DNA from: a virus
IMG/VR virus record: IMGVR_UViG_3300024999_000002
Reading direction: 5' to 3' (one strand)
DNA length: 64,000 bases
Part shown: positions 1-64,000 of the stretch, piece after piece
Numbering within the stretch: position 1 is the first letter of the stretch
How the letters are laid out: each line of letters begins with the position of its first letter
Made by a program: the position numbers and the translations under genes
The notes under the pieces: model-generated
Databases searched by the model: none
What the model was told of the DNA's origin: nothing
What the model saw: only the letters and a program-made list of their open reading frames with translations

Positions 1-33
1 AGAAATAAAAATCTCAGTCGGTTAGGTGAGAAG

Positions 34-79
34 AAAACCCTTGGCCTATACTCTGGTATTAGAGTGGCCTTGGGTTTTT
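34..79 (+). terminator. Long imperfect hairpin ending in a T-run (terminator-like) upstream of the tRNA region
   Basis: Nested stems AAAACCC(34-40)/GGGTTTT(72-78), GGCC(43-46)/GGCC(66-69), ACTCT(50-54)/AGAGT(61-65); T-run 75-79. Confidence 0.3.
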
Positions 80-84
80 GATAT

Positions 85-118
85 TGCTCCATAGCTCAGC
101 TGGACAGAGCGACAGATT
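85..118 (+). tRNA. 5' half of a split tRNA (acceptor 5' strand, full D-arm, anticodon-stem 5' strand, first loop bases)
   Basis: TGCTCCA-TA-GCTC-AGCTGGACA-GAGC-G-ACAGA-TT. Acceptor and anticodon-stem strands pair perfectly with 650-689 (7/7 bp including one G-U, and 5/5 bp), not with adjacent sequence. Confidence 0.7.
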
Positions 119-123
119 TACAA

Positions 124-155
124 TTTGGAAGTCTCAATAATTAATATTATATTTG
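124..155 (+). promoter_or_regulatory. Bacteroidota-type sigma-A promoter (-33 TTTG / -7 TAnnTTTG) for the endonuclease ORF
   Basis: TTTG(124-127)-N20-TATATTTG(148-155), 16 nt upstream of ATG 172. Confidence 0.55.
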
Positions 156-171
156 TCTAAAATTTTGCAAT

Positions 172-582
172 ATGCAACATCATACGAAAGACAAAGGAGA
201 CACTGGAGTTGGCTTTGTAATAGCAGACTTAATGAGTAAAAATATACAAGTATGTATCCCAATTTCTGAACATCAACCTTATGATTTGGTTGGTATAAGA
301 AGTAATGGAACTACAATTAAAATATCCGTAAAATATAGAAAAGCTTCAGAAGGAACCGTAGATATACAATTTAAAAGTGTATATTCAGATTCTAGAGGAA
401 GTCATTCGGAATTTACAGATAAATCTTGTATAGATTTAATGGCAATTTATTGCCCAGATACTCAAAAAGTTTACTATATAAATCCTTCCAACTTCAATTT
501 GGCGGTATCCTTAAGGATATCCCCAACCAAAAATAACCAAACCAAAGGTATTCTTTTTGCAGACAGTTATTTAATCCCATAG
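172..582 (+). CDS. PD-(D/E)XK-type homing endonuclease (family known from a cyanobacterial tRNA intron, I-Ssp6803I-like)
   Basis: N-terminal KGDTGVGFVIADLMSKNIQVCIPISEHQPYDLVG...IKISVKY matches the KGD...YDL...xVK pattern of this family. Lies inside a tRNA gene. Confidence 0.6.
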   Translation: MQHHTKDKGDTGVGFVIADLMSKNIQVCIPISEHQPYDLVGIRSNGTTIKISVKYRKASEGTVDIQFKSVYSDSRGSHSEFTDKSCIDLMAIYCPDTQKVYYINPSNFNLAVSLRISPTKNNQTKGILFADSYLIP

Positions 583-644
583 TTCAACGAACAGAACGAA
601 AGTTTTCTAAACTTTAAATCTAGGTTTGATTCCTAGTGGGGTTA
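573..644 (+). tRNA. tRNA-Arg(UCU)-like cloverleaf, 72 nt, with non-canonical D and T loops
   Basis: AATCCCA-TA-GTTC-AACGAACA-GAAC-G-AAAGT-TTTCTAA-ACTTT-AAAT-CTAGG-TTTGATT-CCTAG-TGGGGTT-A. All four stems pair fully (one G-U), with U33 and A37 present. D loop lacks GG and T loop is TTTGATT (no C56). Overlaps the ORF stop by 10 nt. Confidence 0.6.
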
Positions 645-649
645 CTATG

Positions 650-689
650 TTTAATCTGTAGGTCGGGGGTTCGAGCCCCTCTGGAGTAA
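650..689 (+). tRNA. 3' half of the split tRNA (loop 3' bases, anticodon-stem 3' strand, variable loop, T-arm, acceptor 3' strand, discriminator A)
   Basis: TTTAA-TCTGT-AGGTC-GGGGG-TTCGAGC-CCCTC-TGGAGTA-A, with a canonical T-loop. Joining 118 to 650 gives loop TTTTTAA (anticodon UUU, Lys). Other junctions would give UAC (Val) or UAU (Ile). Confidence 0.7.
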
Positions 690-709
690 CAAAACTAAAT
701 TTAAATTTT

Positions 710-967
710 ATGAAGAAAGTATGGATTGCTTTTATAATAGCTGTAATATTAATAACAGTTATGATGATAAAATGTAACGCTGACCTTGATAAGTTGAATA
801 ATACAATACAAGAAAAAAATCAGCTTATAGGACAAAGAATTGTAATAGGTAAAGATACTGCTGTAATAACAGCTTATTCACTATTAAATGACACTTATAT
901 GACTAGTAAAGGTATAGAAATATCAAGTCAATTCGTGGATAAAACTTTAATAATCACAAATAAATAA
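710..967 (+). CDS. Small membrane-anchored or secreted hypothetical protein
   Basis: N-terminal hydrophobic segment VWIAFIIAVILITVMMI; fits the tight gene packing. Confidence 0.55.
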   Translation: MKKVWIAFIIAVILITVMMIKCNADLDKLNNTIQEKNQLIGQRIVIGKDTAVITAYSLLNDTYMTSKGIEISSQFVDKTLIITNK

Positions 968-979
968 CAAAAAACAATT

Positions 980-1324
980 ATGAGTAAATTTGTAAAGAAC
1001 CTTGTTAAAGATTCCAAGGGAATCAAAGAACAAAGAGCAGTGATCCTTGCTAACGAAGCAAAGAATGCGCAAGAAGATTTAACCAGAAGACTCATCAGAG
1101 AGATGGATATTCTTAAGGTTAAAATGTTAAACCTTGAAGATATGTCACCTGAGAATGATTATTCTCTACGTCCTGGTGGAAAAGGCTTCAATGCTGCAAC
1201 TTGGGTAGCAGAAGTTCAAGCTACTAAAGTAGCTATCTTGAACAAAGAAGTTGAACTTAAATTAGCTCTCGCAACTACTGAAGAGTGGTTTGCTGAAGAA
1301 ACCGAAAAAAAGGCTAAAGCTTAA
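980..1324 (+). CDS. Hypothetical protein (charged, helical)
   Basis: ORF in a co-directional array; 3-nt gap to the next start. Confidence 0.55.
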   Translation: MSKFVKNLVKDSKGIKEQRAVILANEAKNAQEDLTRRLIREMDILKVKMLNLEDMSPENDYSLRPGGKGFNAATWVAEVQATKVAILNKEVELKLALATTEEWFAEETEKKAKA

Positions 1325-1326
1325 TT

Positions 1327-1959
1327 ATGAGCCGTAAAAGAGTATATTTCTCAAAGTCTAATGAGTGTGATCCTAATGATGCGCGAGCAGTACATGAGAT
1401 TCTCAACTCATTAGATATTGAGGTAGTAGAATTTAAAGGGGGAAAGTATGATCCAGCCATCGTTGATGATTGCGAGTACATACTCTTTTTGCCTCCTAAG
1501 AATTCTTTAAATCCAGGTACTGAAGGTAGTGGTGAATCTACCTATGATATAGGTAAAGGCCAGTATGATCAATTTGAGAGATTTCTTAATAGTGATCATG
1601 AGGATAATACATATATAGTCTCAGGTATTTGTGGTAACACTATACTAGTAGATTATATTGATACCTATGAAGAACATGAATCAGAAGATCAGAGTTGGGG
1701 TAACTATTATGGATATTTTGAAACTGATCAAGCAATGAAAGATTTCAGAGTTCATCTTGGTATGGCCGAAGATGTTAAATCTGAAGTTACCTATGATTTA
1801 AGTGATGATTTTGAAACAATGGTTGCTCAAATGGAAAAAGAACTCGTAAGAGTAGCACCAGCATCACCTAAACCAGCAATGGTATGGATGGGTACAAGAT
1901 CACTTCAACTAGAAGAAGGCCCTATGCTTGCAGCAGCAGCATATCTAGGCTTAATTTAA
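1327..1959 (+). CDS. Hypothetical protein
   Basis: 210-aa ORF; no motif I can name. Confidence 0.55.
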   Translation: MSRKRVYFSKSNECDPNDARAVHEILNSLDIEVVEFKGGKYDPAIVDDCEYILFLPPKNSLNPGTEGSGESTYDIGKGQYDQFERFLNSDHEDNTYIVSGICGNTILVDYIDTYEEHESEDQSWGNYYGYFETDQAMKDFRVHLGMAEDVKSEVTYDLSDDFETMVAQMEKELVRVAPASPKPAMVWMGTRSLQLEEGPMLAAAAYLGLI

Positions 1960-1960
1960 T

Positions 1961-1991
1961 TTTGGAAGTAAGTTTACTTCATATATTTTTA
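1961..1991 (+). promoter_or_regulatory. Possible host-type promoter upstream of the 2027 ORF
   Basis: TTTG(1961-1964)-N19-TATTTTTA(1984-1991); imperfect -7 box. Confidence 0.3.
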
Positions 1992-2026
1992 CATTTTTTA
2001 TTAATTACATTTTAACAATTACAATC

Positions 2027-2404
2027 ATGACAAAATTTAATGGAATGATCGTTGCCGCAGTGAACCCTTTCACACAAGGCAAGAATGACAAAAACGGAAA
2101 AGCTCCAGTTATTTTAAACGTAGTAGCAGGTAATTTCCCAAACCGTAACGTAGTAAGTGGCACAGTCGCTGAAAACATCGGTCTTGAAAAGGGTAAAACT
2201 TACTTACTTTCAGTGAGAGAAGGTGAGCCTGATGCAAAGTATGGCAGACAATTCGTGTATTCTAAGCTTAAGGAACTTACAGCTGAAGAAATCATGAAAG
2301 CCCCTGCAATGCTTGGTGAAGCAAACATCTTTAATGTAGAAGCTTCAACAACTGCTGAAGTTCATGCAAACAAAGAGTTTGAGAACATTGAAAGAAAAGG
2401 TTAA
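2027..2404 (+). CDS. Hypothetical small protein flanked by a promoter-like site and a terminator
   Basis: 125-aa ORF with its own upstream spacer and a strong downstream hairpin. Confidence 0.6.
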   Translation: MTKFNGMIVAAVNPFTQGKNDKNGKAPVILNVVAGNFPNRNVVSGTVAENIGLEKGKTYLLSVREGEPDAKYGRQFVYSKLKELTAEEIMKAPAMLGEANIFNVEASTTAEVHANKEFENIERKG

Positions 2405-2422
2405 TAAACCTTAAATAACTAA

Positions 2423-2480
2423 CCCTACATAAGCACAAGAAATAGTACATTTACTACTTTCTTTCTTGTGTAGGGTTTTT
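2423..2480 (+). terminator. Rho-independent terminator
   Basis: CCCTACA...CACAAGAAA / TTTCTTGTG..TAGGG stem followed by TTTTT (2476-2480). Confidence 0.6.
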
Positions 2481-2523
2481 ATTTTTCCTGTTTTAAAAGA
2501 AACAATTAATAATTAAAAAAAAT

Positions 2524-3699
2524 ATGATCTTTTTTGTATCAAAACAGAAAAGAGTTTTTGCTGATACAATACAAGAAAGAACAATACAAGACTGTCTAGC
2601 ATATTTTGAGAACATTAATGAAATTGCCGTAGATACGGAAACTCAAGGGTTCGACCCACATACAAAGAATGTCCTATCAATCCAGATAGGACATTTTGAA
2701 AATCAGTTTGTGGTTGACTGTACAACAGTTAATATAGCACAACTGAAACCTTTATTAGAAAATGAAAATAAAGTATTCTTATTTCACAATGCAAAGTTTG
2801 ATTTAAAATTCCTTTATAAGCATAACATATACCCTAAGAAAGTATATGATACGTTTTTAGCAGAGTGTATTCTTACAACTGGATGGGAAGAAAGAGAACT
2901 TTCATTAAAATGGGTAGCTCACAAGTATTGTGGGGTTACTCTGGACAAATCAATACGTGGTACTATACACATAGAAGGATTAACTGATAGAGTTATAGTC
3001 TATGGTGCAGATGATGTAAAGTATTTACCACTTATTAAGGAAAAACAATTAGTGCAAATAGAACACTTCAATTTACATAACCTGTTAAGGCTTGAAAATG
3101 AAGTTGTAAAAGTATTTGCAAGAATGGAGTTCAATGGAGCTCCGTTGAATAAAGTGAAATGGCAAGAAGTATCTGAGCAAGTTGAAACTAATGTCAAGGC
3201 ACTTGAAGAACAAATGGATGCCCTTATTTATACTCATGGAATAAAAGATTTACCTAAAGCAAATGTACTCACTAAATATTGTGAGATATATAAGCAAGGT
3301 AATATGTTCTTTGATGATAAACAAAGAGATTGTAATATCAATTGGAGCTCACCAGCACAGAAAACTAAATTATTACAAGACTTAGGTCTTAAAGTTACTT
3401 CAGTTGATGATAAAACATTACAGAAATTAAAAACACAACATCCAATTGTACCTTTATTAATTACATATTCAAAACAAAATAAATTAGCAACATCCTTTGG
3501 TAAAGATTTTCTTAAATTTGTTAATCCTGTAACTGGTAGAGTACATGGCAATGTCTGGCAAGTGCTTTCAACCGGCAGGATAAGTATCTCAGAACCAAAC
3601 ATTAACCAGATTCCGAGTCATGGACCTTTGGCAAAACTAATTCGAGCGTCTTTTGAAGCTCCGAAAGGTTATAAATTTGTTGGAGGTGATTATAGTGGT
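2524..3699 (+). CDS. Family A DNA polymerase, exon 1 (3'-5' exonuclease domain and N-terminal polymerase up to motif A ...GGDYSG)
   Basis: Exo motifs AVDTETQG and FHNAKFDLKF. Sequence ends at DYSG, the first half of motif A (compare T7 DASGLELR). Downstream residues RKNKLNFIW... look non-coding. Confidence 0.85.
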
Positions 3700-3721
3700 A
3701 GAAAAAATAAATTGAATTTTA

Positions 3722-3753
3722 TTTGGATTATAGAGTATTTATTCTTATATTTA
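3722..3753 (+). promoter_or_regulatory. Host-type promoter for the intron ORF
   Basis: TTTG(3722-3725)-N20-TATATTTA(3746-3753), 19 nt before ATG 3773. Confidence 0.45.
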
Positions 3754-3772
3754 CAAATAAAATTAATAAATT

Positions 3773-4561
3773 ATGTATTTTAATGAAAAGAAAATAATTG
3801 AAGACTATTTAAATGGTAAAAATACTAAGCAAATAGCAATTGAACTTAATACCTACAACACATCAGTTAGACGCGTATTGCTGCGTAATAATATTAGATT
3901 AAGAAGTCAATCAGAGGCACAAGTTAAAACTGTGAATAACTTTTTAGATTTGTCTAATGAAAATGTGCAATATTGGCTTGGATTCCTTGCTGCTGATGGT
4001 ACTGTGGGTAAAAAAGATTTTTTAGTCTCTCTAGAACTTCAAAGAAAAGATTTAAATCATTTACTTAAATATTGTAATTTTATAGGAATATCTTATAAAA
4101 CTATAAAATACCCTAAATATAACACAGTAGGATATAGGGCTAATTTTCGTAATAAAGAAGTAAATTTATATTTAAAGGCGCTAGGAATTACTGATAATAA
4201 AAGTAAAACTATTAAAATAAATTTTAATTTTAATAGACATTTTATTAGAGGAGTTTTTGATGGTGATGGATATGCTAGACTTCTTTCCGAAAAAAGAGGA
4301 GCCTATGAAATAGCTACTATGAGTTTAGATTTTAAAAATCAATTATCAACTTTTTTTAATAATAATAGTATTAAACATACTGTAACTTTACGAAAAGATG
4401 GAATATTTCTAATAGGAATATATACCCAAAATGAAGTGAAAAAATTTTATAACATAATTTATGATAATGCTACAGTATTTCTTGAAAGAAAGAAAGCTGT
4501 TATATGCCCTCTATATGAAGAAATTCAATTAGATGCAAAACTTTCAAATTCGGTGAACTAA
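3773..4561 (+). CDS. Double-motif LAGLIDADG homing endonuclease with N-terminal HTH
   Basis: YWLGFLAADGTV and FIRGVFDGDGYA motifs; paralog of the 22356-23147 ORF. Confidence 0.85.
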   Translation: MYFNEKKIIEDYLNGKNTKQIAIELNTYNTSVRRVLLRNNIRLRSQSEAQVKTVNNFLDLSNENVQYWLGFLAADGTVGKKDFLVSLELQRKDLNHLLKYCNFIGISYKTIKYPKYNTVGYRANFRNKEVNLYLKALGITDNKSKTIKINFNFNRHFIRGVFDGDGYARLLSEKRGAYEIATMSLDFKNQLSTFFNNNSIKHTVTLRKDGIFLIGIYTQNEVKKFYNIIYDNATVFLERKKAVICPLYEEIQLDAKLSNSVN

Positions 4562-4682
4562 GCATGAGAATACCGAGCCAAGACATTAGAAATAATGTAA
4601 GGTGTACAGACTAGACGGAAGTTACCTAAGTACATATAGTGTATAAGGTTAAGGTATAGTCGAAACAGAACAAAACTGTTTG

Positions 4683-5390
4683 ATGGAGTTAAGAATTATA
4701 GCAGAATTTAGTCAAGATCCTTTATGGCTTGAAGTATTCAAAAGAGGTGGAGATTTGCACTCCGAATTATGTGCAGCTACCTTTAAAATACCATTGAGTG
4801 ATGTTAAAACACCTTTCCCACCTAAGCCAAGTTTTACATACAGAGATGTACAGAAGACGGTCGACTTTGGGTTAGCCTTCGGAATGTCAGAATTTAAATT
4901 ATCTGATACAATACAAGTTCCGGTAGATAAAGCCAAACAGATCATCAAAGACTTCTTTAAAATTGTTCCAAAAGTGGAACAGTTCTTAAATAAGTTAGGT
5001 GAATTAGGTAAGGCAAGAGGTTTTATAGCCACTCCAGAACCTATGAAAAGAATTCGTTGGTTTCAACAATGGGAACATGCAGTAGAAACTAAAGATTTTA
5101 GAGTAATGGGGGAAATTGAAAGACAATCAAAAAATTTCCCAATACAATCAACGAACGCTAATATTACTAAGCTGGCCATGTGCAACTTACAATACCTCAT
5201 TGATAAAGATAATTTACCTGTACAAATTGTAATGCAGGTATATGATGAACTTCAATGTATTGTTAAAGAAGAATTTGCAGAAGAATGGAAAGTAATCTTA
5301 GAACAAGAGATGATTAAAGCAGCACAAATAATAATAAAAACAATCCCAGTAGAGGTAGATTGCAAAATTTCCTCGCATTGGCAAAAATAA
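4683..5390 (+). CDS. Family A DNA polymerase, exon 2 (second half of motif A, motifs B and C)
   Basis: MELRIIAEFSQD; RDVQKTVDFGLAFGMS (motif B); QVYDELQ (motif C). Confidence 0.85.
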   Translation: MELRIIAEFSQDPLWLEVFKRGGDLHSELCAATFKIPLSDVKTPFPPKPSFTYRDVQKTVDFGLAFGMSEFKLSDTIQVPVDKAKQIIKDFFKIVPKVEQFLNKLGELGKARGFIATPEPMKRIRWFQQWEHAVETKDFRVMGEIERQSKNFPIQSTNANITKLAMCNLQYLIDKDNLPVQIVMQVYDELQCIVKEEFAEEWKVILEQEMIKAAQIIIKTIPVEVDCKISSHWQK

Positions 5391-5397
5391 TAAACAC

Positions 5398-5772
5398 ATG
5401 GAAGAAACTTTTATAAAACCAGAAACAGCAAAACTTGCTAAGTTAAAAGGATTTGACTGGCCTGTACATCATTATTATCAAGGTGAACATGCAGAAGTTC
5501 AAATATGTGTTCCTGTTTATAATAGGAATCATTTTAAAAACCTTTATTCAGCGCCAACACAAAGTTTATTACAGAAGTGGATAAGAGAAAAGCATGGTAT
5601 AAATGTATTAGTATATACCGATGATACCTTATCTTTCTTTTGGCAAATTCAATCAGCACATCCAGCAGCAAGTTACTTAGGTAATACCTTATATAGCAAT
5701 AATGTTTGGTGTGGTAATTATGAAGATTGTCTTGAAGATGGGTTATTAACAATACTTAAACTCATACCATAA
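5398..5772 (+). CDS. Hypothetical protein, member 1 of a tandem paralog pair
   Basis: Shares ETAKLAKLKGF and SLLQKWIREKH with the next ORF. Confidence 0.6.
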   Translation: MEETFIKPETAKLAKLKGFDWPVHHYYQGEHAEVQICVPVYNRNHFKNLYSAPTQSLLQKWIREKHGINVLVYTDDTLSFFWQIQSAHPAASYLGNTLYSNNVWCGNYEDCLEDGLLTILKLIP

Positions 5773-6161
5773 TGGAAGACACACTAATATCATTTGAAAC
5801 AGCTAAATCAGCTAAAGAAAAAGGATTTACAGAAGGAGACCATAAAACAATTTATACAGAACTTGGAAATATAATGTATGATGAAGATGGTTATTCTCCA
5901 GAAGTTTATTTATTAGCTCCAAGTCAGAACTTACTTCAAAAATGGTTAAGAGAAGTTCATAAATACCACATAACAATAAATATCAAGTATGATCACTCTA
6001 CTGAAAGTGTCTCTGGATTTATTATTAAAATATTCAACTTAAATCAACAATTCCCTTATATTTGGTATTGTGACTTACATTTATTAGAAGATGGATTATA
6101 TCAAACTTATGAAGAAGCCTTAGAAGTTGGATTACAAGAAGCGCTTAAATTAATTAAATAA
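5772..6161 (+). CDS. Hypothetical protein, member 2 of a tandem paralog pair
   Basis: ETAKSAKEKGF, NLLQKWLREVH and C-terminal EDGL...LKLI align with 5398-5772. Confidence 0.6.
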   Translation: MEDTLISFETAKSAKEKGFTEGDHKTIYTELGNIMYDEDGYSPEVYLLAPSQNLLQKWLREVHKYHITINIKYDHSTESVSGFIIKIFNLNQQFPYIWYCDLHLLEDGLYQTYEEALEVGLQEALKLIK

Positions 6162-6460
6162 TGACAAACTACAAACACGAAACAAAAGGAGTTATAATCT
6201 CAGCTAGGGATTATGATAAGCTACCTTACAGTGAAAAGAGAAAATATTTTACTACCTACCGTGAACCTACACATAAGTTTAGTGATGGTGAAGAAAGTGG
6301 AATAGATCTTTTAGACATTGTTACAGGAGTAGCGGTAATATCAAGTTTATTTGATAATGACTCTAGTTCTTCTTTCGACAGTTCATCAGATTCTTCATCA
6401 CCATTTGATGGTGGAGGTGGAGGTGACTTTGGAGGTGGAGGAGCAGGAGGAGATTGGTAA
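6161..6460 (+). CDS. Small protein with a Ser/Gly-rich C-terminal tail ending in W
   Basis: Tail is SSSSFDSSSDSSSPFDGGGGGDFGGGGAGGDW. Confidence 0.5.
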   Translation: MTNYKHETKGVIISARDYDKLPYSEKRKYFTTYREPTHKFSDGEESGIDLLDIVTGVAVISSLFDNDSSSSFDSSSDSSSPFDGGGGGDFGGGGAGGDW

Positions 6461-6464
6461 AAAC

Positions 6465-6929
6465 ATGGAAGAAGCTATAAGATATTTAGCGACTCTAAAA
6501 ATTAATCAATGGCATAACATTAATGATTCTCCTGCTAAAATCAGGGACAATGTATGGGAAGCTATTGAACAAGGTTTACTAGATGGCTATAGATTCATGA
6601 TGCATGAGTCTATAGACTATTTAGTAATGAAGACCCGGAATGCAGAGGATGCAGACCTAAAGATGACTCTAGCACAGATTGAACGAGACTATCAAAGTAT
6701 TGATTGGTTATGGTGCAAATTTGCAGAAGAAGGACACATAATGGAGATTACAGGAGGATCAGATCCAAATGCTTCACAAAGAAGTACGATTAAGTCAACC
6801 AGTGATCCTATATTTAAAGAATTAGTAGGCAAATCCTTAATAGATGTTGAAGTACTTAACTTCTTATATAGGAATTGCAAGACAATTAAAATAGTTTACA
6901 CAAGAAAAGAAGATGAGCCAAAACTTTAA
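6465..6929 (+). CDS. Hypothetical protein (start moved to the internal ATG)
   Basis: ATG 6465 follows the stop of the previous gene. The upstream 38 codons of the tracked ORF overlap 6161-6460 out of frame. Confidence 0.5.
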   Translation: MEEAIRYLATLKINQWHNINDSPAKIRDNVWEAIEQGLLDGYRFMMHESIDYLVMKTRNAEDADLKMTLAQIERDYQSIDWLWCKFAEEGHIMEITGGSDPNASQRSTIKSTSDPIFKELVGKSLIDVEVLNFLYRNCKTIKIVYTRKEDEPKL

Positions 6930-8052
6930 ATCAAAGCAAGAAATCCAAGATTATGGAGTTGAAGTGGCTAATTCAAACCAGAATGTTTTATTTGAATGGG
7001 CCACTGGACTAGGAAAATCTTTAGCAGCAATTAGAGTAATGGAGGCTTATGGTGGACGATGGAATATTGTCATTGCTGAAACTAACCATGAATCTAATTG
7101 GAGAGAACAGTTTAAGGAGCATGGTAAAGAACATCTTTTAACTAATGTAAACTTCTTCTGTTATCAATCCATGAGTAAGTATATTGAGAATGCTAATTTC
7201 ATCTTTGATGAGGGGCATCATATACTTAGTGAACTTAGGTTGTCACATCTCACTGATATAGTAACATGTCAAGTAGGTAAGAGAAATGTATTTCTATCTG
7301 CCACAATGACATGGTTTCAAAAGAGCGTTATCACTTCAATCATTCCGAATTTAGTGGTATTTAAAGTTACTTTGTCACAAGCTATAAAATGGGGATTATT
7401 ACCTAAACCTAGTGTGTACTTGATACCTGTACAACTGGATGATACAATAAAAAATCAAGTATTTGAATACTCCAAGTCTAACCATGTTAGGTGTACTGAA
7501 GCAGGAGCATACAAATTAATTAGTAGCAGAGTAGAACTGTACAAACAGAAATACTATGATACTAGACAACACTGGGATAAAATACGTTGGCTTAGAGCAG
7601 GGGGAATTAGGAAACAATTCTTAGCAGATTGTAAAACTACTCATGCTAAAATTTTACTAGAGAAACTTCAAGACAAGAGACTTATTTGTTTTGCAGGATC
7701 TATACCACAAGCAGAAGAACTTAGTGGAGGTAATGCTATACATTCTAAAGTCCCTAAAAAACAAAGGGAGGTAATGATTGCTAATTTTAACAATGAAGAA
7801 TCACATAAATTATTTGTGGTTGATATGTTGAAAGAAGGCATGAACTTAAAGCATATTGAAGCCGGTATAAATGTTCAATTGGATAATGTTGAAAGATACT
7901 TCACGCAAACTCACGGGCGCGTACTTCGTTCTCAGTTCCCTGAGCAATATATCTTATACGTAGAAGATACCCAAGATGAAGTTTATATTACTACTGCACT
8001 TGAAAACTTTGATTTAACATACGTGAAAAAAATTAACTTAGACGAAATTTAA
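6913..8052 (+). CDS. Superfamily 2 (DEAD/DEAH or SNF2-like) helicase
   Basis: Walker A ATGLGKS, DEGHH box (IFDEGHH), SAT motif (LSATMT). Confidence 0.7.
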   Translation: MSQNFKSKQEIQDYGVEVANSNQNVLFEWATGLGKSLAAIRVMEAYGGRWNIVIAETNHESNWREQFKEHGKEHLLTNVNFFCYQSMSKYIENANFIFDEGHHILSELRLSHLTDIVTCQVGKRNVFLSATMTWFQKSVITSIIPNLVVFKVTLSQAIKWGLLPKPSVYLIPVQLDDTIKNQVFEYSKSNHVRCTEAGAYKLISSRVELYKQKYYDTRQHWDKIRWLRAGGIRKQFLADCKTTHAKILLEKLQDKRLICFAGSIPQAEELSGGNAIHSKVPKKQREVMIANFNNEESHKLFVVDMLKEGMNLKHIEAGINVQLDNVERYFTQTHGRVLRSQFPEQYILYVEDTQDEVYITTALENFDLTYVKKINLDEI

Positions 8053-8279
8053 TGACTTACACAAAAGTAAAACTAGCACAGTGTCCAAAACCAGTTGAGG
8101 TAGATGTATACTTCACTGAAACTGAAATAGAAATTCCTGTTGGGGAAAATGACACTATTCCGGACACAGCCATAGAGATTGACGAGATTAATTACGATGG
8201 AGATATTTTAACAATATTTGCATGGTATAAATACAGTGATTTAATTGATGAAATAGTCGGACATCTTAAAAAGAAATAG
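8052..8279 (+). CDS. Hypothetical acidic protein
   Basis: ATGA-type overlap with the upstream stop. Confidence 0.5.
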   Translation: MTYTKVKLAQCPKPVEVDVYFTETEIEIPVGENDTIPDTAIEIDEINYDGDILTIFAWYKYSDLIDEIVGHLKKK

Positions 8280-8280
8280 T

Positions 8281-8466
8281 ATGAGAAGTAAAAAATCAGC
8301 TAAAAAATCAAAACTATCAGCAAGTCTTTCAAAATATTCTGGAAAGACTCTTGCTAGATTAGTTGCTTTAAAAGATATAACTGCAGAAGGTTGGCATCAG
8401 GCCTTTCCTTATGAAAGAGATATCTTAGAATTAAATGCAGCAGATTTGGAATTGATTTATGATTAA
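8281..8466 (+). CDS. Hypothetical small basic protein
   Basis: 61-aa ORF in the array. Confidence 0.4.
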   Translation: MRSKKSAKKSKLSASLSKYSGKTLARLVALKDITAEGWHQAFPYERDILELNAADLELIYD

Positions 8467-8701
8467 AACTGCAATTAAACCGTCAATAAAAGCAATAACA
8501 AGACCATTACCTGATGTTTTAGGGAGTATTATTAAAGCCCTAGAGCAAGAAGGAGTTCAATACAATGGTTTAAGTGAACTTGCTAAAATTATCACTAACC
8601 GATTTAATGTAACTGTAACTGAAGATGATCTAATAAATTATTATCAGCCTAGGATATGTGAGATAGAAAGTGAGTTATTGTATAAATTATACGGATATTA
8701 A
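8459..8701 (+). CDS. Hypothetical protein
   Basis: 80-aa ORF overlapping its neighbour by 8 nt. Confidence 0.45.
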   Translation: MIKTAIKPSIKAITRPLPDVLGSIIKALEQEGVQYNGLSELAKIITNRFNVTVTEDDLINYYQPRICEIESELLYKLYGY

Positions 8702-8720
8702 CCTAAACAAAATAATAAAA

Positions 8721-9050
8721 ATGAAACAATCATTCAAAGAGTTTTTACTCTTACACAAACTTGCTGTTGAACTAACATCTAGAATTTCTTTAATTCTATT
8801 TATAATTGCAGCATTCTTAGGCCCAATAATTCCCTTTCACGGGTTTATGTTTGGCTTAATCTTTTTAATCTTTGTGGTACTTATTGTATCAGTTCGCTTA
8901 GAATATCATATTGATGATATGGAAGAAGATGATTTTACAACCTTTCTAAAAGATTTTAAAGATAGGTTAGATAACCGTGACTGTGAAGAATGTGCTGATA
9001 AAGATTCTTGCACTATAAAGGAGGAAAAAACAGATGAACAACCAGTTTAA
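8721..9050 (+). CDS. Membrane protein with an acidic C-terminus (start at the internal ATG)
   Basis: Two hydrophobic segments (ISLILFIIAAFLGPIIPF, GLIFLIFVVLIVSV). ATG 8721 avoids overlap with the previous gene. Confidence 0.5.
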   Translation: MKQSFKEFLLLHKLAVELTSRISLILFIIAAFLGPIIPFHGFMFGLIFLIFVVLIVSVRLEYHIDDMEEDDFTTFLKDFKDRLDNRDCEECADKDSCTIKEEKTDEQPV

Positions 9051-9453
9051 ACCAATTGAGGTGTACATCCATGATTCTGTCAATGACAAAGATGGACGAA
9101 TTCACCGTATTACTGCCTGTGGTCTTGGATTTAAAGGCGTAGGAGTAGGTGTTGGGATTTCTATTACTAATCCTGTTGACATACATAATCAACAGTTAGG
9201 TCAAGTAATAGCAAAAGGTAGAGCATTTAAGAGCCCTTGTGTAAGTATTTCTATAATGCCTAAATACCCTTTAACAAAAGTTGCTATCAATAAAATGGTA
9301 GAGAATGTAGTGGCTGATCTTAAAGCTCATCCAGATGCATTCATTGGGGGATTTACCAAAAAGTTTAAGAAAACTAAACCAGTTGAAGTTCCTTTAAATG
9401 GAACAATTCAAGAAGAACCAACTTTACATGAAAGAGTTGTAAAAGAAGCGTAA
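9034..9453 (+). CDS. Hypothetical protein
   Basis: 139-aa ORF. Confidence 0.5.
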   Translation: MNNQFKPIEVYIHDSVNDKDGRIHRITACGLGFKGVGVGVGISITNPVDIHNQQLGQVIAKGRAFKSPCVSISIMPKYPLTKVAINKMVENVVADLKAHPDAFIGGFTKKFKKTKPVEVPLNGTIQEEPTLHERVVKEA

Positions 9454-9983
9454 TGTCTGAATTAAGTATTAATTTAGATAAGTTACAGGAGTCTGGGCTG
9501 TTCATAGAAGAGTTTGTATATTTACAAATGATTAATGACGGCCTAGAGCCTGAGGCTTATAAGATGAGTGACAAAAATGCTCTTCAGCATCTGTCTGAAG
9601 GGTTATGGATTAAACCTACTGAAGGTGGATGGGAATTGCGATCAAAAGCAGTAGCCTTATTCACGGTAGTTTCCATGGTAAATTTTGATGAGTTTTGGGA
9701 CGCATTCCCCATAACAACTCCAAAAGGTAGAACTCTGCGTGCAGGTTCTAAAGAATGGGGTGGAAAACCTACCAGAGATTATCTGGTTTGTAAGAAGAAA
9801 TATCTAGCTAAAATAAAAGATAAAGAATCACATGATAAGATTGTGGCTATTATCAAAGCTAGATTATACAGTGGAGATTATGAATATATTAATAATCTCG
9901 AAACATATATTAATCAAGAAGTTTGGCAGAAAGATGTCAAATACTTAAAGAACGAGGGGGACTGGGCACACCAGAGAGTATGA
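9453..9983 (+). CDS. Hypothetical protein, possibly a replication accessory
   Basis: 176-aa ORF translationally coupled (ATGA) to the helicase gene. Confidence 0.5.
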   Translation: MSELSINLDKLQESGLFIEEFVYLQMINDGLEPEAYKMSDKNALQHLSEGLWIKPTEGGWELRSKAVALFTVVSMVNFDEFWDAFPITTPKGRTLRAGSKEWGGKPTRDYLVCKKKYLAKIKDKESHDKIVAIIKARLYSGDYEYINNLETYINQEVWQKDVKYLKNEGDWAHQRV

Positions 9984-11092
9984 GTGAATTATTTGATAGC
10001 GTATTTAACCAGATACTTGAAAACAAGTCTCTGCGTGAACAAGGTAAAGATATCTGTATTCCTTTCCCATTTCCAAGATTCTCCGCTGAGATCCCTGGAA
10101 TTCAGAAAGGTAGATACTATATTGTAACGGCAAATAGTAAAGTGGGTAAGACTCAAATATGTGATTTTTTGTTCATGTATGGCCCTTACAGTTTTACTAA
10201 AAATAATAACACAAACATAAAAATACGCATAATTTACTTCACATTAGAAATGTCCAAAGAGGATAAAGTCAAACAGGCTATATCCCATTTTTTATTTATT
10301 TTAAAGGGAATAAGAATCCACCCAGATAAAATGGATTCAATATTTAAAAATTACATACTAGAAGATCCATTAGTACAGGCTATTGAAGAAATTAAGCCTT
10401 ATGTATCAGATTTTCTAAGTCGTGTTACATTCATTGACCACACAAGAAATCCGTATGGAATATACAAAGCAGTACGAGAGTATGCACATGCGCATGGACA
10501 CTATATAGATAAAGAAGGAACCACATTAAATACAGAATGGATTGAATCGGGATTTAATGAAGAGGGTAAAAAAATCTTCCAATATGTTCCTAATGATCCA
10601 GATGAATTTGTAATTGTAATAACTGACCATGTCAGTTTATTAACTCCTGAAAAAGAAGGAACATTACATGAAGCTATTGGTAAACTTTCATCAAATTATT
10701 CATTACATATCAGAGATAGATGGAAGTATATTGTAGTAAATGTGCAACAACAGGCAGCTGCACAAGAAGGTGTAGAAAATGCCGCTGCTAATATGATCAG
10801 ACCATCAGCGAATGGATTAGGAGATAACAAGCTAACTGGCAGAGATTGTGATATGATGCTTGGATTATTTGCTCCTATTAGATTCAGACGTGCTGAATGG
10901 GAAGGTTATGATATCAAAAGGCTCAGAGATGCTTATAGAGAATTATCTGTCATATTAAACAGAAGAGGTAGTGCAGTCCTAACAGACGTGTACTTTGATG
11001 GTTGTGTAAACTATTTTGCCGAATTGCCTACCTCAAATAAAATGACACCAGAAATGTATAAAGCTGTCGAAGAGCGTAGAGTAAGACCTTAA
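9980..11092 (+). CDS. DnaB-like / T7 gp4-like replicative helicase (RecA-fold)
   Basis: Walker A ANSKVGKTQ and Walker B-like VIVITDHVSLL. ATG 9980 overlaps the upstream TGA. Confidence 0.7.
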   Translation: MSELFDSVFNQILENKSLREQGKDICIPFPFPRFSAEIPGIQKGRYYIVTANSKVGKTQICDFLFMYGPYSFTKNNNTNIKIRIIYFTLEMSKEDKVKQAISHFLFILKGIRIHPDKMDSIFKNYILEDPLVQAIEEIKPYVSDFLSRVTFIDHTRNPYGIYKAVREYAHAHGHYIDKEGTTLNTEWIESGFNEEGKKIFQYVPNDPDEFVIVITDHVSLLTPEKEGTLHEAIGKLSSNYSLHIRDRWKYIVVNVQQQAAAQEGVENAAANMIRPSANGLGDNKLTGRDCDMMLGLFAPIRFRRAEWEGYDIKRLRDAYRELSVILNRRGSAVLTDVYFDGCVNYFAELPTSNKMTPEMYKAVEERRVRP

Positions 11093-11179
11093 TGTTAGTA
11101 AAACTTAATATAAAATTAACATTAACTTAACACGCTTTTCATTTATTCTATTTATCTTTAGGAATTAAATTTAAAAATT

Positions 11180-11944
11180 ATGAATAAAGAGAATGTATTA
11201 GTTAAAATTTATGAATTAAGAGATCCTAGAGACTTAAAATGTAGCCCTAGATATATTGGAATTACAGTAAAAAAATTAGAATATAGACTAAGTTTACATT
11301 TAAATAAAAAAGGACTGCAAATAAAAACATATAAAAACAATTGGATAAAGTCTTTACTAGAAGAAAATATTAAACCGACTATACACTTGATTGAAGAAAT
11401 TCAAGGTTGGGAATACGCTTGTAAAGTTGAAAAATATTGGATTAAAGAATTCAAGAAACAAAATTATAAGCTTACCAACGGTACTCTAGGCGGTGAAGGT
11501 GGAGGAGGGTGTGGTAGAATATGGACAAAAGAAAGTAAAGAAAAAGCAAGTAAAACAAGAATAAAATTACTTTTAAATGGTAAGTTAACAATACATAGAA
11601 AACCACACTCTGAAGAAGCTAAAAGAAAAATGTCTGAAAGTCACAAAGGAAAAGTCTTTTCTGAAGAGTATAGAAAAAATATATCCATTGCTAAAAAAGG
11701 AACAGTATGCCAAGAAAATAAAAAATTACGACAAAAAGAAAATAGATCTGAACCAATGATTGTAAAATATGATAATGGAATTATAAAAGAATTTTCTAGT
11801 GGTGCAGATTGTCGTAAAAGCTTAAAAATAGCTGAAATTACTTATTATAAATGCCTAAAATCTAATGGTTATTTAAAAAAGAAAAAACTTACAATCTCTT
11901 TTAAAAATCCAAGAAAAAGAACTTCATTTAAGTTAAACGAATAA
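11180..11944 (+). CDS. Free-standing GIY-YIG homing endonuclease with NUMOD3-like repeats
   Basis: IYELRDP...RYIGIT (GIY-YIG); repeated HSEEAKRKMSESHKGK and SEEYRKNISIAKKG. Confidence 0.8.
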   Translation: MNKENVLVKIYELRDPRDLKCSPRYIGITVKKLEYRLSLHLNKKGLQIKTYKNNWIKSLLEENIKPTIHLIEEIQGWEYACKVEKYWIKEFKKQNYKLTNGTLGGEGGGGCGRIWTKESKEKASKTRIKLLLNGKLTIHRKPHSEEAKRKMSESHKGKVFSEEYRKNISIAKKGTVCQENKKLRQKENRSEPMIVKYDNGIIKEFSSGADCRKSLKIAEITYYKCLKSNGYLKKKKLTISFKNPRKRTSFKLNE

Positions 11945-11951
11945 TAAAACA

Positions 11952-12452
11952 ATGAAAAAAGTATGTACAACAACATTAGCCTTACTACTCACAGTCCCCC
12001 TATTTGCCCCTAATCCCGGAGAAGATATTATGACTATTTGTGCTCCTACTCCTATTAAATATAATATGGAGTTAGAGAATAGGAAGATCAGAATATTTTC
12101 TGCAATTTGGGCAGTAGAACACCCAAAAACAAAAGCACAAGCTAGAGCAGCCTTTTTAAAAGAGGGGGCTTTAGGCCCATTTCAAATTCATAAAGAATTT
12201 GTAAATGATGTAAACGATATAGTTTTAAAACAGAAAAAGTATACACATAATGATTGTCTAGATAGCTTGAAATCTATAGAGATAATGACATTATATCATG
12301 GGTATTATGTTCCTGCTTTTGATACCTATAAAGTAGCGATGACACATAATGGTGGGCCTACTTGGTATAAAGCCACTCCAAAACAAGCAAAAAAATTACA
12401 AGAATATTGGTATAAAGTAAACAAACACCTTAAGAAAAATGGAAGAAGTTAA
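11952..12452 (+). CDS. Secreted protein, possibly lytic-transglycosylase-like
   Basis: Signal-like N-terminus MKKVCTTTLALLLTVPLFA. AVEH...GALGPFQI resembles the SLT E...GLMQI motif; the match is weak. Confidence 0.4.
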   Translation: MKKVCTTTLALLLTVPLFAPNPGEDIMTICAPTPIKYNMELENRKIRIFSAIWAVEHPKTKAQARAAFLKEGALGPFQIHKEFVNDVNDIVLKQKKYTHNDCLDSLKSIEIMTLYHGYYVPAFDTYKVAMTHNGGPTWYKATPKQAKKLQEYWYKVNKHLKKNGRS

Positions 12453-12792
12453 ATTAACAGAAATGCCTGGGGCATTTGTAGGTTCCTTAATCAGGAATAA
12501 CAAACAAATTAAAGAAGATCGCGCCACTGCTATTGCAGAAGATGTAGAGATTCTTTTTAAAAGAGAAGTTGAAGATCTAGAACTTCAAATCAAGAAAACT
12601 AGGAGAGATAGAGAATCATTATTGGATTTATCCCCAACTAATGCTACTTCATTAATTCTAGCATCTGATTTTAATTCAAAGAATTTTATTGCAAAGTATC
12701 TTGAACTAGGGCTTACTATTAGAAATCTTGGGATCAGACTTGAGATTGCTACAGAAGGTTATAATTATTTATTTAAAGCTAAAGCAGAGTAA
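12439..12792 (+). CDS. Hypothetical protein (coiled-coil)
   Basis: 117-aa ORF. Confidence 0.5.
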   Translation: MEEVKLTEMPGAFVGSLIRNNKQIKEDRATAIAEDVEILFKREVEDLELQIKKTRRDRESLLDLSPTNATSLILASDFNSKNFIAKYLELGLTIRNLGIRLEIATEGYNYLFKAKAE

Positions 12793-12794
12793 TC

Positions 12795-12908
12795 ATGGGA
12801 ATGGTAGAAAGAATTGAATCTACAGAAACTGTAGAACAAGAAATAGTAATGCCTACTAAAGAAGAAGTTGGCGAAGTTCCAGTTGAAATTTTAGAAGAAG
12901 GTAAGTAA
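12795..12908 (+). CDS. Possible 37-aa acidic micro-ORF
   Basis: MGMVERIESTETVEQEIVMPTKEEVGEVPVEILEEGK; exactly fills the gap and ends in a TAATG overlap with the next start. Confidence 0.3.
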   Translation: MGMVERIESTETVEQEIVMPTKEEVGEVPVEILEEGK

Positions 12909-13762
12909 TGGGATTTTCAAATTACTCAGTTCAAAACAGTCTTAGTAATAGGGTATCAAAACACTATTATACTAAGAGCGCGGATGAAATCTTTACACAA
13001 AATAAAGTAAAGAGAATCCATCCTTCTATGGATCCTAAGGGGATAATTGTTAGAGAGTGCCTAGATTCTGAAGCACATCCTCTTACTGTTCCGATTATAC
13101 TCAGTCTAGACCTTACAGGAAGTATGCAACAAATTCCTTTAAATCTAATTAGAAATGGATTGCCTAAGTTAATGGGTCGTCTAGTTCAGAATGGAGTTAA
13201 AGATGCATCCTTACTATTTGTAGGAGTAGGTGATCACGAATGTGATGATGCTCCACTTCAAGTTGGACAATTTGAAAGTGGTGATGAAGAGTTAGACTTA
13301 TGGCTAACTAGAACTTGGATTGAAGGTGGTGGCGGTGGTAATGGAGGAGAAAGTTATTTATTAGCTTGGTACTTTGGAGCTTTCCACACTAAGATTGATT
13401 CATTCGAGAAAAGAGGTAAGAAGGGTTTCCTATTTACTATTGGGGATGAGCCATGTCTAAGAAACTTACCTGCTCGTTCTATTGCTGAAATTATAGCAGA
13501 AGGGCAGCATAGTACCTTTACAGAGGAGCAATTACTTGCAAAAGCTCAAGAAAAATACAATGTATTTCATATACATGTATTAGAAGGACAGCAAGGACAT
13601 AGTTCATTACCTTATTGGAAGAAATTACTTGGACAGAATTGTATTGAAGTAAGTGATTACGAAACAATTCCAACAGTAGTTGCTGAAATAGTAATGAAAA
13701 ATTCGGAGGTAACTTTGGTTGCTCCTGCAACAGATTTAACCAATACACAAGAAATTCTATAA
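12908..13762 (+). CDS. von Willebrand factor A (vWA)-like domain protein
   Basis: MIDAS-like DLTGSM followed by a Rossmann-like alternation; internal GGGGGNGGES loop. Confidence 0.5.
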   Translation: MGFSNYSVQNSLSNRVSKHYYTKSADEIFTQNKVKRIHPSMDPKGIIVRECLDSEAHPLTVPIILSLDLTGSMQQIPLNLIRNGLPKLMGRLVQNGVKDASLLFVGVGDHECDDAPLQVGQFESGDEELDLWLTRTWIEGGGGGNGGESYLLAWYFGAFHTKIDSFEKRGKKGFLFTIGDEPCLRNLPARSIAEIIAEGQHSTFTEEQLLAKAQEKYNVFHIHVLEGQQGHSSLPYWKKLLGQNCIEVSDYETIPTVVAEIVMKNSEVTLVAPATDLTNTQEIL

Positions 13763-13763
13763 G

Positions 13764-14894
13764 ATGGAAGCACAGATCGTAGTGGGACTCGGTTTTGGGG
13801 ATGAAGGCAAAGGCAACTTTACTAGTTATCTTTGTAATGAACACAAAACTGAAAAACCTTTAGTTATAAGATTCTCAGGAGGCCAACAAGCAGGTCATAC
13901 TGTAATGTATAAAGGTAAAAAACATATATTTTCTAACTATGGTAGCGGCACTCTTCAAGGAGTAGCCACACATATTTCTGAACATTGTTCTTTCTATCTT
14001 AATACAATGGCTGTGGAGAGAGAGATATTAAAGAAAACTTTTAATATCAATCCCATCTTAAGTGTGCATCCTTTAGCTATGGTAACCACACCTTACGATG
14101 TAGCTTTTGGTAGACTTAGGGAACGTACTGTTAAACATGGTAGTTGTGGGTTAGGTATTGGTACTACTGCTGCTAGACATACTAATACAGGCTTTAAGTT
14201 ACATGCAATAGACATGGAACATAAAGGCATTTTCGGAGTAAAACTTGCTAATATTAAGGAGTATTACGCCGATAAAGCAGCACAAATGGGAACAATTGCT
14301 CTGGATGAGTACATGGCAGAGGTTGATCGTCTTGAACAAGATTACTTCGACCTTATAAACAAAGAACTCTTTACAATCAAGAATAATGATGAGGCCACTG
14401 ATAAGGCAGAGACTCTTATCTTCGAGGGATCACAGGGAATAATGTTGGACAAGGATCATGGGATATTTCCTAATGTTACTTATGCCAATACTACTTCTAA
14501 GAATGCAGTACAAATCTGTAAAGAATTAGAAGTTCCATTCTCAATTAACTATATCACAAGGTGTTATCAAACACGTCATGGGAATGGTTGGATGAGTAAT
14601 GAGAACCCTGTAATCCTAATGAATGATGAAGAGGAAATTAATAAAAGTAATTCTTGGCAGGGAGATTTCAGAACTGCAGAACTTGATTATGATCTTTTAA
14701 ACCTTGCAATTGGAATTGATTTCAGTTATTGTGGAGGTGTAGAAAATACTAATCTAGTAGTTACTTGTTTAGATCAAATTCCAGGGATAGAGTTTGAAGA
14801 ACATAAGATCATTTATGAAATAGATGAAATTTATGAATCTCACTCTCCCGAATCAACAAAGATCAAGGCTCTTGTAGGGTCATTAATGCGTTAA
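13764..14894 (+). CDS. Adenylosuccinate synthetase family enzyme (PurA/PurZ-like), short and divergent
   Basis: GFGDEGKG P-loop, GGQQAGHT, GLGIGTT, FEGSQG, TRHGNG. The GxxTGRRRR loop is replaced by SWQGDFRTAELD. Confidence 0.85.
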   Translation: MEAQIVVGLGFGDEGKGNFTSYLCNEHKTEKPLVIRFSGGQQAGHTVMYKGKKHIFSNYGSGTLQGVATHISEHCSFYLNTMAVEREILKKTFNINPILSVHPLAMVTTPYDVAFGRLRERTVKHGSCGLGIGTTAARHTNTGFKLHAIDMEHKGIFGVKLANIKEYYADKAAQMGTIALDEYMAEVDRLEQDYFDLINKELFTIKNNDEATDKAETLIFEGSQGIMLDKDHGIFPNVTYANTTSKNAVQICKELEVPFSINYITRCYQTRHGNGWMSNENPVILMNDEEEINKSNSWQGDFRTAELDYDLLNLAIGIDFSYCGGVENTNLVVTCLDQIPGIEFEEHKIIYEIDEIYESHSPESTKIKALVGSLMR

Positions 14895-14901
14895 CATACT
14901 T

Positions 14902-14931
14902 AATAGGTGCTGTAATGGCACCTATTATTTT
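14902..14931 (+). terminator. Rho-independent terminator
   Basis: AATAGGTGC(14902-14910)/GCACCTATT(14918-14926) followed by ATTTT. Confidence 0.65.
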
Positions 14932-14942
14932 AAAATTAAATC

Positions 14943-15242
14943 ATGGAAAGAGAAAAGATTAAGTTAAGTAATGAAGAGTGGTGTAATTTAGTTTGGGAAA
15001 ACTATATTAATCTTGACGGAGTAGAGGTTTCATTTACAGAAATACAATCTAATTATGATGGTAGTAGAAGACATACTGAAGATCATCATAAAATACTAAA
15101 GAGAAATATTGATGGTAAATTCTTTAGAGTTGACTATGAAACTTCTGTAAAAGATGAGATGGGATGGAGTGAATGCAATAACGGTGATACTGAAGTAATT
15201 GAAGTATTTCCGCAAGAAGAAATCAAAATAATTTATAAATAA
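14943..15242 (+). CDS. Hypothetical protein
   Basis: 99-aa ORF. Confidence 0.5.
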   Translation: MEREKIKLSNEEWCNLVWENYINLDGVEVSFTEIQSNYDGSRRHTEDHHKILKRNIDGKFFRVDYETSVKDEMGWSECNNGDTEVIEVFPQEEIKIIYK

Positions 15243-15985
15243 TGGAATTACCTACAGGTATAGTTAAGGCTCTACATAAAAGCCCTAGAAGATTATTAAT
15301 TTACAGTCCACCTAAATGTGGTAAAACCACAGCGGTATCTTTTTTACAAAATTCGTTAATTGTAGATTTGGAAAGAGGATCTGATTTTTTAGATGCTGTA
15401 AAAGTAAGTGTTAATAATCTAGATGATATAAAGGAACTTATTGCTGCAGTCAAAAAAGCAGGCAGACCTTATAAGTATGGTATTATAGATACCACTACAA
15501 AATTAGAAGAAATGGTGCTTCCTTATGCCGCCAAATTATACAGGGATACCCCGATGGGTAAAAATTGGGAAAAACTTCCAAATGGTGATCCTAATCCTAA
15601 TGTTAGTATTTTATCATTACCTAATGGAGGTGGATATCTATATTTAAGAGAGGCTTATACAGCCGTATCTACTGCATTAGACGCTTGTTTTGATCGTGTT
15701 ATATATTTAGGGCATTTAAAAGACAAGATGTTGGAAAAGAATGGCAAAGAAGTTTCGGCAAGGGACATTGATTTAACAGGTAAGATTAGAAATATTGCTT
15801 GTGCTAATGCTGATGCCATAGGCTATATGTATAGAGAAGGTAATAAAACAATGTTATCTTTTAAAACATCTCAAGATGTTATATGTGGAGCACGCCCAGA
15901 ACATTTAAGGGATAAAGAAATAACTTTATTAGAATATAATGATGGTAAATTTACCAATCATTGGGATGAAATTTACATAGATTAA
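15242..15985 (+). CDS. Sak4-like / AAA_24 RecA-fold recombination ATPase
   Basis: Walker A YSPPKCGKTT; IIDTTTKLEE; IYLGHLKDK. Confidence 0.6.
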   Translation: MELPTGIVKALHKSPRRLLIYSPPKCGKTTAVSFLQNSLIVDLERGSDFLDAVKVSVNNLDDIKELIAAVKKAGRPYKYGIIDTTTKLEEMVLPYAAKLYRDTPMGKNWEKLPNGDPNPNVSILSLPNGGGYLYLREAYTAVSTALDACFDRVIYLGHLKDKMLEKNGKEVSARDIDLTGKIRNIACANADAIGYMYREGNKTMLSFKTSQDVICGARPEHLRDKEITLLEYNDGKFTNHWDEIYID

Positions 15986-16005
15986 TAAAAATTTATGTAA
16001 AAATA

Positions 16006-16037
16006 CTTGTTTATGTTAGACTTATTAATTATATTTG
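16006..16037 (+). promoter_or_regulatory. Host-type promoter for the free-standing LAGLIDADG gene
   Basis: CTTG(16006-16009)-N20-TATATTTG(16030-16037), 14 nt before ATG 16052. Confidence 0.4.
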
Positions 16038-16051
16038 TAAAAATATTAATT

Positions 16052-16645
16052 ATGAGTTTAATAGGAAACATTGAAATTACCCAAGAACAGAAGGAAATTC
16101 TGTTTGGTACATTATTAGGAGACGGAAACCTAAGATATAATGATAGCGGTAAAAGTGTATTTGGCAGAATGAATCATTCTGCCTCACAAGAAGAATATAT
16201 AAAATATAAACAGAGTAATCTTGCAAATCTAACTAGTAATGTTAAGTCTTATAAGGCTAAAGCTGGATTAAAATATTATGATAGTTTATATTTTACATTT
16301 AAATCTAATATACAATTAAACTCTTTATATCATGTTTTTTATGATGTGAATGGTAAAAAACATATTCCGGACGACTTAAGTTTATTAACTCCACGAGCTA
16401 TGGCTTTTTGGTTTATGGATGATGGTACAGCTTCAAATCCTACTATAAAAATAGCAACTTGTTGTTTTTCTATGTCAGATTTACTTAGATTACAAACATT
16501 TCTATCTGAGCAATATGGTATAGATACAGTAATAACAGGAGAAAGAAAGTTGTACTTTAAAGCAAAAACTAAGAAAATTTTTAAAACGTTGGTAGACCCT
16601 TATATAATAGAGTCTATGCGTTATAAACTTAAATTTATTAAGTAA
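16052..16645 (+). CDS. Free-standing LAGLIDADG homing endonuclease
   Basis: LLGDGNL and FWFMDDGT motifs. I prefer ATG 16052 because the tracked TTG start at 16007 lies upstream of the -7 box. Confidence 0.8.
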   Translation: MSLIGNIEITQEQKEILFGTLLGDGNLRYNDSGKSVFGRMNHSASQEEYIKYKQSNLANLTSNVKSYKAKAGLKYYDSLYFTFKSNIQLNSLYHVFYDVNGKKHIPDDLSLLTPRAMAFWFMDDGTASNPTIKIATCCFSMSDLLRLQTFLSEQYGIDTVITGERKLYFKAKTKKIFKTLVDPYIIESMRYKLKFIK

Positions 16646-16661
16646 CAAATAACAATTAAAT

Positions 16662-16901
16662 ATGAAGAATGTTTCAATTAAGAAGATCCTTGGTCAATTG
16701 GAAGCAGGGGTTTCTAGAGATGAGATTGCAGCAGAATTGGAGTTAAATCCAAGAGAGGCTAAAGTCTTATGGCAACACGATGCCTTAAAGGGTATTAAGA
16801 AAAGTAAATACAAAGTTGAACTCAACATTGTAGAAGAAGAGGAAGTAGCAACACCAACTCCTCAAGGGCCAGGTAATAGTCAAATAGTAGATACTTTATA
16901 G
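16662..16901 (+). CDS. Hypothetical small protein (possible HTH)
   Basis: 79-aa ORF. Confidence 0.45.
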   Translation: MKNVSIKKILGQLEAGVSRDEIAAELELNPREAKVLWQHDALKGIKKSKYKVELNIVEEEEVATPTPQGPGNSQIVDTL

Positions 16902-16903
16902 TC

Positions 16904-17122
16904 ATGATGCCGTGGATAGATCCAAGAGATCCAAGGTATAGAGGGTATATGAATGAGGGAGAAAAACGTTGGCTTGAGCAAAAATATTATGAAGAGCAAA
17001 GAGCGGCAGCTATGCGCCAAAATCTAGCTACGAATAGAATAGATCCTTATATAGCAATGATGCCTTCATTATCTGATAACAAAGAGGATTTAACAAAACG
17101 CGAATTAATACTATTACTTTAA
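16904..17122 (+). CDS. Hypothetical small protein
   Basis: 72-aa ORF. Confidence 0.4.
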   Translation: MMPWIDPRDPRYRGYMNEGEKRWLEQKYYEEQRAAAMRQNLATNRIDPYIAMMPSLSDNKEDLTKRELILLL

Positions 17123-17388
17123 TGGCAAAAAGATCAGATTTAATTACAATGGGTAAAGAGGCAATTGAAGCCTTACAAGCGCCCTTTAAAGTTAGGAAAG
17201 ATAAGAAAACTTTAGAAGCTTGGCTTATTGACAAGGAGCAGAAGATTGCTGAATTGGAAAATAAAATTCAAGAAGAGAAGTCAGCGAAGGAATTCCAAGT
17301 TGACAAGATTTTAAAAGCTATTGATGATTTAGCTATTGAGAGAAGGAAACTTACTCAAGGTGAAGAATTACTAGCAGAATTATTTTAA
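17122..17388 (+). CDS. Hypothetical coiled-coil protein
   Basis: 88-aa ORF with an ATGA-type junction. Confidence 0.45.
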   Translation: MAKRSDLITMGKEAIEALQAPFKVRKDKKTLEAWLIDKEQKIAELENKIQEEKSAKEFQVDKILKAIDDLAIERRKLTQGEELLAELF

Positions 17389-17406
17389 TCATAAAAAAAG
17401 AATAAA

Positions 17407-18198
17407 ATGGCCTTTGTAGCAAACGACAGTAACAAACAGTTTTTTAGTGAGACTAAACTTTTCACAGGCGTAAGCCCAATGAAAATTGTTGGGATATGCC
17501 CAACTCTTGAAGAACTTAATGAGTTAAAATTCAATTTTGAGAAGGAGCCTGTATACGTTTCTAAAGATGAAACTACTGGTACAGACAAAGTGAGGATTGA
17601 TGTAGTATTTATGAATGACAAAGTTAAAAGCAAGTCTGCATTCTTTCTAGAGAATAGAGAAAGACAGTCTAAAGCTGGAGACAAGTTCGAGATTATCAAC
17701 AATTTTGGTCAGTCCACTTGGGCTCCAAGCGTAGGTGATGCCTTAGAAAAAGTTGGTAAGAACGGTAAGAAATGGTTTAGACCTGAAGGAGCTAGGGTAG
17801 CATTAGTAGGTGAGGTAGCTCTGATTAGTTTCTTAAGAGATTGGTTGAATGCTAATCCTGAAGATCAAGGTAAAATAGACAGTTATCCTGCTCTATTTGC
17901 CGGTAACTTTAAAGAGTTACAAAATTTTGTTAAGATATTAAGTAAAAACACAATATACACACTGTCCACAGTAAGAGAAGGTAAGTACCAAGGAGTCTAT
18001 AATGGATTCTTTGTAAGAGGTCAATTCACCCTTGAAGGTGCTAAGACCAAATTTAGTAATTACGCAAAAGCACAAAAAGATTCGGGTTATCCTATCAAGG
18101 ATGCATATAGTTTTGCTTTCCAACCATACACTGGGGGAGTAGTTGAACCTGATGCTGAAACAGCTGTTAAAGAACAGGCTGACGATCTTAAATTTTAA
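17407..18198 (+). CDS. Possible ssDNA-binding protein (T7 gp2.5-like)
   Basis: Sits between recombination and primase genes. Acidic C-terminal tail ...EQADDLKF ends in Phe as in gp2.5. No direct motif proof. Confidence 0.4.
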   Translation: MAFVANDSNKQFFSETKLFTGVSPMKIVGICPTLEELNELKFNFEKEPVYVSKDETTGTDKVRIDVVFMNDKVKSKSAFFLENRERQSKAGDKFEIINNFGQSTWAPSVGDALEKVGKNGKKWFRPEGARVALVGEVALISFLRDWLNANPEDQGKIDSYPALFAGNFKELQNFVKILSKNTIYTLSTVREGKYQGVYNGFFVRGQFTLEGAKTKFSNYAKAQKDSGYPIKDAYSFAFQPYTGGVVEPDAETAVKEQADDLKF

Positions 18199-18208
18199 GT
18201 AAGAACTT

Positions 18209-19225
18209 ATGGCATTTATTCCTAGAGAACCTCTCACTAAGGAGAAGATTTATGAAAAGATAACCTCTTTTGATATATTCAAATTATATTGCAGTGGTTT
18301 TTCTAAAGTGGGAGAAATGTTCAAAAGTGAATTAAGGAAGGACTCTAATCCTTCATGTTGTATTTCTTATATTGATGGGGATCTGTTATATACAGACTTT
18401 GGAGATGGGAGTATGCGCGCAATTGATTATGTTATAAGGAAATATTCATTAACATATGGAGAAGCCCTTTATAAAATAAACAAGGATTTTAAACTAGAAC
18501 TAGGAAGTCCAGTATTATGTGATATAACAGGTTTGCGAATTGCACCTGCTACACATAGTAAGGTAACTTATACTGAAAGGACACCTACTATAATTAAAAT
18601 TAAAGCACGCGACTTCACAGCGAGAGATGCCACATATTGGAAACAATATGGATGGACTAGGGAGATGTTAGAAAGAGCAAAAATCAAATCACTAGCATGT
18701 TACTGGATTGATAATCAAAAGAATGATAATGTTGCCTATCCCATTGGGAAAGATGAACTTTGTTATTCTTATGAATACTATTGGAATAAAGACATTTTCA
18801 GACGTAAAATCTATCTTCCTGAGAGTAAGATAAGATTTATAAGTAACGTGGATGATACTATCGTCCAAGGTTATCACCTTCTTCCAAAAGAAGGTGGTGA
18901 TCTGTTATTTATCACAAGCAGTCTAAAAGATTGCGGGGAGTTTTGGTTGCTAGGATATAATGCAATTGCCCCAAATAATGAAGAAACATTATTTCCAGAG
19001 TCTTATATTGAAAAACTTAAGGCTAGGTGGAAAAGAATCATTCTATGGTATGATAATGACTTTACAAAAGAGGATAATCCGGGAATAAAAAATGCAATGA
19101 AATTTAGTCAGAAGTACGGATTTGAGTATTTCTACACTCCTGATGGAACAGAGAAAGATCCTTCTGACTTTGTTAAATCATATGGATTGCAAACATTTAA
19201 AACACTAATAGATGGCAAACTATGA
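18209..19225 (+). CDS. Primase-like protein (Toprim-type C-terminal half)
   Basis: LLFITSSLKD...ILWYDNDFTKEDNPG resembles the Toprim DxD region; N-terminal Cys cluster (SCCISY). Confidence 0.5.
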   Translation: MAFIPREPLTKEKIYEKITSFDIFKLYCSGFSKVGEMFKSELRKDSNPSCCISYIDGDLLYTDFGDGSMRAIDYVIRKYSLTYGEALYKINKDFKLELGSPVLCDITGLRIAPATHSKVTYTERTPTIIKIKARDFTARDATYWKQYGWTREMLERAKIKSLACYWIDNQKNDNVAYPIGKDELCYSYEYYWNKDIFRRKIYLPESKIRFISNVDDTIVQGYHLLPKEGGDLLFITSSLKDCGEFWLLGYNAIAPNNEETLFPESYIEKLKARWKRIILWYDNDFTKEDNPGIKNAMKFSQKYGFEYFYTPDGTEKDPSDFVKSYGLQTFKTLIDGKL

Positions 19226-19385
19226 TGAATACAATTCTCACATTAAAGAAGCTAAAAGCAAAAGAACTGCGCAACAAATGGAACAAGCCTCACAGGTAAA
19301 AGCCAGGGTCAAAAGATATTATGACCAAAAAGAAAAGTTTGAAAAGACTAAAGAAGTTGTAGCTAGGTTTATTAGCATGAATTAA
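19212..19385 (+). CDS. Possible 57-aa ORF bridging primase and resolvase genes
   Basis: MANYDEYNSHIKEAK...ARFISMN; ends in a TAATG overlap with the 19385 start. Confidence 0.3.
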   Translation: MANYDEYNSHIKEAKSKRTAQQMEQASQVKARVKRYYDQKEKFEKTKEVVARFISMN

Positions 19386-19873
19386 TGGGAAGAAGATACC
19401 CTTCAAAAAAGGGGCCTAACACTAGGCGAACTCCAGTTATTAAAAAAGTCAGAAATAAGAAAGTGCGGGGTGCACAAGCGGTCACAGTAGATAATATAAG
19501 TTTTAAAAGCAAACTAGAGGTTTTCTGTTACAGGAAACTAAAAGAGAGCGGTATACCTTTTGAATATGAGGTGCACAAATTTGTATTATTTGAAGGATTC
19601 AGACCTAATTTTCATAGCTATTTTCCAGATAAACTGGGAGATATGCAATTAGATCTAGGTAAGATACGCGATATGACTTACACCCCAGATTTTGTAGGGT
19701 CAAACTGGATAATTGAGACGAAAGGTAAAGCAAATGATGTTTACCCAGTCAAATTGAAGTTTTTTAGAAGATGGTTAGAGGGGAATTCTAAGTACAAAAT
19801 GTTCTTAGAACCCCATAATCAAAAGCAAATACTTCAATGCATTGAAATAATCAAACAAATTAGTAACAAATAA
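19385..19873 (+). CDS. T7 endonuclease I-like Holliday junction resolvase
   Basis: FKSKLEVFCYRKLKESGIPFEYE and YTPDFVGSNWIIETKG align with T7 gp3 (FRSGLEDKVSKQLESKGIKFEYE; YTPDFLLPNGIFVETKG). Confidence 0.85.
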   Translation: MGRRYPSKKGPNTRRTPVIKKVRNKKVRGAQAVTVDNISFKSKLEVFCYRKLKESGIPFEYEVHKFVLFEGFRPNFHSYFPDKLGDMQLDLGKIRDMTYTPDFVGSNWIIETKGKANDVYPVKLKFFRRWLEGNSKYKMFLEPHNQKQILQCIEIIKQISNK

Positions 19874-19885
19874 CAAATAAATAAA

Positions 19886-20464
19886 ATGAGAAAAATTAGT
19901 TTTAAACTGCTAACTCAAGCACAACTTTTAGTGCTAGAAACCAATGCAAGAACTCTAGGTGAGTTAAAAGCAGAGATCAGTAGAAATTCACAACTACGTG
20001 GTAAAATTGCTTTCGGTGAAGTTCAACTTATTGAAAGAGAGACCAAAGCAACATTTGGGGATATTGATGAGGCTATCCTACCTGCTACAGACTGTATCAT
20101 GTTTGTAGTTCCTAGGAAAACTAAATCAGGAGCAATTCTTACAGAATTAGCTGCTATGAGTTTTGTGGATTTAAAGGCGCATGCTGAAAAATTAATGGAC
20201 GAAGATGATGATCTTTGCTTTGATCTCGATGTTCCTGCTGCTGATCTTTATGATGCTCTTTTAGATCATTATGAGAGAAACCCAGAGGTTGCTGAAGAGA
20301 TTAAAGGTCTTGTAGAAGATCTAGTAAAAGTAACTGATATTATCAATATAGTTATTCCTAAGTTGGAGGCTTTAAATATTGAAGAAGTTACAGCTTTAAG
20401 AGTAACAACCAATGACCTTCAAAGGGAAATTGAAGCAGTATCAAGTACTGTAAGAAGATCCTAG
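19886..20464 (+). CDS. Protein with an N-terminal ubiquitin-like (beta-grasp-like) pattern and an acidic helical C-terminal extension
   Basis: Residues 1-82 align by eye with ubiquitin (VLETNARTLGELKAEIS vs TLEVEPSDTIENVKAKIQ; IMFVVPRKTKSG vs LHLVLRLRGG). Confidence 0.45.
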   Translation: MRKISFKLLTQAQLLVLETNARTLGELKAEISRNSQLRGKIAFGEVQLIERETKATFGDIDEAILPATDCIMFVVPRKTKSGAILTELAAMSFVDLKAHAEKLMDEDDDLCFDLDVPAADLYDALLDHYERNPEVAEEIKGLVEDLVKVTDIINIVIPKLEALNIEEVTALRVTTNDLQREIEAVSSTVRRS

Positions 20465-20474
20465 TAATAATAAA

Positions 20475-20497
20475 GGGTAGGGAAACCTACCCTTTTT
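20475..20497 (+). terminator. Rho-independent terminator
   Basis: GGGTAGG(20475-20481)/CCTACCC(20486-20492) followed by TTTTT. Confidence 0.75.
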
Positions 20498-20508
20498 AAC
20501 TTAAAAAT

Positions 20509-21723
20509 ATGATATATTATCCAGATTTTCTTAAGTTTAAAGAATCAGAATTACAAGCACACTTAGAAGAGCACAATAAATTTGTAGCTCCAGGTGGTCT
20601 TGTAGTCTACAATAATGAGATAGCTGAAATATATGGAAGAGCAAAGCCGTACTTGTTGATAAAAACTGAAAATAACAATATAATGCAGGTATATACTTCA
20701 GATGCCCCTTTGCTTACTATAGACAGGTTTAACCGGCTAAAACTTTATAGAAGAACAAGACAACTACGTGGAAATTATAAATTTATGTGTGCAGTCCTAA
20801 AAAGAATAGCACATCAAATTTATGGAGAAAATCGCGTAGATATTATACTAGAACCTGGCGCCAGAAGAATACAAATTATTATACACTATCCCGAAATTGA
20901 AATAACAAATAGTACAGGTACAAAACACATAATCAAAGATTTATATATACGACATCATTTTGTTAACACTGAGGCCATGGGTATACAATTAGCCGGACAA
21001 GCTGCTCTTAAGACTACCTACAGTAATGGAGAAATTCAAAGATCATATTTACATTCTCACATTTCTAATAATGGTCTAGGAAGTTGGAGTAATAGTTTCT
21101 GTTTTGGCTCTACTACATTTGCACAATTTATACAGAATGTTAGACAACGCGGAGAGATGAATCAAGCAGATATATATCAACTATTCTTTGGGATGGATGA
21201 GTATCTCAAGTGGGAAAGTATAGAAGGCACTCCTTATAACAGGTTGAATGATATTATGGAATTTACCAGTGAATCATATTCTGTTAGTTACAGTAATGAT
21301 TTAGCGGAGAAAGCCTATGCCCATGTTGTCCAAAATTTAGAAAACTTTGAGTACAGTATCACTATGCGTAATAATGAAGTACGTATTGAAATAACAACTT
21401 CATTAGAAAGTGCTTTAAGTAATTTCCTAGAAACTTCTGGGAGAAAAGATTTAATACTAAGAGTACATAATGGAAGTCCAGTAAGGGTAGTATCTGCCGG
21501 CAGATCAAATAGTAGATATAACAACACGAGATTAGACTTCACATTTAAAGGTGCAAGACAAGTCTTAAAAGTTGATTATGATCGTGGAAGTCCAGAAGCA
21601 ATAGAAAGGTTGCACCCTTTAAGAGTGTACCCACAATTCTATATTGCAGTAAAAGTAAAGTTAGAAAATAAATTTGAAACTTTCTTAAGTGAAAAACAAA
21701 AACAAACACAACAAGCACAATAA
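20509..21723 (+). CDS. Hypothetical 404-aa protein with an H-S-H...C motif (speculative E2-like)
   Basis: YLHSHISNNGLGSWSNSFCFG (H182, H184, C198) follows a beta-rich segment, reminiscent of the UBC HP(N/H)...C motif. Located between the Ubl-like and JAB genes. Confidence 0.35.
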   Translation: MIYYPDFLKFKESELQAHLEEHNKFVAPGGLVVYNNEIAEIYGRAKPYLLIKTENNNIMQVYTSDAPLLTIDRFNRLKLYRRTRQLRGNYKFMCAVLKRIAHQIYGENRVDIILEPGARRIQIIIHYPEIEITNSTGTKHIIKDLYIRHHFVNTEAMGIQLAGQAALKTTYSNGEIQRSYLHSHISNNGLGSWSNSFCFGSTTFAQFIQNVRQRGEMNQADIYQLFFGMDEYLKWESIEGTPYNRLNDIMEFTSESYSVSYSNDLAEKAYAHVVQNLENFEYSITMRNNEVRIEITTSLESALSNFLETSGRKDLILRVHNGSPVRVVSAGRSNSRYNNTRLDFTFKGARQVLKVDYDRGSPEAIERLHPLRVYPQFYIAVKVKLENKFETFLSEKQKQTQQAQ

Positions 21724-21724
21724 A

Positions 21725-22084
21725 ATGGGTAAACATAGCACACATGTGATAACACCCGCAAAACCATTTGTTAAGAAGGAACCAGTTCCTACAAAAACAT
21801 TAGGTAACGTAGGTAAAATTTTCATTTCTGAGGAATTGAAAAAACAAATTGACTTTCTACATAAGAAGATAGGAAGCATAGAGTGGTCGGGAGTTCTAAT
21901 TTATAAGCATACAGGTGGAGAAATTAAAGACCTTAAAGATCTTGAATTCCACGCAACTAATATGTTCTTAATGGACATTGGTACAGGAGCTTATACTGAA
22001 TTTAATTATAATGAGCAAATTGTAGCTATTTATGATGTAATACCAGAGGCAATGGAAAGTGCTACTGGACTAATTCACACGCAT
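21725..22084 (+). CDS. JAB/MPN (JAMM) metallopeptidase, exon 1
   Basis: Conserved Glu (IEWSGVLIY); ends ...GLIHTH, the HxH of the JAMM motif. ATG 21725 directly follows the upstream stop. Confidence 0.8.
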
Positions 22085-22355
22085 TAAAATGAATGGTGCA
22101 GCCTTAAAGTAATTTAAGGTAAAAAATATCGGATGAACTCAGGGAACGGAGATAAAGTGACCAATCCTGAGCCAAGCTAAAGATTAAATGTCTTTAGAAG
22201 GTGCAACGACTAGGTATTGAAACTAAATAATGGAAAGTTCTTCTAATGGAATAGGAAATGTCTCCCAGAAAGGAGCAGAATATAGGTTTGAGTCCTATAC
22301 TTTCTACTAGATTATTTAGAATATAATATACCCACGAGCGTCCGACATCCTATCA

Positions 22356-23147
22356 CTAGGATGATGATATAGTCTGAACTTTAGGATACTTTAAAATAAG
22401 TTTTTCAATTCCTTGATTAAACTTATTAATTTTTCTTGTTAACTTAAAAGGAGAGTTATTATAAATTAAATAGAATTTATATACTTCTTCTTTCTTAGCA
22501 AAACTTAATATCCACGTTTTGTTAAAAAATAATGAATAATTTTGTAAATTTAGAGAATCGGCAATACCCTTTAATAACTCTTCAGTACCTCTGATAGATA
22601 CTCGAATAGTTGTTATATTAGGATTGTTGCTTACATGAATACAGCCATCTCCATCTAAATAACCTGATATAAAACTTCCATGAAATTCATTTGGGATATT
22701 TAATAAGATATTAGTTAGAGTTTTGGATTTTCTTTGTGTAATTCCTAAATTTAATAAATCATTTACTAGTAATGGATTAGATAATGTAAATCTAACCATT
22801 TCATTATTAGGAAATGTAAGAACTTTTTCACAACCAATTTCTTGTCTAAGCAATTCTAAAACTTCTGTATCAACTCTATTTATTTGAATACCTAGAGTAA
22901 CAGAGGAAGAATTGGAACGTACAATATAACCATCTGCAGCAATAAATCCTAGTAAGTAGGCCTTTGTAGCAGAATCTATATTCTGAAAATATCGTATATT
23001 ACCTTGATTAGACCTATAATATATGGAATATTTTTGCAATATGTAGGTTACGGACGAGTATTTTATATTAAGTTCTTTAGAAATTTGAATGGGAGTTTTA
23101 CCATTCTCTGCTAGAGATTTAATTAAATTATGGTCATGAATTTGCAT
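22356..23147 (-). CDS. Double-motif LAGLIDADG homing endonuclease with N-terminal HTH, antisense to its host gene
   Basis: YLLGFIAADGYI and FISGYLDGDGCI. Same architecture and length (263 vs 262 aa) as the 3773-4561 ORF. Confidence 0.85.
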   Translation of the reverse strand: MQIHDHNLIKSLAENGKTPIQISKELNIKYSSVTYILQKYSIYYRSNQGNIRYFQNIDSATKAYLLGFIAADGYIVRSNSSSVTLGIQINRVDTEVLELLRQEIGCEKVLTFPNNEMVRFTLSNPLLVNDLLNLGITQRKSKTLTNILLNIPNEFHGSFISGYLDGDGCIHVSNNPNITTIRVSIRGTEELLKGIADSLNLQNYSLFFNKTWILSFAKKEEVYKFYLIYNNSPFKLTRKINKFNQGIEKLILKYPKVQTISSS

Positions 23148-23163
23148 ACAAAATTATTTTTAA

Positions 23164-23195
23164 CAAATATAAGAAAAATTTTATTCTAAAGCAAG
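23164..23195 (-). promoter_or_regulatory. Host-type promoter for the antisense intron ORF
   Basis: On the minus strand: CTTG-N20-TATATTTG, 16 nt before ATG (23147). Confidence 0.45.
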
Positions 23196-23224
23196 AATTT
23201 TAAAATATTCTTGATAACAAAAAG

Positions 23225-24088
23225 CATTCAATGGGGGCATTCCACAGTGGAACAGACTTAAGTGAATTAGAAGATAATGCCGGAGTATATAATTACTATG
23301 TATCTCTAGTTGTTAATTTTAAAGAAACTTATGTTTGTAAAATTGCTTTCCCTGCTACAGTAATCATTAATGAAACTAAACATAATGTAAGTACAATAAG
23401 AAACACCGATGGTACAATCATTCCATTTGAAGAAAAATCAGAAAAGAATGAGGAAAGAGTAATACATTATCTAGGAGATTTAGATGTAGTAATTGAATCT
23501 ACTCCTATAGAAATTTCAGAGTGGATAGAAGATAGGTATGCCGAAGTTAAGAAAGCAAAAGAAAAACCTGTATATGTACCATACACATCTTACTACGATA
23601 CTTTTAAAGCTGATAGAAGTGTTATAGGATTTAGAAAGGAGGAAGGGGGTGCAAAACTACCTATACCTACTTACAGACAACAAGCGTTAGGAGGGGACTT
23701 TCAAAGAGAGGACAGCGTCCTTGAATTTGAAGAGTACACCGCCGCGTCCTTCACGACTGCTAGAGAAGTTAGCAGAGATCCGAGCAAAACTATCAAATTA
23801 TTTGTAAATGCCGTAGTCTTTTCAGATTCTACTGTACCTTTAGATATTATTAAAGGGGTAGTAAATTTGAATCTACTGCCTGATGCAGAATTCCAATTAT
23901 ACTTAGACTTATTAGAGGCTAATATAGAAATTCTACATGACAATATTTATGGGCTAGGTAATGTTCATCTACTAAGACACTTAAAAGAAGTGGTAGTACA
24001 TCTAAGCGCTTATAAAAATGCCAAGAGAGTAGGACACATTGATAAACTAATTGAATTCTTAGACGATTATGGAACTCCAGCAACTTAA
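23225..24088 (+). CDS. JAB/MPN metallopeptidase, exon 2 plus a long C-terminal region of unknown function
   Basis: HSMGAFHSGTDLSELED completes the JAMM motif, in frame with exon 1. Confidence 0.8.
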   Translation, partial: HSMGAFHSGTDLSELEDNAGVYNYYVSLVVNFKETYVCKIAFPATVIINETKHNVSTIRNTDGTIIPFEEKSEKNEERVIHYLGDLDVVIESTPIEISEWIEDRYAEVKKAKEKPVYVPYTSYYDTFKADRSVIGFRKEEGGAKLPIPTYRQQALGGDFQREDSVLEFEEYTAASFTTAREVSRDPSKTIKLFVNAVVFSDSTVPLDIIKGVVNLNLLPDAEFQLYLDLLEANIEILHDNIYGLGNVHLLRHLKEVVVHLSAYKNAKRVGHIDKLIEFLDDYGTPAT

Positions 24089-24740
24089 TGACAGATTTAA
24101 AGATGCTCCTTGGTTTGAACAATGCAGCAAGGAGTTTATACTTGTAGGTGGAGTAGGTGGTATAGGCAGTTCAGCAATGTACTGTTTAACTAAGACTATT
24201 CCTTGTACCTATGCAATTATTGATATGGATACTGTGGCTGAATATAATGTAGGCACACAGTTCTTCTGCAAAGACGATGTTAATAAACTAAAGGTACAAG
24301 CAGTACAAGAGATGGCTACTAGATATTCTGCAGCCAAGATCATGCCTTTTCCAAGAGCAATAACAGACACTGATTTTAGGCCTATCACAATATCAGCCTT
24401 TGACAATATGGCTGCTAGAAAGCAGTTGTATGAAGCTTGGAAAAAGCAGGTAAATAGAGAGATTTTCATAGATGGACGCCTTAGGGCAACTATGTATGAA
24501 GTCTACATTGTATTACCAGGAAGAGAAGCACAGTACGAAGCCACACTATTTGACGATAAAGATGTGGCTGATGATGAGTGCACATTTAAACAAACATCCT
24601 TCTTTGCTATGGCAATTGGGGCGAAGATTACGCAGGCTCTAACTAATTACTTGTCTAACAAGTATACTAAGGAAGACTCGTGTGCTTTACCTTTTAAGAT
24701 AACAGAGGTAGGAGAATTATTTTACTTTAACGCAGAATAG
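24069..24740 (+). CDS. ThiF/MoeB/E1-like adenylyltransferase (minimal Rossmann domain)
   Basis: ILVGGVGGIGSS, IIDMDTVAEYNVGTQFF, SAFDNMAARKQL, IDGRL...VYIVLPG. Overlaps the JAB gene end by 20 nt. Confidence 0.8.
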   Translation: MELQQLNDRFKDAPWFEQCSKEFILVGGVGGIGSSAMYCLTKTIPCTYAIIDMDTVAEYNVGTQFFCKDDVNKLKVQAVQEMATRYSAAKIMPFPRAITDTDFRPITISAFDNMAARKQLYEAWKKQVNREIFIDGRLRATMYEVYIVLPGREAQYEATLFDDKDVADDECTFKQTSFFAMAIGAKITQALTNYLSNKYTKEDSCALPFKITEVGELFYFNAE

Positions 24741-24741
24741 T

Positions 24742-25824
24742 ATGGCTTTTAGTATTACAAGAAATGTAAATGCAATGCCCGTAATTTTTGATGGAAATTC
24801 TGCACCTAGAATAGAACTTACTCCCAGTGCCCCATACAGATGGGGCTCTGTGAAGTCAGTCTTTGATGCTATGTGTCTTACTAATACCCCACAACGAGAT
24901 CATGGGCTACATATTTATCATGGATTAACTCTTGATCATAGAGGTAATCCTTTAGTAGTAGTATGTAGAATGTGTGATGGGTCATTAAAGGCTTTTATAA
25001 GTTCAGAGTATGTAGCAAGCAATAAGACCCGCTTAGATTACATTAAACATGGAATCTATAAAATGGGTGTTAAAAGAGGGTGTTGGGAAGAGAAAACTCA
25101 AGTTGAGTTAATGGCAATGTTTACTACTTCGCTGGCGATCACTATGGAAGACTTACTTCCAGAAGGACAGAAAGCAATCAGTAAAGCATTTCTAATGGCT
25201 GAAACAGAGCTTTTGAAACCTAAGTCAGTAGTTATTTTACCAGTGGCTGATCCTACAGATGTATCTAATCTAAGAATTATAAGATTAGAAAATTGTGATG
25301 GGAATAAGTTACGGGCTATAAAATGTTACAAGGACCTTACAGGAATGGGATTAAGGGAGGCTAAAGATATTATTGATAGTGCCCCGGTGAATTTATTTAC
25401 TGGAATTTCAATAGATGCCGCCAGAGAAATCCAAAGATCTTTTGAGGAAGCAGAGGTATTCGTAGCTATAATGGCTATGCCTACACCTCCAAAAGTTATG
25501 GGTATAAAACCAAAGATTACACAGACACAAGCACAATCAGGATGGGGAGAATTCTTCAAAGACCTTGACAGTGTTAATGTACCAACAGTACCTGTTGAAC
25601 CTAGTGTTGTTGAAGCTTTAACTGCAAACAATTCAATTACTTGGAGTGCTGGAGCGATGACAACAGGAGCAGGTATATCTTTAGGTGATGTGACCGCAAC
25701 AGTAGCAAGTCTAAGGACACCGCAAGAATCATCTCGTAATCAGCGCCCACAGTCTAGTAATCTAAGTGAAGAAGAACGAATTCTTCAAGATCAACTAGAT
25801 GCTGAAATTCAAAACATGATTTAA
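24742..25824 (+). CDS. Protein containing a ribosomal L7/L12 C-terminal-like domain (residues about 176-244)
   Basis: NKLRAIKCYKDLTGMGLREAKDIIDSAPVNLFTGISIDAAREIQRSFEEAEVFV vs E. coli bL12 [54 protein letters not shown]. Confidence 0.7.
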   Translation: MAFSITRNVNAMPVIFDGNSAPRIELTPSAPYRWGSVKSVFDAMCLTNTPQRDHGLHIYHGLTLDHRGNPLVVVCRMCDGSLKAFISSEYVASNKTRLDYIKHGIYKMGVKRGCWEEKTQVELMAMFTTSLAITMEDLLPEGQKAISKAFLMAETELLKPKSVVILPVADPTDVSNLRIIRLENCDGNKLRAIKCYKDLTGMGLREAKDIIDSAPVNLFTGISIDAAREIQRSFEEAEVFVAIMAMPTPPKVMGIKPKITQTQAQSGWGEFFKDLDSVNVPTVPVEPSVVEALTANNSITWSAGAMTTGAGISLGDVTATVASLRTPQESSRNQRPQSSNLSEEERILQDQLDAEIQNMI

Positions 25825-25826
25825 TA

Positions 25827-26675
25827 ATGGCTAATGTATTAGCATTGATTGATGCAGATGGTTTAGGCTATCAGTCTAGTAAGGAGTCCTTAGTAGAATC
25901 TATTAGTATTCTTGATGAAAAGATCAGGAATATTATAGAATCTACTGGGGCTACTCACTATTCTATATTCCTATCATCTGGACCGTATTTTAGACATAAA
26001 ATAGACCCAATGTATAAAAGTTCCAGGGGTAAGTATGGAACACCACTTAAGTGGATCAAAACACTTAAAAGTTACCTTTTTGAGGGATATAATGGAAGTA
26101 GTATGATGCATGTAGAAGCGGATGATTTGGTGAGTTATTGGTATGAACACCCTATCATTGTTAATGCAGATGAAAACACTCCTATTACTGTTTTTGAAAG
26201 AAAGATTTTATGTAGCACCGATAAGGACTTATTAAAATCTATTCCGGGAAAGCATTTTAATTACACTTATGTTCTTAAAGAAAAGGAAAATCCTAACAGT
26301 CTTGTAAAAGGTTGGTGGGTTGAAACTTCAGAAGAGGAAGCAAATACATTCAAACTTATGCAGATGCTTGTAGGAGATTCCACTGATGGAATTAAAGGTG
26401 TGGAAGGTAGAGGAGAAGTATACTTTAAAAACATGCTTGTAAAAAAGCCAAATTTAGGTATGCTTGACATTCTATCTGAGTATATCATAAAGTATGGAGA
26501 TGCGGAAGGAGTACATGAATTCCAAAAGAATTATAAGCTGTTACATATGCTTGATTCTGATAAGGATTTTGTGAGAGAGGTGTTAGCCTTACCCTCATTT
26601 CCTAATATTAACAAAGTTATTATTTCAGAAACTGGAGATATAACAACAGTAGTACCTACTGATGATAAATTTTAA
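25827..26675 (+). CDS. 5'-3' exonuclease / flap endonuclease (PIN + H3TH)
   Basis: LIDADGLGY; GDSTDGIKGVEGRGEV (H3TH GDxSDxIxGVxGxG). Confidence 0.85.
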   Translation: MANVLALIDADGLGYQSSKESLVESISILDEKIRNIIESTGATHYSIFLSSGPYFRHKIDPMYKSSRGKYGTPLKWIKTLKSYLFEGYNGSSMMHVEADDLVSYWYEHPIIVNADENTPITVFERKILCSTDKDLLKSIPGKHFNYTYVLKEKENPNSLVKGWWVETSEEEANTFKLMQMLVGDSTDGIKGVEGRGEVYFKNMLVKKPNLGMLDILSEYIIKYGDAEGVHEFQKNYKLLHMLDSDKDFVREVLALPSFPNINKVIISETGDITTVVPTDDKF

Positions 26676-26678
26676 TTA

Positions 26679-27479
26679 ATGAGAAAAGAGCAGGTAACAA
26701 ATTATTTTACTATCCCGCTACCAGCGGGTAGTACATTATTTTATGTATTAAATAATAGTAGAGAGATTGAAATCTGTACCGATGCTCCAGTACAAGAAGC
26801 CTTTGAGAATAATAAAATTGTAAGTTTAATCGCAGGAAATTTCGTCATAAAAATCGGTGACAATTTCAAACACGAACTTCAGTCTATCCCGAGTTCATAT
26901 CAAATAAAATTCATTGATAAATTTGTAGGGAAGAAATTTAGAAATTCATATATATTAAGCACACACCCTTTAAATCTAACTAGTCAGTATATTATACCAT
27001 GCCTAGGCTTAACAAGAGACCAATTACATTATAATGGGTTTCTAGTTAATGCATACCTGATGGAAACACCTGATAAAATAGCTTTGCTATACAGGTTCTC
27101 CACATCAGAGAATTATGGCAGACTAGAGGAGACATTTAGTAAAAACAAATTGTTTGACAAAATGGATAACTCTATTGAAGGATTTGACTTAGTAATTATG
27201 AATGTACCTAAAGAATACCAGAAAGATGTGGTAACCTTTTCAAATGGAGGATACTCTAAACTCTCTTCTGCCCTAAAGCAAAAGATTGTAGACTTCCACT
27301 TTTTGACAAAGAAAGACTATATTCATAAGGTAATGTTTAAAGATCCAGACTTGCAAAAGAAACTGGAGAAAGAATGGGATGTTAAACTTGACTTTATCGA
27401 GTTAAGTCAACGTCCTAATATGCAACACGAGGCGCTAAATAATCAAATATGGAAACATACAAATTTGGAGAAGCTATAG
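26679..27479 (+). CDS. Hypothetical protein
   Basis: 266-aa ORF. Confidence 0.5.
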   Translation: MRKEQVTNYFTIPLPAGSTLFYVLNNSREIEICTDAPVQEAFENNKIVSLIAGNFVIKIGDNFKHELQSIPSSYQIKFIDKFVGKKFRNSYILSTHPLNLTSQYIIPCLGLTRDQLHYNGFLVNAYLMETPDKIALLYRFSTSENYGRLEETFSKNKLFDKMDNSIEGFDLVIMNVPKEYQKDVVTFSNGGYSKLSSALKQKIVDFHFLTKKDYIHKVMFKDPDLQKKLEKEWDVKLDFIELSQRPNMQHEALNNQIWKHTNLEKL

Positions 27480-27712
27480 TAACAAGACACATATTAAAAA
27501 AAGAACATGGCCCTAGAAGAAATCAAATACACTGGGAACAGCATTTTATTCCAGAAACAGTAGTAAGAGTTATTGGGATAAGATCTTTGCGTAATGGTAT
27601 TTATCATGTTAATGAAGATGAATATTATTTTGAGCCTAGTGAATACATAAAAGCGGCACTTGTTGTTAAAAACTTAAAAGAAAAACCATTTTACATAAAA
27701 TTAAATGCATAA
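27449..27712 (+). CDS. Hypothetical protein
   Basis: 87-aa ORF. Confidence 0.45.
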   Translation: METYKFGEAIVTRHILKKEHGPRRNQIHWEQHFIPETVVRVIGIRSLRNGIYHVNEDEYYFEPSEYIKAALVVKNLKEKPFYIKLNA

Positions 27713-28400
27713 AGAAATACTTATAAAATTATTTGGTGAAGAATGGGTAAATGCCTTGGGTCAAGAGTTTCTTGACTCCAAGGAATTTATTAACATCGCT
27801 AATAAGATAGGAAACTTAAGGGAAACACTCACCATATACCCAAGTAGAGGAAATGTATTTAAAGCATTTAGACTAACTCCACTTAGTAAAGTTAAGGTCG
27901 TTCTATTGGCAATGGATCCATATCATGATGGTTCTGCCGATGGTCTTAGTTTTTCTAACAGTTTAACAAAGAAGATATCACCTTCCTTAAGAAATATTCT
28001 AAAGGAAATTGATACAGAATACCCAGAGAATAAAGAACTAATCTCACATGGAAGACTAGACCCACAGGATTTATCGCGGTTAGCCTTACAAGGGGTACTG
28101 ATGTTAAACACAGCACTGACTGTAGAAGAGCATGTTGCAGGTTCACACTTGGAACTGTGGAAACCTTTTACTGAGGAAGTAATTAAGACTCTTAATAATG
28201 AGGGTGAAATAATTTGGTTACTTCTAGGTAAAGAGGCTCAGAAATACAGTAAGTTAATAACTAATCCTTCCCATTCTATAGTCACTGCTAGCCATCCAGC
28301 TGCAGAGATATATGGTAATGGGGGATTTTTTAATTCTAATTGCTTTAAGAAAGTTAACTTAGAGTTATTTGCAAGAAATAAACAAGAAATAATTTGGTAA
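27705..28400 (+). CDS. ung: Family 1 uracil-DNA glycosylase
   Basis: VVLLAMDPYH (GQDPYH), GVLMLNTALTV...GSH (GVLLLNTVLTV..HSH), ASHPAA (HPSP). Confidence 0.85.
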   Translation: MHKEILIKLFGEEWVNALGQEFLDSKEFINIANKIGNLRETLTIYPSRGNVFKAFRLTPLSKVKVVLLAMDPYHDGSADGLSFSNSLTKKISPSLRNILKEIDTEYPENKELISHGRLDPQDLSRLALQGVLMLNTALTVEEHVAGSHLELWKPFTEEVIKTLNNEGEIIWLLLGKEAQKYSKLITNPSHSIVTASHPAAEIYGNGGFFNSNCFKKVNLELFARNKQEIIW

Positions 28401-29140
28401 TGAAAATATTAGTAATAGGAGATATCCATGGTGAGGGTATCTGGAAGAAATTTGGAGATATAGAACAATTACTTCAATCAAACATTTTTGAAACAGAGTA
28501 TGATAAGTATGTATTTCTAGGGGATTATTTTGATTCCTTTAAAGTTAGCTCACCAAAGATACTAGAGAGGTTTCATGATGTATTAAGATTAAAAAGAAAC
28601 TATCCTGATAAGGTAGTACTTCTATTAGGTAATCATGATATACAATACTTTCTATGGCCTTCACACCTTGGAAATAATCCTTATGGTTGTTCTGGTTATA
28701 GATCAGAATACCATTTAACTCTTAATGAGATATATCTTAAAGAACAAGATCTATTCCAAGCTGCTTATCAAGTTAATAACTACCTGTTTACACATGCAGG
28801 AGTTAGTGAGGCTTGGTATACTCAAGTTTACAAGATGAGTGAACAAGTGGAAGAAGAAGGTTATACTGATATGGCCGACTTAATTAATAAGGAATTTAAG
28901 TATAGAAATCGTAGTTTATTTGCAGTAGGATTTTCTCGTGGAGGAATGTATGCTAAGGGTGGTCCATTTTGGGCAGACAAATCTGAAACTATACTAAACC
29001 ACGCTGTAGGGCTGCATCAAATAGTTGGGCACAGCCAGTTAAAAGAAATAGAGAAACATTCAGCAGATTCTGAAAGTTCTATCACATATTGTGATGTGTT
29101 ACAATCTAAATACCCAGCACCTTTAATTTTAGAAATTTAA
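28400..29140 (+). CDS. Calcineurin-like metallophosphoesterase (Ser/Thr phosphatase or ApaH-like)
   Basis: VIGDIHGE, LGDYFDS, LGNHD, THAG, VGHS. ATG 28400 overlaps the upstream TAA. Confidence 0.75.
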   Translation: MKILVIGDIHGEGIWKKFGDIEQLLQSNIFETEYDKYVFLGDYFDSFKVSSPKILERFHDVLRLKRNYPDKVVLLLGNHDIQYFLWPSHLGNNPYGCSGYRSEYHLTLNEIYLKEQDLFQAAYQVNNYLFTHAGVSEAWYTQVYKMSEQVEEEGYTDMADLINKEFKYRNRSLFAVGFSRGGMYAKGGPFWADKSETILNHAVGLHQIVGHSQLKEIEKHSADSESSITYCDVLQSKYPAPLILEI

Positions 29141-29145
29141 TAAAA

Positions 29146-29748
29146 ATGATTGATAATTTTGAACAAATAAAGAAACTACTTACATTTAATTCTGAAGACG
29201 AATTTTACTTTGTGCAAATATTACAAAGGAAGAAAGATAATCCTGGAAATATAAATGGCAGTAATAATTCTAGCAGATTAATAAAGGCTTATTATATTAC
29301 TTCTTTAGAACAATTGGACAGAGACAAAGAAGAGATGATATTTTTTGCCACTCATTTTAATGCTAGAATTGGAATAAACCTTAATAAACGCTCTTTTTAT
29401 AAAACTGCTTTTAACACTTTAAAGCACATCGCAGAACAAATGCACAATAAAGAGTTTAAACAAGTTAAAAGAGCTTACAATACTTCTTGTGGGGTGCATA
29501 ATGGTATTGAAGATAAAATATGGTTATTAGACTTTGATTATATTCCTACAAACCCTGATTGGTATATTGATATAAGAGGTATACTGTATGGATTACAGCC
29601 TATAGGAGTAGATAAAATAATTGATTTTATTCCTAGTAAACATGGGGTACATGTAATAACTAAAGGATTTGAAGTTCCTAAGTTTTTAGAAATTTATCCA
29701 GATATTTCAATACATAAAAATAACCCTACAAACTTATACATACCGTGA
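29146..29748 (+). CDS. Hypothetical protein with weak AEP/PrimPol-like motifs
   Basis: WLLDFDY (DxD-like) and SKHGVHVIT (sGxGxH-like); not conclusive. Confidence 0.4.
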   Translation: MIDNFEQIKKLLTFNSEDEFYFVQILQRKKDNPGNINGSNNSSRLIKAYYITSLEQLDRDKEEMIFFATHFNARIGINLNKRSFYKTAFNTLKHIAEQMHNKEFKQVKRAYNTSCGVHNGIEDKIWLLDFDYIPTNPDWYIDIRGILYGLQPIGVDKIIDFIPSKHGVHVITKGFEVPKFLEIYPDISIHKNNPTNLYIP

Positions 29749-30293
29749 GACCTGATACAGATATAAATAAAATATGGTTTACTGCCGATCTTCACCTGCT
29801 TCACCCTAAAATCGTGACTATCTGTGGACGTCCTGTATCTGTTGAAGAACACGATCAATGGATTATAAACAGGATTAATGAAAAAGTAGCTAAAGAACAT
29901 CAGCTGTACATATTAGGAGATGTAAGCATGGGAAGTAAGACAAAGACAGAACTATTACTTTCTCAAATTAAATGTAAGAACAAGTATCTGATACTAGGAA
30001 ATCATGATGGCAATTTAGAAAATTCCAAAATGTTTGTCAATATATCACAAATTAAGGACTTTACATTTAGCTCTGCATCATATCCTAATATACATATTGT
30101 GTTATGTCATTATCCTATAGCAAGTTTTAATAGGAAAGTACACGGTTCATGGCACTTATATGGACATACTCATGCCAGATTTGACAATAAAGGTCTAAGT
30201 TTTGATGTTGGAGTAGATGCTCAGAATTACTATCCTATTTCTTTAGAGGAAGTAATGGATAAAATGACTAAATTAAGTTTAACAATGTTTTAA
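29745..30293 (+). CDS. Metallophosphoesterase (second copy, different subfamily)
   Basis: FTADLHLLH, ILGDVSMG, LGNHDGN, CHYP, GHTH. GTG start overlaps the upstream TGA. Confidence 0.7.
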   Translation: MRPDTDINKIWFTADLHLLHPKIVTICGRPVSVEEHDQWIINRINEKVAKEHQLYILGDVSMGSKTKTELLLSQIKCKNKYLILGNHDGNLENSKMFVNISQIKDFTFSSASYPNIHIVLCHYPIASFNRKVHGSWHLYGHTHARFDNKGLSFDVGVDAQNYYPISLEEVMDKMTKLSLTMF

Positions 30294-30295
30294 AG

Positions 30296-30544
30296 ATGTC
30301 ACGAAGTAAAAAGAAAGCCATCTATAAAGATAAGGGATTAAAAAAGACCTATCATAAAGTAGTAAGATCTAATGTAAATCAAGTTGTAAGGGAGTCTAAG
30401 AAATTAGAAGACCTTGATGAAGTTGAAATACCTGACGAGAAGACTATTATCAATGACTATGATTATTGTGATTATAGTATTGATGCGGAGCATGACAACG
30501 ATCCTAGATGGGCAGGATTAAAAATTAAATTAAGAAGAAAATGA
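30296..30544 (+). CDS. Hypothetical basic/acidic small protein
   Basis: 82-aa ORF. Confidence 0.45.
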   Translation: MSRSKKKAIYKDKGLKKTYHKVVRSNVNQVVRESKKLEDLDEVEIPDEKTIINDYDYCDYSIDAEHDNDPRWAGLKIKLRRK

Positions 30545-30804
30545 AAGTATGTAAAATGTGTAAGTCCGAAGATGTTCTATTTATACCACAATATAAACAT
30601 GAATGTATAGAGACAGGACACGAGGTTGTACATGATGTACATATGTGCCAGAAATGCGGAGCATTCTGTTACAGAGAAGGTACTGATAATATTATGGAAT
30701 ACACACCTAATATTACAGGTAAATACAAGTATGTACCTCAAGTATCAGATCATGATGTGATATTGGAAGCAAAAAGAAAGGCAGAATTAAATGTACAGAA
30801 TTAA
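30541..30804 (+). CDS. Small zinc-ribbon-like protein
   Basis: CKMC...CQKC Cys pairs. Confidence 0.45.
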   Translation: MKVCKMCKSEDVLFIPQYKHECIETGHEVVHDVHMCQKCGAFCYREGTDNIMEYTPNITGKYKYVPQVSDHDVILEAKRKAELNVQN

Positions 30805-31003
30805 AAACTCACAAGGATTATATTGGGTTGGCCACAGTTATAATTGCTTTAACGAAACTGGTAAAGTTTGGAAAAAGCTTAATCATGCCAGATGCGCTGT
30901 AACTAATACCTCAGGTCATACTCATATTCCCAATTGGTTAGCTGATTGTGTAATAGTTAAATATGAATTAGTGGAAATTGGTATATTTCCAATAAGAGGA
31001 TAA
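30791..31003 (+). CDS. Hypothetical small protein
   Basis: 70-aa ORF, last gene of the plus-strand arm. Confidence 0.4.
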   Translation: MYRIKNSQGLYWVGHSYNCFNETGKVWKKLNHARCAVTNTSGHTHIPNWLADCVIVKYELVEIGIFPIRG

Positions 31004-31007
31004 AAAT

Positions 31008-31040
31008 AAAAAACCCTAGGAGAAATCCTAGGGTTATTTT
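31008..31040. terminator. Bidirectional rho-independent terminator between the convergent arms
   Basis: AAAAA-AACCCTAGGA(31012-31021)/TCCTAGGGTT(31026-31035)-ATTTT. Confidence 0.75.
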
Positions 31041-31059
31041 ACTTTCTAAAAAATTTTTC

Positions 31060-34000
31060 CTATTCTTGTAACTTCTTACCCATACTCTGAATCTTGTAGT
31101 ATTGGCTCCAATACGGTAGATTCTTACCCCACGCGTTAATTACATCTTCCTTATCTGTGTTATCATCCCCCTGCATATACTTCATAGTTTGATCTTTAGC
31201 AGTTTGAAAGTTCTTATAGATATTAAACACTGGAATTATACTCCCCCTATTTAATATCTGGTCAAAAGTTGCAGGAGAGAAGTAAAAAGTAGTATCCCCC
31301 ATTACCCTATTAAGTGTGTTTAAAGTTATCTTCATGCCAGGACTCATATCATCATCATCATCCATCGCTGCCTTGAGTAGTAGATATAAGGTAAACATTG
31401 CAGAATACATATAAATTTCCATGAGGTTCTTTCTCATGTTTTCCTTGATTAGCTCTATGTCTTTGCTACGTATTCCATCAAAAGCCTTATCCCCCTTCAT
31501 CATAGAAAGATTGAATAGTACTTTAAGTGATTGATTAAACCCTAGTCTTGAATAACTTCTATATCTTCCTTCTACAGTACGTTCAAGAACGTCACTATAT
31601 CTTTTACTCCCAAACCTACTTTCTATACCAGTAGCAGCCCAACTTAATCTAAACTGCCCGAGCATTCTACCTAATATCCACTTCTTTGCCATTTGTGGGG
31701 AATTAGGGTCAAAGTTACCGTGCAGAGTCTTATTTATATCAACTACTTTATTCTTGAATCTAATAAACTCTTTCATCTCGTCAGAGTTTCTAATGTCTCC
31801 ACCCCAATCTTTGTTATCTCCAAACTCTTCTACATTCCATGTGCCATCATTGTTAAAGGCTTCTAATAGAGTACGTTCTTTACCATTTTTATCCTTAATT
31901 TTATTACTAAGCAATAAAGAGGTCATGGTTGTAGCCTTAATGAAAAAGTCACCACTTCTTAATAAGATGTAGGGAAAGTTCTTTAACTTTTCCATGGTCT
32001 TATTTGTAGACTTTGTTTCTCCATATTGAGACTCAATAGCATCACCTATTATATCAAATCTTGCGGCCAAGTTAGAAATCTTATCCAACTTTTTGTTCTT
32101 TAAATTTAAAGCAGAACTTGAAACTAATCCAAAAGCATTTATTACATCGCGTTGAGAAAAGTCTTTATTGCTAGATGCCCAAGTCAAGTTACTTACTACC
32201 CCAAAGATCCAGTTATTAATACCGGAGAACACGTTAAGTCCTAGAGTTAAAGCTTGATTATATCTTAGAAGTTTATCTCCTATCTTAGAAAATACTAAAT
32301 TTCTACCTAATCCTTGAGCCTCTACAATCAAAGGTTGCATTTGTTCATCATACTGTTCTTCAGTTATTTCCCCATTAAAGAGTTTTTCTTCTATAATATC
32401 TCTTTCCTTTTCAAGTTCTTTATATCTCTTTCTCTCTACTTCACTATCAAATAGTTTCTTTTTCATAGTGCCTTCATCATTCTTCTTCTCATTATAAAGA
32501 ATGGCATTAATAGTGTAGGATGTAAGAGCTTTTAAATTAGGTAAACCATCCTTTGTTTCTACAAGGTTATCACCGGCTTTGTTCTTGATTACATCTCCAT
32601 TACTATTTAGTCTTAACTCTTCAGCATTGTCAAGGATACGTTGGGCTAACAAAACCTTATCTTCTACCTTACTCTTATACTTGTAAGTTAAAGCCATTTG
32701 AGAGAAGGCTTTAAGAATTGCGGGCATATTTCTACTCATATCCTCTTCAGCTAAAGGCCTCAAGAATCTTGTAGGAATTTGTTTATAAGGCTTTTTAGTG
32801 TAAGGATCTACATCCACAAATCTTTTATCAAGCCCTTCTTCGGAAGTAATCCCTTCAATGAAAGATTTATGCAACCCCTTTACTATTCCACTAACGCTTT
32901 TATCTAATACCCCATCAACCAAGTCCTTCTTAACTTGCGGTAGGAAGTTATAACCTAGTTCATGTATCAAGTAATTTGGTAAATATGATTTCTGTTCATA
33001 CATAAGTTCCCTTATGTAATTATATACTTCATTTAGTTTTGGATCATTCTCAATGTTTTGAAATTCAGGGCTATAATACCCCATATCTCTACCTTTTTCA
33101 TCAGTCTTAACAGGAACTTCCCTTACATATCCATTATAACTTTGAGTAAAGAAAGGCCTTTCCCCACTTAACTGATCCAAATAGACAATAGGACTGTGAA
33201 AGTTTATCCAAGTTCTTAGTTTATTAGAGTACTCTTCGTGAGAAATAATACCAGCTAATTCCTGAGTATGCATGTCTTCTTCTAATATTGTTCTAGAATC
33301 TAAGTATTTTTGGTACTTTTCAACCGCACTATCCCTCAATTCTTCCGCCCTTTTTTCTCCTAGTTGATCTACTAGATACTTGAAATAAGATTTAGAATCT
33401 TCATGTGCTGCAGTTTTATGCTCAGGATCTGTAAAGAATCTAAAGTCAATACTTATCATATTATCTTTTTTCCACTCCATAAAGTCCTTATAGGCTTTGT
33501 GTGTAGAACTACCAGCATTCTTCAGATTTTCTTTGTAATTTTCAAAAGTACTCTTAGCCTTTGCCAAAGCCTCATCGTATTCTGAAGAATATCTGGTAAC
33601 TAATCCCCCTGTATATTTTCCTGCAGAGTCCTGTTTGAATAACCAATCAAAGTTAGTCATCCCTTCAAACATCTCATCTATCTTCTTAAAAGTATCATCT
33701 ACTTCAGTCTGCGCTCTGAACATCTCCCCGCGTAACCATAGATCTATTTGTTGTACTAATCTATTACCTGATTGAGAGGCATCTATTGCAAGCATACGTG
33801 CAGTGCTAATATCGCTCATCTCAGTTAGTTCTGATGGCAGTAGTCTCTTATTTTCATTAGACATTTCAATAATATGGCCCCCAACTAAAGTCCACCATCT
33901 TTGAAAGATGTCTTCAGAGTCGGCCCTATTTTGTATAGCATTTAAGGCATTAATCATTTCCTCATTGAGGTTGGTCTCCCCTTTAAACATTACACTTTTT

Positions 34001-34980
34001 ATGTTGCGCCATATATCAATAGTAGCCCCAACTTCTTTTAGTTGCTCTGAACTAATTGTTGGTTTGCCTAATATATTCTGTATTTGACTTAATTGCTTAT
34101 TTGCAACGTCAAGTAGGAATTGTGCAGTCTCATTACTATTTTCTCCAGTAGGGTCTGAAGTTAAGATATCAATATCATACTCAATCTCCCCAATTCCAGT
34201 TTCTAAATCTAATCTTGTAATAAGTGCGGCATCTAACTTGTCTTCAAGTATTTGTTTTCTCTCTGCAGAGATACCTGCTTTAGCGAGTTCTCTCTTGAAA
34301 GATTTAATATCTGTCCAAGTTTTAGATAAGGTTCTTTGTTTATCCCTAATCTTAGCCTCTAATTGTACTCTAAGTTTTTGAAAGGCAGGGCTAAGAGTTG
34401 CCATATCCCTAGAAACATCAGGATAGAAATCTATAGTAGTTTGGCCATCAGGACTTATAAGCTTGCGCATTACAAAGATCCTATGATTTCCATCAGTACT
34501 TTGTCTTACTTGAAAGGAAAAGTTAGGACTAAGATTTAATGTCTTAACCCAATCTTTTGTAGACTGACTATCAGGATCAACTTCCTTTATCTTTCCGTTC
34601 TTATTTAATAGGTTGTAATGTTCATAGGTAATCTCGTTACCTTTTAACTCTATTACATCACTCTTATTAAGAGGAGCAGATGAGCCAATAGGAAACTTCT
34701 CCCTAACCTGCATATACCAATTCTCTCCTATCTTATTTGCAGAGAATAGTAAGTCTGAATATTTCTCATTTAATTGAGAACTCTTCATAGCAGCTTCATC
34801 ATAACTCATTGGAACTAGAGTTCTATTATCTGTAGAAACCAAATTTTCTTCTAGGAAGACATTACGTTTGAAAGCTAAAGGATTACTTAAGTATTCCTTT
34901 AATCCTTTAGCCTGTCCGTACTTATCAGTATACTGTTTTAAAACAGGGTTAGTTGTTGAATCTATCCAGCACTTTGCCAT
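31060..34980 (-). CDS. 1306-aa virion-associated or ejected protein (unknown function, C-terminal hydrophobic segment)
   Basis: Uninterrupted 3.9-kb ORF, 1 nt from the upstream giant gene; LMEIYMYSAMFTLYLLLKAAM. Confidence 0.6.
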   Translation of the reverse strand: MAKCWIDSTTNPVLKQYTDKYGQAKGLKEYLSNPLAFKRNVFLEENLVSTDNRTLVPMSYDEAAMKSSQLNEKYSDLLFSANKIGENWYMQVREKFPIGSSAPLNKSDVIELKGNEITYEHYNLLNKNGKIKEVDPDSQSTKDWVKTLNLSPNFSFQVRQSTDGNHRIFVMRKLISPDGQTTIDFYPDVSRDMATLSPAFQKLRVQLEAKIRDKQRTLSKTWTDIKSFKRELAKAGISAERKQILEDKLDAALITRLDLETGIGEIEYDIDILTSDPTGENSNETAQFLLDVANKQLSQIQNILGKPTISSEQLKEVGATIDIWRNIKSVMFKGETNLNEEMINALNAIQNRADSEDIFQRWWTLVGGHIIEMSNENKRLLPSELTEMSDISTARMLAIDASQSGNRLVQQIDLWLRGEMFRAQTEVDDTFKKIDEMFEGMTNFDWLFKQDSAGKYTGGLVTRYSSEYDEALAKAKSTFENYKENLKNAGSSTHKAYKDFMEWKKDNMISIDFRFFTDPEHKTAAHEDSKSYFKYLVDQLGEKRAEELRDSAVEKYQKYLDSRTILEEDMHTQELAGIISHEEYSNKLRTWINFHSPIVYLDQLSGERPFFTQSYNGYVREVPVKTDEKGRDMGYYSPEFQNIENDPKLNEVYNYIRELMYEQKSYLPNYLIHELGYNFLPQVKKDLVDGVLDKSVSGIVKGLHKSFIEGITSEEGLDKRFVDVDPYTKKPYKQIPTRFLRPLAEEDMSRNMPAILKAFSQMALTYKYKSKVEDKVLLAQRILDNAEELRLNSNGDVIKNKAGDNLVETKDGLPNLKALTSYTINAILYNEKKNDEGTMKKKLFDSEVERKRYKELEKERDIIEEKLFNGEITEEQYDEQMQPLIVEAQGLGRNLVFSKIGDKLLRYNQALTLGLNVFSGINNWIFGVVSNLTWASSNKDFSQRDVINAFGLVSSSALNLKNKKLDKISNLAARFDIIGDAIESQYGETKSTNKTMEKLKNFPYILLRSGDFFIKATTMTSLLLSNKIKDKNGKERTLLEAFNNDGTWNVEEFGDNKDWGGDIRNSDEMKEFIRFKNKVVDINKTLHGNFDPNSPQMAKKWILGRMLGQFRLSWAATGIESRFGSKRYSDVLERTVEGRYRSYSRLGFNQSLKVLFNLSMMKGDKAFDGIRSKDIELIKENMRKNLMEIYMYSAMFTLYLLLKAAMDDDDDMSPGMKITLNTLNRVMGDTTFYFSPATFDQILNRGSIIPVFNIYKNFQTAKDQTMKYMQGDDNTDKEDVINAWGKNLPYWSQYYKIQSMGKKLQE

Positions 34981-34981
34981 A

Positions 34982-37900
34982 TTACTTACACTTAAATTTA
35001 ATTTCTTTTGATTCCATCATTTGTCTTAAAAGTTCTCTTTGTCCTTTATCTAGCGTACGCATGTATTCCCCTACTGTCATTCCTAAATCTTGCTGTTCTG
35101 CAACAACTGATAAATCAGCTATTTTATTATTAGGATCAAACATCCAACTTATATCACCTGGATCAGGTCTATTGTATTCTGCTTCAATCATTGAAACCTC
35201 TTTAAAATTAGAGGGCCTATCTGTGCTTAAATCTCCCCTACTTATTAAATCTATTGTAGAAGTTATAGTTGCTTTAAGAACACTCTTATCTCTAACTTCA
35301 ACTCCTAAGAATTCACCTAATTTTAAAAGTAACTCAGCTACAACCTGTTTTAATCTAGCAAATACAGACTGTTCTTCGTTGAAGTCCATTGCATTAAGTT
35401 CTTTCTGAAATTCTGGAGTACTCATCGCCTCTGCAATAAACTCACTTACCTTAGTGTATCCGTATAATCTAGAAGCATTTTCTGGAACTTTAGCCTTTCT
35501 TTTTTCTTCCTTAGCTTTTATTAACTCTTCCTTTAATGCTTTTAAGTCTCTTTTATCATCAGCATTAAGAGATTCAATTGCAAAGTTATGAATATATTTC
35601 AATTTTGCAATAGCTTGTTTGATTTGTGGCGTTAATTTTGAATTATTTGGATCAGTTTCAGATAGATTAATTAATTTACTAGTATATGCGTGTATTAACT
35701 CGTGTACTAGCACCCTTTCAATATCACTAGCAATGACCTCTCTGTTGTGTAAAAACTTAGTACTATTTTTAATTACTGTAGGATTAATTCTTAAAGAGTT
35801 TTCTTCCCAATCAAATTGACCTGCATCCTTTAAATCATTATCAATTTCAGCAGTAAATTCCATAGATAAATAATCACCTTGAGCTGAAAGAAAATCTAAA
35901 ACAGCTTTATAAGCCGGATCAGTAAAGGCCTTCCTCATTTCATTTAAAGCCATAATACCTTTATACCCTCTTGTCGGTATGTAATTTTTAACAGCTACCT
36001 TACCTTCATGGAATGCGTTAGCAACAGCATCATCAAAACCTATATCCATACCATTAAGGGCTTTCTTGGGTTTTAAAACGGTTGCATTATCATCATATAA
36101 ACTAACTGCAGTTCCATTTGCATTGTATTCTTTAACACCTGTAAGTTTAAGATTGGCTGAACCTAACAATGGAATTTGAGTATAAGTGGCTGTAATACCG
36201 TCTTCAGAAACTTTTTCAAATAGTGTCCATCTATTATTCTTACGATCTCTTACAGTTACAAACTTAGCAAGTTTTATAACTATTTTACCATAAGCATTTC
36301 TTTCTTTACGAAGTAAATCACTTTCCTTTTCACCATCTATAATTAATATACCTTTCTTAGCCTCTGTATCTGACTTAGGGGCATAACTAGGATTATGTTG
36401 TAAGAACTGTTTTACAAATTTATAAGTATTAACATTATCAAATGTTCTTAAATTTTGCCCAATCTTTTTAACCACTAAGTAATCAGATGGTACATACTTA
36501 ACAAATTGTACAGCCTCTTGTAGACCACCTGTTAAATAAGCATAAGCCACAAGTTTCTCTCCAAGTTCACTAATCTTAGGATCCTTAGAAGTTAACATAT
36601 CAACAAAGCCTCTGATAACATTAATATCATCAGTTCTTTCTACTTGAGATGCCACATACTTAACTGTAGAAGGTTGTCCCTCTTTTACTGCAGAATCCAC
36701 GAACAGGTTTCTTACGAAAAAATTTTTCCTACCAAAGTCAGTTTTCTTAAGTGCTTCAACTAAAGTTTTTAAAGATGGGCCTTTATCTGTCTCTGTAAGG
36801 AGTTCTTCTAATGTCCAATCCCATCCAAGACTCTGTTGAGTAAACATGAACGACTTTAATTCTTCAAATATTTCTTGTCTAAACTCAGTATTGATATCTT
36901 TAAGATTTCTAAGGTTTTCTAATTCTCCTGTAACTTCTTGAACAGCTGCTTCATTATAAGGAAACAACTGATTTAAGGTGTCATCCACTAAAGCAACATA
37001 CATGGCAACATCTCCAGCTTCTCCATAAAGAGCCTGTTCAGCATTAGCAATAAGTTGCTTGTTACTCAGTCCATCAATTTGAATTCTTTTCTTAGCTATC
37101 TCTTGTAGGTTCTTTCCAAAACCTTTACTATCAGTAGATACAGCTCCGAACACTTCAGATAGTTCCCTACCAACTTCATCTAAGTAACTAAAGTGCGCTA
37201 GTATCTCTAATTGATCTCTAACATAATCAGCTCCATTAGAACCTTTGTTCTTAAGCATCTCTTCCATATCATTTAAAGAGAATGATTTGTTGGTAGTATC
37301 ATATTTTGGAGCTACAGGTTCACCTTTCTCATTAACTGTGGCCAGTCTACTTAAATACTTTTCCTTAAGTAACTTGATTACATATTTGTTTTTATCTTTA
37401 GTAAATACATTGTTAAGACCGTCAGAAAGAGTCTGCATCTCTGATACAAAATCTCTAACAATCTCTTGTCTTAAAAAGAAGGCATTGTACCTTAAATCCA
37501 GAGCTTTACCTTTTTCAGTTTGAAGTAAACTGATTATAATAGAAGCATTGAATGTGGTCATGTTAAAGTTGTTCTTATCTAACTTAGGGTCTTTAGCATT
37601 ATCTACAGCAGCACTTTGTTGTAGAATTAAGTTCTGAATCTTTGTTCTTTGCTCTCCTTCAAACTTAGATATACCTACTCCTGATAAATCAGTCAGCATG
37701 ATTGGGTTTTCACCCTCTCTAAATCCTTTGAAGAATATTCTCTCTTTTATTAATCCATCATCTGTTTTAACAATTTTACATAAATGTAGAGCTTTATCTT
37801 GTATAACAGTAGCACCTACTACAGCACGAGAGTACACACTAACACCATCCTTACCGGCACGTTGTGAGATGAAGTCATCCATCTGACGTCCTGGGGAATT

Positions 37901-40900
37901 AAATAGTTGATCATTAACAATATTGTCTCCAGTAGTCTCTAAGTCTTTCTTATCTAATGGTTCAAGACATTTCTGCATAACCTTAGCATTACTTAGTATT
38001 GACCAGTGAATATCAATGTATGCATTCTGTAGTACCTTTTTAGTTAAGGCCTTTGAATACATTGTTTGGATATCCTCCATAGTAAGACCTCTGTCTTCTA
38101 GTATCTTCTTAATTGCTGCTTTTTCTTCAGCCTTAGTTGGCTCTGCGACTTCTTCTCCCTGCCCTTCAGCAAATTCTGCAGCGGCTTCTTCTAGGCTACC
38201 TTTAATAATACCTTTAGCAGCTTTTTCAATTTCTTTTCTAAGTGCAATCTTACCGGCAAATTGTTCTCTAATCCACTTATCAAGTTCTTTATAATTTATC
38301 TCTCCAGTTTCTGTATCAATTGCAGAAGGAATTTTCTTTAGTTCTCCTTTTTCATTTACTATAGTATTGAACATGTAAGAGTATAACTTATCCACGTCAA
38401 AGTCAGAGCCCATTTGTTTTGTGATTTGACTAGGAACAATGATTAAGTCTCCCATTACAGCAGGTAAAAAGCCTACCACTTTTATAGCTACCTGTGAACT
38501 GTGGCCTTGGTTAGGAATACGAGCACCTATTAAATTAAGGAGTTCTGGATCCACTTTATCTATGTCCAACATTCCTTTATTAGGGCCTTCCTTTATAACA
38601 TATTCTTGTACATCAAGGAGTTCTCCTTTATTGTTTAAGAATTTAAATGGAATCAATACCTCACAATATGATATTACCTCAGGATTTTCTCCTTCAGTAG
38701 TATTTAAGAATTTTAATCCTGTCTTAGGGTCAAATCCTTTAGTATAAACAATACCAGATTCTTTAGCTAGCCTGCTAGGATTCCAAGTCTCTATTTTAGG
38801 AGCCTTGAATCCAATAGAAGAACCTTGGATGAAGGATTTACCAGACATCTTTTGTTTTACAATAGGATTGAACAATGATAACAACATTGACTCAATCTTA
38901 TTAGCACTATTATTAAAAGCTAAAGGAATTACAAAATTACCTTCCTCATTTATTTGAAGAGATTTGATACTATTAATATCCCAACCTCTACCAATAGCCT
39001 CTTCTACAAGAGCCTTCTGGATTAAAGGAAGTGATTTCTTTGTGATAGTAGGTACACCTTCTATGTCTTCAATACCTAGTCTCTTAAATAAACTGTCCTT
39101 AGCCAATCTAAACAATTGTTTTCTAAGTTCATCCTTTAAGTTCTTAAGTTGTGCGGCAGTATAGCCTTTCTTACCTAGAAAGTCAAAGCCTTCATAATCA
39201 AGTATACCTTCAAATAGAAGTTTATTCATTTGAGAAATTGTAACAATCTCTCTTTTAGTTGCCTCATAAGGAACATCTTGTTGGATTAAGAATCTATTCT
39301 TATCCATCTGATTCATGTGTTCAGCTTTGAATTGTAGGTCTTGATGAATATTACCGTCTGCATCTGCAATCTCAACTTCATTAACACCGCCTATCTTAAC
39401 TCCAGTCATGAACACTAATCTATCAACACTCTTACCTTTAACTCCTTTAGCGTTAGTTCCACGTTCCATAGCAATTCTAAGAGCATCTAACCCAACACCT
39501 TTTGTTATATTAGGTATTAATGGGAATGCCGAAGTCTTAATATACTTAACAGTCCTGATACCATCAGGGCCAAAGCTAGAATAAACTTGTACAGGTTTCT
39601 GTGCTTGGAATACTACAGAAGCTTTCTTAAGAGCATATAACTCATTTTGTTCTAAGTTATAGTCATAGTCACCTTTAACTTTAGCCTTGTATATTTTAGT
39701 TATAATAGAAGCAAAAATCTCTTCTGGTATTCTACCATAGTTCATTAAATCATTTAAGTATTGCTCAAGTGTAACTAATTCTTGGGCATCGGTACCTGCC
39801 ACATTGTCATAGCCGAGTTCCTTAGCATACCCATCTACAGTGTTTGAGGAAACATCATCCTTAGCAAATACAGTATTATAAAACCTTTTACCTTTCCATG
39901 TAAATCCTCTACGATCTGTAAATTCCCATTTGGTATTACTTAACATACCGGGAGCAATATCTTTAGCCTCTCTCTTCTGATATTCAGCAAGAGTCTTCTC
40001 AACAGTACCTTTCCATGCCATAGCAGGATCACCTAGTATAGTTTGCATCATACTAGTGGTTGTTAAGAAGTAGTTAACATTGTAATCAGCGGCAACAAAA
40101 GCTAAAAGAGCTTCCCCTTGTAATCCTTGGCCGTATTTATCTACATACTTTTGATTAAAAGGAGTAGTATATTTAATAGGCTTACCTTCAGCTATCTCTT
40201 GTGGAGTCTGTTCTACTTCAGTGGCTAAACCTGATTCTTTCATGTAGTCGATAGAAGTGTTAATCATCTTAGCAACTTCTTCTGCAACTACAGCCTCAAG
40301 TGTAAGTAGGCCTTCACCTTGAAGTAAATCATAATTCATTACTCCATTCTTTCTAACTACATTATTTAAAGCTGGGAAGTGGAAGAAGTATTGACTACCT
40401 TCATAATACTTACCATAATTATCTTTCATCCATTTAACAGCCTTTTCTTTATCTTCAAACTCTTTTATTTTAGAATCTAATATAGAGTTGACTTTTAGCA
40501 TTCTGTCTGCTTCTCCCTTAACCACATTCATGAATCTAGCTAATAGTCTTGCAGAGATTGATTCAGCTGTAACTTTACCATCTACAAACTTTGTAGAGTC
40601 AATACCTAATTTACCATCACTAAATCTTATTCTAGGCGCTTTAATCATAAGAGATGTAGACTTATCAGATTTAGTTAAATCTACAATAAACATCTCGTCA
40701 TTACCATTATTAAAGAATCTACTTAATGTGTCAAGCATTAATTCCCTTTTAGACATATCAGATTTAGTAATACCTTCTTTACCTCTAGCTTGCTGACGCA
40801 TACCGTCAACATATTCTATAGCAAGTACCTCTAATAATTTAGGAGTATAATCCGGATCTAACCATAATGATCTTGAGGAATATGAGTCTAATTTTAAAAG

Positions 40901-43900
40901 GCTACGTAATTTTTCATTATTTATAAACTCTCTTGTTTCAAGAGTTTCAAAGTTATGCATACCATAAGCATAGATAGTCTTACCTTCAACATTCTTGAAG
41001 GTCTTAGAGAACATTACAGAAGAGAACTTAGCCTCTTGTGCTGCTAATAGTTTTAATACTTTCTCTTGTTGTTCCCCAACAAATGGATTGTTCAAAGCAA
41101 ATACACTATCTGCTTCTACTTCAACACCATCAACAACTTTCTTAGGAACTTCTCTGGTTAGAGAGTCCACAATTATAGAGAATATCCCATTAGGATTTCC
41201 TTGTTTAACAAATTGAAATTGTTGAAGAAATGATCCTGATACTGAATATCTACTTTGTACTTGTTTATTACGTGCTTTAAAAGCAGTATGATTTAGTGTA
41301 TCAAGTAACTTCATAGTATCATCAAAAGCAACGTCACTCATCATTATGCCTGTAAAAGCAAATAAGTCTTTTACAAATGTGATTAAATCCTCTTTAGGAG
41401 TTTTAGAATTAAACTTTAACATTCTTTCTTTGAACACTAAGGCTCCTTCTTTATTAACTACAAGTTCACCTTTAGCATTAAGGGTTGTACCATCAGAGTT
41501 TTTAAAGTTCTCATTCCACTGCCCTAAGATACGTGATTGTACAGTATTTCTATCTGAGTTAGCCACCTTACCGCTAATACTTCCATCTGCATTCCTTGTA
41601 TAAAGAACCATTTCAAATGATTGGTGATTCTTTCCAAAGACAGAAACAAATTCATTCTTAACTCTGAAGTCAGTGTCTTGACTAGTAAGTTTATCAAAGA
41701 CTTGTTTAAGATACATCTTAGCAGGGTTCTCTGTATAGATATTTCTTATAGTACCTAGAAAGTCATATAGGTTAATATCAACAGGAGATAAAGCCTCAAG
41801 TAAATCATCCCAAGCAGTATCAAGTGGTATAGCTTTTTGTATTCCAAGTACCGTGGATTCCTCGGCCATTAGGGTTGAAAGCCATAGTTTAATTCTAGAT
41901 GATGCTGTATTCTTGCTATTAAGTTGAAATGAAGCCCCATCCATGAAACCTTTTCTTTCATAGCCCCCTTCATTTTCTCCCATCTCTACTCCATTCTCTT
42001 CAGTAATTTCATCTCCATTAGAATCTTTAGGAGCAGCCTCAGTTAACTTATCATTAACTTCCTTGAAGCCAACTTTCTGTAAATCAATCTTAGAGAACGC
42101 TGTAAATTGTTCCCAAACCTCAGGTTTAAGTACTCTCTCTAATTCAGAGAGTTGTGATTTTAATACTGACAATGAGGACTTACTATATTGAGCATACTCA
42201 GGGCTGGCTTCAAATTCTTCATTTAATTCCTCTTGAGTATCAAATTGTGCAAGATATTCAAGATTAGATTTATAAGCTTGTAATTCTCTTTTAGCATTAT
42301 CAAAAGCTTTTCTAACATAGAATATATCACCTTTCTTAGATGTCTCCATATAAGCATTCTGAATAAGGAATCTGATGATGCCTAAGATTTCATCCTGCTT
42401 CTCAGAATCATACATATATTCCCCATCTCTAACAAGGAGACCTGCTGATTTATCCTTAAATTCCTCTTGTTCTTCTGGAGTCATTAAGGCATCAGTTGTA
42501 TCAGGTTTAGTTTCAACCTGTGTGCCTAAGTGATTACTTAATCCTGCAACTTTAGGTTTAGCTATTCTAGCTTTCTTAGTTCCTTCTACTTTAGGAGTTT
42601 CTACCTTAGGCGCCTCAACAATAGGTTCTGCGATAGTTTCAGTTTCTTCCTGTTTAACCTCAGTAGACTTATCAATAGCCATTACAGAGTGAATAGTATA
42701 TACAGGCTTTCCATTAGGAGCAGTCTTTTCCCTTAAGTTAGTATTAACTAAGTTCTTAACATGCTCATTGTATGGTTGTGTACTATCTTGAAATTCTCCT
42801 TTAGCCTTATCATATGTTAAGATATTGATAGGATCTCCGGTATTAATTCTAGATAACTTCACAGAGAAGTTACTTCTGTGTAATACTTCCTGAAGCAATT
42901 CTTTATTTCCGGGATAGTTAATATTAAATTTACTCTTAGGATCTTTATTATTTAAACTGATAGTTACACTCTTATTGTTATAATCAACAATAATATTACT
43001 CTTATCAGCATCTATTCTTATTGTAGGTCTTCCAGCTGAAGGCTTAAAGTCTAGAGAAGGCATAAATACATACTCAGAAATAAAATCTCTAAGACCAGAA
43101 GTAGTCATAATATCTCTACCACCTGTTTTAGAATTTAGTTCTTGTGCGCGAGCCTTGGCTTCTTTAGTTGCTTCGTCCTCTAATTGTGAGAATTGAGTTC
43201 TTAAATCTATAGCAGCCATGATAGCATCAACCATTCCTGGAGTAATCTTACCAATTGTAGCGGGGGTAGGAATGAATTTACCATTAGAAGTAGGAATCAT
43301 AACAAATACAGTACCAGTCATGTTACCCTCTTGTAGTCTAGATTCATACTCATCAGAAATAGCCAAGTCTCCATCAAATAGTCTATCTCCTTGTACTCTA
43401 AATCCTTTATTGTAAATTGTAAAAGGTTGAGTATCTTGCCCCCATATATCTAAGTTTAGAATATTAGGTAAAGCGTTGCCAACAGTAGTCTCAGACTTAT
43501 CTGCAGATTTAATTAATCTACCAATACCTTTTTGATTGATAGTATACGTAGCATTCAATGTAGGTTGTGAAGTTAATTCTTTTCTAAGATCTGTGATGAT
43601 CTTAATCTGGGCTTCTAGATTACCTTCTAAACCTTCTTGTTCATTTGCAATATGTAATGAACGGCCATTCTTCATAGCACTAGTCCATTCAATTGTAGGT
43701 AAGTAACCAATCTTTACTCTCTTACCTTCAACTTCAATTTCAATTTTAATTGGAACATCCAGTGGAGTACTTGATTTAATCTCTCCATAGGTAGTTTTCT
43801 TTACTACAGGTTTACCGGCAGCATTGTATGATACAGAGTCACCTACATATGTAGTATCAAAGGATAGGAATACCTTGGTACCTACCCCAACAATTTCTGG

Positions 43901-46669
43901 TAATGAAGTATAGAGGAAATTCTCATCAGTTACTTCATCACTGTTTTTATCCATTGTCTTATTAATGACAGCAAGTACATTAATCCTTTTTGCCCCGAGC
44001 ATTACTGAAGTATGTTCAGCCTCTTCAGTTACATCTGTCTCTGCAGGAGTTAATGGATTTTTACCATCTTCATAGTTATCATCAATAACATCTTGAGTAT
44101 GCTTAAGATTTAATTCTGCTCTTTTAGCTATGATAGCCTCAGTTAAAGTTACATGCTCTTTCACAGACTCATCCATATCTACGGCATCTTGAACTTTATC
44201 AAGCTCATCTATAGTGGTTACTTCTGAGATTTTTTGTTCCCAAGTTTTATCTTGTTTAGGCTCGGGCTTAGTTTCAGTAGATGCCTCTTCCTGTTTAGGA
44301 TTAATTAAATCCTTAACTTTTTCAGTTGCCTTAGTAGCTGTTTCTTTTACTTTATCAACTACATCATTAATCTTTTCCTTAGCTGTCTTTCTATCTTCTT
44401 CTGCTTTCTTTCTAGCAGTTTCTTCATTCTCTTTTACAGTTTCCTCTAATTGAGACTTAATCTGATCTTTAGCATACTTTGCAAATTCTTTCTCACTAGA
44501 AAGTGTTTTGAAGTTATTTACAGATTTCTGTAAAGACTTTTCAATCCTTGCAAGTTGTTTCTCTAGGAAGTTATACTCTTTAAATCCTTCTACTCCTTCT
44601 AAAGAGAAGTTACTAATTTTATCAGAAAGAGCAGTTATCTCTTTGTTTATCTTTTCAGATTCCTTTATACTTTTAGCTTCGGCTAATTTAGTTAGAGCAT
44701 CTTGGCGTTTATCAAGTAAATCTTTATACTCTTTAGTCTGCATTGCAATTTGTTTTACATCTGCAAACTCTTTATTCAGTCTTGTTTGAGTATCTGTTTT
44801 AATTCTAGATAAAATCTTTTGTTGCGCCCCTTCTATATATAGGGACTTCGTCCATGAACTCTGTAAGCCCTTTACATTATTCTCTAGAATTTTATATTCA
44901 CCATCACTTAAAGAAGGTTTAAGTTCTTCTAATAAGTCTGTCTCACTAAAGAATGCTGTAACATTATTAGTTACATGGTCGTAAACTTGTTGAAGTTTCT
45001 TAGCCTCTTCCTTGTATTTTACAGATAAAGCATCTATAGCCTTTTGGTCTACCTCTGTATTCTCTGCTGTATTTTGTTCTATCTCTCTCTCAGCCCAAAC
45101 ATCTATCTGATTATTTAAATGGTCTAATCCATTCTCATCTCCTAAGAAATCAAAAGCAGTAACAGCGAAGTCAGTACTATTAAGTACGTCATAGCTGATA
45201 GGATCATTAGAAGCTAATGCTGATATCTTACTTATATTTTTAATCTTAGCGCTCCATTGAGATAATAGTTCTTGCTCAAGTTTCTTTGAGTCATATTCAC
45301 CCGGAACTATGTTACCTGTCTTTGGATCAATCTTAGCCATGTCGGTCATGGTTAAATGGAAGTTAGCAAGATTCTGTTTTAGAAGTTTATGTAGAGATAC
45401 CTCACCTGCCTTTTCAGCAGATTGTTCTCTAACAGCTCCAACAGTTCCACCTAAAGTACCAATGATACTTCCAAGGACAATACTCTTTTGTCCTTCATCT
45501 GTAGTGAAGTTATTAAGCCATTCTTCAGAGTACCATGGGATACTTTCAAGAAATGAAATATCTTGTCCTGCAGTTTTCTTATTGTAGTTTTGAATAGCTG
45601 TTTGAATATTTTCTTCCCAAATACCTTCACTAACTATAGACTTTCCAATATTCTTTGCTACTGCCCCAACTCTATCTCCTATAGTTAAAGGTTTAACGCT
45701 CTCTACTAGAGTACCTTCACTATTCATAATAGAGGAAATTCTGCTTTTAGAGGCTTTAAAAGGTTTAAAAAAGAAAGCATTAGTAACGTAATTAGAAGGC
45801 ATTAATGCCACTACATTACCTAGATATGTTTTCTTGGCCCCTTCTGCAGCCATGAAGTCTACTTGTTGTTTTTGAAAAGGATCTAAATATTCATAAGGCT
45901 TATTGAACAGTTCTACTGCCTGTTCTTTCCTTATTTGTTCTTGATTATCACGTGCTTCAAATCCTGCTTCATTAAAAGAGTTAAAAGTAGACATACCAAG
46001 TAATCCCATTTCATCAATAATAGGTTTAACTTTTATTGCGTTGTCTGCTACTACTCCTGTTTTAGCTGAAGAATTTAAAAATTTAGACATACCCTTACCT
46101 AATAATCTTTCTGCTCCGGCCGCCTTACCTGCCATACTTAGACCTTTGGACCCAATTAGAGAAGAAGCCATAAAAGCAAGACCGTCCACAACATCATCCA
46201 TCCAGAATTCAGTTGTACCCATTTGATCAAATACATTACCATTTAGGTATTGAGCACTTTTATAAACAGGGGCTGCTTTTTTAATTTCTTCCTCAGCATT
46301 CTCAAATAATCTAACCCAACCATTATTCAAAGCAAAGTCCATGCTGCCAGAGGTTAATCCTCCAACAAATCCTAAACCTTCCATGAATTTAGTTCCGGTA
46401 GTACCTACTAATCTAACAGCACCTGCACCTAATTTAGCACTCATAGGCTGCCTTTCTCCACGAACTGCATCTAGATTATTAATATCTGATACAGGAATAC
46501 CTTCATCATATTTGCTTTCTCCCCAATCACCTGTTACAGGTGTTGTAGGTGTTGCAATATCTTGAAGTAGTCCTTCAGATCTTTCTGTTGGCGCTAAGTT
46601 ACTACTATAAATATCACTTGAATAATCTATGTTATTCAAGTGACGTAGGTATTCTTCGTATGTTGGCAT
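34982..46669 (-). CDS. 3895-aa multidomain virion protein; candidate virion RNA polymerase (DxDxD) with a C-terminal HExxH metallopeptidase-like motif
   Basis: QMGSDFDVDKLY (residues about 2756-2760, nt 38390-38404); VLVHELIHAYT (residues about 3656-3660, nt 35690-35704); long coiled-coil region around residues 560-800. Confidence 0.55.
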   Translation of the reverse strand: MPTYEEYLRHLNNIDYSSDIYSSNLAPTERSEGLLQDIATPTTPVTGDWGESKYDEGIPVSDINNLDAVRGERQPMSAKLGAGAVRLVGTTGTKFMEGLGFVGGLTSGSMDFALNNGWVRLFENAEEEIKKAAPVYKSAQYLNGNVFDQMGTTEFWMDDVVDGLAFMASSLIGSKGLSMAGKAAGAERLLGKGMSKFLNSSAKTGVVADNAIKVKPIIDEMGLLGMSTFNSFNEAGFEARDNQEQIRKEQAVELFNKPYEYLDPFQKQQVDFMAAEGAKKTYLGNVVALMPSNYVTNAFFFKPFKASKSRISSIMNSEGTLVESVKPLTIGDRVGAVAKNIGKSIVSEGIWEENIQTAIQNYNKKTAGQDISFLESIPWYSEEWLNNFTTDEGQKSIVLGSIIGTLGGTVGAVREQSAEKAGEVSLHKLLKQNLANFHLTMTDMAKIDPKTGNIVPGEYDSKKLEQELLSQWSAKIKNISKISALASNDPISYDVLNSTDFAVTAFDFLGDENGLDHLNNQIDVWAEREIEQNTAENTEVDQKAIDALSVKYKEEAKKLQQVYDHVTNNVTAFFSETDLLEELKPSLSDGEYKILENNVKGLQSSWTKSLYIEGAQQKILSRIKTDTQTRLNKEFADVKQIAMQTKEYKDLLDKRQDALTKLAEAKSIKESEKINKEITALSDKISNFSLEGVEGFKEYNFLEKQLARIEKSLQKSVNNFKTLSSEKEFAKYAKDQIKSQLEETVKENEETARKKAEEDRKTAKEKINDVVDKVKETATKATEKVKDLINPKQEEASTETKPEPKQDKTWEQKISEVTTIDELDKVQDAVDMDESVKEHVTLTEAIIAKRAELNLKHTQDVIDDNYEDGKNPLTPAETDVTEEAEHTSVMLGAKRINVLAVINKTMDKNSDEVTDENFLYTSLPEIVGVGTKVFLSFDTTYVGDSVSYNAAGKPVVKKTTYGEIKSSTPLDVPIKIEIEVEGKRVKIGYLPTIEWTSAMKNGRSLHIANEQEGLEGNLEAQIKIITDLRKELTSQPTLNATYTINQKGIGRLIKSADKSETTVGNALPNILNLDIWGQDTQPFTIYNKGFRVQGDRLFDGDLAISDEYESRLQEGNMTGTVFVMIPTSNGKFIPTPATIGKITPGMVDAIMAAIDLRTQFSQLEDEATKEAKARAQELNSKTGGRDIMTTSGLRDFISEYVFMPSLDFKPSAGRPTIRIDADKSNIIVDYNNKSVTISLNNKDPKSKFNINYPGNKELLQEVLHRSNFSVKLSRINTGDPINILTYDKAKGEFQDSTQPYNEHVKNLVNTNLREKTAPNGKPVYTIHSVMAIDKSTEVKQEETETIAEPIVEAPKVETPKVEGTKKARIAKPKVAGLSNHLGTQVETKPDTTDALMTPEEQEEFKDKSAGLLVRDGEYMYDSEKQDEILGIIRFLIQNAYMETSKKGDIFYVRKAFDNAKRELQAYKSNLEYLAQFDTQEELNEEFEASPEYAQYSKSSLSVLKSQLSELERVLKPEVWEQFTAFSKIDLQKVGFKEVNDKLTEAAPKDSNGDEITEENGVEMGENEGGYERKGFMDGASFQLNSKNTASSRIKLWLSTLMAEESTVLGIQKAIPLDTAWDDLLEALSPVDINLYDFLGTIRNIYTENPAKMYLKQVFDKLTSQDTDFRVKNEFVSVFGKNHQSFEMVLYTRNADGSISGKVANSDRNTVQSRILGQWNENFKNSDGTTLNAKGELVVNKEGALVFKERMLKFNSKTPKEDLITFVKDLFAFTGIMMSDVAFDDTMKLLDTLNHTAFKARNKQVQSRYSVSGSFLQQFQFVKQGNPNGIFSIIVDSLTREVPKKVVDGVEVEADSVFALNNPFVGEQQEKVLKLLAAQEAKFSSVMFSKTFKNVEGKTIYAYGMHNFETLETREFINNEKLRSLLKLDSYSSRSLWLDPDYTPKLLEVLAIEYVDGMRQQARGKEGITKSDMSKRELMLDTLSRFFNNGNDEMFIVDLTKSDKSTSLMIKAPRIRFSDGKLGIDSTKFVDGKVTAESISARLLARFMNVVKGEADRMLKVNSILDSKIKEFEDKEKAVKWMKDNYGKYYEGSQYFFHFPALNNVVRKNGVMNYDLLQGEGLLTLEAVVAEEVAKMINTSIDYMKESGLATEVEQTPQEIAEGKPIKYTTPFNQKYVDKYGQGLQGEALLAFVAADYNVNYFLTTTSMMQTILGDPAMAWKGTVEKTLAEYQKREAKDIAPGMLSNTKWEFTDRRGFTWKGKRFYNTVFAKDDVSSNTVDGYAKELGYDNVAGTDAQELVTLEQYLNDLMNYGRIPEEIFASIITKIYKAKVKGDYDYNLEQNELYALKKASVVFQAQKPVQVYSSFGPDGIRTVKYIKTSAFPLIPNITKGVGLDALRIAMERGTNAKGVKGKSVDRLVFMTGVKIGGVNEVEIADADGNIHQDLQFKAEHMNQMDKNRFLIQQDVPYEATKREIVTISQMNKLLFEGILDYEGFDFLGKKGYTAAQLKNLKDELRKQLFRLAKDSLFKRLGIEDIEGVPTITKKSLPLIQKALVEEAIGRGWDINSIKSLQINEEGNFVIPLAFNNSANKIESMLLSLFNPIVKQKMSGKSFIQGSSIGFKAPKIETWNPSRLAKESGIVYTKGFDPKTGLKFLNTTEGENPEVISYCEVLIPFKFLNNKGELLDVQEYVIKEGPNKGMLDIDKVDPELLNLIGARIPNQGHSSQVAIKVVGFLPAVMGDLIIVPSQITKQMGSDFDVDKLYSYMFNTIVNEKGELKKIPSAIDTETGEINYKELDKWIREQFAGKIALRKEIEKAAKGIIKGSLEEAAAEFAEGQGEEVAEPTKAEEKAAIKKILEDRGLTMEDIQTMYSKALTKKVLQNAYIDIHWSILSNAKVMQKCLEPLDKKDLETTGDNIVNDQLFNSPGRQMDDFISQRAGKDGVSVYSRAVVGATVIQDKALHLCKIVKTDDGLIKERIFFKGFREGENPIMLTDLSGVGISKFEGEQRTKIQNLILQQSAAVDNAKDPKLDKNNFNMTTFNASIIISLLQTEKGKALDLRYNAFFLRQEIVRDFVSEMQTLSDGLNNVFTKDKNKYVIKLLKEKYLSRLATVNEKGEPVAPKYDTTNKSFSLNDMEEMLKNKGSNGADYVRDQLEILAHFSYLDEVGRELSEVFGAVSTDSKGFGKNLQEIAKKRIQIDGLSNKQLIANAEQALYGEAGDVAMYVALVDDTLNQLFPYNEAAVQEVTGELENLRNLKDINTEFRQEIFEELKSFMFTQQSLGWDWTLEELLTETDKGPSLKTLVEALKKTDFGRKNFFVRNLFVDSAVKEGQPSTVKYVASQVERTDDINVIRGFVDMLTSKDPKISELGEKLVAYAYLTGGLQEAVQFVKYVPSDYLVVKKIGQNLRTFDNVNTYKFVKQFLQHNPSYAPKSDTEAKKGILIIDGEKESDLLRKERNAYGKIVIKLAKFVTVRDRKNNRWTLFEKVSEDGITATYTQIPLLGSANLKLTGVKEYNANGTAVSLYDDNATVLKPKKALNGMDIGFDDAVANAFHEGKVAVKNYIPTRGYKGIMALNEMRKAFTDPAYKAVLDFLSAQGDYLSMEFTAEIDNDLKDAGQFDWEENSLRINPTVIKNSTKFLHNREVIASDIERVLVHELIHAYTSKLINLSETDPNNSKLTPQIKQAIAKLKYIHNFAIESLNADDKRDLKALKEELIKAKEEKRKAKVPENASRLYGYTKVSEFIAEAMSTPEFQKELNAMDFNEEQSVFARLKQVVAELLLKLGEFLGVEVRDKSVLKATITSTIDLISRGDLSTDRPSNFKEVSMIEAEYNRPDPGDISWMFDPNNKIADLSVVAEQQDLGMTVGEYMRTLDKGQRELLRQMMESKEIKFKCK

Positions 46670-46674
46670 AATTA

Positions 46675-48792
46675 TTATTTTCTTTTTCTTACTGGGTGCT
46701 CTCTATCAATTACCTTTAGGTGATCCACGAATGCTAAGGTTTGTAATTCATTTAATGATATAGGGTGATCTATTCCTTCATATAAGAAGGCACGAGTATT
46801 ATCAGGATCTGTAAGAAGAGCGTTGTTGAACATAAACTTGACTCTATTATTACCTACAGTAAACTCCATGTTTTGTTTTCCTTTAAGATTTTCTACAGAG
46901 AGATCTCTAGTTAAATTATTTGCAATCCTTAACCCATCTGATATTCTTCTTTGAGATGTTGGTAGAGCCATTTTAATAGTTTTATAACCGGTATTATTAT
47001 CTATCTGCAGATCTCCTTTAGATGTTAAAGTAACATCTGTAGGAACATCAATAGCATATAATCCAGTGCTCTTATCTATATTAACGTATTTATCAGAGTC
47101 TTTTGTAACCTTTTGTAAGTAAGCTTCTAATTTACGTGTAGCCTCAGAACTATTACCATAAACATACTTACCTGCTTCTGACATAGAAGTTGATGCCCCC
47201 TCAGAATCTGTATAGAATGATATAGATGTTGGATTGCTAGAGAGAACTCCTTTAATACCTTCACTAGCATCAGGATCTGTAATTGGGAACATTGATCCTA
47301 TTCTATTTTTAGTAAGATCACGCTTTTCATCCATTAATTTTATCCATCCTTGCTCTGTACTTGGCATTTGGTTATCTACCTCAGCTTTATCTTTTGCTCT
47401 TCTTTCCTTACCTTCTTTAGTTTCATCTTTACTTTCAGTGACCATTGCTTCGTAACTAGAATATCCTTTCATTTGAGCGAGTTCTTCCTTATAATTTGTC
47501 TTTGTAACAGCCATAGCAGACTTTACACTACCATATCTATCAATATCTTCACTTGTTTGTTGTATGCCTTTATCATAAGAATTAGCTTCAAGTGGTACTA
47601 TATTTCTTTTTATTAATTCCTCTCTCTTATTACGCGCCTTTGTTCTAAGTGCCTCTAATCCTTCTTGAGACATGCCTTGTCTATATCCTTCTTGTATACT
47701 TTTCTCTATTTGATAGTAACTACGTTCTAAATTTAAATCTTCAATATTAGTATCTATACTATTTTGTTCAACTCCATTCCATAAACGCCCACCACCAGAA
47801 GGTTGTAATCTCCAAAATCCTTTTCTATAATTAACTGCCTCAGCAAAAGATTCAGTATCTTTAATACCAGCAGATTGTAAAGCAGGCACACCTCCAGAAA
47901 CAATTTGTCTAGGTGAAGTCTTTGTAGAAGCGTCTTTATCATAACCAGGATCTCCTACATACTGATTATCTGATACATTCTTAGCAAGTCTATAAATAGC
48001 GGACTTAACATAATCCTTAGAAGACATTCCACCTGTTTTATTTTGCAAATTAACATCATCATTATAGGTAGTTTCATTTTCAAATATAGGAGCATACTCT
48101 GCAGCAGCCTGTTCTAAAGCCTTATCTATTGCTTCTGGAGTTTTACCTAATGCTGCAAGTCCTTGTGTCTTTACAGACTTAAGCATTCCTGCCACATTAG
48201 CACTAACTAATCCTGAGTCAATAACATTCTTATCTATACCATCAACAACAGCCTTCTGAATAATACCATCATAATCACTTTGTTCCTTAAACCCGGAATA
48301 ATCTACAGGAGTGTATTTACCATCAGCATCAATAGAGGCTTGCTTTCTAGGATCTCTACCCCCGGGTAAAATTAATTTACCTTGCATTTCAAGTTGATTC
48401 ATCATAGCCTCATACTTTTGAGACTCCTTATATTCTTTCTGCGCATTATTAAGTATACCCCTAGACTTTGCAATCCCTTTTAAAATCTCAGGAAGAGCAT
48501 TACCATACTGATTATCATACTTATCTTTAACAGTTTTATTAACATCCTGCATAGCTCTATCAAGAGCACTAACAGTATTGGTATAGTCAACATCCCTATA
48601 TTCACCTGATGCATTTTCTTCTATAGCCTTTGCTATGGCAGTTTGAGAAAGGTCATACCTTTGTTGTGCCTGTGCAGCAGCCTGCATCATCATTGGATTG
48701 ATGTTTTGACTATTGTAATCTATGTATGGGACATCGCCAGTATCTACTTGCTCCGGCTGCATCATTCTATTTTGATAAGGATTTCTTGCCAT
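46675..48792 (-). CDS. 705-aa virion-associated protein (unknown)
   Basis: ORF tightly coupled to its neighbours. Confidence 0.6.
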   Translation of the reverse strand: MARNPYQNRMMQPEQVDTGDVPYIDYNSQNINPMMMQAAAQAQQRYDLSQTAIAKAIEENASGEYRDVDYTNTVSALDRAMQDVNKTVKDKYDNQYGNALPEILKGIAKSRGILNNAQKEYKESQKYEAMMNQLEMQGKLILPGGRDPRKQASIDADGKYTPVDYSGFKEQSDYDGIIQKAVVDGIDKNVIDSGLVSANVAGMLKSVKTQGLAALGKTPEAIDKALEQAAAEYAPIFENETTYNDDVNLQNKTGGMSSKDYVKSAIYRLAKNVSDNQYVGDPGYDKDASTKTSPRQIVSGGVPALQSAGIKDTESFAEAVNYRKGFWRLQPSGGGRLWNGVEQNSIDTNIEDLNLERSYYQIEKSIQEGYRQGMSQEGLEALRTKARNKREELIKRNIVPLEANSYDKGIQQTSEDIDRYGSVKSAMAVTKTNYKEELAQMKGYSSYEAMVTESKDETKEGKERRAKDKAEVDNQMPSTEQGWIKLMDEKRDLTKNRIGSMFPITDPDASEGIKGVLSSNPTSISFYTDSEGASTSMSEAGKYVYGNSSEATRKLEAYLQKVTKDSDKYVNIDKSTGLYAIDVPTDVTLTSKGDLQIDNNTGYKTIKMALPTSQRRISDGLRIANNLTRDLSVENLKGKQNMEFTVGNNRVKFMFNNALLTDPDNTRAFLYEGIDHPISLNELQTLAFVDHLKVIDREHPVRKRK

Positions 48793-48794
48793 AA

Positions 48795-50708
48795 TTATCT
48801 AGCTCTTTCTCTTGTTCTATATTTCCTTGAATACCAAGGGCCTTGTTCCTGTAACTCTACATTAGGATTCATCATCTGCATTAAAGCAGCATCTTGTTTA
48901 GATCTCATATATCCTGCAGTACCTTGATTAATAGCATTAAGTACATTATTCATTCTTTGTTGTCCTTGGGCATTTTCCATATTAGCCATTTGTGCATTAT
49001 ACATTTGAGCTTGTAACTTAGCTTGTTCACTTGGGCCACCTTGTGGAAGTTGATTGTTATACATTTCTTCCTTCTGATATGATTGGCCTAATTGATCACC
49101 TAAAACTCTTTGTACTCCTACTTCACTAGCCCCAACATTAGCTTTATATTGTTGAGCAGATGTTCCACCCTTTAAAACTCTTCTAGTATTTGATCTAGCT
49201 AAATTAGCTTGTTCTCTTGCAGAAGCACGCTCTCTTTCTAGAGATATTCCTACAGGTGCAGCACCTGATTCATCTAGCTTAATTCTGTTCTTACTTCTTC
49301 TATTTGCTCCTATTTGGCTAATAACATTTCCTAATATTGGAGCAACCATTCCTGCAGCAGCCATTCCAGCTGAACCTCCTGAGTATGTTCCCCAATCTTG
49401 AGTTCCCGCTTGTCCAGTCATTCCAGGCATTCCAGGCTGTAGTGCTGAGTTAATTTGGGAACCTGTAGGTAAAGGTGTATTAATTTGTGGTATAGGTAAA
49501 GACTGAAGTGGATTTAATATACCTCCGTCATCATATTTAGGCAGACCACCACCAGTAGCAAAATTTCTTAACATCTTAATTCTACCCCCAGTTCTCATCT
49601 TAACATCTCCCCCAGTCATCTCCATGGCCTGTTTAAGTGCCTCTTGATTATCCTCTAATTCTTTAGACTCCTTATCAAAAGCTTTCTTAGAAATAGGATC
49701 AGTAATCTTACCATTCTTCATTCTAAGTTTATATCTACTTTGTATTTTCTTTGCAGCATCTGCAAATGTTTCACCTTTTCTCATTTCTAATTTATCTGAG
49801 TATATATAGGTCTCTCCTCCATTACCTGGATTCTTACCTACTTCTCCGCCCTCTACTAATGCATTAGGTTGGCCTAAATTAACAGAACCTGTTCCATCAA
49901 CAGGTATACCCCCATCAGGGCCTTCATGACTCTGGCCGATATAATTAATAACACCCCCATTTCTTTTACCTACTAGCCCTGCATAATTAGGGTTAGTTCT
50001 AAATAAAGCAGGGTTAGCCACTTTTAGACTATCAAAGCTTGCCTCATTATAACTTTTGGTATTGTATATTCCTTCTGGATCCCTAGTAGTTACATCTCTG
50101 TATATTCCGCCAGGTTTCGCGGGAGTTCCAAATTGTTCATTTCTCCTAGTAATATTTTGTAGGGCTGTTCCTCTTTCTGTATGTGGTCTTAAAGTAGGAT
50201 CAAATCCTTGCTCAAAGCCGGGTTGACCTTCCCACCCTGCTGCTGCATATCCTTTAATTTGGCCTTTGTCATTATATACAGGTGTTGGATTTGTAGGTGT
50301 AGTAGGTACAGAACTATTTGTTAAAGGCCCGCCCTTAGCATGTTTCCTTAGTCTGCCCCCATATCTAGCAACAGTCCCCATAGGTAACTGTTGATTATTA
50401 GCCTGTAATGCTTGTAATTGTCCTTGAGCTTGGTTTTTAGCATTAGCTTGGGCATTCATAGCATTTTGTTGCGCTTGTGCTTCATCTGCCGCAGCATTAC
50501 CAGCAATTGCACCACCAGTAGAACCCCCAAGAGAAGCCCCAAGCATAGCCCCTGTAGGTCCAGCAATTAACCCCCCGGCCACAGCCCCTAATGCAGGGGC
50601 TATAATACCAGCACTTTTCTTTAACCAACTACCAAATCCATACTGTTCTAAGTCATCATAGGACATCTGTGTTGATTTATTATATCTTCTAACTTTCTTT
50701 CTGGTCAT
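48795..50708 (-). CDS. 637-aa low-complexity (G/A/Q/N/P-rich) protein, probably an internal virion or ejected protein
   Basis: GGLIAGPTGAMLGASLGGSTGGAIAGNAAADEAQAQQNAMNAQANAKNQAQGQLQALQANNQQ, plus Q/N/M-rich stretches in the C-terminal region. Confidence 0.6.
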   Translation of the reverse strand: MTRKKVRRYNKSTQMSYDDLEQYGFGSWLKKSAGIIAPALGAVAGGLIAGPTGAMLGASLGGSTGGAIAGNAAADEAQAQQNAMNAQANAKNQAQGQLQALQANNQQLPMGTVARYGGRLRKHAKGGPLTNSSVPTTPTNPTPVYNDKGQIKGYAAAGWEGQPGFEQGFDPTLRPHTERGTALQNITRRNEQFGTPAKPGGIYRDVTTRDPEGIYNTKSYNEASFDSLKVANPALFRTNPNYAGLVGKRNGGVINYIGQSHEGPDGGIPVDGTGSVNLGQPNALVEGGEVGKNPGNGGETYIYSDKLEMRKGETFADAAKKIQSRYKLRMKNGKITDPISKKAFDKESKELEDNQEALKQAMEMTGGDVKMRTGGRIKMLRNFATGGGLPKYDDGGILNPLQSLPIPQINTPLPTGSQINSALQPGMPGMTGQAGTQDWGTYSGGSAGMAAAGMVAPILGNVISQIGANRRSKNRIKLDESGAAPVGISLERERASAREQANLARSNTRRVLKGGTSAQQYKANVGASEVGVQRVLGDQLGQSYQKEEMYNNQLPQGGPSEQAKLQAQMYNAQMANMENAQGQQRMNNVLNAINQGTAGYMRSKQDAALMQMMNPNVELQEQGPWYSRKYRTRERAR

Positions 50709-50726
50709 ATGTATCTAATTCTTAAG

Positions 50727-50758
50727 CAAATGTAAAACATTATTTTGGAATTTCCAAA
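50727..50758 (-). promoter_or_regulatory. Host-type promoter upstream of the 637-aa gene
   Basis: Minus strand: TTTG-N20-TACATTTG, 18 nt before ATG; the spacer contains the palindrome TTGGAAATTCCAA. Confidence 0.5.
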
Positions 50759-50762
50759 TATT

Positions 50763-53700
50763 TTAACGTAAATTAATGGGTGAAAAGGATGTTTGGATAT
50801 CACTGACCTTTAGCTTACTAATACCGTCATTTGTAAAACTAAGAGTTAGTTTAGCATAATTATCTATAAATCTACCATCATCGCTCTGGTTTCTTATATC
50901 ATTAAATCTCCAAGTTCTAAACCTTCTGATTATATTATCATCAGGTTCTAATAAAATAATACCTGTATCTTGATAGTTATTCTCTAATCTAATAGTAGAA
51001 AATGTTTCATTGGCAATATTGGAAATACCGCTTGTAACCTCAGTAGATAATTCTATTATATCAAGTCTGGTTGCAACCTGTCTAGCAGGATTAAGTATAA
51101 GTTCCAGAGTGGAAGGAGTCTTTAAAGTATTTGTATAATCAGAGGAGTACACCCCATAAAGCCCTGTATTTAAAGCACTACCACTAACATACCAATAAGT
51201 ATCATATGAGTTTTTAAAAACATATGTTTGTCCTTTTTTGTAAGTTCCAAAATCAAAAGTAGTGTCGCTAAAGGATATGAATGTGTTAGTATACTCATTG
51301 TATTTTAAACTCTCTGTTGGAAAGCTAAACATGATTTCCTTAGTTCTAGGGTTGTATATAGTATTTACAGAAGTTAGATCTGCTCTATGCATGTACGCGT
51401 ATAGACCATTTATATCTGATAAAAACTCAAATCCCTCTTTATTCTTTAATCTACATAACTTCTTTAAATCATCGTCAACGAAATATAGGTTACTATCTGT
51501 TCCAATTATGCTATTAGGTAAGGATGTTCCAGCATTAGTACTTACATAATCATATCTTTTTAAGGCCTCGCCCGTACCTATACTTACTGGAACACCGTTA
51601 CCTGTAGTTATAACTTCCCTATCTTCTACTGGTATAATGCCAAAGCCTTTTGTTTGAAAATAAAATAAAGAGTTGTTATGGTTATAAAGTCTAGTTAATG
51701 GTCCAAACTGATTATCTATATCTATGCTATTATTAGGTAAAAATTGTAGCCATGAATCCGCTACTTCTCCATTTGTTTTCTTTTCTGAAACACTGACCCT
51801 TGTAGAATATTCTGTATTTTCTACAAAGTTAATAGGCTTAGAAACAAAACTTTTAGCCCCTGTAGATAAGGAATATACAGGGTTGTATGTATATAAGTCG
51901 TTGGCCTGAATAAAATATTGTGTAGCTGTTCCCCCATTAAGATAAAACTCCCAAGTGCCGGCCTTTTCCCAAAAAGCTGAGTACATAAATCCGTTAGTTA
52001 TAATACTTCCAGAGTTTGAAATATTGTCATCATATGTAGACCATCTAGGATTAGAAGTATAATCTAGATTCAGTTTAGACTCTACTAAGCACTGTACGAC
52101 TTGAGCATATCTATCATCTTCAAATGTAGAACCTGTTCCATCTGCCCACATAGTTCTCATATATTCAAACTTAGTGATGTATGTATCCCCTCCATATACT
52201 GTAATATTTGAAGTATTAATGCTTTGTACTGAAGAACATGGGTAATAAGTTGTATTTGCTATAGTTGATATACTGTATCCTCCATAAGGATAAGTAATCC
52301 TTCGTCTTAATGCATATGCTGGATGATCATTTGCTAAGGTTGCAATAGTTGTGGTAGACACGTCTGATGCTAATTTCATTACCAAAGTAGTTCCTTTATA
52401 CCCCCTACTACCTTCAGGATCAATATGAGAACGTGTTTTTAAAGAGTATCCTCCAAATTCAGAAGAAAGCCCTTGAAGTAGTGTTAAATTACGTTGTGCT
52501 CTAAATAATACAGTAGAATCTATATCAACTATTGCCCCAAAAGTAGAAGATGGAAGTAAAGAAGATAATATAACATTATCAACATCGTAAGCACTTGCGG
52601 TTCCAGTTCGTTTGTTTATGTGAGTACCATTTCCAGAATGAATATCCAATCTGGAATAAGCCCCGTCATTATTTTTATTATAGTTAGTTTCTGCACAAAT
52701 ATACTCAACTATACTTTTAGGAGCAAATGACGCTCCTGTTGATGAATGTAACGCGGGATATATTGCATTAGTTGGAGTTGGGGCTCCATAACCTCCCCAA
52801 TACAATACCGTATCGTCTTTCTGCAAATTCCCTATATACCCACAATCAACTACTGTGGCAGTATCATATGTTCTTTCTGCTCTAACTATTTGATAAGAAA
52901 CTATATCAGGATAAGATTGCAACAGCTCTGTAAAATTAAAAACAAAATTAATTCCTAATATTCTTATATAATCAGTAGCATAAGTAATTCCAAAAGAATT
53001 ACTATTTTCTGAATAGTGGGGCATTCTTATATCTCCAATCCATTTAACAAAACTAGATTGCCCTTTAGAATTAAAAAATATCACTCCAAATCTATATATT
53101 TCATCGCGTTGATACCCCACATTATCATTTTGTAAAGGATCTGAATATCCTATAGATCCATTTACAGACCAGATTCCTAGTCCTGTAACAGGTTCCCTAA
53201 ACTTAATAGTATTAAGTACAAATGTATAAGAAACGTTTGGACCCTGACCTCCAGGTATTCCAGCAGATTCTCCTCTATATCTGTATAAAGCATTTCCTGT
53301 TGTAGGAGACACATCTAAATCTAATTTATTTTTTATAGATAAATTATACTCTGTCTCAGTTGTAGGGTAATTAGGGTAAGTTATATCAATAAATTCGGAA
53401 TCATTTTTATACATTCTAGCAACATGAGAAGAATTAAATCTATATGTTCTGGCATCAAACTCTACATCAAAGTCTTGTTCAGAAATATTACCTACAAATA
53501 AATAATTATATTTACTTGCTATTGTTTTAGGAATTAAAATTAAAGGAGAGGCAATAGTCTCTTCCAGAACAAGAGTTCCAAGTAATTGAGCTCCTGTATG
53601 AGATATCTCTAGACTATCCATTCTAACTCCTTCATATATAATAGTTACTTCTGGTACGGCTGTAGGTGTTGTATAGAACATAGAGATTACTCTAATGTAT

Positions 53701-54449
53701 TGAAAATTTGTATTTGAATCATTAACGCTTATCTCTATCCCGCTTGTAGTTTCTGTGCCCACTACACTTCCTTGGAAGGCTGTAGAAGAGATTGTTAGTC
53801 CTGTTTCTGATACTTGAATAAATTGAGATAATGGGGAATAACAACTCTGCCCAGCATTTTGATTGTATAAACAATATGCATATTGATAAACTCCGGCCTT
53901 TAAGTTTCCGCTTATAAGTCTATTATATGTGGGAGTTGTGAATACAACATCTTGATTAATTTCAAATTGAGTGGTAATATATCCAGACACATCTAAAGCA
54001 AGATTACAGAACCTTATAGGATTTTGGCCGTCTACCCAATATACCTTTCTAATTAAAGGAGTTTCTTCCCTAGCTATTACTTCTACTCTGTCACCAAAGT
54101 CGAAATCTTTTCTAGCTACTAGGTAGGTATCTCCATCTAAACTAATACTTCCAATAGCTAAATCCGTGAATAATAATTCATGAATTTCTCCAACAACCCC
54201 AGCACACTGTATAAAGAATATAATACTAATAGAAGTTTCACCAAATCCTACAATCTTTTTATCAACATTGTTAACATCATAAATTAACTTAGTAGTTACC
54301 CCTTTAGAATTAGTCAAAGTAGCAGAAGAAAGGTCTTCTGCTACTACTATATCAAAATTTCTAGCATCATAGTAGTGTGTATTTTTATAACTCGTTACTA
54401 CCGTATCTTTATCTATCCCCTCTAAAAAGGTATTTATGTGTTTAGCCAT
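50763..54449 (-). CDS. 1228-aa virion structural protein (tail or baseplate-like, beta-rich)
   Basis: Large S/T/N/Y-rich ORF in the structural arm. Confidence 0.55.
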   Translation of the reverse strand: MAKHINTFLEGIDKDTVVTSYKNTHYYDARNFDIVVAEDLSSATLTNSKGVTTKLIYDVNNVDKKIVGFGETSISIIFFIQCAGVVGEIHELLFTDLAIGSISLDGDTYLVARKDFDFGDRVEVIAREETPLIRKVYWVDGQNPIRFCNLALDVSGYITTQFEINQDVVFTTPTYNRLISGNLKAGVYQYAYCLYNQNAGQSCYSPLSQFIQVSETGLTISSTAFQGSVVGTETTSGIEISVNDSNTNFQYIRVISMFYTTPTAVPEVTIIYEGVRMDSLEISHTGAQLLGTLVLEETIASPLILIPKTIASKYNYLFVGNISEQDFDVEFDARTYRFNSSHVARMYKNDSEFIDITYPNYPTTETEYNLSIKNKLDLDVSPTTGNALYRYRGESAGIPGGQGPNVSYTFVLNTIKFREPVTGLGIWSVNGSIGYSDPLQNDNVGYQRDEIYRFGVIFFNSKGQSSFVKWIGDIRMPHYSENSNSFGITYATDYIRILGINFVFNFTELLQSYPDIVSYQIVRAERTYDTATVVDCGYIGNLQKDDTVLYWGGYGAPTPTNAIYPALHSSTGASFAPKSIVEYICAETNYNKNNDGAYSRLDIHSGNGTHINKRTGTASAYDVDNVILSSLLPSSTFGAIVDIDSTVLFRAQRNLTLLQGLSSEFGGYSLKTRSHIDPEGSRGYKGTTLVMKLASDVSTTTIATLANDHPAYALRRRITYPYGGYSISTIANTTYYPCSSVQSINTSNITVYGGDTYITKFEYMRTMWADGTGSTFEDDRYAQVVQCLVESKLNLDYTSNPRWSTYDDNISNSGSIITNGFMYSAFWEKAGTWEFYLNGGTATQYFIQANDLYTYNPVYSLSTGAKSFVSKPINFVENTEYSTRVSVSEKKTNGEVADSWLQFLPNNSIDIDNQFGPLTRLYNHNNSLFYFQTKGFGIIPVEDREVITTGNGVPVSIGTGEALKRYDYVSTNAGTSLPNSIIGTDSNLYFVDDDLKKLCRLKNKEGFEFLSDINGLYAYMHRADLTSVNTIYNPRTKEIMFSFPTESLKYNEYTNTFISFSDTTFDFGTYKKGQTYVFKNSYDTYWYVSGSALNTGLYGVYSSDYTNTLKTPSTLELILNPARQVATRLDIIELSTEVTSGISNIANETFSTIRLENNYQDTGIILLEPDDNIIRRFRTWRFNDIRNQSDDGRFIDNYAKLTLSFTNDGISKLKVSDIQTSFSPINLR

Positions 54450-54450
54450 T

Positions 54451-55272
54451 TTACATCTTATTTAAATGTTCGCCTCTATTTATTTCTCTAAAACCATTCT
54501 TCCATTGATCAGGTTTAGGAACAAGTCTGTGTAGACTTCTCTTGATACTTTCCATACCATCTTCCCCAACCATTTTAATTCTATTTTGCGCACTACCAAC
54601 AGCCCAAGATAATTCATCTTGAAACCAATTCTTTTTAGTCTCAGTCATCTTATCTTGTAGCCATAACCTAACTGCTATATTGGTAGCTATATGTAGTACC
54701 ACCATTCTCATTACCTTAGGATCATCTGGAACTTTTGGGGTGCCATCATCCCACATAGGAAATCCTAGATAGGCTACCTGCAAAGTTATATTACTAACTC
54801 CACACCAGATATATCCATTATCAATAGAGTAGGTCCACTCTTGTAAAGAAGGTAAATCTATTGTAGGTACGAACTCTATAAAGGTAGTGGGCACATCAAT
54901 CTGTTCTACCACATTATCCCCTATACCTGTAGTTGTTATATTAATACTCTGACCTTGAACTATTGCCTCACCTAAGGCATTATAAGTTGTAAAGTTTTTG
55001 CTAAAGTATCTATCTGTAGTTGGGAGCAAGGGCTTCTTTGATTCAGCGTCTCTACACCCAATAAATCTATAAATATCTCCGGGAAGTAATCCCCTGTTAT
55101 CAGTAATAACTACATCCTCAATGGAGGGCACAAGAACTTCATCCCTACCAAAATATCCAATACAGTCCCAGATCCACTCCTTTGCCTCATCAGCATATAC
55201 ATCAGAAAATCCAAAATCCCTTTGAACCCTCTCTAATACTTCGCGTATGTGTGTGTATTTTCCGTTGAACAT
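54451..55272 (-). CDS. Structural-module hypothetical protein
   Basis: 273-aa ORF with 1-nt gaps to its neighbours. Confidence 0.55.
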   Translation of the reverse strand: MFNGKYTHIREVLERVQRDFGFSDVYADEAKEWIWDCIGYFGRDEVLVPSIEDVVITDNRGLLPGDIYRFIGCRDAESKKPLLPTTDRYFSKNFTTYNALGEAIVQGQSINITTTGIGDNVVEQIDVPTTFIEFVPTIDLPSLQEWTYSIDNGYIWCGVSNITLQVAYLGFPMWDDGTPKVPDDPKVMRMVVLHIATNIAVRLWLQDKMTETKKNWFQDELSWAVGSAQNRIKMVGEDGMESIKRSLHRLVPKPDQWKNGFREINRGEHLNKM

Positions 55273-55273
55273 A

Positions 55274-55801
55274 TTATCTCCCGTAATAATTTAATTTCTT
55301 TGTTGTATTTATATAATCCGCCAACTTACGTTGCCACTTTCTAATAGGCTCAAATGAGTAGTGTGTGTGATGCTTAAAATTACAAGTGGATTTATCCCAG
55401 TGATACCTTAGCACCTTTCCATCTACATGATCATTTGTATAATATACAATTGGCTTATCTTTTATTTCTTTTATTTCTGTAGGAGTTTTACCGGGATATA
55501 TCTTAGCCCAAAGCTTTACTGTATCCCCCCAATTCTTCCACATTCTTACAGTTCCGTCCTTCCTTAATGTCAATGCATCACACACTATCTCTACGCGAAG
55601 AGAACCAAATCTACATGGCATATAAAACTCTAAATTGTTATATATGACTAACTGCATTCTTATCTCAATGAACTCTTCCCAAACCTTCCAAAAGGTTTTA
55701 TAATCCACGGCAGACTCCCCCTGCTTTTGTTTATAGTGCCTATATATTTCCTTAGATTTATAATCAGCTATTATCTTTCTGTCTCCTCTAGGAAAGTGCA
55801 T
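55274..55801 (-). CDS. Structural-module hypothetical protein
   Basis: 175-aa ORF. Confidence 0.55.
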   Translation of the reverse strand: MHFPRGDRKIIADYKSKEIYRHYKQKQGESAVDYKTFWKVWEEFIEIRMQLVIYNNLEFYMPCRFGSLRVEIVCDALTLRKDGTVRMWKNWGDTVKLWAKIYPGKTPTEIKEIKDKPIVYYTNDHVDGKVLRYHWDKSTCNFKHHTHYSFEPIRKWQRKLADYINTTKKLNYYGR

Positions 55802-55802
55802 A

Positions 55803-56510
55803 TTATTTCTTTACTCCGGGATTAACTATATCATCATGTCCGTTAGCTTTATTATCCTCAAAAGGAGTCATAACAAATTTAAATTTCTTATCCATTATGA
55901 TATTTTGTAAGTCCATCACAATAGATTCACTAACAGGGTACTCCATATCATCTGTCCAAGGTACGCCAGCATGGCTTGTGTTAAAAGTGTAGGCATCCTC
56001 AGGATTTGCAAATATCCCTTTAACATGTAGCTCTTTAATATATTTGTGAATGTTTGTCTTACTAATTATAAACAAGTACCCATCATGTACAAAGGTGTAA
56101 ATGTCATTCTGATTGAATTTACCATTCCCAGATACCAAAGCTCTTTCATAAGATACCAAGTTAAATTTAAGTTCTAGTAAGTCTGCTGAAGCAATTCTAG
56201 TAAAAGTCCCTATATTACCTTTCCTATTTATAGTGACAGGTATCCGTGCTGTACTTCTCATCATATATTTATCAGAAGTATGTGTTCCTACTGAACTATC
56301 CACAGGGGCCATAGTAACCTTACCCAAGTCTTGAACAAGATGCTCGTCAATAATCATCATGTTGTCGTCAAGTCTTTGCTTAACTAATACAGCACGTGCT
56401 TGTTGAACCCAAGTTTTAAATAATCTGATATCAATACTATCTGTTACTTTATATGTGCCGCGATAAAGTTCTGATAACTCATACCCGAGCATGTTAAGTG
56501 ATCTTACCAT
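55803..56510 (-). CDS. Structural-module hypothetical protein
   Basis: 235-aa ORF. Confidence 0.55.
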   Translation of the reverse strand: MVRSLNMLGYELSELYRGTYKVTDSIDIRLFKTWVQQARAVLVKQRLDDNMMIIDEHLVQDLGKVTMAPVDSSVGTHTSDKYMMRSTARIPVTINRKGNIGTFTRIASADLLELKFNLVSYERALVSGNGKFNQNDIYTFVHDGYLFIISKTNIHKYIKELHVKGIFANPEDAYTFNTSHAGVPWTDDMEYPVSESIVMDLQNIIMDKKFKFVMTPFEDNKANGHDDIVNPGVKK

Positions 56511-57067
56511 AATTTTATTCTATTAAGATTTACTAAAACCCCAACTGTGGTTTCTTTTCTAACTATCTCGTAACTACCAAAATAACTCATTTTACCTTTA
56601 TTGTCAAATAGCACGATAGGGGCCAACCCTTTAAAATTGGTTGAACCCCCGATGTACCATTGGTTTTTAGGGCTACTAATTATTTGTGTAGTAACCTTTT
56701 TACTTTGTAAACTATACTTTTGCTTGTAATCAAATACTTTGTTTTGAGTTACTTTAAAAGAAGTATTAACATATCCAACACTGTCAACTATTAGACTATC
56801 TTTGAAATAATTCTTTGTGTAGTATTCTTTATTTAGCTCTTTATACTTTCTAATTAACTCGGCAGTATCTGCCGGAATTTTGAATGTATCTATCACAGGA
56901 ACTTCTACAGCATATGGAACCAACTTAGGTCTATATACTATGCTATCTTTCTTTACAATAGAAACTACAGTCTTAACAACTAAGACTTTATCCGGAAAGA
57001 ATTTTCTCTGTACAAGAACTATACCTACGATGATAAGTCCTATAATGACAATATTATACCACTTCAT
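56504..57067 (-). CDS. N-terminally membrane-anchored protein next to the endolysin (possible spanin-like or lysis accessory)
   Basis: WYNIVIIGLIIVGIVLV anchor; overlaps the endolysin gene by 4 nt. Confidence 0.4.
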   Translation of the reverse strand: MKWYNIVIIGLIIVGIVLVQRKFFPDKVLVVKTVVSIVKKDSIVYRPKLVPYAVEVPVIDTFKIPADTAELIRKYKELNKEYYTKNYFKDSLIVDSVGYVNTSFKVTQNKVFDYKQKYSLQSKKVTTQIISSPKNQWYIGGSTNFKGLAPIVLFDNKGKMSYFGSYEIVRKETTVGVLVNLNRIKLW

Positions 57068-57465
57068 TTAATGTATATTACTTGTTGTTTTAAATCATTA
57101 CTGTCATAACTTACATGCACCCAAGATAAATTATACTCGTTAATAAGTTGTTTAAATTTATACTTCTTTAAAGCCTCAAACAACTTTGCATTGTCTTGAC
57201 AAATAATGTCTGCTGCAAACCCTTTCATGTGATCACTTCCTTTAGCCCCTTTAGCAATTTCATTTAATCTAAGGCATCTATATCCTGATGTGATAGTTAA
57301 TGTAAATCCTAATTCTTCTCTAACAGGCTGAAGAACATACATACACAGATCCCTTAAGTTATTTATAACTGTTTCTCCGGGTTGGTATTGTTCAATAATA
57401 TGATGTTCATCCGCCATAGGGCTTTTTAAGAACTCCTCAAGAGTAAAGTTTTTAGACAGGTTCAT
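57064..57465 (-). CDS. Peptidase M15-family endolysin (zinc D-Ala-D-Ala / L-Ala-D-Glu peptidase type)
   Basis: TSGYRCLRLNEIAKGAKGSDHMKGFAADI matches the SGYR...N...S.H..G.A.D motif. Confidence 0.8.
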   Translation of the reverse strand: MNLSKNFTLEEFLKSPMADEHHIIEQYQPGETVINNLRDLCMYVLQPVREELGFTLTITSGYRCLRLNEIAKGAKGSDHMKGFAADIICQDNAKLFEALKKYKFKQLINEYNLSWVHVSYDSNDLKQQVIYIK

Positions 57466-57661
57466 CTGTTGTAAATTTAGATATACCTTTAAATACTACA
57501 ATAGCGGTATTCAATCCAAATAGCACCCAACTAATTTGGGTTGTTGTTAGAGGCATTGCAATAATTGCACCATTCATTAAAGGTAAGCAGTACAATAACC
57601 AGTCGGCTATTGCCTTTAATTTCCTATTGTCTGGCTTTTTTAAATTATCAATCATAACCAT
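57452..57661 (-). CDS. Holin candidate (69 aa, two hydrophobic helices)
   Basis: LLYCLPLMNGAIIAMPL and ISWVLFGLNTAIVVF; overlaps the endolysin start. Confidence 0.45.
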   Translation of the reverse strand: MVMIDNLKKPDNRKLKAIADWLLYCLPLMNGAIIAMPLTTTQISWVLFGLNTAIVVFKGISKFTTDEPV

Positions 57662-57664
57662 AGT

Positions 57665-58192
57665 TTAAGTCTCCATATCAATTATGGAAGTTAATAAATC
57701 AATTGTCTCTGATTTAAATGGTGAAGGCTTGCCTAGTTTAATGTAAACATTTTCTACCCCTTCAATTACTGAGTAAGGTATTGTCAATACTTCATAAGGA
57801 GTTTCTTTATCTAAAAGATCAACAAATTCTTTCTGTAGTCTATCTCTTTCAGCTATAGCCTCCTTTTCAATTTCTTGAAATTCTTTAATATCTGCCAATC
57901 TTAGTACCTCCACATCCTTACTGAATGAGTATCTATTATTAGTTATGATTGGTTCACCGTTATCATTTTTTGTACAGTGTTTTAAATTAATATCATTAAC
58001 TAATTTATCAATACGTTCCCATTCTTCTGTTTTAGAATAAGACTGGGCATCAGTAATATACTCGGCGATGCTCCTAGATAATTTACCCCTGTATATACCT
58101 AGTTGTACCCCAGATATACCATTCAAATCTTGTAACCCTTTACTGATATTAAAGAGTTCATAATACTTAATCTTTTTGCTTTTGTTTTCCAT
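57665..58192 (-). CDS. Hypothetical protein
   Basis: 175-aa ORF, first gene after the promoter at 58217-58248. Confidence 0.5.
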   Translation of the reverse strand: MENKSKKIKYYELFNISKGLQDLNGISGVQLGIYRGKLSRSIAEYITDAQSYSKTEEWERIDKLVNDINLKHCTKNDNGEPIITNNRYSFSKDVEVLRLADIKEFQEIEKEAIAERDRLQKEFVDLLDKETPYEVLTIPYSVIEGVENVYIKLGKPSPFKSETIDLLTSIIDMET

Positions 58193-58216
58193 TGCTATAG
58201 TTTTTTAAAATTTTTA

Positions 58217-58248
58217 CAAATTTACAATGTTATTTTAAGAATTCCAAA
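58217..58248 (-). promoter_or_regulatory. Host-type promoter upstream of the 57665-58192 / lysis genes
   Basis: Minus strand: TTTG-N20-TAAATTTG, 24 nt before ATG; the spacer TTTGGAATTCTTAAAATAA resembles that of the 50727-50758 promoter. Confidence 0.5.
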
Positions 58249-58280
58249 TAATTATACATATTTTATAATTAGTCTACTTT

Positions 58281-61200
58281 TTAAAATTTAATTACATGTC
58301 CAGACACTGCGGTAATAACTCCTGCATAAGGAGAGGTCGCTTTTAAAATTAGAGCGTTTGTATTAGAAAAAGTATAGCCTGTCCAAGCATAATAATTTTG
58401 ACTAATTGTAGTATTTGCGTATAATCCACTTATTATTACTCTAACTATACTTGAAGAGGCTCTAATCATAGTAATTTTTATAGTACATGGAGATGTGCTT
58501 GAAAAATCTTGTTCAAAACTGGTAAAAGAGTTCCCACCAAAGGTAATTGTAAATGTTCCAACTACTGTTGAACTTATAACATACTGTGCTTCTATAATAT
58601 CTCCGTCTGCTAATAAAGTATTAGCAGGTACTGTATAACTATATAATGTAGTTAGACCTGTTCCTGATGTAGAAGCACTTGTATAAAAAGTAGCAAGTTT
58701 AGAAAATCCTTCTGCTGGAGCAGCTCCATAACTAAGCTCTTTTGTAGAAGAATCATAATATACAACATCTGCTTTAGTAGCAGAAGTTAGTTGTGTGACA
58801 TATACCTTAGAGTTAAGATATAATTCTTGACTGGCGGGAGTAGCATTGAATACACCATATATTAATGAGTTAGTTCTGCCTAAAGCCTCTGTAGTTCTAT
58901 CCTGATTATCTATAAAAAATTTATTAGAAGCTGTTTCTCTAGCACCAGCATAATAGCCTATAGCTACATTACTAGAACCTGTTGAATTATAATACCCTGC
59001 TCCTACTCCTAAGAATGTATTTTTAATACCTGATAAATTAGTTGTTCCTGAAGAAACTCCAAAGAAAGAATTCTCTGACCCTGTTGTATTAGTATACCCT
59101 GAATAATATCCCACAAATGTATTAGAGTTAGCCCTTGAGTTAAATCCACTTAAAGATCCTAAATATGTACTATAAGATTGAGTACTTGTTAATAATCCAG
59201 CCTTATATCCAATTGCGGTATTATTTGTTCCAGTAGAATTTGTATAACCAGCTTGATACCCTGAAAAAGTATTTTCAGATCCTGTACTTGTTAAGTATCC
59301 AGATTCATATCCAACAAAAGTATTATACCTTGCTGCCCCTTGATTTTCTGTAAATCCCGCACTTATTCCTAATTTACTACTAAAAGTAGTAGCGTTAGTT
59401 TCTATATTACTTCCTTTTATTACTCCCAAAGAAGTTAGATTATTAGTACTCTTGTTAAATACTAATCCAGAATCCCCTCCTAATACCCCCCCGTCATTAA
59501 ATTGTACATATGTATCACTTCCCCCAATTTGTAATAAAGCTAATGCATCAAAAACAGCATTTTGGGATGGTGCTACTGTAGTAACTCCATCGGTTATACT
59601 ATCTGCTACTTTACCATCAGCATATGTTTTAACCGCTTTTGAACTACTTATCTTTGTATCAGAGTCTGTAAGAGTTGTTTCTAATGCAGCCCCCGATAAT
59701 AAACTTACATTAAGATTACTGACTACTGTAGTACTAGTTATTATAAGTGGAGCCGTTCCATCTGCTATATTAGATATTAATTGACTTCCTGTAAAAGTTC
59801 CTGTAACTGAAGCATTGCCAGTATAACTGATATCCGATCCCAATGCTGTTCCGTCCCAATGATAATAATCTCCAATACCACTATTTAAGTCAGCTAACGA
59901 ATTATGTAAATTTCCCGCACTATTTCCTCTAATTACCCAAACATCATCTGTAATATTATATGACCAATCATATCCAGCATCTCCGTTCTTATCTATTCCT
60001 ACTGCAACTGTGGCAGGTGCTGTAGCAGTAGAAGAATCATATACTATCCTAAACTCTCCTGCACTAGTTACATACTGAACCAAATCATTACTTCCTAATG
60101 CTAACGCATCTCCATTTAATTTCTTATCTATGGTACCAAAGTTAGCATGAATACTTCCTGAGTTCATAATGATATATCTATCCCCATCTACAGGAACAGC
60201 TCCTGGATCAAATCCATTATCTACTACCATTCTAATTACAGAGTCTAAAAAGTCTCCTGTAGCAGGTATAGTAATCCATGCTCCATCACTTCTTAAATAT
60301 TTACCAGTATCATTAGCTAATTTGGGTAAAAAGCCATGTTTAGTTACAGAAGCATTATTAGTAGTGATATCTGTAAATGTAATATTAGCATCTGTTAAAT
60401 AAGATATTATTTTATCTGCTGACCACAAATCTGTATTAGCTACTCCAGCATCATTAATACTTCTATGGTTAGCTACAGTATAATTAAGTAAAGAGTTATG
60501 ATCAATTCCTCCATCAATAGTAGATATTATTCCCCCAGATATTGTAACAGTAGTTTCATCTCCTACTAAAGAATCCATCTTACCATTAAATATATTCCAG
60601 TCAGCCGCAGTTAAATATCCAGATTGTGCTGTAGTGGCAGGTACTGTAATGATGGCATTTATTACCGAACTAATATGATATCCATCTGAATGTCCAGGTA
60701 AATTTGTAAGGGATAAATGGGATTTGGTTCCTAAATCAGCTATGCTTTTTATGGCAATTCTGGCATCAAATAAAGTATCAAAACTACTAGATAATCCTGA
60801 ACTAAAATCAGATATTTGAGATGTAGTAATAGTTATAGCAGCTTCATGTGCGGTAACATCGGCTTCTGTAACAACGTAGTCTGTTATGAAACCAGCATCA
60901 TTAGTATAATTAGACAATGCCTTGTTTAATGTGAATATTCCCGTTGCAGAAGAGTATGTTAAGGGGGTTCCGGCAAAAGATGAAACTTGCAGTCTAGCTT
61001 GTGTCCAATCAATATCTCCACCAATAGCTGATGCTACAGAATCATCTACATATTTTTTAGTTGTTAAAGTAGTATTTCCTACTATGGCTAGTTGTGTAGT
61101 ATATCCTATTAATGCATCAAAAGTACCACCTATGGATTTAGGTACATAATCAGTTATAGTACCCCCGCCTGTTCCACCACCTATAGGATCTACAAATACA

Positions 61201-61310
61201 TAAGATCTCTCACTTTTAGAAAGATCTTCTGGATTAATATCTACAGGTATACCTCCTTGGTAAGTACTTGCTCCGCCAAATACAAAAGATGATTTGTTCT
61301 TACTAAGCAT
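58281..61310 (-). CDS. Tail fibre or tail spike protein (1009 aa)
   Basis: G/S/T/N-rich with internal 17-residue repeats and fibre-like motifs (SKAVKTYADGKV, PSQNAVFDAL). Confidence 0.6.
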   Translation of the reverse strand: MLSKNKSSFVFGGASTYQGGIPVDINPEDLSKSERSYVFVDPIGGGTGGGTITDYVPKSIGGTFDALIGYTTQLAIVGNTTLTTKKYVDDSVASAIGGDIDWTQARLQVSSFAGTPLTYSSATGIFTLNKALSNYTNDAGFITDYVVTEADVTAHEAAITITTSQISDFSSGLSSSFDTLFDARIAIKSIADLGTKSHLSLTNLPGHSDGYHISSVINAIITVPATTAQSGYLTAADWNIFNGKMDSLVGDETTVTISGGIISTIDGGIDHNSLLNYTVANHRSINDAGVANTDLWSADKIISYLTDANITFTDITTNNASVTKHGFLPKLANDTGKYLRSDGAWITIPATGDFLDSVIRMVVDNGFDPGAVPVDGDRYIIMNSGSIHANFGTIDKKLNGDALALGSNDLVQYVTSAGEFRIVYDSSTATAPATVAVGIDKNGDAGYDWSYNITDDVWVIRGNSAGNLHNSLADLNSGIGDYYHWDGTALGSDISYTGNASVTGTFTGSQLISNIADGTAPLIITSTTVVSNLNVSLLSGAALETTLTDSDTKISSSKAVKTYADGKVADSITDGVTTVAPSQNAVFDALALLQIGGSDTYVQFNDGGVLGGDSGLVFNKSTNNLTSLGVIKGSNIETNATTFSSKLGISAGFTENQGAARYNTFVGYESGYLTSTGSENTFSGYQAGYTNSTGTNNTAIGYKAGLLTSTQSYSTYLGSLSGFNSRANSNTFVGYYSGYTNTTGSENSFFGVSSGTTNLSGIKNTFLGVGAGYYNSTGSSNVAIGYYAGARETASNKFFIDNQDRTTEALGRTNSLIYGVFNATPASQELYLNSKVYVTQLTSATKADVVYYDSSTKELSYGAAPAEGFSKLATFYTSASTSGTGLTTLYSYTVPANTLLADGDIIEAQYVISSTVVGTFTITFGGNSFTSFEQDFSSTSPCTIKITMIRASSSIVRVIISGLYANTTISQNYYAWTGYTFSNTNALILKATSPYAGVITAVSGHVIKF
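58941..59327 (-). repeat. About 7.5 tandem copies of a 17-residue repeat NTxxGYxAGYxNTTGSx within the tail fibre
   Basis: NTFVGYESGYLTSTGSE / NTFSGYQAGYTNSTGTN / NTAIGYKAGLLTSTQSY / ... / NVAIGYYAGA (residues 662-790). Confidence 0.55.
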
Positions 61311-61590
61311 AATAATGTGATTGAAAAGTATTAAATAATTTAGTAGCTTCCGCTATTATAGTCTGTACTTCACTTTCTGAAATAGGAGATTCATCATCTC
61401 TAACATATTCAGGAATATTAGCATAGTACTCTAATACCTGAATGTATAAGTCTGTAGCCTTAAATATTTCTCTTTGACGCGCACCCGTTATCAAACTACC
61501 TATTGCCATCTTATTAAAATAGATGGAATAACAAGTAAGATGTTGCACTTTTAAAGATGTAATAACATCAGAAAGTTCTAAGTCAGTCAT
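61303..61590 (-). CDS. Hypothetical protein
   Basis: 95-aa ORF overlapping the fibre gene start by 8 nt. Confidence 0.45.
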   Translation of the reverse strand: MTDLELSDVITSLKVQHLTCYSIYFNKMAIGSLITGARQREIFKATDLYIQVLEYYANIPEYVRDDESPISESEVQTIIAEATKLFNTFQSHYYA

Positions 61591-61591
61591 G

Positions 61592-62128
61592 TTAACTTAA
61601 TTGTTGTAATATATCTAAATTATCTAAAAAAGATTGTGTATCTCCAGTTGAGGCCGCATAAGCTAAATTATTAAGAAGACGCATATTTTCTAATATCTCA
61701 TCTTTTGTCTTATAATCTAAGTATATCCTATAACTCAAAAATTCTTTTATTTTCTCTGCGGTTATAAGCGCCGCAAAACCTTCAGTATAACTATAGGTGT
61801 AACTTGCTGAATAACCCCCTCCTGCCGGACTAATTTGTAAACTAAAGTCATAAATACCATCCTCAAAGGTATCTCCTGCTAGTCCTAATAGGATCGGTGT
61901 TATTTCCATAGAAGCTAGATCAGACAAACTAGAAAACTCATAGTAGTAATTAACGCTATCAAAACCTACCACCAACCTCACAGGATTAGTAACTATATCT
62001 TTTTCATAGTTAGGTGTCCCCCATCCCTCAGGATTAGTAGTTACATTGTAATCACCTGTTGTGTCTGTGAATGTAAAGTATTCTGCATTAGCAGCCTCTA
62101 CAATAGTGAAATTCATTTTTAGTGCCAT
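61592..62128 (-). CDS. Structural-module hypothetical protein
   Basis: 178-aa ORF. Confidence 0.5.
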   Translation of the reverse strand: MALKMNFTIVEAANAEYFTFTDTTGDYNVTTNPEGWGTPNYEKDIVTNPVRLVVGFDSVNYYYEFSSLSDLASMEITPILLGLAGDTFEDGIYDFSLQISPAGGGYSASYTYSYTEGFAALITAEKIKEFLSYRIYLDYKTKDEILENMRLLNNLAYAASTGDTQSFLDNLDILQQLS

Positions 62129-62418
62129 TATTTTGATCCTCCACGTTTGTTACGTTCCTCTTTATTACTCTCAGTTATTACTTGTAGCGCTTTAGTTATA
62201 TTGTCTAATTTTAGTTCAATAATTTCTTTGTCGGCTTTTTCCATTTCAAGTTGCTTTCCAAGCACTTCTAAATTAGTTAATCTATAATTTGTAGAAAAAT
62301 AAAAGGCAGTACCTAGTGTAAGTACACTAAATATAATACCAATCATGTACCTCATTAGGCTTAATTTAAGTTCTTTCAAGAACTCGCTTTCTCGTTCTGA
62401 CATAGTGGTTAAAGGCAT
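62128..62418 (-). CDS. Small membrane protein with a coiled-coil
   Basis: MRYMIGIIFSVLTLGTAFYF hydrophobic segment. Confidence 0.45.
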   Translation of the reverse strand: MPLTTMSERESEFLKELKLSLMRYMIGIIFSVLTLGTAFYFSTNYRLTNLEVLGKQLEMEKADKEIIELKLDNITKALQVITESNKEERNKRGGSK

Positions 62419-62430
62419 GTTAGGTTAATA

Positions 62431-63093
62431 TTAATTCTGATTCTCTTCTGTATTTTGTATTTGATATCCTACTTGGTCTTTTACAGCTGCAAAAGCTTTC
62501 TTAGCTGCTCTATACACTATCTCTCTATGTACTATAGGATGTAGTAGGCAATCTGCCGCCGCGTAAGCCCCATCAATAGAGGTTTGTGCGGTTAATGTAC
62601 TTATTATAATTGGAGCAGGTTTTGCTACATACAAGCCTTTTATACTTGCTCCTGTAACAGCTGTTATACCGTCTGTAATAATAATTAGTTTATCATTGTC
62701 TATCAATCTCCAGTATAAATCTATATAAGGTTTTGCCCAAGGATTACTTTTACTTGTATAGTACGAGTTATAATCAATTGGTTTAACTCCTCTATCATTA
62801 ACAAACTCTATAAAAGGATAAAAGAAATCGGTTGGGAATGCCACTGAATAAGCATTAGGAATAATACTATAAGATGTTATAGTAGGATTGCTGTATGGAG
62901 TAAGAAGTTTCTCTAGTACCATTCTAGCATAGTCATCTCCATCCTGTAAATTTTTAGCCACCTCTAAAGCAACTTCTTCTTCACCTTGTGTTAGTAATAC
63001 AGATATTTCACGATCTGTATAAGCAGGGGCATTCATACTAGCGATACTTTCGTACACTATTCTAAATTCATATTTCATTTCTAATGCTGTCAT
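62431..63093 (-). CDS. Structural-module hypothetical protein
   Basis: 220-aa ORF. Confidence 0.5.
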   Translation of the reverse strand: MTALEMKYEFRIVYESIASMNAPAYTDREISVLLTQGEEEVALEVAKNLQDGDDYARMVLEKLLTPYSNPTITSYSIIPNAYSVAFPTDFFYPFIEFVNDRGVKPIDYNSYYTSKSNPWAKPYIDLYWRLIDNDKLIIITDGITAVTGASIKGLYVAKPAPIIISTLTAQTSIDGAYAAADCLLHPIVHREIVYRAAKKAFAAVKDQVGYQIQNTEENQN

Positions 63094-63127
63094 ATGTTAG
63101 CATGTTAAATAAAGTGTGTAGTTCGTT

Positions 63128-64000
63128 TTATTTAAAGTATTTGTAGTAATCCGTCAGGTCAACCCAATAAGTATAGGTGGCCTTTTCATAAATCAAAAAT
63201 AGTTTATCGGCAGTTGAGCACATACAGGTATAGCCATATGTAACATCGGTATCTATCAGTAAGAATGGAATAAACGCCCTAAACTTTTTACTAATGAATA
63301 GCGTTATATCACTCCTGTCCAACTCATTATCTGGACAGGTAACAAGCAAAGTTTTAGGTAATTTATGAGTTCCTATTTGCGTAGGAGTTCCTGATAGTGT
63401 ATGGGTTTTATTTGCTTTTGCGGCTATCCACGTTTGCCCTAAATCATCGGTTGTGTAGATATATTTTGTATTGATAAAAGCACGACCGATAAGCATTATC
63501 TTATTTGGTTCGTATTCAATAACCGAGCATTCAGATATTGGGGCAGCAATTAGATTGCTTCTTAGCCATGTAGTACCTCCGTTAGTAGAGTAAATAAACC
63601 CGCCTCGAACCTGCCAATCTTCACCAGTTTCTAATTGGTTAGTTGATTGACGAGCCTCGTAAATTGGTACTACTAAAGTTCCATTAGCTAAAACAATACC
63701 TTTATTACTTCCACCGGGTAGCATTAAGTTTGAACCACTTTCTGAAAGTAATGATTTTAAAGATACTTCGCCAGACCATGTTACTCCGTTATCATCTGAA
63801 TACCTATAAAAGAAATCCCAAATCAAATCGTTAATAACAACACCGCTTAATGCTTCTTCTGTGTGATTATCTACCGAATGAGAAAACACATAAATTCTAT
63901 TTGTTGATGGATTTTTTAAAATTATATTACTTCCTACCCTTGATTTAGCATCAACCTCATTATTTAATATGACTTTAATACCAACCCCAAATGTAATACC
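63128..64000 (-). CDS. BNR/Asp-box beta-propeller (sialidase-like glycosidase), N-terminus beyond the window
   Basis: Asp-boxes SDDNGVTWS, STNGGTTWL, TDDLGQTWI. My hand translation shows the frame stays open from 63889 to 64000 (...GITFGVGIKVILNNEVDAKSRVGSNIILKNPSTNRIYVFSHS). Confidence 0.6.
   Translation of the reverse strand, partial: GITFGVGIKVILNNEVDAKSRVGSNIILKNPSTNRIYVFSHSVDNHTEEALSGVVINDLIWDFFYRYSDDNGVTWSGEVSLKSLLSESGSNLMLPGGSNKGIVLANGTLVVPIYEARQSTNQLETGEDWQVRGGFIYSTNGGTTWLRSNLIAAPISECSVIEYEPNKIMLIGRAFINTKYIYTTDDLGQTWIAAKANKTHTLSGTPTQIGTHKLPKTLLVTCPDNELDRSDITLFISKKFRAFIPFLLIDTDVTYGYTCMCSTADKLFLIYEKATYTYWVDLTDYYKYFK

Follow-up and report, generated by a model that had tools for sequence, protein, structure and literature searches.

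In phage T4, the td, nrdB and nrdD(sunY) introns carry the genes of I-TevI, I-TevII and I-TevIII, each homing endonuclease gene (HEG) having a promoter separate from that of the host gene (PMC2988022). In the characterised phage cases that we found in the literature, the endonuclease gene always reads along the host gene. Antisense HEGs are known from nuclear rDNA, where the Dir.S956-2 intron of Didymium iridis and the Dsq.L2066 intron of D. squamulosum encode the His-Cys box enzymes I-DirII and I-DsqI (PMC9548176, PMC3073962). These introns self-splice, the enzyme cuts the intron-less site, and the HEG is expressed from an internal promoter on the opposite strand (PMC9548176, PMC3073962). Group I introns with LAGLIDADG genes have also been described in core genes of crAss-like phages (Yutin et al. 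2021, PMC7886860), the hosts of introns or endonucleases being MCP, PolB, primase, an ATPase gene (ATP_43b) and RNAP genes; a text search of that paper found mention of neither a JAB/metalloprotease gene nor an opposite-strand endonuclease.

The locus described here lies in a stretch of viral DNA of 64,000 nt (IMG/VR record IMGVR_UViG_3300024999_000002), referred to here as the window. An insert of 1140 nt at 22085-23224 (plus strand) is, with high probability, a mobile group I intron of a crAss-like phage, situated in a JAB gene and bearing an antisense LAGLIDADG cassette in its P9 loop. Like the T4 introns, it is a phage group I intron in a conserved enzyme gene, has an early in-frame stop codon and loops its HEG out of a peripheral helix. 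The T4 HEGs, however, are on the sense strand and encode GIY-YIG or HNH enzymes, whereas the HEG of the JAB intron encodes a LAGLIDADG protein, lies on the opposite strand and has a reading frame that overlaps the core in antisense. With the Didymium introns it shares an antisense HEG in a P9-region peripheral loop, the promoter here being a candidate box. Those introns reside in nuclear rRNA genes and combine group IE/IC ribozymes and His-Cys box enzymes with a Pol II promoter, a spliceosomal intron and polyadenylation; the JAB intron, in contrast, occupies a phage protein-coding gene and has a LAGLIDADG protein and a bacterial-type promoter box. For Didymium, compartmentation between nucleolus and nucleoplasm has been proposed to separate sense and antisense RNAs, whereas the phage setting is without such compartments. 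The introns of Yutin et al. (2021) come from the same virus order, and a second intron of the window, in polA, is an ordinary example of them. An antisense HEG in a phage group I intron appears to be new; the literature searched has this arrangement only for protists and a red alga, in introns of their nuclear rDNA.

Exon 1 of the JAB/JAMM metalloprotease gene (21725-22084, plus strand) starts with the ATG at 21725 and comprises 120 codons ending in ...GLIHTH, with a TAA codon (22085-22087) directly after its last base, T22084. Exon 2 (23225-24088, plus strand) is translated as HSMGAFHSGTD... up to its stop codon. A sequence-only reading of this DNA had described a JAB frame that stops after HTH and restarts at 23225, which translation confirmed, and had proposed that joining T22084 to C23225 would be in frame and recreate an exact H-x-H-x7-S-x2-D motif. 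This also held: the joined frame encodes 407 aa with HTHHSMGAFHSGTD, split after His120, and is colinear, with no gap at the junction, with the uninterrupted crAss001 gp77 (414 aa) and a cr106_1 homolog. Taken singly, exon 1 aligns with the N-terminal third of crAss001 gp77 and matches phrog_21448, and exon 2 is alignable to the same protein and matches phrog_16107 from residue 117. The complete metal-binding motif (E...H-x-H-x7-S-x2-D) is present only once the exons are joined; E53, within EWSG, was invariant in a three-sequence alignment. Fused full-length homologs are common (P0077-P0079 span 96-99% of the spliced product), and the contrary possibility raised by the same reading, that relatives would have two separate genes and no intron-less fused homolog, fails against crAss001 gp77 and many metagenomic proteins. 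The homology to gp77 is clear (tblastn E 2e-17), gp77 itself being annotated only as 'metalloprotease domain containing', and the spliced product scored 19 bits (E 0.0013) against Pfam Prok-JAB (PF14464), under the curated cut-off of 25. Judged by its motif and its homology to gp77, the predicted spliced protein is a divergent JAMM/MPN+ member. As a protein query in an IMG/VR scan, the spliced product gave no matches, and DNA-pattern scans did succeed. The exact spliced junction (...ATTCACACGCAT^CATTCAATGGGG..., the caret marking the splice or insertion point here and below) was not found in metagenome and viral contig collections. Nor was an intron-less allele of this exact lineage, the best full-length homolog being 48% identical.

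In the Infernal comparison that had been suggested for the insert, it matched RF00028 on the plus strand at 22096-22395 with 63.6 bits (E 2e-15; gathering score 50), over the full model (1-253). Because of speed filters, neither this intron nor the other one in the window was detected when the whole window was scanned with Rfam at gathering thresholds; a permissive scan of the whole window recovered the JAB intron at 53 bits. Relatives scored 59.5-85 bits against RF00028, on the strand opposite the HEG. The splice sites are fixed by the protein alignment together with P1 and P10, the first bases being the in-frame TAA and the last base G23224. Throughout the family an in-frame stop codon comes first (16/16 introns; 14 TAA, one TAG and one TGA), and all 16 introns have a terminal G. 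In the region of P1 and the internal guide sequence (22081-22099, plus strand), P1 is formed by GCAU^UA (22081-22086) and UGGUGC (22094-22099), and a U22084.G22096 wobble marks the splice site. P10, read from the sequence on the same strand, is a 6-bp helix of UGAAUG (22090-22095) with CAUUCA of exon 2 (23225-23230). Across the 16 introns P1 covaries with the exon end (GCAU/GUGC, UCCAU/GUGGA, AUUCAU/GUGAAU), the observed value being reached in one of 5000 permutations, and for P10 the observed value was attained in none of 5000. This covariation of the splice-site pairings with the exons supports the earlier identification of the insert as a group I intron within the JAMM motif.

The remaining elements of the ribozyme are all on the plus strand; those of the core and its periphery were placed by alignment to RF00028 and by RNAalifold on the 16 introns, in which 18 of 29 pairs showed compensatory double changes. 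The Rfam alignment places a P2 hairpin, CCUUAAA-GUAA-UUUAAGG, at 22102-22119; it is missing from most site-B relatives. The catalytic core (P3 to P8 plus the 3' strand of P7; 22129-22377) consists of P3 (22129-33/22341-45), P4/P5 (22138-44/22166-71), P6/P6a (22171-22202), P7 (5' strand within 22204-14, 3' strand at 22366-77) and P8 (22346-52/22357-63). From P7 to P3' extends a P7.1-like peripheral domain (22213-22333) with an outer stem (GGUA.../...UACC) and an inner stem pairing CUAAAUAAU (22223-31) with AUUAUUUAG (22311-19). Both peripheral helices covary (columns 142-145/256-259 and 151-154/244-247), mostly with 6-9 double changes per pair. The 3'-terminal domain (23192-23224) is made up of a hairpin, CAAGAAU...AUUCUUG (23192-23213), a conserved GAUAAC (23213-23218) and G23224; relatives carry compensatory variants of the hairpin (UGAGAA/UUCUCA, UAGGUA/UACCUA and CCAAGG/CCUUGG), and AUAAC is near-invariant. 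GAUAAC was separately considered as a -33 promoter element of the HEG and rejected because it is too far from the -7 box. No match to the insert came up when 50,697 phage records were searched by blastn.

The core and the 3'-terminal domain would be brought together by P9, a 10-bp long-range helix of CUUUAGGAUA (22379-22388) with UAUUCUAAAG (23182-23191), both on the plus strand. Since MAFFT did not register the 3' strands of P9 consistently, the helix was assessed across the 16 introns in an anchored comparison of own versus other tails and of shuffles. The helix with an intron's own tail averaged 7.56 bp, compared with a maximum of 5.19 in shuffles (0/2000 reached it). P9 is fixed in position and covaries in sequence in the 16 introns, with 11 distinct 5' strands, and its 3' strand ends 33-37 nt before the intron's 3' end in every one of them. 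In HEG-less relatives a simple P9 hairpin is found at the position of the long-range helix. In the Rfam model P9 is a local hairpin (22379-22395), unlike the long-range helix that we propose. Folding of an artificial mini-P9 construct gave an alternative pairing and was uninformative.

The P9 loop is filled by the HEG, which is antisense to the intron (22356-23147, minus strand). As the sequence-only reading had it, this is a LAGLIDADG ORF of 263 aa, confirmed by matches to Pfam (LAGLIDADG_3, 35.2 bits, and LAGLIDADG_1, 31.2 bits, both past the cut-offs) and PHROGs (phrog_4645, 6e-38). Placing the gene simply in the insert's 3' three quarters is too coarse a description, as it fills the P9 loop and its frame enters the core by 22 nt. 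The product has two LAGLIDADG motifs, LLGFIAADG (D72) and ISGYLDGDG (D165, D167). Among 15 homologs (40-66% identity), the LGFIAADG and GYxDGDG motifs are invariant, as are D72 and D165, and D167 is nearly so. The stop codon falls within P8, and the last codons (..VQTISSS*) read P8 and the P7 3' strand in reverse complement. An overlap of 22-40 nt with the core was seen in the first seven introns examined; it is not universal, however, since in the relatives L177 and L209 the HEG ends just outside the core. A sequence search of the product against solved structures gave no match. A promoter-like box for the HEG inside the intron had also been proposed, and TATATTTG, a candidate Bacteroidetes-type -7 box, is present on the minus strand at 23164-23171, 24 nt upstream of the ATG. 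In 10 of the 14 HEG-bearing introns the ATG is preceded by a TAnnTTTG box at a distance of 9-38 nt, and the other four have none; the background, 106 matches per 128 kb on both strands, was considered low. Within 21500-23500, no terminator was predicted on either strand and sigma-70-type promoter matches were at chance level.

One element sets this lineage's intron apart. A tRNA-like cloverleaf (22232-22306, plus strand) caps the peripheral stem within an insertion of ~90 nt, which is absent from all 15 other aligned introns of the family and from that of the closest relative, L230. It scores 31.4 bits against Rfam tRNA (gathering score 29; E 3e-4), ARAGORN reports it at relaxed thresholds only, and its minimum-energy fold is a cloverleaf. 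The folding energy of the region is no better than that of shuffles (z = -0.89), and thermodynamics therefore gives the element no support.

The polA intron (3784-4679) serves as an internal control with the usual sense orientation. It has an RF00028 match at 4491-4683 (56 bits), and it separates a PolA exon 1 that stops at Pfam position 160 from an exon 2 that restarts at 162. Like the JAB intron it combines a group I core with a LAGLIDADG protein, the two proteins being homologous (29% identity, E 2e-13). Its ORF, in contrast, is sense and 5' of the core, that of the JAB intron being antisense, 3' of the core and in the P9 loop. The suggestion that the JAB insert shares core-like elements with the polymerase intron was borne out in part: the polA intron exists and generic group I motifs are common to both, but when the JAB intron core was compared with the window by blastn and nhmmer, no specific resemblance to the polA intron emerged. 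At 11-17 kb, RF00028 gave no match beside the GIY-YIG and LAGLIDADG_2 genes.

The antisense layout was found in all 14 HEG-bearing family members examined, in which HEG identity goes down to about 40%. The family occupies three related target sites, each with ...CAU as its last bases. Two of them are in JAB, separated by 6 nt (H-x-H^ and H^x-H), and the third is in the neighbouring gene (YMH^SH), which in the window has a YLHSH site within 20509-21723. HEG-less introns of 259-271 nt occupy the same place in other phages. The layout is rare elsewhere: among 231 phage group I cores of the same signature, 11 were abutted by an antisense ORF of 150 aa or more; eight of these ORFs were endonuclease-like, and all eight came from the JAB-intron clade. 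A separate sample of 85 phage cores contained no antisense ORF with any Pfam match. Eleven antisense ORFs beside unrelated phage introns were considered as HEGs and rejected, their 10 distinct sequences having no Pfam match.

We propose that the intron interrupts a crAss001 gp77 homolog in phase 0, following the codon for the second His of the JAMM motif. The guide sequence UGAAUGGUGC would pair with both the end of exon 1 (P1, with its U.G wobble) and the start of exon 2 (P10). A compact P3-P8 core with the P7.1-like domain would be contained in the first ~290 nt, and the 10-bp P9 would return both the 3' domain and G23224 to it. Splicing, as the structure and its covariation suggest, would join T22084 to C23225 and yield the 407-aa protease. 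The P9 loop may be viewed as an autonomous opposite-strand cassette composed of the -7 box, a short leader and the two-motif HEG, from which the enzyme would be expressed. Because the cassette is on the opposite strand, the endonuclease would need its own antisense transcript and could not be translated from the JAB pre-mRNA. Cleavage of the target site by the LAGLIDADG protein is putative; judging from the three related sites and the intron-less and HEG-less alleles, its presumed substrates are JAB alleles of co-infecting phages that lack the intron, into which repair would copy it. In this way the family, represented by the 14 HEG-bearing members and HEG-less derivatives, would have spread among diverged crAss-like phages. 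The most likely role of the antisense orientation would be to uncouple endonuclease expression from transcription of the host gene; it would also keep ribosomes off the sense-strand intron, where a stop codon forms the first three bases in every member.

The orientation might alternatively be a regulatory device, in which pairing of the HEG mRNA or head-on collisions of polymerases gate splicing and JAB expression, and in which pre-mRNA, if abundant, could silence the endonuclease. About 800 nt of intron, and P8 and the 3' strand of P7, would find their complement in the HEG mRNA; this is inherent in the layout, the coding sequence overlapping the core. With no terminator predicted between the HEG stop codon and the rest of the core, read-through into ribozyme antisense is likely, and antisense interference has been raised as a concern for nuclear antisense HEGs (PMC9548176). 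An effect of head-on transcription or antisense RNA on splicing and JAB expression, as envisaged in the sequence-only reading, is plausible. The antisense layout has moreover been kept over a long divergence, but descent from one ancestral insertion explains this equally well. The overlap with the core is not shared by L177 and L209, and the C-terminal tail of the product past QTIS is variable among homologs, as expected for passive read-through. We regard a regulatory device as unlikely. It seems doubtful, too, that the locus acts as a sense/antisense switch that times protease or endonuclease in infection. HEG expression and JAB splicing would then antagonise each other through the complementarity just described, which is unavoidable for any HEG mRNA, and the tRNA-like module would add an RNA-processing or protein-recruitment signal in this lineage.

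LAGLIDADG maturases occur in organelles, and the protein encoded here could be past homing, either as an inactive remnant or as a splicing maturase that acts in trans on the intron. The intron looks fixed, since no intron-less allele was found for the lineage, and the window's protein is missing an N-terminal extension of ~60 aa that several relatives have. Against this, both catalytic Asp-containing motifs are invariant in the 15 homologs, and the occupation of three target sites in diverged phages, together with coexisting intron-less and HEG-less states, is the pattern of an active homing cycle; we consider loss of the homing function quite improbable. That JAB is not spliced at all, but permanently split into two polypeptides by a free-standing endonuclease gene beside a ribozyme relic, would fit the ATG at 23231 near the start of exon 2 and the separate PHROGs families of the two halves, but is scarcely credible, for a relic would not retain compensatory changes in P1, P10, P3-P7.1 and P9, the split falls inside the metal-binding motif and parts H-x-H from S-x2-D, and HEG-less introns of 259-271 nt are found at the same place in other phages.

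Taken as a mobile intron with an antisense cassette, the locus also bears on how such elements are annotated. The ATG at 23231 is only two codons into exon 2, and gene callers consequently annotate two ORFs, splitting JAB into two 'hypothetical proteins', the halves of which PHROGs keeps as separate families. Given this split annotation and the misses of default Rfam scans, such elements are probably under-annotated in gut phage genomes. The JAB-intron family indicates that a phage intron can persist and move with a reversed HEG cassette, one whose promoter-like box matches the host consensus. It offers a natural system for studying how introns and HEGs become associated, a candidate route being invasion by a free-standing endonuclease cassette that bears its own promoter. 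It may equally be used to study how endonuclease expression is kept apart from ribozyme folding, and whether splicing in bacteria is under antisense RNA control.

The evidence assembled here supports the view that the element interrupting the JAB/JAMM gene represents a family of phage group I introns with a reversed homing endonuclease cassette. The window derives from a crAss-like phage, and its JAB gene, a homolog of crAss001 gp77, is read on the plus strand from an ATG at 21725 to ...GLIHTH at T22084, where it is closed by a TAA (22085-22087). From C23225 the frame is open again, reading HSMGAFHSGTD. Joining T22084 to C23225 produces a 407-aa protein containing HTHHSMGAFHSGTD, an exact H-x-H-x7-S-x2-D JAMM motif, as the sequence-only reading had described. 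The spliced product gave its best protein matches in Crassvirales infecting Bacteroides and in phages of Flavobacterium, and the junction aligned without gaps to crAss001 gp77 (414 aa) and to the homolog in cr106_1. In crAss001, gp77 is a single uninterrupted gene annotated as "metalloprotease domain containing protein", and full-length fused homologs are frequent among metagenomic proteins (e.g., P0077-P0079, coverage 96-99%). Intron-less fused homologs, whose absence had been raised as a possible objection to an intron, therefore exist (crAss001 gp77, the cr106_1 homolog and P0077-P0079).

A ThiF/E1-like gene lies directly downstream in crAss001 and cr106_1, a neighborhood common to both, and the order of JAMM protease gene followed by ThiF/E1-like gene is conserved in the window (21725-24740, plus strand; crAss001 gp77-gp76). 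The pair may point to a module, within the replication gene block, for ubiquitin-like conjugation or deconjugation. Directly downstream of the pair, a gene at 24742-25824 (plus strand) encodes a 360-aa phage protein with a ribosomal protein L7/L12 C-terminal domain (Pfam PF00542, 47.9 bits).

The insert (22085-23224) had been proposed to be a group I intron, and the Infernal check against RF00028 bore this out. In a focused Rfam scan, the full model matched 22096-22395 (plus strand) with 63.6 bits (gathering score 50, E 2e-15); the same match scored 53 bits in a permissive whole-window scan and was not reported in the default whole-window scan because of scan filters. In P1, GCAUUA (splice site after GCAU) pairs with UGGUGC, and U22084, the last base of exon 1, wobbles with G22096. 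Guide bases UGAAUG (22090-22095) match CAUUCA, the six bases that open exon 2, to give P10, and the intron ends in G23224. Sixteen distinct introns of the family were collected from relatives of the minus-strand protein and by DNA-pattern scans of IMG/VR, and Rfam independently detects the ribozyme in relatives at 59.5-85 bits. RNAalifold, applied to the alignment of all 16, predicted P3, P4/P5, P6 and two peripheral helices, with compensatory double changes in 18 of the 29 pairs. Both P1 (e.g., GCAU/GUGC, UCCAU/GUGGA, AUUCAU/GUGAAU) and P10 (e.g., CAUUC/GAAUG, CAUAA/UUAUG, CACU/AGUG, UCACA/UGUGA, ACAC/GUGU) vary with exon sequence. Mean P10 length was 4.1 bp with an intron's own exon and 1.7 bp with the exons of other introns, the observed mean being reached in none of 5000 permutations; for P1, the observed value was reached in 1 of 5000. 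In each of the 16, the intron opens with an in-frame stop codon and closes with G. A hairpin after P9 that shows compensatory changes leads into a near-invariant AUAAC and the final G.

The homing endonuclease gene (HEG) occupies 22356-23147 on the minus strand and encodes a 263-aa, two-motif LAGLIDADG protein that exceeds the Pfam cut-offs for LAGLIDADG_3 and LAGLIDADG_1 and matches phrog_4645 at 6e-38. Over about 30 kb in which genes run on the plus strand, no other credible minus-strand gene occurs. The antisense position of this ORF inside the intron was recovered, and sequence together with covariation supported the structural reading of a group I intron in the JAMM motif with a LAGLIDADG gene on the opposite strand. 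Immediately past the 3' strand of P7, CUUUAGGAUA (22379-22388) begins a 10-bp P9 helix with the complementary UAUUCUAAAG (23182-23191), which encloses the entire ORF and its upstream region. P9 occurs in every family member with differing sequence (11 distinct 5' strands), always starting one base past GUCUGA and with its 3' strand ending 33-37 nt from the intron 3' end. Helices formed with an intron's own tail averaged 7.56 bp, compared with a maximum of 5.19 in 2000 shuffles. In the HEG-less relatives L171 (259 nt) and L182/L226 (271 nt), the corresponding position holds P9 as a short local stem, which in L171 is a plain hairpin (CUAUAUG-GCAA-CAUAUAG). The endonuclease cassette therefore fills the terminal loop of P9. 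The gene also reaches into the core: its stop codon lies within P8, and its final codons (...VQTISSS*) come from reading the reverse complement of P8 and of the invariant P7 3' strand, GAUAUAGUCUG, which is why "QTIS" recurs near the C-terminus of most family members. HEG and core overlap by 22 nt in the window; across the first seven introns inspected the figure ranges from 22 to 40 nt, and in two relatives the HEG stops just outside the core.

The window intron is further distinguished by an insertion of ~90 nt that caps the peripheral stem separating P7 from P3'; neither the other 15 aligned introns nor L230, the closest relative, has it. The stretch 22232-22306 (plus strand) of this insertion matched the Rfam tRNA model with 31.4 bits (E 3e-4 in the focused scan, gathering score 29) and folds at minimum energy into a cloverleaf, with a folding energy that is unremarkable (z = -0.89). 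ARAGORN called it at relaxed thresholds only. As its anticodon arm is aberrant, it is probably not a decoding tRNA, and we regard it as a tRNA-like module. The same peripheral loop contains an 89-nt insert in L237 (IMG/VR contig 3300029906_000002, 1375-1495), an unrelated phage group I intron; this insert combines an acceptor-like stem with a perfect canonical T arm (GTTGG-TTCAAAT-CCAAC). ARAGORN calls tRNA-Met at a relaxed threshold only, and the Rfam tRNA model reports none.

In every relative examined for context, the HEG is antisense and abuts the 3' end of a group I core; identities to the window protein range from 67% to about 40%, and the layout extends to L183, with an HEG that matches those of family members at no more than 36%. 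Remoter relatives of the HEG (28-34% identity) are encoded in sense orientation, and several of these loci place the gene immediately 5' of a core (L071, L076, L211). Alongside HEG-less and intron-less states, the family occupies three targets, each with a 5' exon ending in ...CAU: site A in JAB, after the second His of H-x-H (window, L007, L011, L019, L020, L183); site B, 6 nt upstream, after the first His (L015, L018, L153/L214, L162, L177, L198); and a site between YMH and SH in the neighboring gp78-like gene (L206, L209). The gene upstream of JAB in the window (20509-21723, plus strand) is intact and reads YLHSHIS where L206 and L209 carry the intron and antisense HEG. This distribution suggests ectopic movement between two neighboring genes sharing a ...CAU/UCNCA-like site. 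JAB in L171 (IMG/VR contig 3300000156_000113, sense, ~5160-5760) apparently has two introns inside the JAMM motif, the 259-nt HEG-less one at site B and a second core-like element a few codons downstream; the motif region resembles a hot spot for introns. Both LAGLIDADG motifs and the acidic residues are invariant in 15 homologs (40-66% identity), and this conservation argues for active enzymes.

Reversed orientation appears to be uncommon. Flanking ORFs of the 85 phage group I cores found with a generic core pattern were sense-strand; antisense ORFs of 110 aa or more beside them, 11 in all and 10 distinct in sequence, had no Pfam hit. Of 231 cores followed by no less than 700 nt, 11 are abutted by an antisense ORF of 150 aa or more: eight from the window's LAGLIDADG clade, and three in which no endonuclease motif was seen. 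Antisense HEGs are known from nuclear rDNA group I introns, namely Didymium I-DirII and I-DsqI (PMC3073962, PMC9548176) and, apparently, nuclear SSU rDNA introns of Porphyra (PMC2585584). Outside such introns, the searchable, mostly non-subscription literature yielded no description, and an earlier report is possible. Text searches turned up no opposite-strand intron-encoded endonuclease in reviews of bacterial group I introns (PMC3984707), organellar introns (PMC8393795) and T4 mobile elements, where the only antisense-oriented endonuclease gene mentioned is the free-standing segD (PMC2988022), or in a crAss intron survey (PMC7886860).

Unlike the JAB intron, the group I intron of the family A DNA polymerase gene in the window (3784-4679, between exons 2524-3783 and 4680-5390, plus strand) has a LAGLIDADG ORF (3773-4561) that follows the usual sense pattern and lies to the 5' side of the core (RF00028, 4491-4683, 56 bits). 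The two proteins are homologous (29% identity), and this intron was also missed at Rfam default settings. The window also contains a GIY-YIG/NUMOD3 endonuclease gene (11180-11944, plus strand) after a DnaB-like fragment (9923-11092), and a LAGLIDADG_2 gene (16007-16645, plus strand) after an AAA_24 gene (15242-15985). Since no group I core was detected near either, they may be free-standing homing endonucleases or markers of other gene interruptions. An ORF at 13764-14894 (plus strand) strongly matches adenylosuccinate synthetase (Pfam PF00709, 139.5 bits), a family that in phages includes PurZ, the enzyme for 2-aminoadenine (Z-base) DNA; it could be either PurA-like or PurZ-like.

Orientation guarantees that the HEG is untranslatable from JAB pre-mRNA, and, as the stop codon forms the first intron bases, ribosomes stay out of the intron on the sense RNA. 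The promoter that the sequence-only reading assigned to the HEG corresponds to a box, TATATTTG (23164-23171, minus strand), 24 nt upstream of its ATG, that fits TAnnTTTG, which we take to be the Bacteroidetes -7 promoter consensus. Such a box precedes the HEG start by 9-38 nt in 10 of the 14 introns that carry an HEG, amid differing surrounding sequence. TAnnTTTG occurs 106 times per 128 kb (window, both strands counted), hence a chance of ~3% for one in a 40-nt, one-strand interval. Its role as the HEG promoter is putative. No terminators were predicted on either strand in the intron region. Antisense transcription might modulate splicing of JAB, as the sequence-only reading suggested, a possibility that we consider rather unlikely. 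In the course of events that we favor, the JAB intron would self-splice, the HEG would be transcribed from its own promoter, and the enzyme would cleave intron-less alleles, with homing to follow.

Follow-up and report, generated by a model that had tools for sequence, protein, structure and literature searches.

The window analysed here, a 64,000-nucleotide stretch of the IMG/VR virus record IMGVR_UViG_3300024999_000002, contains a gene, referred to below as X, whose product, as indicated by profile searches and a predicted structure, carries the C-terminal domain (CTD) of the ribosomal stalk protein bL12 (L7/L12). X (24742..25824, plus strand) is an intact open reading frame of 360 codons and the fifth gene of a cassette that recurs in about 90 loci of crAss-like phages, which, of all viruses in the human gut, are some of the most abundant. 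A second bL12 CTD was found in a different subunit of the same cassette. The most likely role of the domain, to which we assign a probability of roughly 40%, would be that of a tethered bait that links the cassette to translational GTPases or to the ribosome. The occurrence of bL12 domains in phage proteins is already known (PMC6375957), a point that the preliminary description did not mention; their association with this cassette and their recurrence in it appear to be new.

The bL12 domain and its factor-binding face

The domain occupies residues ~176–246, in the linker of X (25267..25479, plus strand), and was delineated by Pfam, PDB sequence comparison, AF2 and Foldseek. The preliminary description had placed it at about residues 176–244 and had proposed a profile search and a structure prediction as checks, and both bear it out. 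The region scores 47.9 bits against Pfam Ribosomal_L12 (PF00542; E = 1.8e-12, gathering cut-off 25.9 bits), with residues 181–237 aligned to positions 4–60 of the 67 in the profile, and phmmer against the PDB retrieves the E. coli L7/L12 CTD with E = 3e-9 over residues 182–241 without gaps. The AF2 model of residues 167–253 (pLDDT 84.2) has a predicted beta-alpha-alpha-beta-alpha-beta fold, and its best Foldseek match in the PDB is the ribosomal domain 1ctf (target-normalised TM 0.92, rmsd 0.9 Å, 38% identity). X and 1ctf thus share the fold, 37–38% identity and the LTGxGLKEAKDxxxSAP core. Below 1ctf, Foldseek ranks further bL12 CTDs and then ClpS, the N-degron adaptor of ClpAP, which has the same alpha/beta fold (Foldseek probability 1.0, TM ~0.7). 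ClpS was nevertheless rejected as an identity of the domain, since only the fold is alike: identity is ~9%, the domain clearly bears the bL12 sequence motif and Pfam gives no ClpS match.

The rest of X does not resemble bL12. The N-terminal dimerisation and L10-binding domain was reported as absent in the preliminary description, and the searches agree: Pfam gives no PF16320-type match, and the full-length bL12 equivalog TIGR00855 reaches 44.2 bits, under its cut-off of 84.4. Beyond PF00542, the only Pfam match on X is a weak one to DUF6793. A full bL12 has the N-domain and a hinge in ~120 residues, whereas X has 360 residues and an unrelated N-domain; with the bL12 N-terminal domain missing, X was ruled out as a genuine phage-encoded bL12. 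Its CTD lies amid a larger phage protein, in a phage replication region and outside any ribosomal operon. What X does share with the ribosomal stalk is that the CTD sits on a flexible tether. The lack of the dimerisation and L10-binding domain also argues against X being an alternative stalk protein that replaces bL12 in host ribosomes, a role that has been suggested for ribosomal proteins of viruses. Mizuno et al. detected a single peptide of a phage protein with a bL12 domain in 70S preparations, which would favour such a replacement, but tagged viral bL12 turned out to be unusable for purifying ribosomes (PMC6375957), and we regard this role as highly improbable.

The G' domain of EF-G contacts bL12 at V66–V68, K70, L80 and E82 (PMC5887453). 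The X domain is identical to that of E. coli at K65, I69, K70, T76, G77, G79, L80, E82, A83, K84 and D85; three changes are conservative (V66L, R73K, K81R), and two affect EF-G contacts (A67R, V68A). Among the factor-binding residues of helices 4 and 5, K70, L80 and E82 are therefore retained and V66 is replaced by leucine. Since the factor-binding face is kept, binding of translational GTPases by the domain is plausible from its sequence.

An intact fold and factor-binding face, combined with the absence of the ribosome-anchoring domain, could also be expected of a free decoy. Acting independently of the enzymology of the cassette, such a decoy would compete with ribosomal bL12 and either titrate translational GTPases, damping host translation, or sequester host defence effectors for which the CTD is a docking site, stalk-captured RNases being one example. 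The CTD model does match chain 8phj_W, the bL12 CTD in a PDB entry of the CRISPR-associated effector Cami1 on the 70S ribosome, and small stand-alone CTD proteins exist in other crass phages, an example being the 141-residue protein of cr50_1. However, a decoy would have no need of fusion to a cassette subunit, which occurred twice, and titrating very abundant factors would demand very high expression. We consider a free decoy rather unlikely.

Insertion of the domain into the X family

From the N- to the C-terminus, X consists of an N-domain, a Pro-rich linker, the bL12 CTD, a disordered tail and an acidic helix. The N-terminal region (residues 1–175; 24742..25266, plus strand) was called unrelated in the preliminary description and is indeed a separate conserved domain with the core LDYIKHGIYKxGVKRG, which also occurs in proteins that have no CTD. 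It has no match in Pfam, a profile search of the PDB was likewise empty, and residues 60–130 reach an AF2 pLDDT of merely 57–80. An exhaustive phmmer search showed that P0003–P0005 share the N-domain and are devoid of the CTD (E from 1e-24 to 8e-8); together with P0006 they are the CTD-less homologues of X. More N-domain homologues of ~170 residues were found with a local HMM immediately 3' of the E1-like gene in IMG/VR loci. By iterative HMM searching, 68 of the 92 genes that follow E1, among them those for FpV4 gp49 and the Steigviridae proteins, fall into one family whose extent may be inflated by profile drift. Single-step hhalign comparisons of X with the fifth genes of Steigviridae and FpV4 were not significant (E 0.06–0.36), and a scan of IMG/VR with a narrow five-sequence N-domain profile gave no match.

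On the other side of the domain lies a P/S/T/Q-rich tail (25480..25761, plus strand), which is probably disordered (pLDDT <40). Compared with the allele at locus L001, it has a dN/dS of 0.82, a 24-codon indel and 54–75% nucleotide identity, as judged from which it is indel-rich and evolves almost neutrally. The motif W-x-x-F-F-K-D-x-D (residues 268–277; 25543..25572, plus strand), 3' of the CTD insertion point, is common to the window protein and P0001–P0006 in a regex scan, and its DNA is 93–99% identical to L001. The protein ends in a conserved acidic amphipathic helix, EEERILQDQLDAEIQNMI (25762..25821, plus strand), recognised from AF2 and from the relatives. AF2 places the helix at residues 343–359 (pLDDT ~78); similar C-termini are present in P0003–P0006, and nucleotide identity to L001 is 96–98%. 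Because the CTD-less homologues retain the N-domain on one side and the WxxFF motif and C-terminal helix on the other, the CTD is an insertion in the Pro-rich linker of X. Among 5.8 billion proteins, the CTD-bearing form is confined to the lineage of P0001 and P0002, and the architecture makes up only two clusters at 90% identity.

The domain differs from its surroundings in its evolution. Its dN/dS relative to L001 is 0.3–0.4, against 0.82 in the tail, and by this measure the CTD is under purifying selection. At the same time it is a sharp divergence hot spot, with 73–78% nucleotide identity vs. 93–100% in the flanks and a dS of 0.55–0.65 vs. 0.13; the two alleles differ at ~30% of residues and keep the core motif and the fold. 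Loci that are mosaic or engaged in an arms race typically show such divergence, which is in line with the decoy role discussed above. With its GC3 fully ameliorated, the domain is not a recent arrival; this GC3, and the fact that no close cellular relative was found, also led us to rule out a recent transfer from a host rplL. A scan of genome contigs with the CTD gave no match and hence no candidate for its donor. With the CTD alone as query, a pattern scan of IMG/VR returned no match and a word-indexed protein search only one unrelated 141-residue membrane protein.

These data bear on whether the domain is a mere passenger, brought into a tolerant disordered linker by illegitimate recombination and devoid of any specific role. 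The insertion site, a Pro-rich and indel-prone linker, fits such a neutral capture, as do the restriction of the CTD to the P0001 and P0002 lineage, with 80 other cassettes devoid of it, and the scatter of bL12 domains across many phage contexts (PMC6375957). A passenger should not, however, show a dN/dS of 0.3–0.4 or preserve its core motif and fold despite a residue difference of ~30%; the ameliorated, non-recent state of the insertion and the independent entry of a further CTD into this cassette also speak against it. Neutral capture is unlikely in our estimation.

The full-length AF2 model of X, based on a six-sequence alignment, was poor (pLDDT 43), and the PDB matches that Foldseek returned for it were at the level of noise (every E > 0.5). 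Outside the CTD, the flanks of X have no phage match, and no GenBank phage was matched when 11 kb were compared by megablast. The phage origin of the window is indicated by a structural protein that matches crAss-like phages only.

The E1/JAB cassette and its relation to Ubl-type operons

The cassette runs in the order Ubl-like protein, ~400-residue Cys/His protein, JAB peptidase, E1-like enzyme and X. Gene 1 (19886..20464, plus strand) encodes a Ubl-like domain of ~80 residues that ends in K-S-G (residues 80–82), beyond which lies a variable acidic extension; the domain-end glycine is invariant in all 28 diverse homologues compared. Its PDB matches are to ubiquitin-fold domains and all sub-threshold (the DWNN domains of Mpe1, E 0.12, and RBBP6, E 0.15, and a viral ubiquitin, E 0.38). 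Gene 2 (20509..21723, plus strand; 404 residues) has an invariant Y-x-H-S-H ... C-x-G ... W-E-S-x-E-G-x-P-Y signature and no match in Pfam, the PDB or PADLOC; its product is a candidate E2-like protein. Profile searches of Pfam, PADLOC, NCBIfam and the PDB gave nothing significant for the products of genes 1 and 2, whose identities as Ubl and E2 are only suggestive.

Gene 3, a JAB/MPN metalloprotease, is interrupted by a group I intron (22085..23224, plus strand; Rfam RF00028, 63.5 bits, E 3e-15) that lies within the HxHx7SxxD motif. Exon 1 (21725..22084, plus strand) ends in ...GLIHTH, as read by comparison with the uninterrupted L001 allele, and exon 2 (23225..24088, plus strand) begins with HSMGAFHSGTD... 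and includes a C-terminal region of ~270 residues. The boundaries follow from aligning the gene with the L001 allele, which has no intron; T is the last base of the 5' exon and G that of the intron. Inside the intron, on the minus strand, is an open reading frame for a LAGLIDADG homing endonuclease (22356-23147; Pfam LAGLIDADG_3 and LAGLIDADG_1). With the intron removed, the JAB/MPN+ motif E...HxHx7SxxD is present as HTHHSMGAFHSGTD, as it is in the L001 allele. The spliced protein scores 19 bits against Pfam Prok-JAB, under the cut-off of 25, and its Kolpuevirus homologue 25.1 bits. Gene 4 (24069..24740, plus strand) encodes a ThiF-family E1-like adenylating enzyme of 223 residues (Pfam ThiF, PF00899, 46.5 bits, cut-off 28.1) in which the nucleotide-binding motifs GxGGxG and DNxxxR are invariant, as is C-x2-KQT. 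It has 452 related stretches in IMG/VR, and annotated homologues are found in FpV4 and the Steigviridae crass phages.

X is tightly coupled to this enzyme, as had been pointed out earlier: the E1 stop codon TAG is at 24738–24740 and the ATG of X follows 1 nt later, at 24742. The gene 3' of E1 is syntenic in L001, L003, L004, L006 and L008, and in nearly all of 94 loci a gene starts within ~30 nt of the E1 stop. Upstream of E1, the Ubl-like gene was recognised in 88 ORFs and the Cys/His gene in 91. In crAss-like phages the five-gene block is located in the region of the replication genes and is kept while its flanks vary; a UDG gene precedes it in FpV4 and follows it in Steigviridae. No bL12 CTD was found within 6.5 kb of E1 in any of 80 IMG/VR E1 loci, and the domain is thus dispensable for the core function of the cassette. 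So far, the annotation of the cassette does not go beyond "ThiF" and "metalloprotease domain", and our literature search found no paper that treats the crAss-like E1/JAB cassette as a Ubl-type system.

Like known Ubl/E1/E2/JAB operons (class 6d of Iyer et al. 2006, Bil, CBASS Cap2/Cap3 and PRTRC), the cassette combines an E1-like adenylase and a JAB peptidase with a small protein that has a terminal glycine and with extra uncharacterised fast-evolving proteins. It differs from them in being phage-encoded within a replication module and in that no profile matches its candidate E2 and Ubl components. A bL12 domain is not known from class 6d, Bil, CBASS or PRTRC. Membership of Bil was ruled out (PADLOC gave 15.5 bits for BilD and no match for BilA, BilB or BilC), as was membership of PRTRC (in NCBIfam, the PRTRC ThiF scored 33.6 bits, where 144.75 would be required, and PRTRC A-F had no match). 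The link of X to a Ubl machinery suggested in the preliminary description is thus strengthened in one respect, X being a conserved fifth gene in ~90 loci and a second CTD being present in cr126_1, and stays provisional in another, as the Ubl and E2 identities are only suggestive.

A second domain in the cassette and possible roles

The second CTD is located in the Ubl-like cassette protein of cr126_1 (Kolpuevirus hominis), YP_010111725.1 (PF00542, 46.4 bits), whose entry in UniProt/BFVD (A0A7M1RYT6) bears the name 'bL12 C-terminal domain-containing protein'. As in X, it is inserted in a flexible linker upstream of a conserved acidic C-terminal helix, and it belongs to the same five-gene cassette; unlike in X, the host protein is that of gene 1 and not gene 5. 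A close relative of cr126_1, frurule, is ~90% identical over the Ubl-like domain and has no CTD. The two CTDs are 22–26% identical to each other and each 36–38% identical to E. coli bL12. At 22% identity to the window CTD, the cr126_1 domain must have been acquired independently. The two acquisitions may still be a coincidence, because bL12 domains are widespread in phage proteins and disordered linkers are tolerant of insertions; on a per-gene basis, the chance of two CTD insertions in one five-gene cassette is roughly 5%.

X is the fast-evolving fifth subunit of the cassette, and in the window lineage a complete bL12 CTD entered the Pro-rich linker between its N-domain and C-terminal motifs. 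The outcome mimics the design of the ribosomal stalk, with a CTD on a tether and without the L10-binding N-domain. The domain might be a bait for the host translational GTPases EF-Tu, EF-G, IF2 and RF3 or might dock at the GTPase-associated centre. It would thereby deliver these targets to the enzymes of the cassette or direct the cassette to the translation machinery; Ubl-type modification or processing in the course of host takeover or counter-defence would be one purpose. Against a bait speak the rarity of the CTD in the cassette, the changes at A67 and V68 and the fact that isolated bL12 CTDs bind translation factors only weakly. A wider proposal, that crAss-like phages possess a Ubl-type conjugation or processing cassette directed at host translation and that both CTD insertions are substrate-recruiting modules for translational GTPases or the GTPase-associated centre, is one that we put forward with low confidence. 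The presence of the CTD in two different cassette subunits and its conserved lysine-rich surface could also mean that the cassette targets host bL12 itself, in which case the embedded CTD would act as a pseudo-substrate in cis, as a regulator or as a handle by which enzymes are recruited. However, no evidence points to conjugation by the cassette or to modification of bL12, and the gene 2 product is an E2-like candidate; we consider such substrate mimicry quite improbable.

If the tethered bait does link the cassette to translation, the phage would apply ubiquitin-like chemistry against host translation or together with it. A stalk domain grafted twice independently on different subunits is the first concrete and testable clue to the target of the cassette, and it moves viral bL12 domains from a scatter over unrelated proteins to a specific enzymatic context. 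Mizuno et al. 2019 described phage proteins that embed a bL12 domain in the N4-like phages FSL SP-058/076, in Ea9-2 and in others; the position of the domain is variable and homologues of the flanks exist without it, which implies repeated independent acquisition (PMC6375957). X conforms to this description, having a PF00542 domain in a larger phage polypeptide and CTD-less homologues of its flanks. Two features that the paper does not mention set it apart from the proteins of Mizuno et al.: its membership of a conserved E1/JAB cassette, and the acquisition of a CTD by that cassette on two occasions. Its flanks are also unrelated to theirs.

The bL12 domain of X

The preliminary description placed a bL12 C-terminal domain (CTD) in the open reading frame at 24742-25824 (+, 360 open codons), whose product is here called X, and had it start 1 nt past the stop of an E1-like gene. 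The junction is exactly so: the E1 stop TAG lies at 24738-24740 and, after one base, the ATG of X follows at 24742. X matches PF00542 (Ribosomal_L12) at E 1.8e-12, its 47.9 bits lying above the gathering score of 25.9; residues 181-237 align with positions 4-60 of the 67-position profile. In a phmmer search of all PDB chains the only matches were bL12 proteins, the top one being the E. coli L7/L12 CTD (E 3e-9, residues 182-241, no gaps). The AF2 model of full-length X has a mean pLDDT of 43; residues 167-253 alone give a pLDDT of 84.2, a pTM of 0.71 and the beta-alpha-alpha-beta-alpha-beta topology of the bL12 CTD fold. With Foldseek, this model superposes on 1ctf (target-normalised TM 0.92, rmsd 0.9 Å, 38% identity), followed by other bL12 CTDs and then by ClpS, which is structurally related but only about 9% identical. 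The Pfam match and the superposition thus both bear out the proposed domain.

The bL12 N-terminal domain is missing, as the preliminary description had it: the Pfam search returned no other relevant match in X, and with TIGR00855, the equivalog of full-length bL12, X reaches 44.2 bits against a cut-off of 84.4. Since that domain is missing, X is unlikely to be built into ribosomes. Another rival reading makes the CTD a free decoy that binds translation factors, or defence effectors docking on bL12; the stalk-bound Cami1 complex 8phj, met among the Foldseek results of the CTD model, speaks for it.

The CTD is identical to E. coli bL12 at K65, I69, K70, T76, G77, G79, L80, E82, A83, K84, D85, S89, A90 and P91, and the changes V66L, R73K and K81R are conservative. 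The EF-G G' domain is contacted by bL12 V66-V68, K70, L80 and E82 (PMC5887453).

A conserved five-gene cassette

The source of the window is a divergent crAss-like phage: its 1228-aa structural protein matches crAss-like phages only, and its E1 gene matches FpV4-type Flavobacterium phages and Steigviridae crass phages. Relatives of this E1 are encoded in 452 IMG/VR stretches, 80 of which were retrieved, and the cassette survey covers 94 loci. Every related locus has the same gene order, namely a ~190-290-aa protein (gene 1), a ~400-aa protein (gene 2), a ~400-aa JAB metalloprotease, E1 and a fifth gene. The block is kept while its flanks change, with UDG upstream in FpV4 and downstream in Steigviridae. 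In almost all of the 94 loci, a gene for 95-434 aa begins no more than about 30 nt from the E1 stop. An iterative HMM search, in which profile drift is possible, joins 68 of 92 E1-downstream products with X in one family that takes in FpV4 gp49 and Steigviridae proteins (cr106_1 enters in iteration 2, E 4e-5); one-step hhalign comparisons of the fifth-gene products gave nothing significant.

E1 matches Pfam ThiF with 46.5 bits, its GxGGxG and DNxxxR motifs are invariant, and its predicted identity is solid. The JAB protein shows the HxHx7SxxD motif; its scores against Pfam Prok-JAB are borderline. Gene 1, present as 88 ORFs, encodes a ~80-aa domain and, behind it, an acidic extension that varies; the Gly closing the domain is invariant in 28/28 diverse homologues. 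The PDB matches of gene 1 are sub-threshold and all ubiquitin-fold domains. Gene 2 (91 ORFs) has invariant His-Ser-His and Cys residues, and profile searches detected no relatives outside the cassette. Of the putative Ubl/E2/JAB/E1 assignment, the E1 and JAB parts have good support, and the Ubl and E2 parts are only suggestive. Component models for Bil and PRTRC scored below their thresholds, and these memberships were rejected. We found no paper linking Crassvirales to ThiF or ubiquitin-like systems.

A group I intron (22085-23224, 1140 nt; Rfam RF00028, 63.5 bits) splits the JAB gene within the catalytic HxHx7SxxD motif; the 5' exon closes with T and the intron with G. It carries a LAGLIDADG homing-endonuclease ORF at 22356-23147 (-), on the strand opposite to JAB. 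The JAB allele of a related locus, L001, has no intron. A weak tRNA-like Rfam match lies within the intron at 22232-22306 (+) (31.4 bits, gathering score 29), where ARAGORN called no tRNA.

Acquisition and probable exchange of the CTD

The whole-protein architecture of X occurs in just two 90%-identity clusters among 5.8 billion proteins: P0001, essentially X itself, and P0002, 76% identical. With residues 1-178 as query, exhaustive HMMER found three further representatives, P0003-P0005 (E 1e-24 to 8e-8), and a profile search added P0006. These four homologues (252-320 aa) lack the CTD. They have the N-domain of X, with its LDYIKHGIYKxGVKRG core, as well as its short [WF]xx[FY]F-acidic motif and the acidic amphipathic helix at its C-terminus. 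Because they share these flanking features, and because the CTD splits a Pro-rich linker between the N-domain and the WxxFF motif, the domain is, on sequence comparison, a lineage-specific insertion into the flexible tether of X. Its GC3 of 0.27 agrees with that of neighbouring genes, so the import is not recent.

JAB, E1 and the X N-domain are 93-100% identical to L001 in nucleotides. Identity drops to 73-78% precisely across the CTD (25250-25520), returns to 93-99%, drops again in the tail, with an indel, and is 96-98% in the C-terminal helix. Between these alleles, dN/dS is 0.22 for the N-domain, 0.30-0.40 for the CTD and 0.82 for the tail; neutral capture of the CTD is a rival explanation. 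The dS of the CTD is 0.55-0.65 (from few codons) and that of the N-domain 0.13, a four- to fivefold difference that favours exchange of the module between diverged alleles by recombination over simple relaxation. A second local divergence hot spot lies inside E1 at 24305-24484 (+) (74-84% nucleotide identity to L001, flanks 91-99%).

A Foldseek comparison of the CTD model with viral predicted structures retrieved a protein of the crAss-like phage cr126_1 (308 aa, named "bL12 C-terminal domain-containing protein"), which is its cassette gene 1 product (PF00542 46.4 bits, residues 158-220). The gene 1 product of a close relative, Kolpuevirus 'frurule', lacks the CTD; over the Ubl-like domain it is ~90% identical to the cr126_1 protein, and it resembles it again at the C-terminus. 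The cr126_1 CTD sits in the linker between these two regions. The window and cr126_1 CTDs are 22-26% identical, and each is nearer to E. coli bL12 (36-38%) and phage full-length bL12s (30-48%); they are therefore, to judge from these identities, separate acquisitions. No CTD was found within 6.5 kb of E1 in 80 IMG/VR cassettes, nor any cassette genes at 15 IMG/VR loci with bL12-like motifs. By chance, two independent insertions would fall within one block of five genes, in a genome of ~100 genes, with a probability of roughly 5%, a figure that rises if linker-rich proteins are favoured targets. A double insertion beyond chance is thus suggested, not conclusively.

Beyond the demonstrated anatomy, conservation and convergence, the simplest reading would make X a subunit with an accessory or adaptor role in the cassette, with a stalk-like bait gained in this lineage. 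By binding either translational GTPases or, at the GTPase-associated centre, uL11, the flexibly tethered CTD would provide a link between the cassette and the translation apparatus. We give such a tethered bait, presumed binding and cassette chemistry included, a probability of about 0.4; a rival reading takes the CTD for a substrate mimic.

This kind of feature is already known: in the work of Mizuno et al. (2019, PMC6375957), bL12 domains lie within larger phage proteins. The same authors also reported homologues without the domain and repeated acquisition, and proposed that viral bL12 domains provide translation-factor interfaces. The X family as host, its place in a conserved crAss-like E1/JAB cassette and the recurrence of the insertion in another cassette subunit appear to be new.

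Further observations

The Suoliviridae crass phage cr50_1 (L030) encodes at 35585-36010 a stand-alone 141-aa protein with a partial bL12 CTD match (local HMM E 5e-11, BFVD A0A7M1RVW0). The neighbouring gene (36013-36234) bears the annotation 'ribosomal protein-like protein'; a tmRNA is annotated in the region, and no E1 cassette is nearby. Large phages (L014-L017, IMG/VR contigs of 102-321 kb) have bL12 homologues that are complete, with N- and C-terminal domains, and 116-122 aa long; they are 36-48% identical to the window CTD and have the same EAKDIIDSAP/EAKDIVDSAP-type stretch, a kind of sequence that the scan pattern favoured. P0007, a bacterial-type protein of 141 aa, combines a transmembrane helix at the N-terminus with two half-CTD motifs (AIKxxRExTGxGLxEAKDxVD); the bL12 helix 4-5 sub-motif is thus reused beyond ribosomal proteins.

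FpV4 gp49, a fifth cassette gene product (L009 6675-7763), ends ...EDLPF, similar to the acidic SSB C-terminal tip DDDIPF. A likewise SSB-like end (...ADDLKF) closes the 263-aa protein at 17407-18198 (+), upstream of the primase. A PurZ-like adenylosuccinate synthetase is encoded at 13764-14894 (+) and also in L004 at 1554-2666 (phrog_1211, E 6e-54); 2-aminoadenine may therefore replace adenine in the phage DNA. Two giant ORFs lie back to back at 34982-46669 (-, 3895 aa) and 31060-34980 (-, 1306 aa), the latter with no PHROG match. The 419-aa ORF at 2524-3783 (+) matches only positions 667-1015 of 1445 in the DNA polymerase profile phrog_17; perhaps the gene for the polymerase is split or interrupted.
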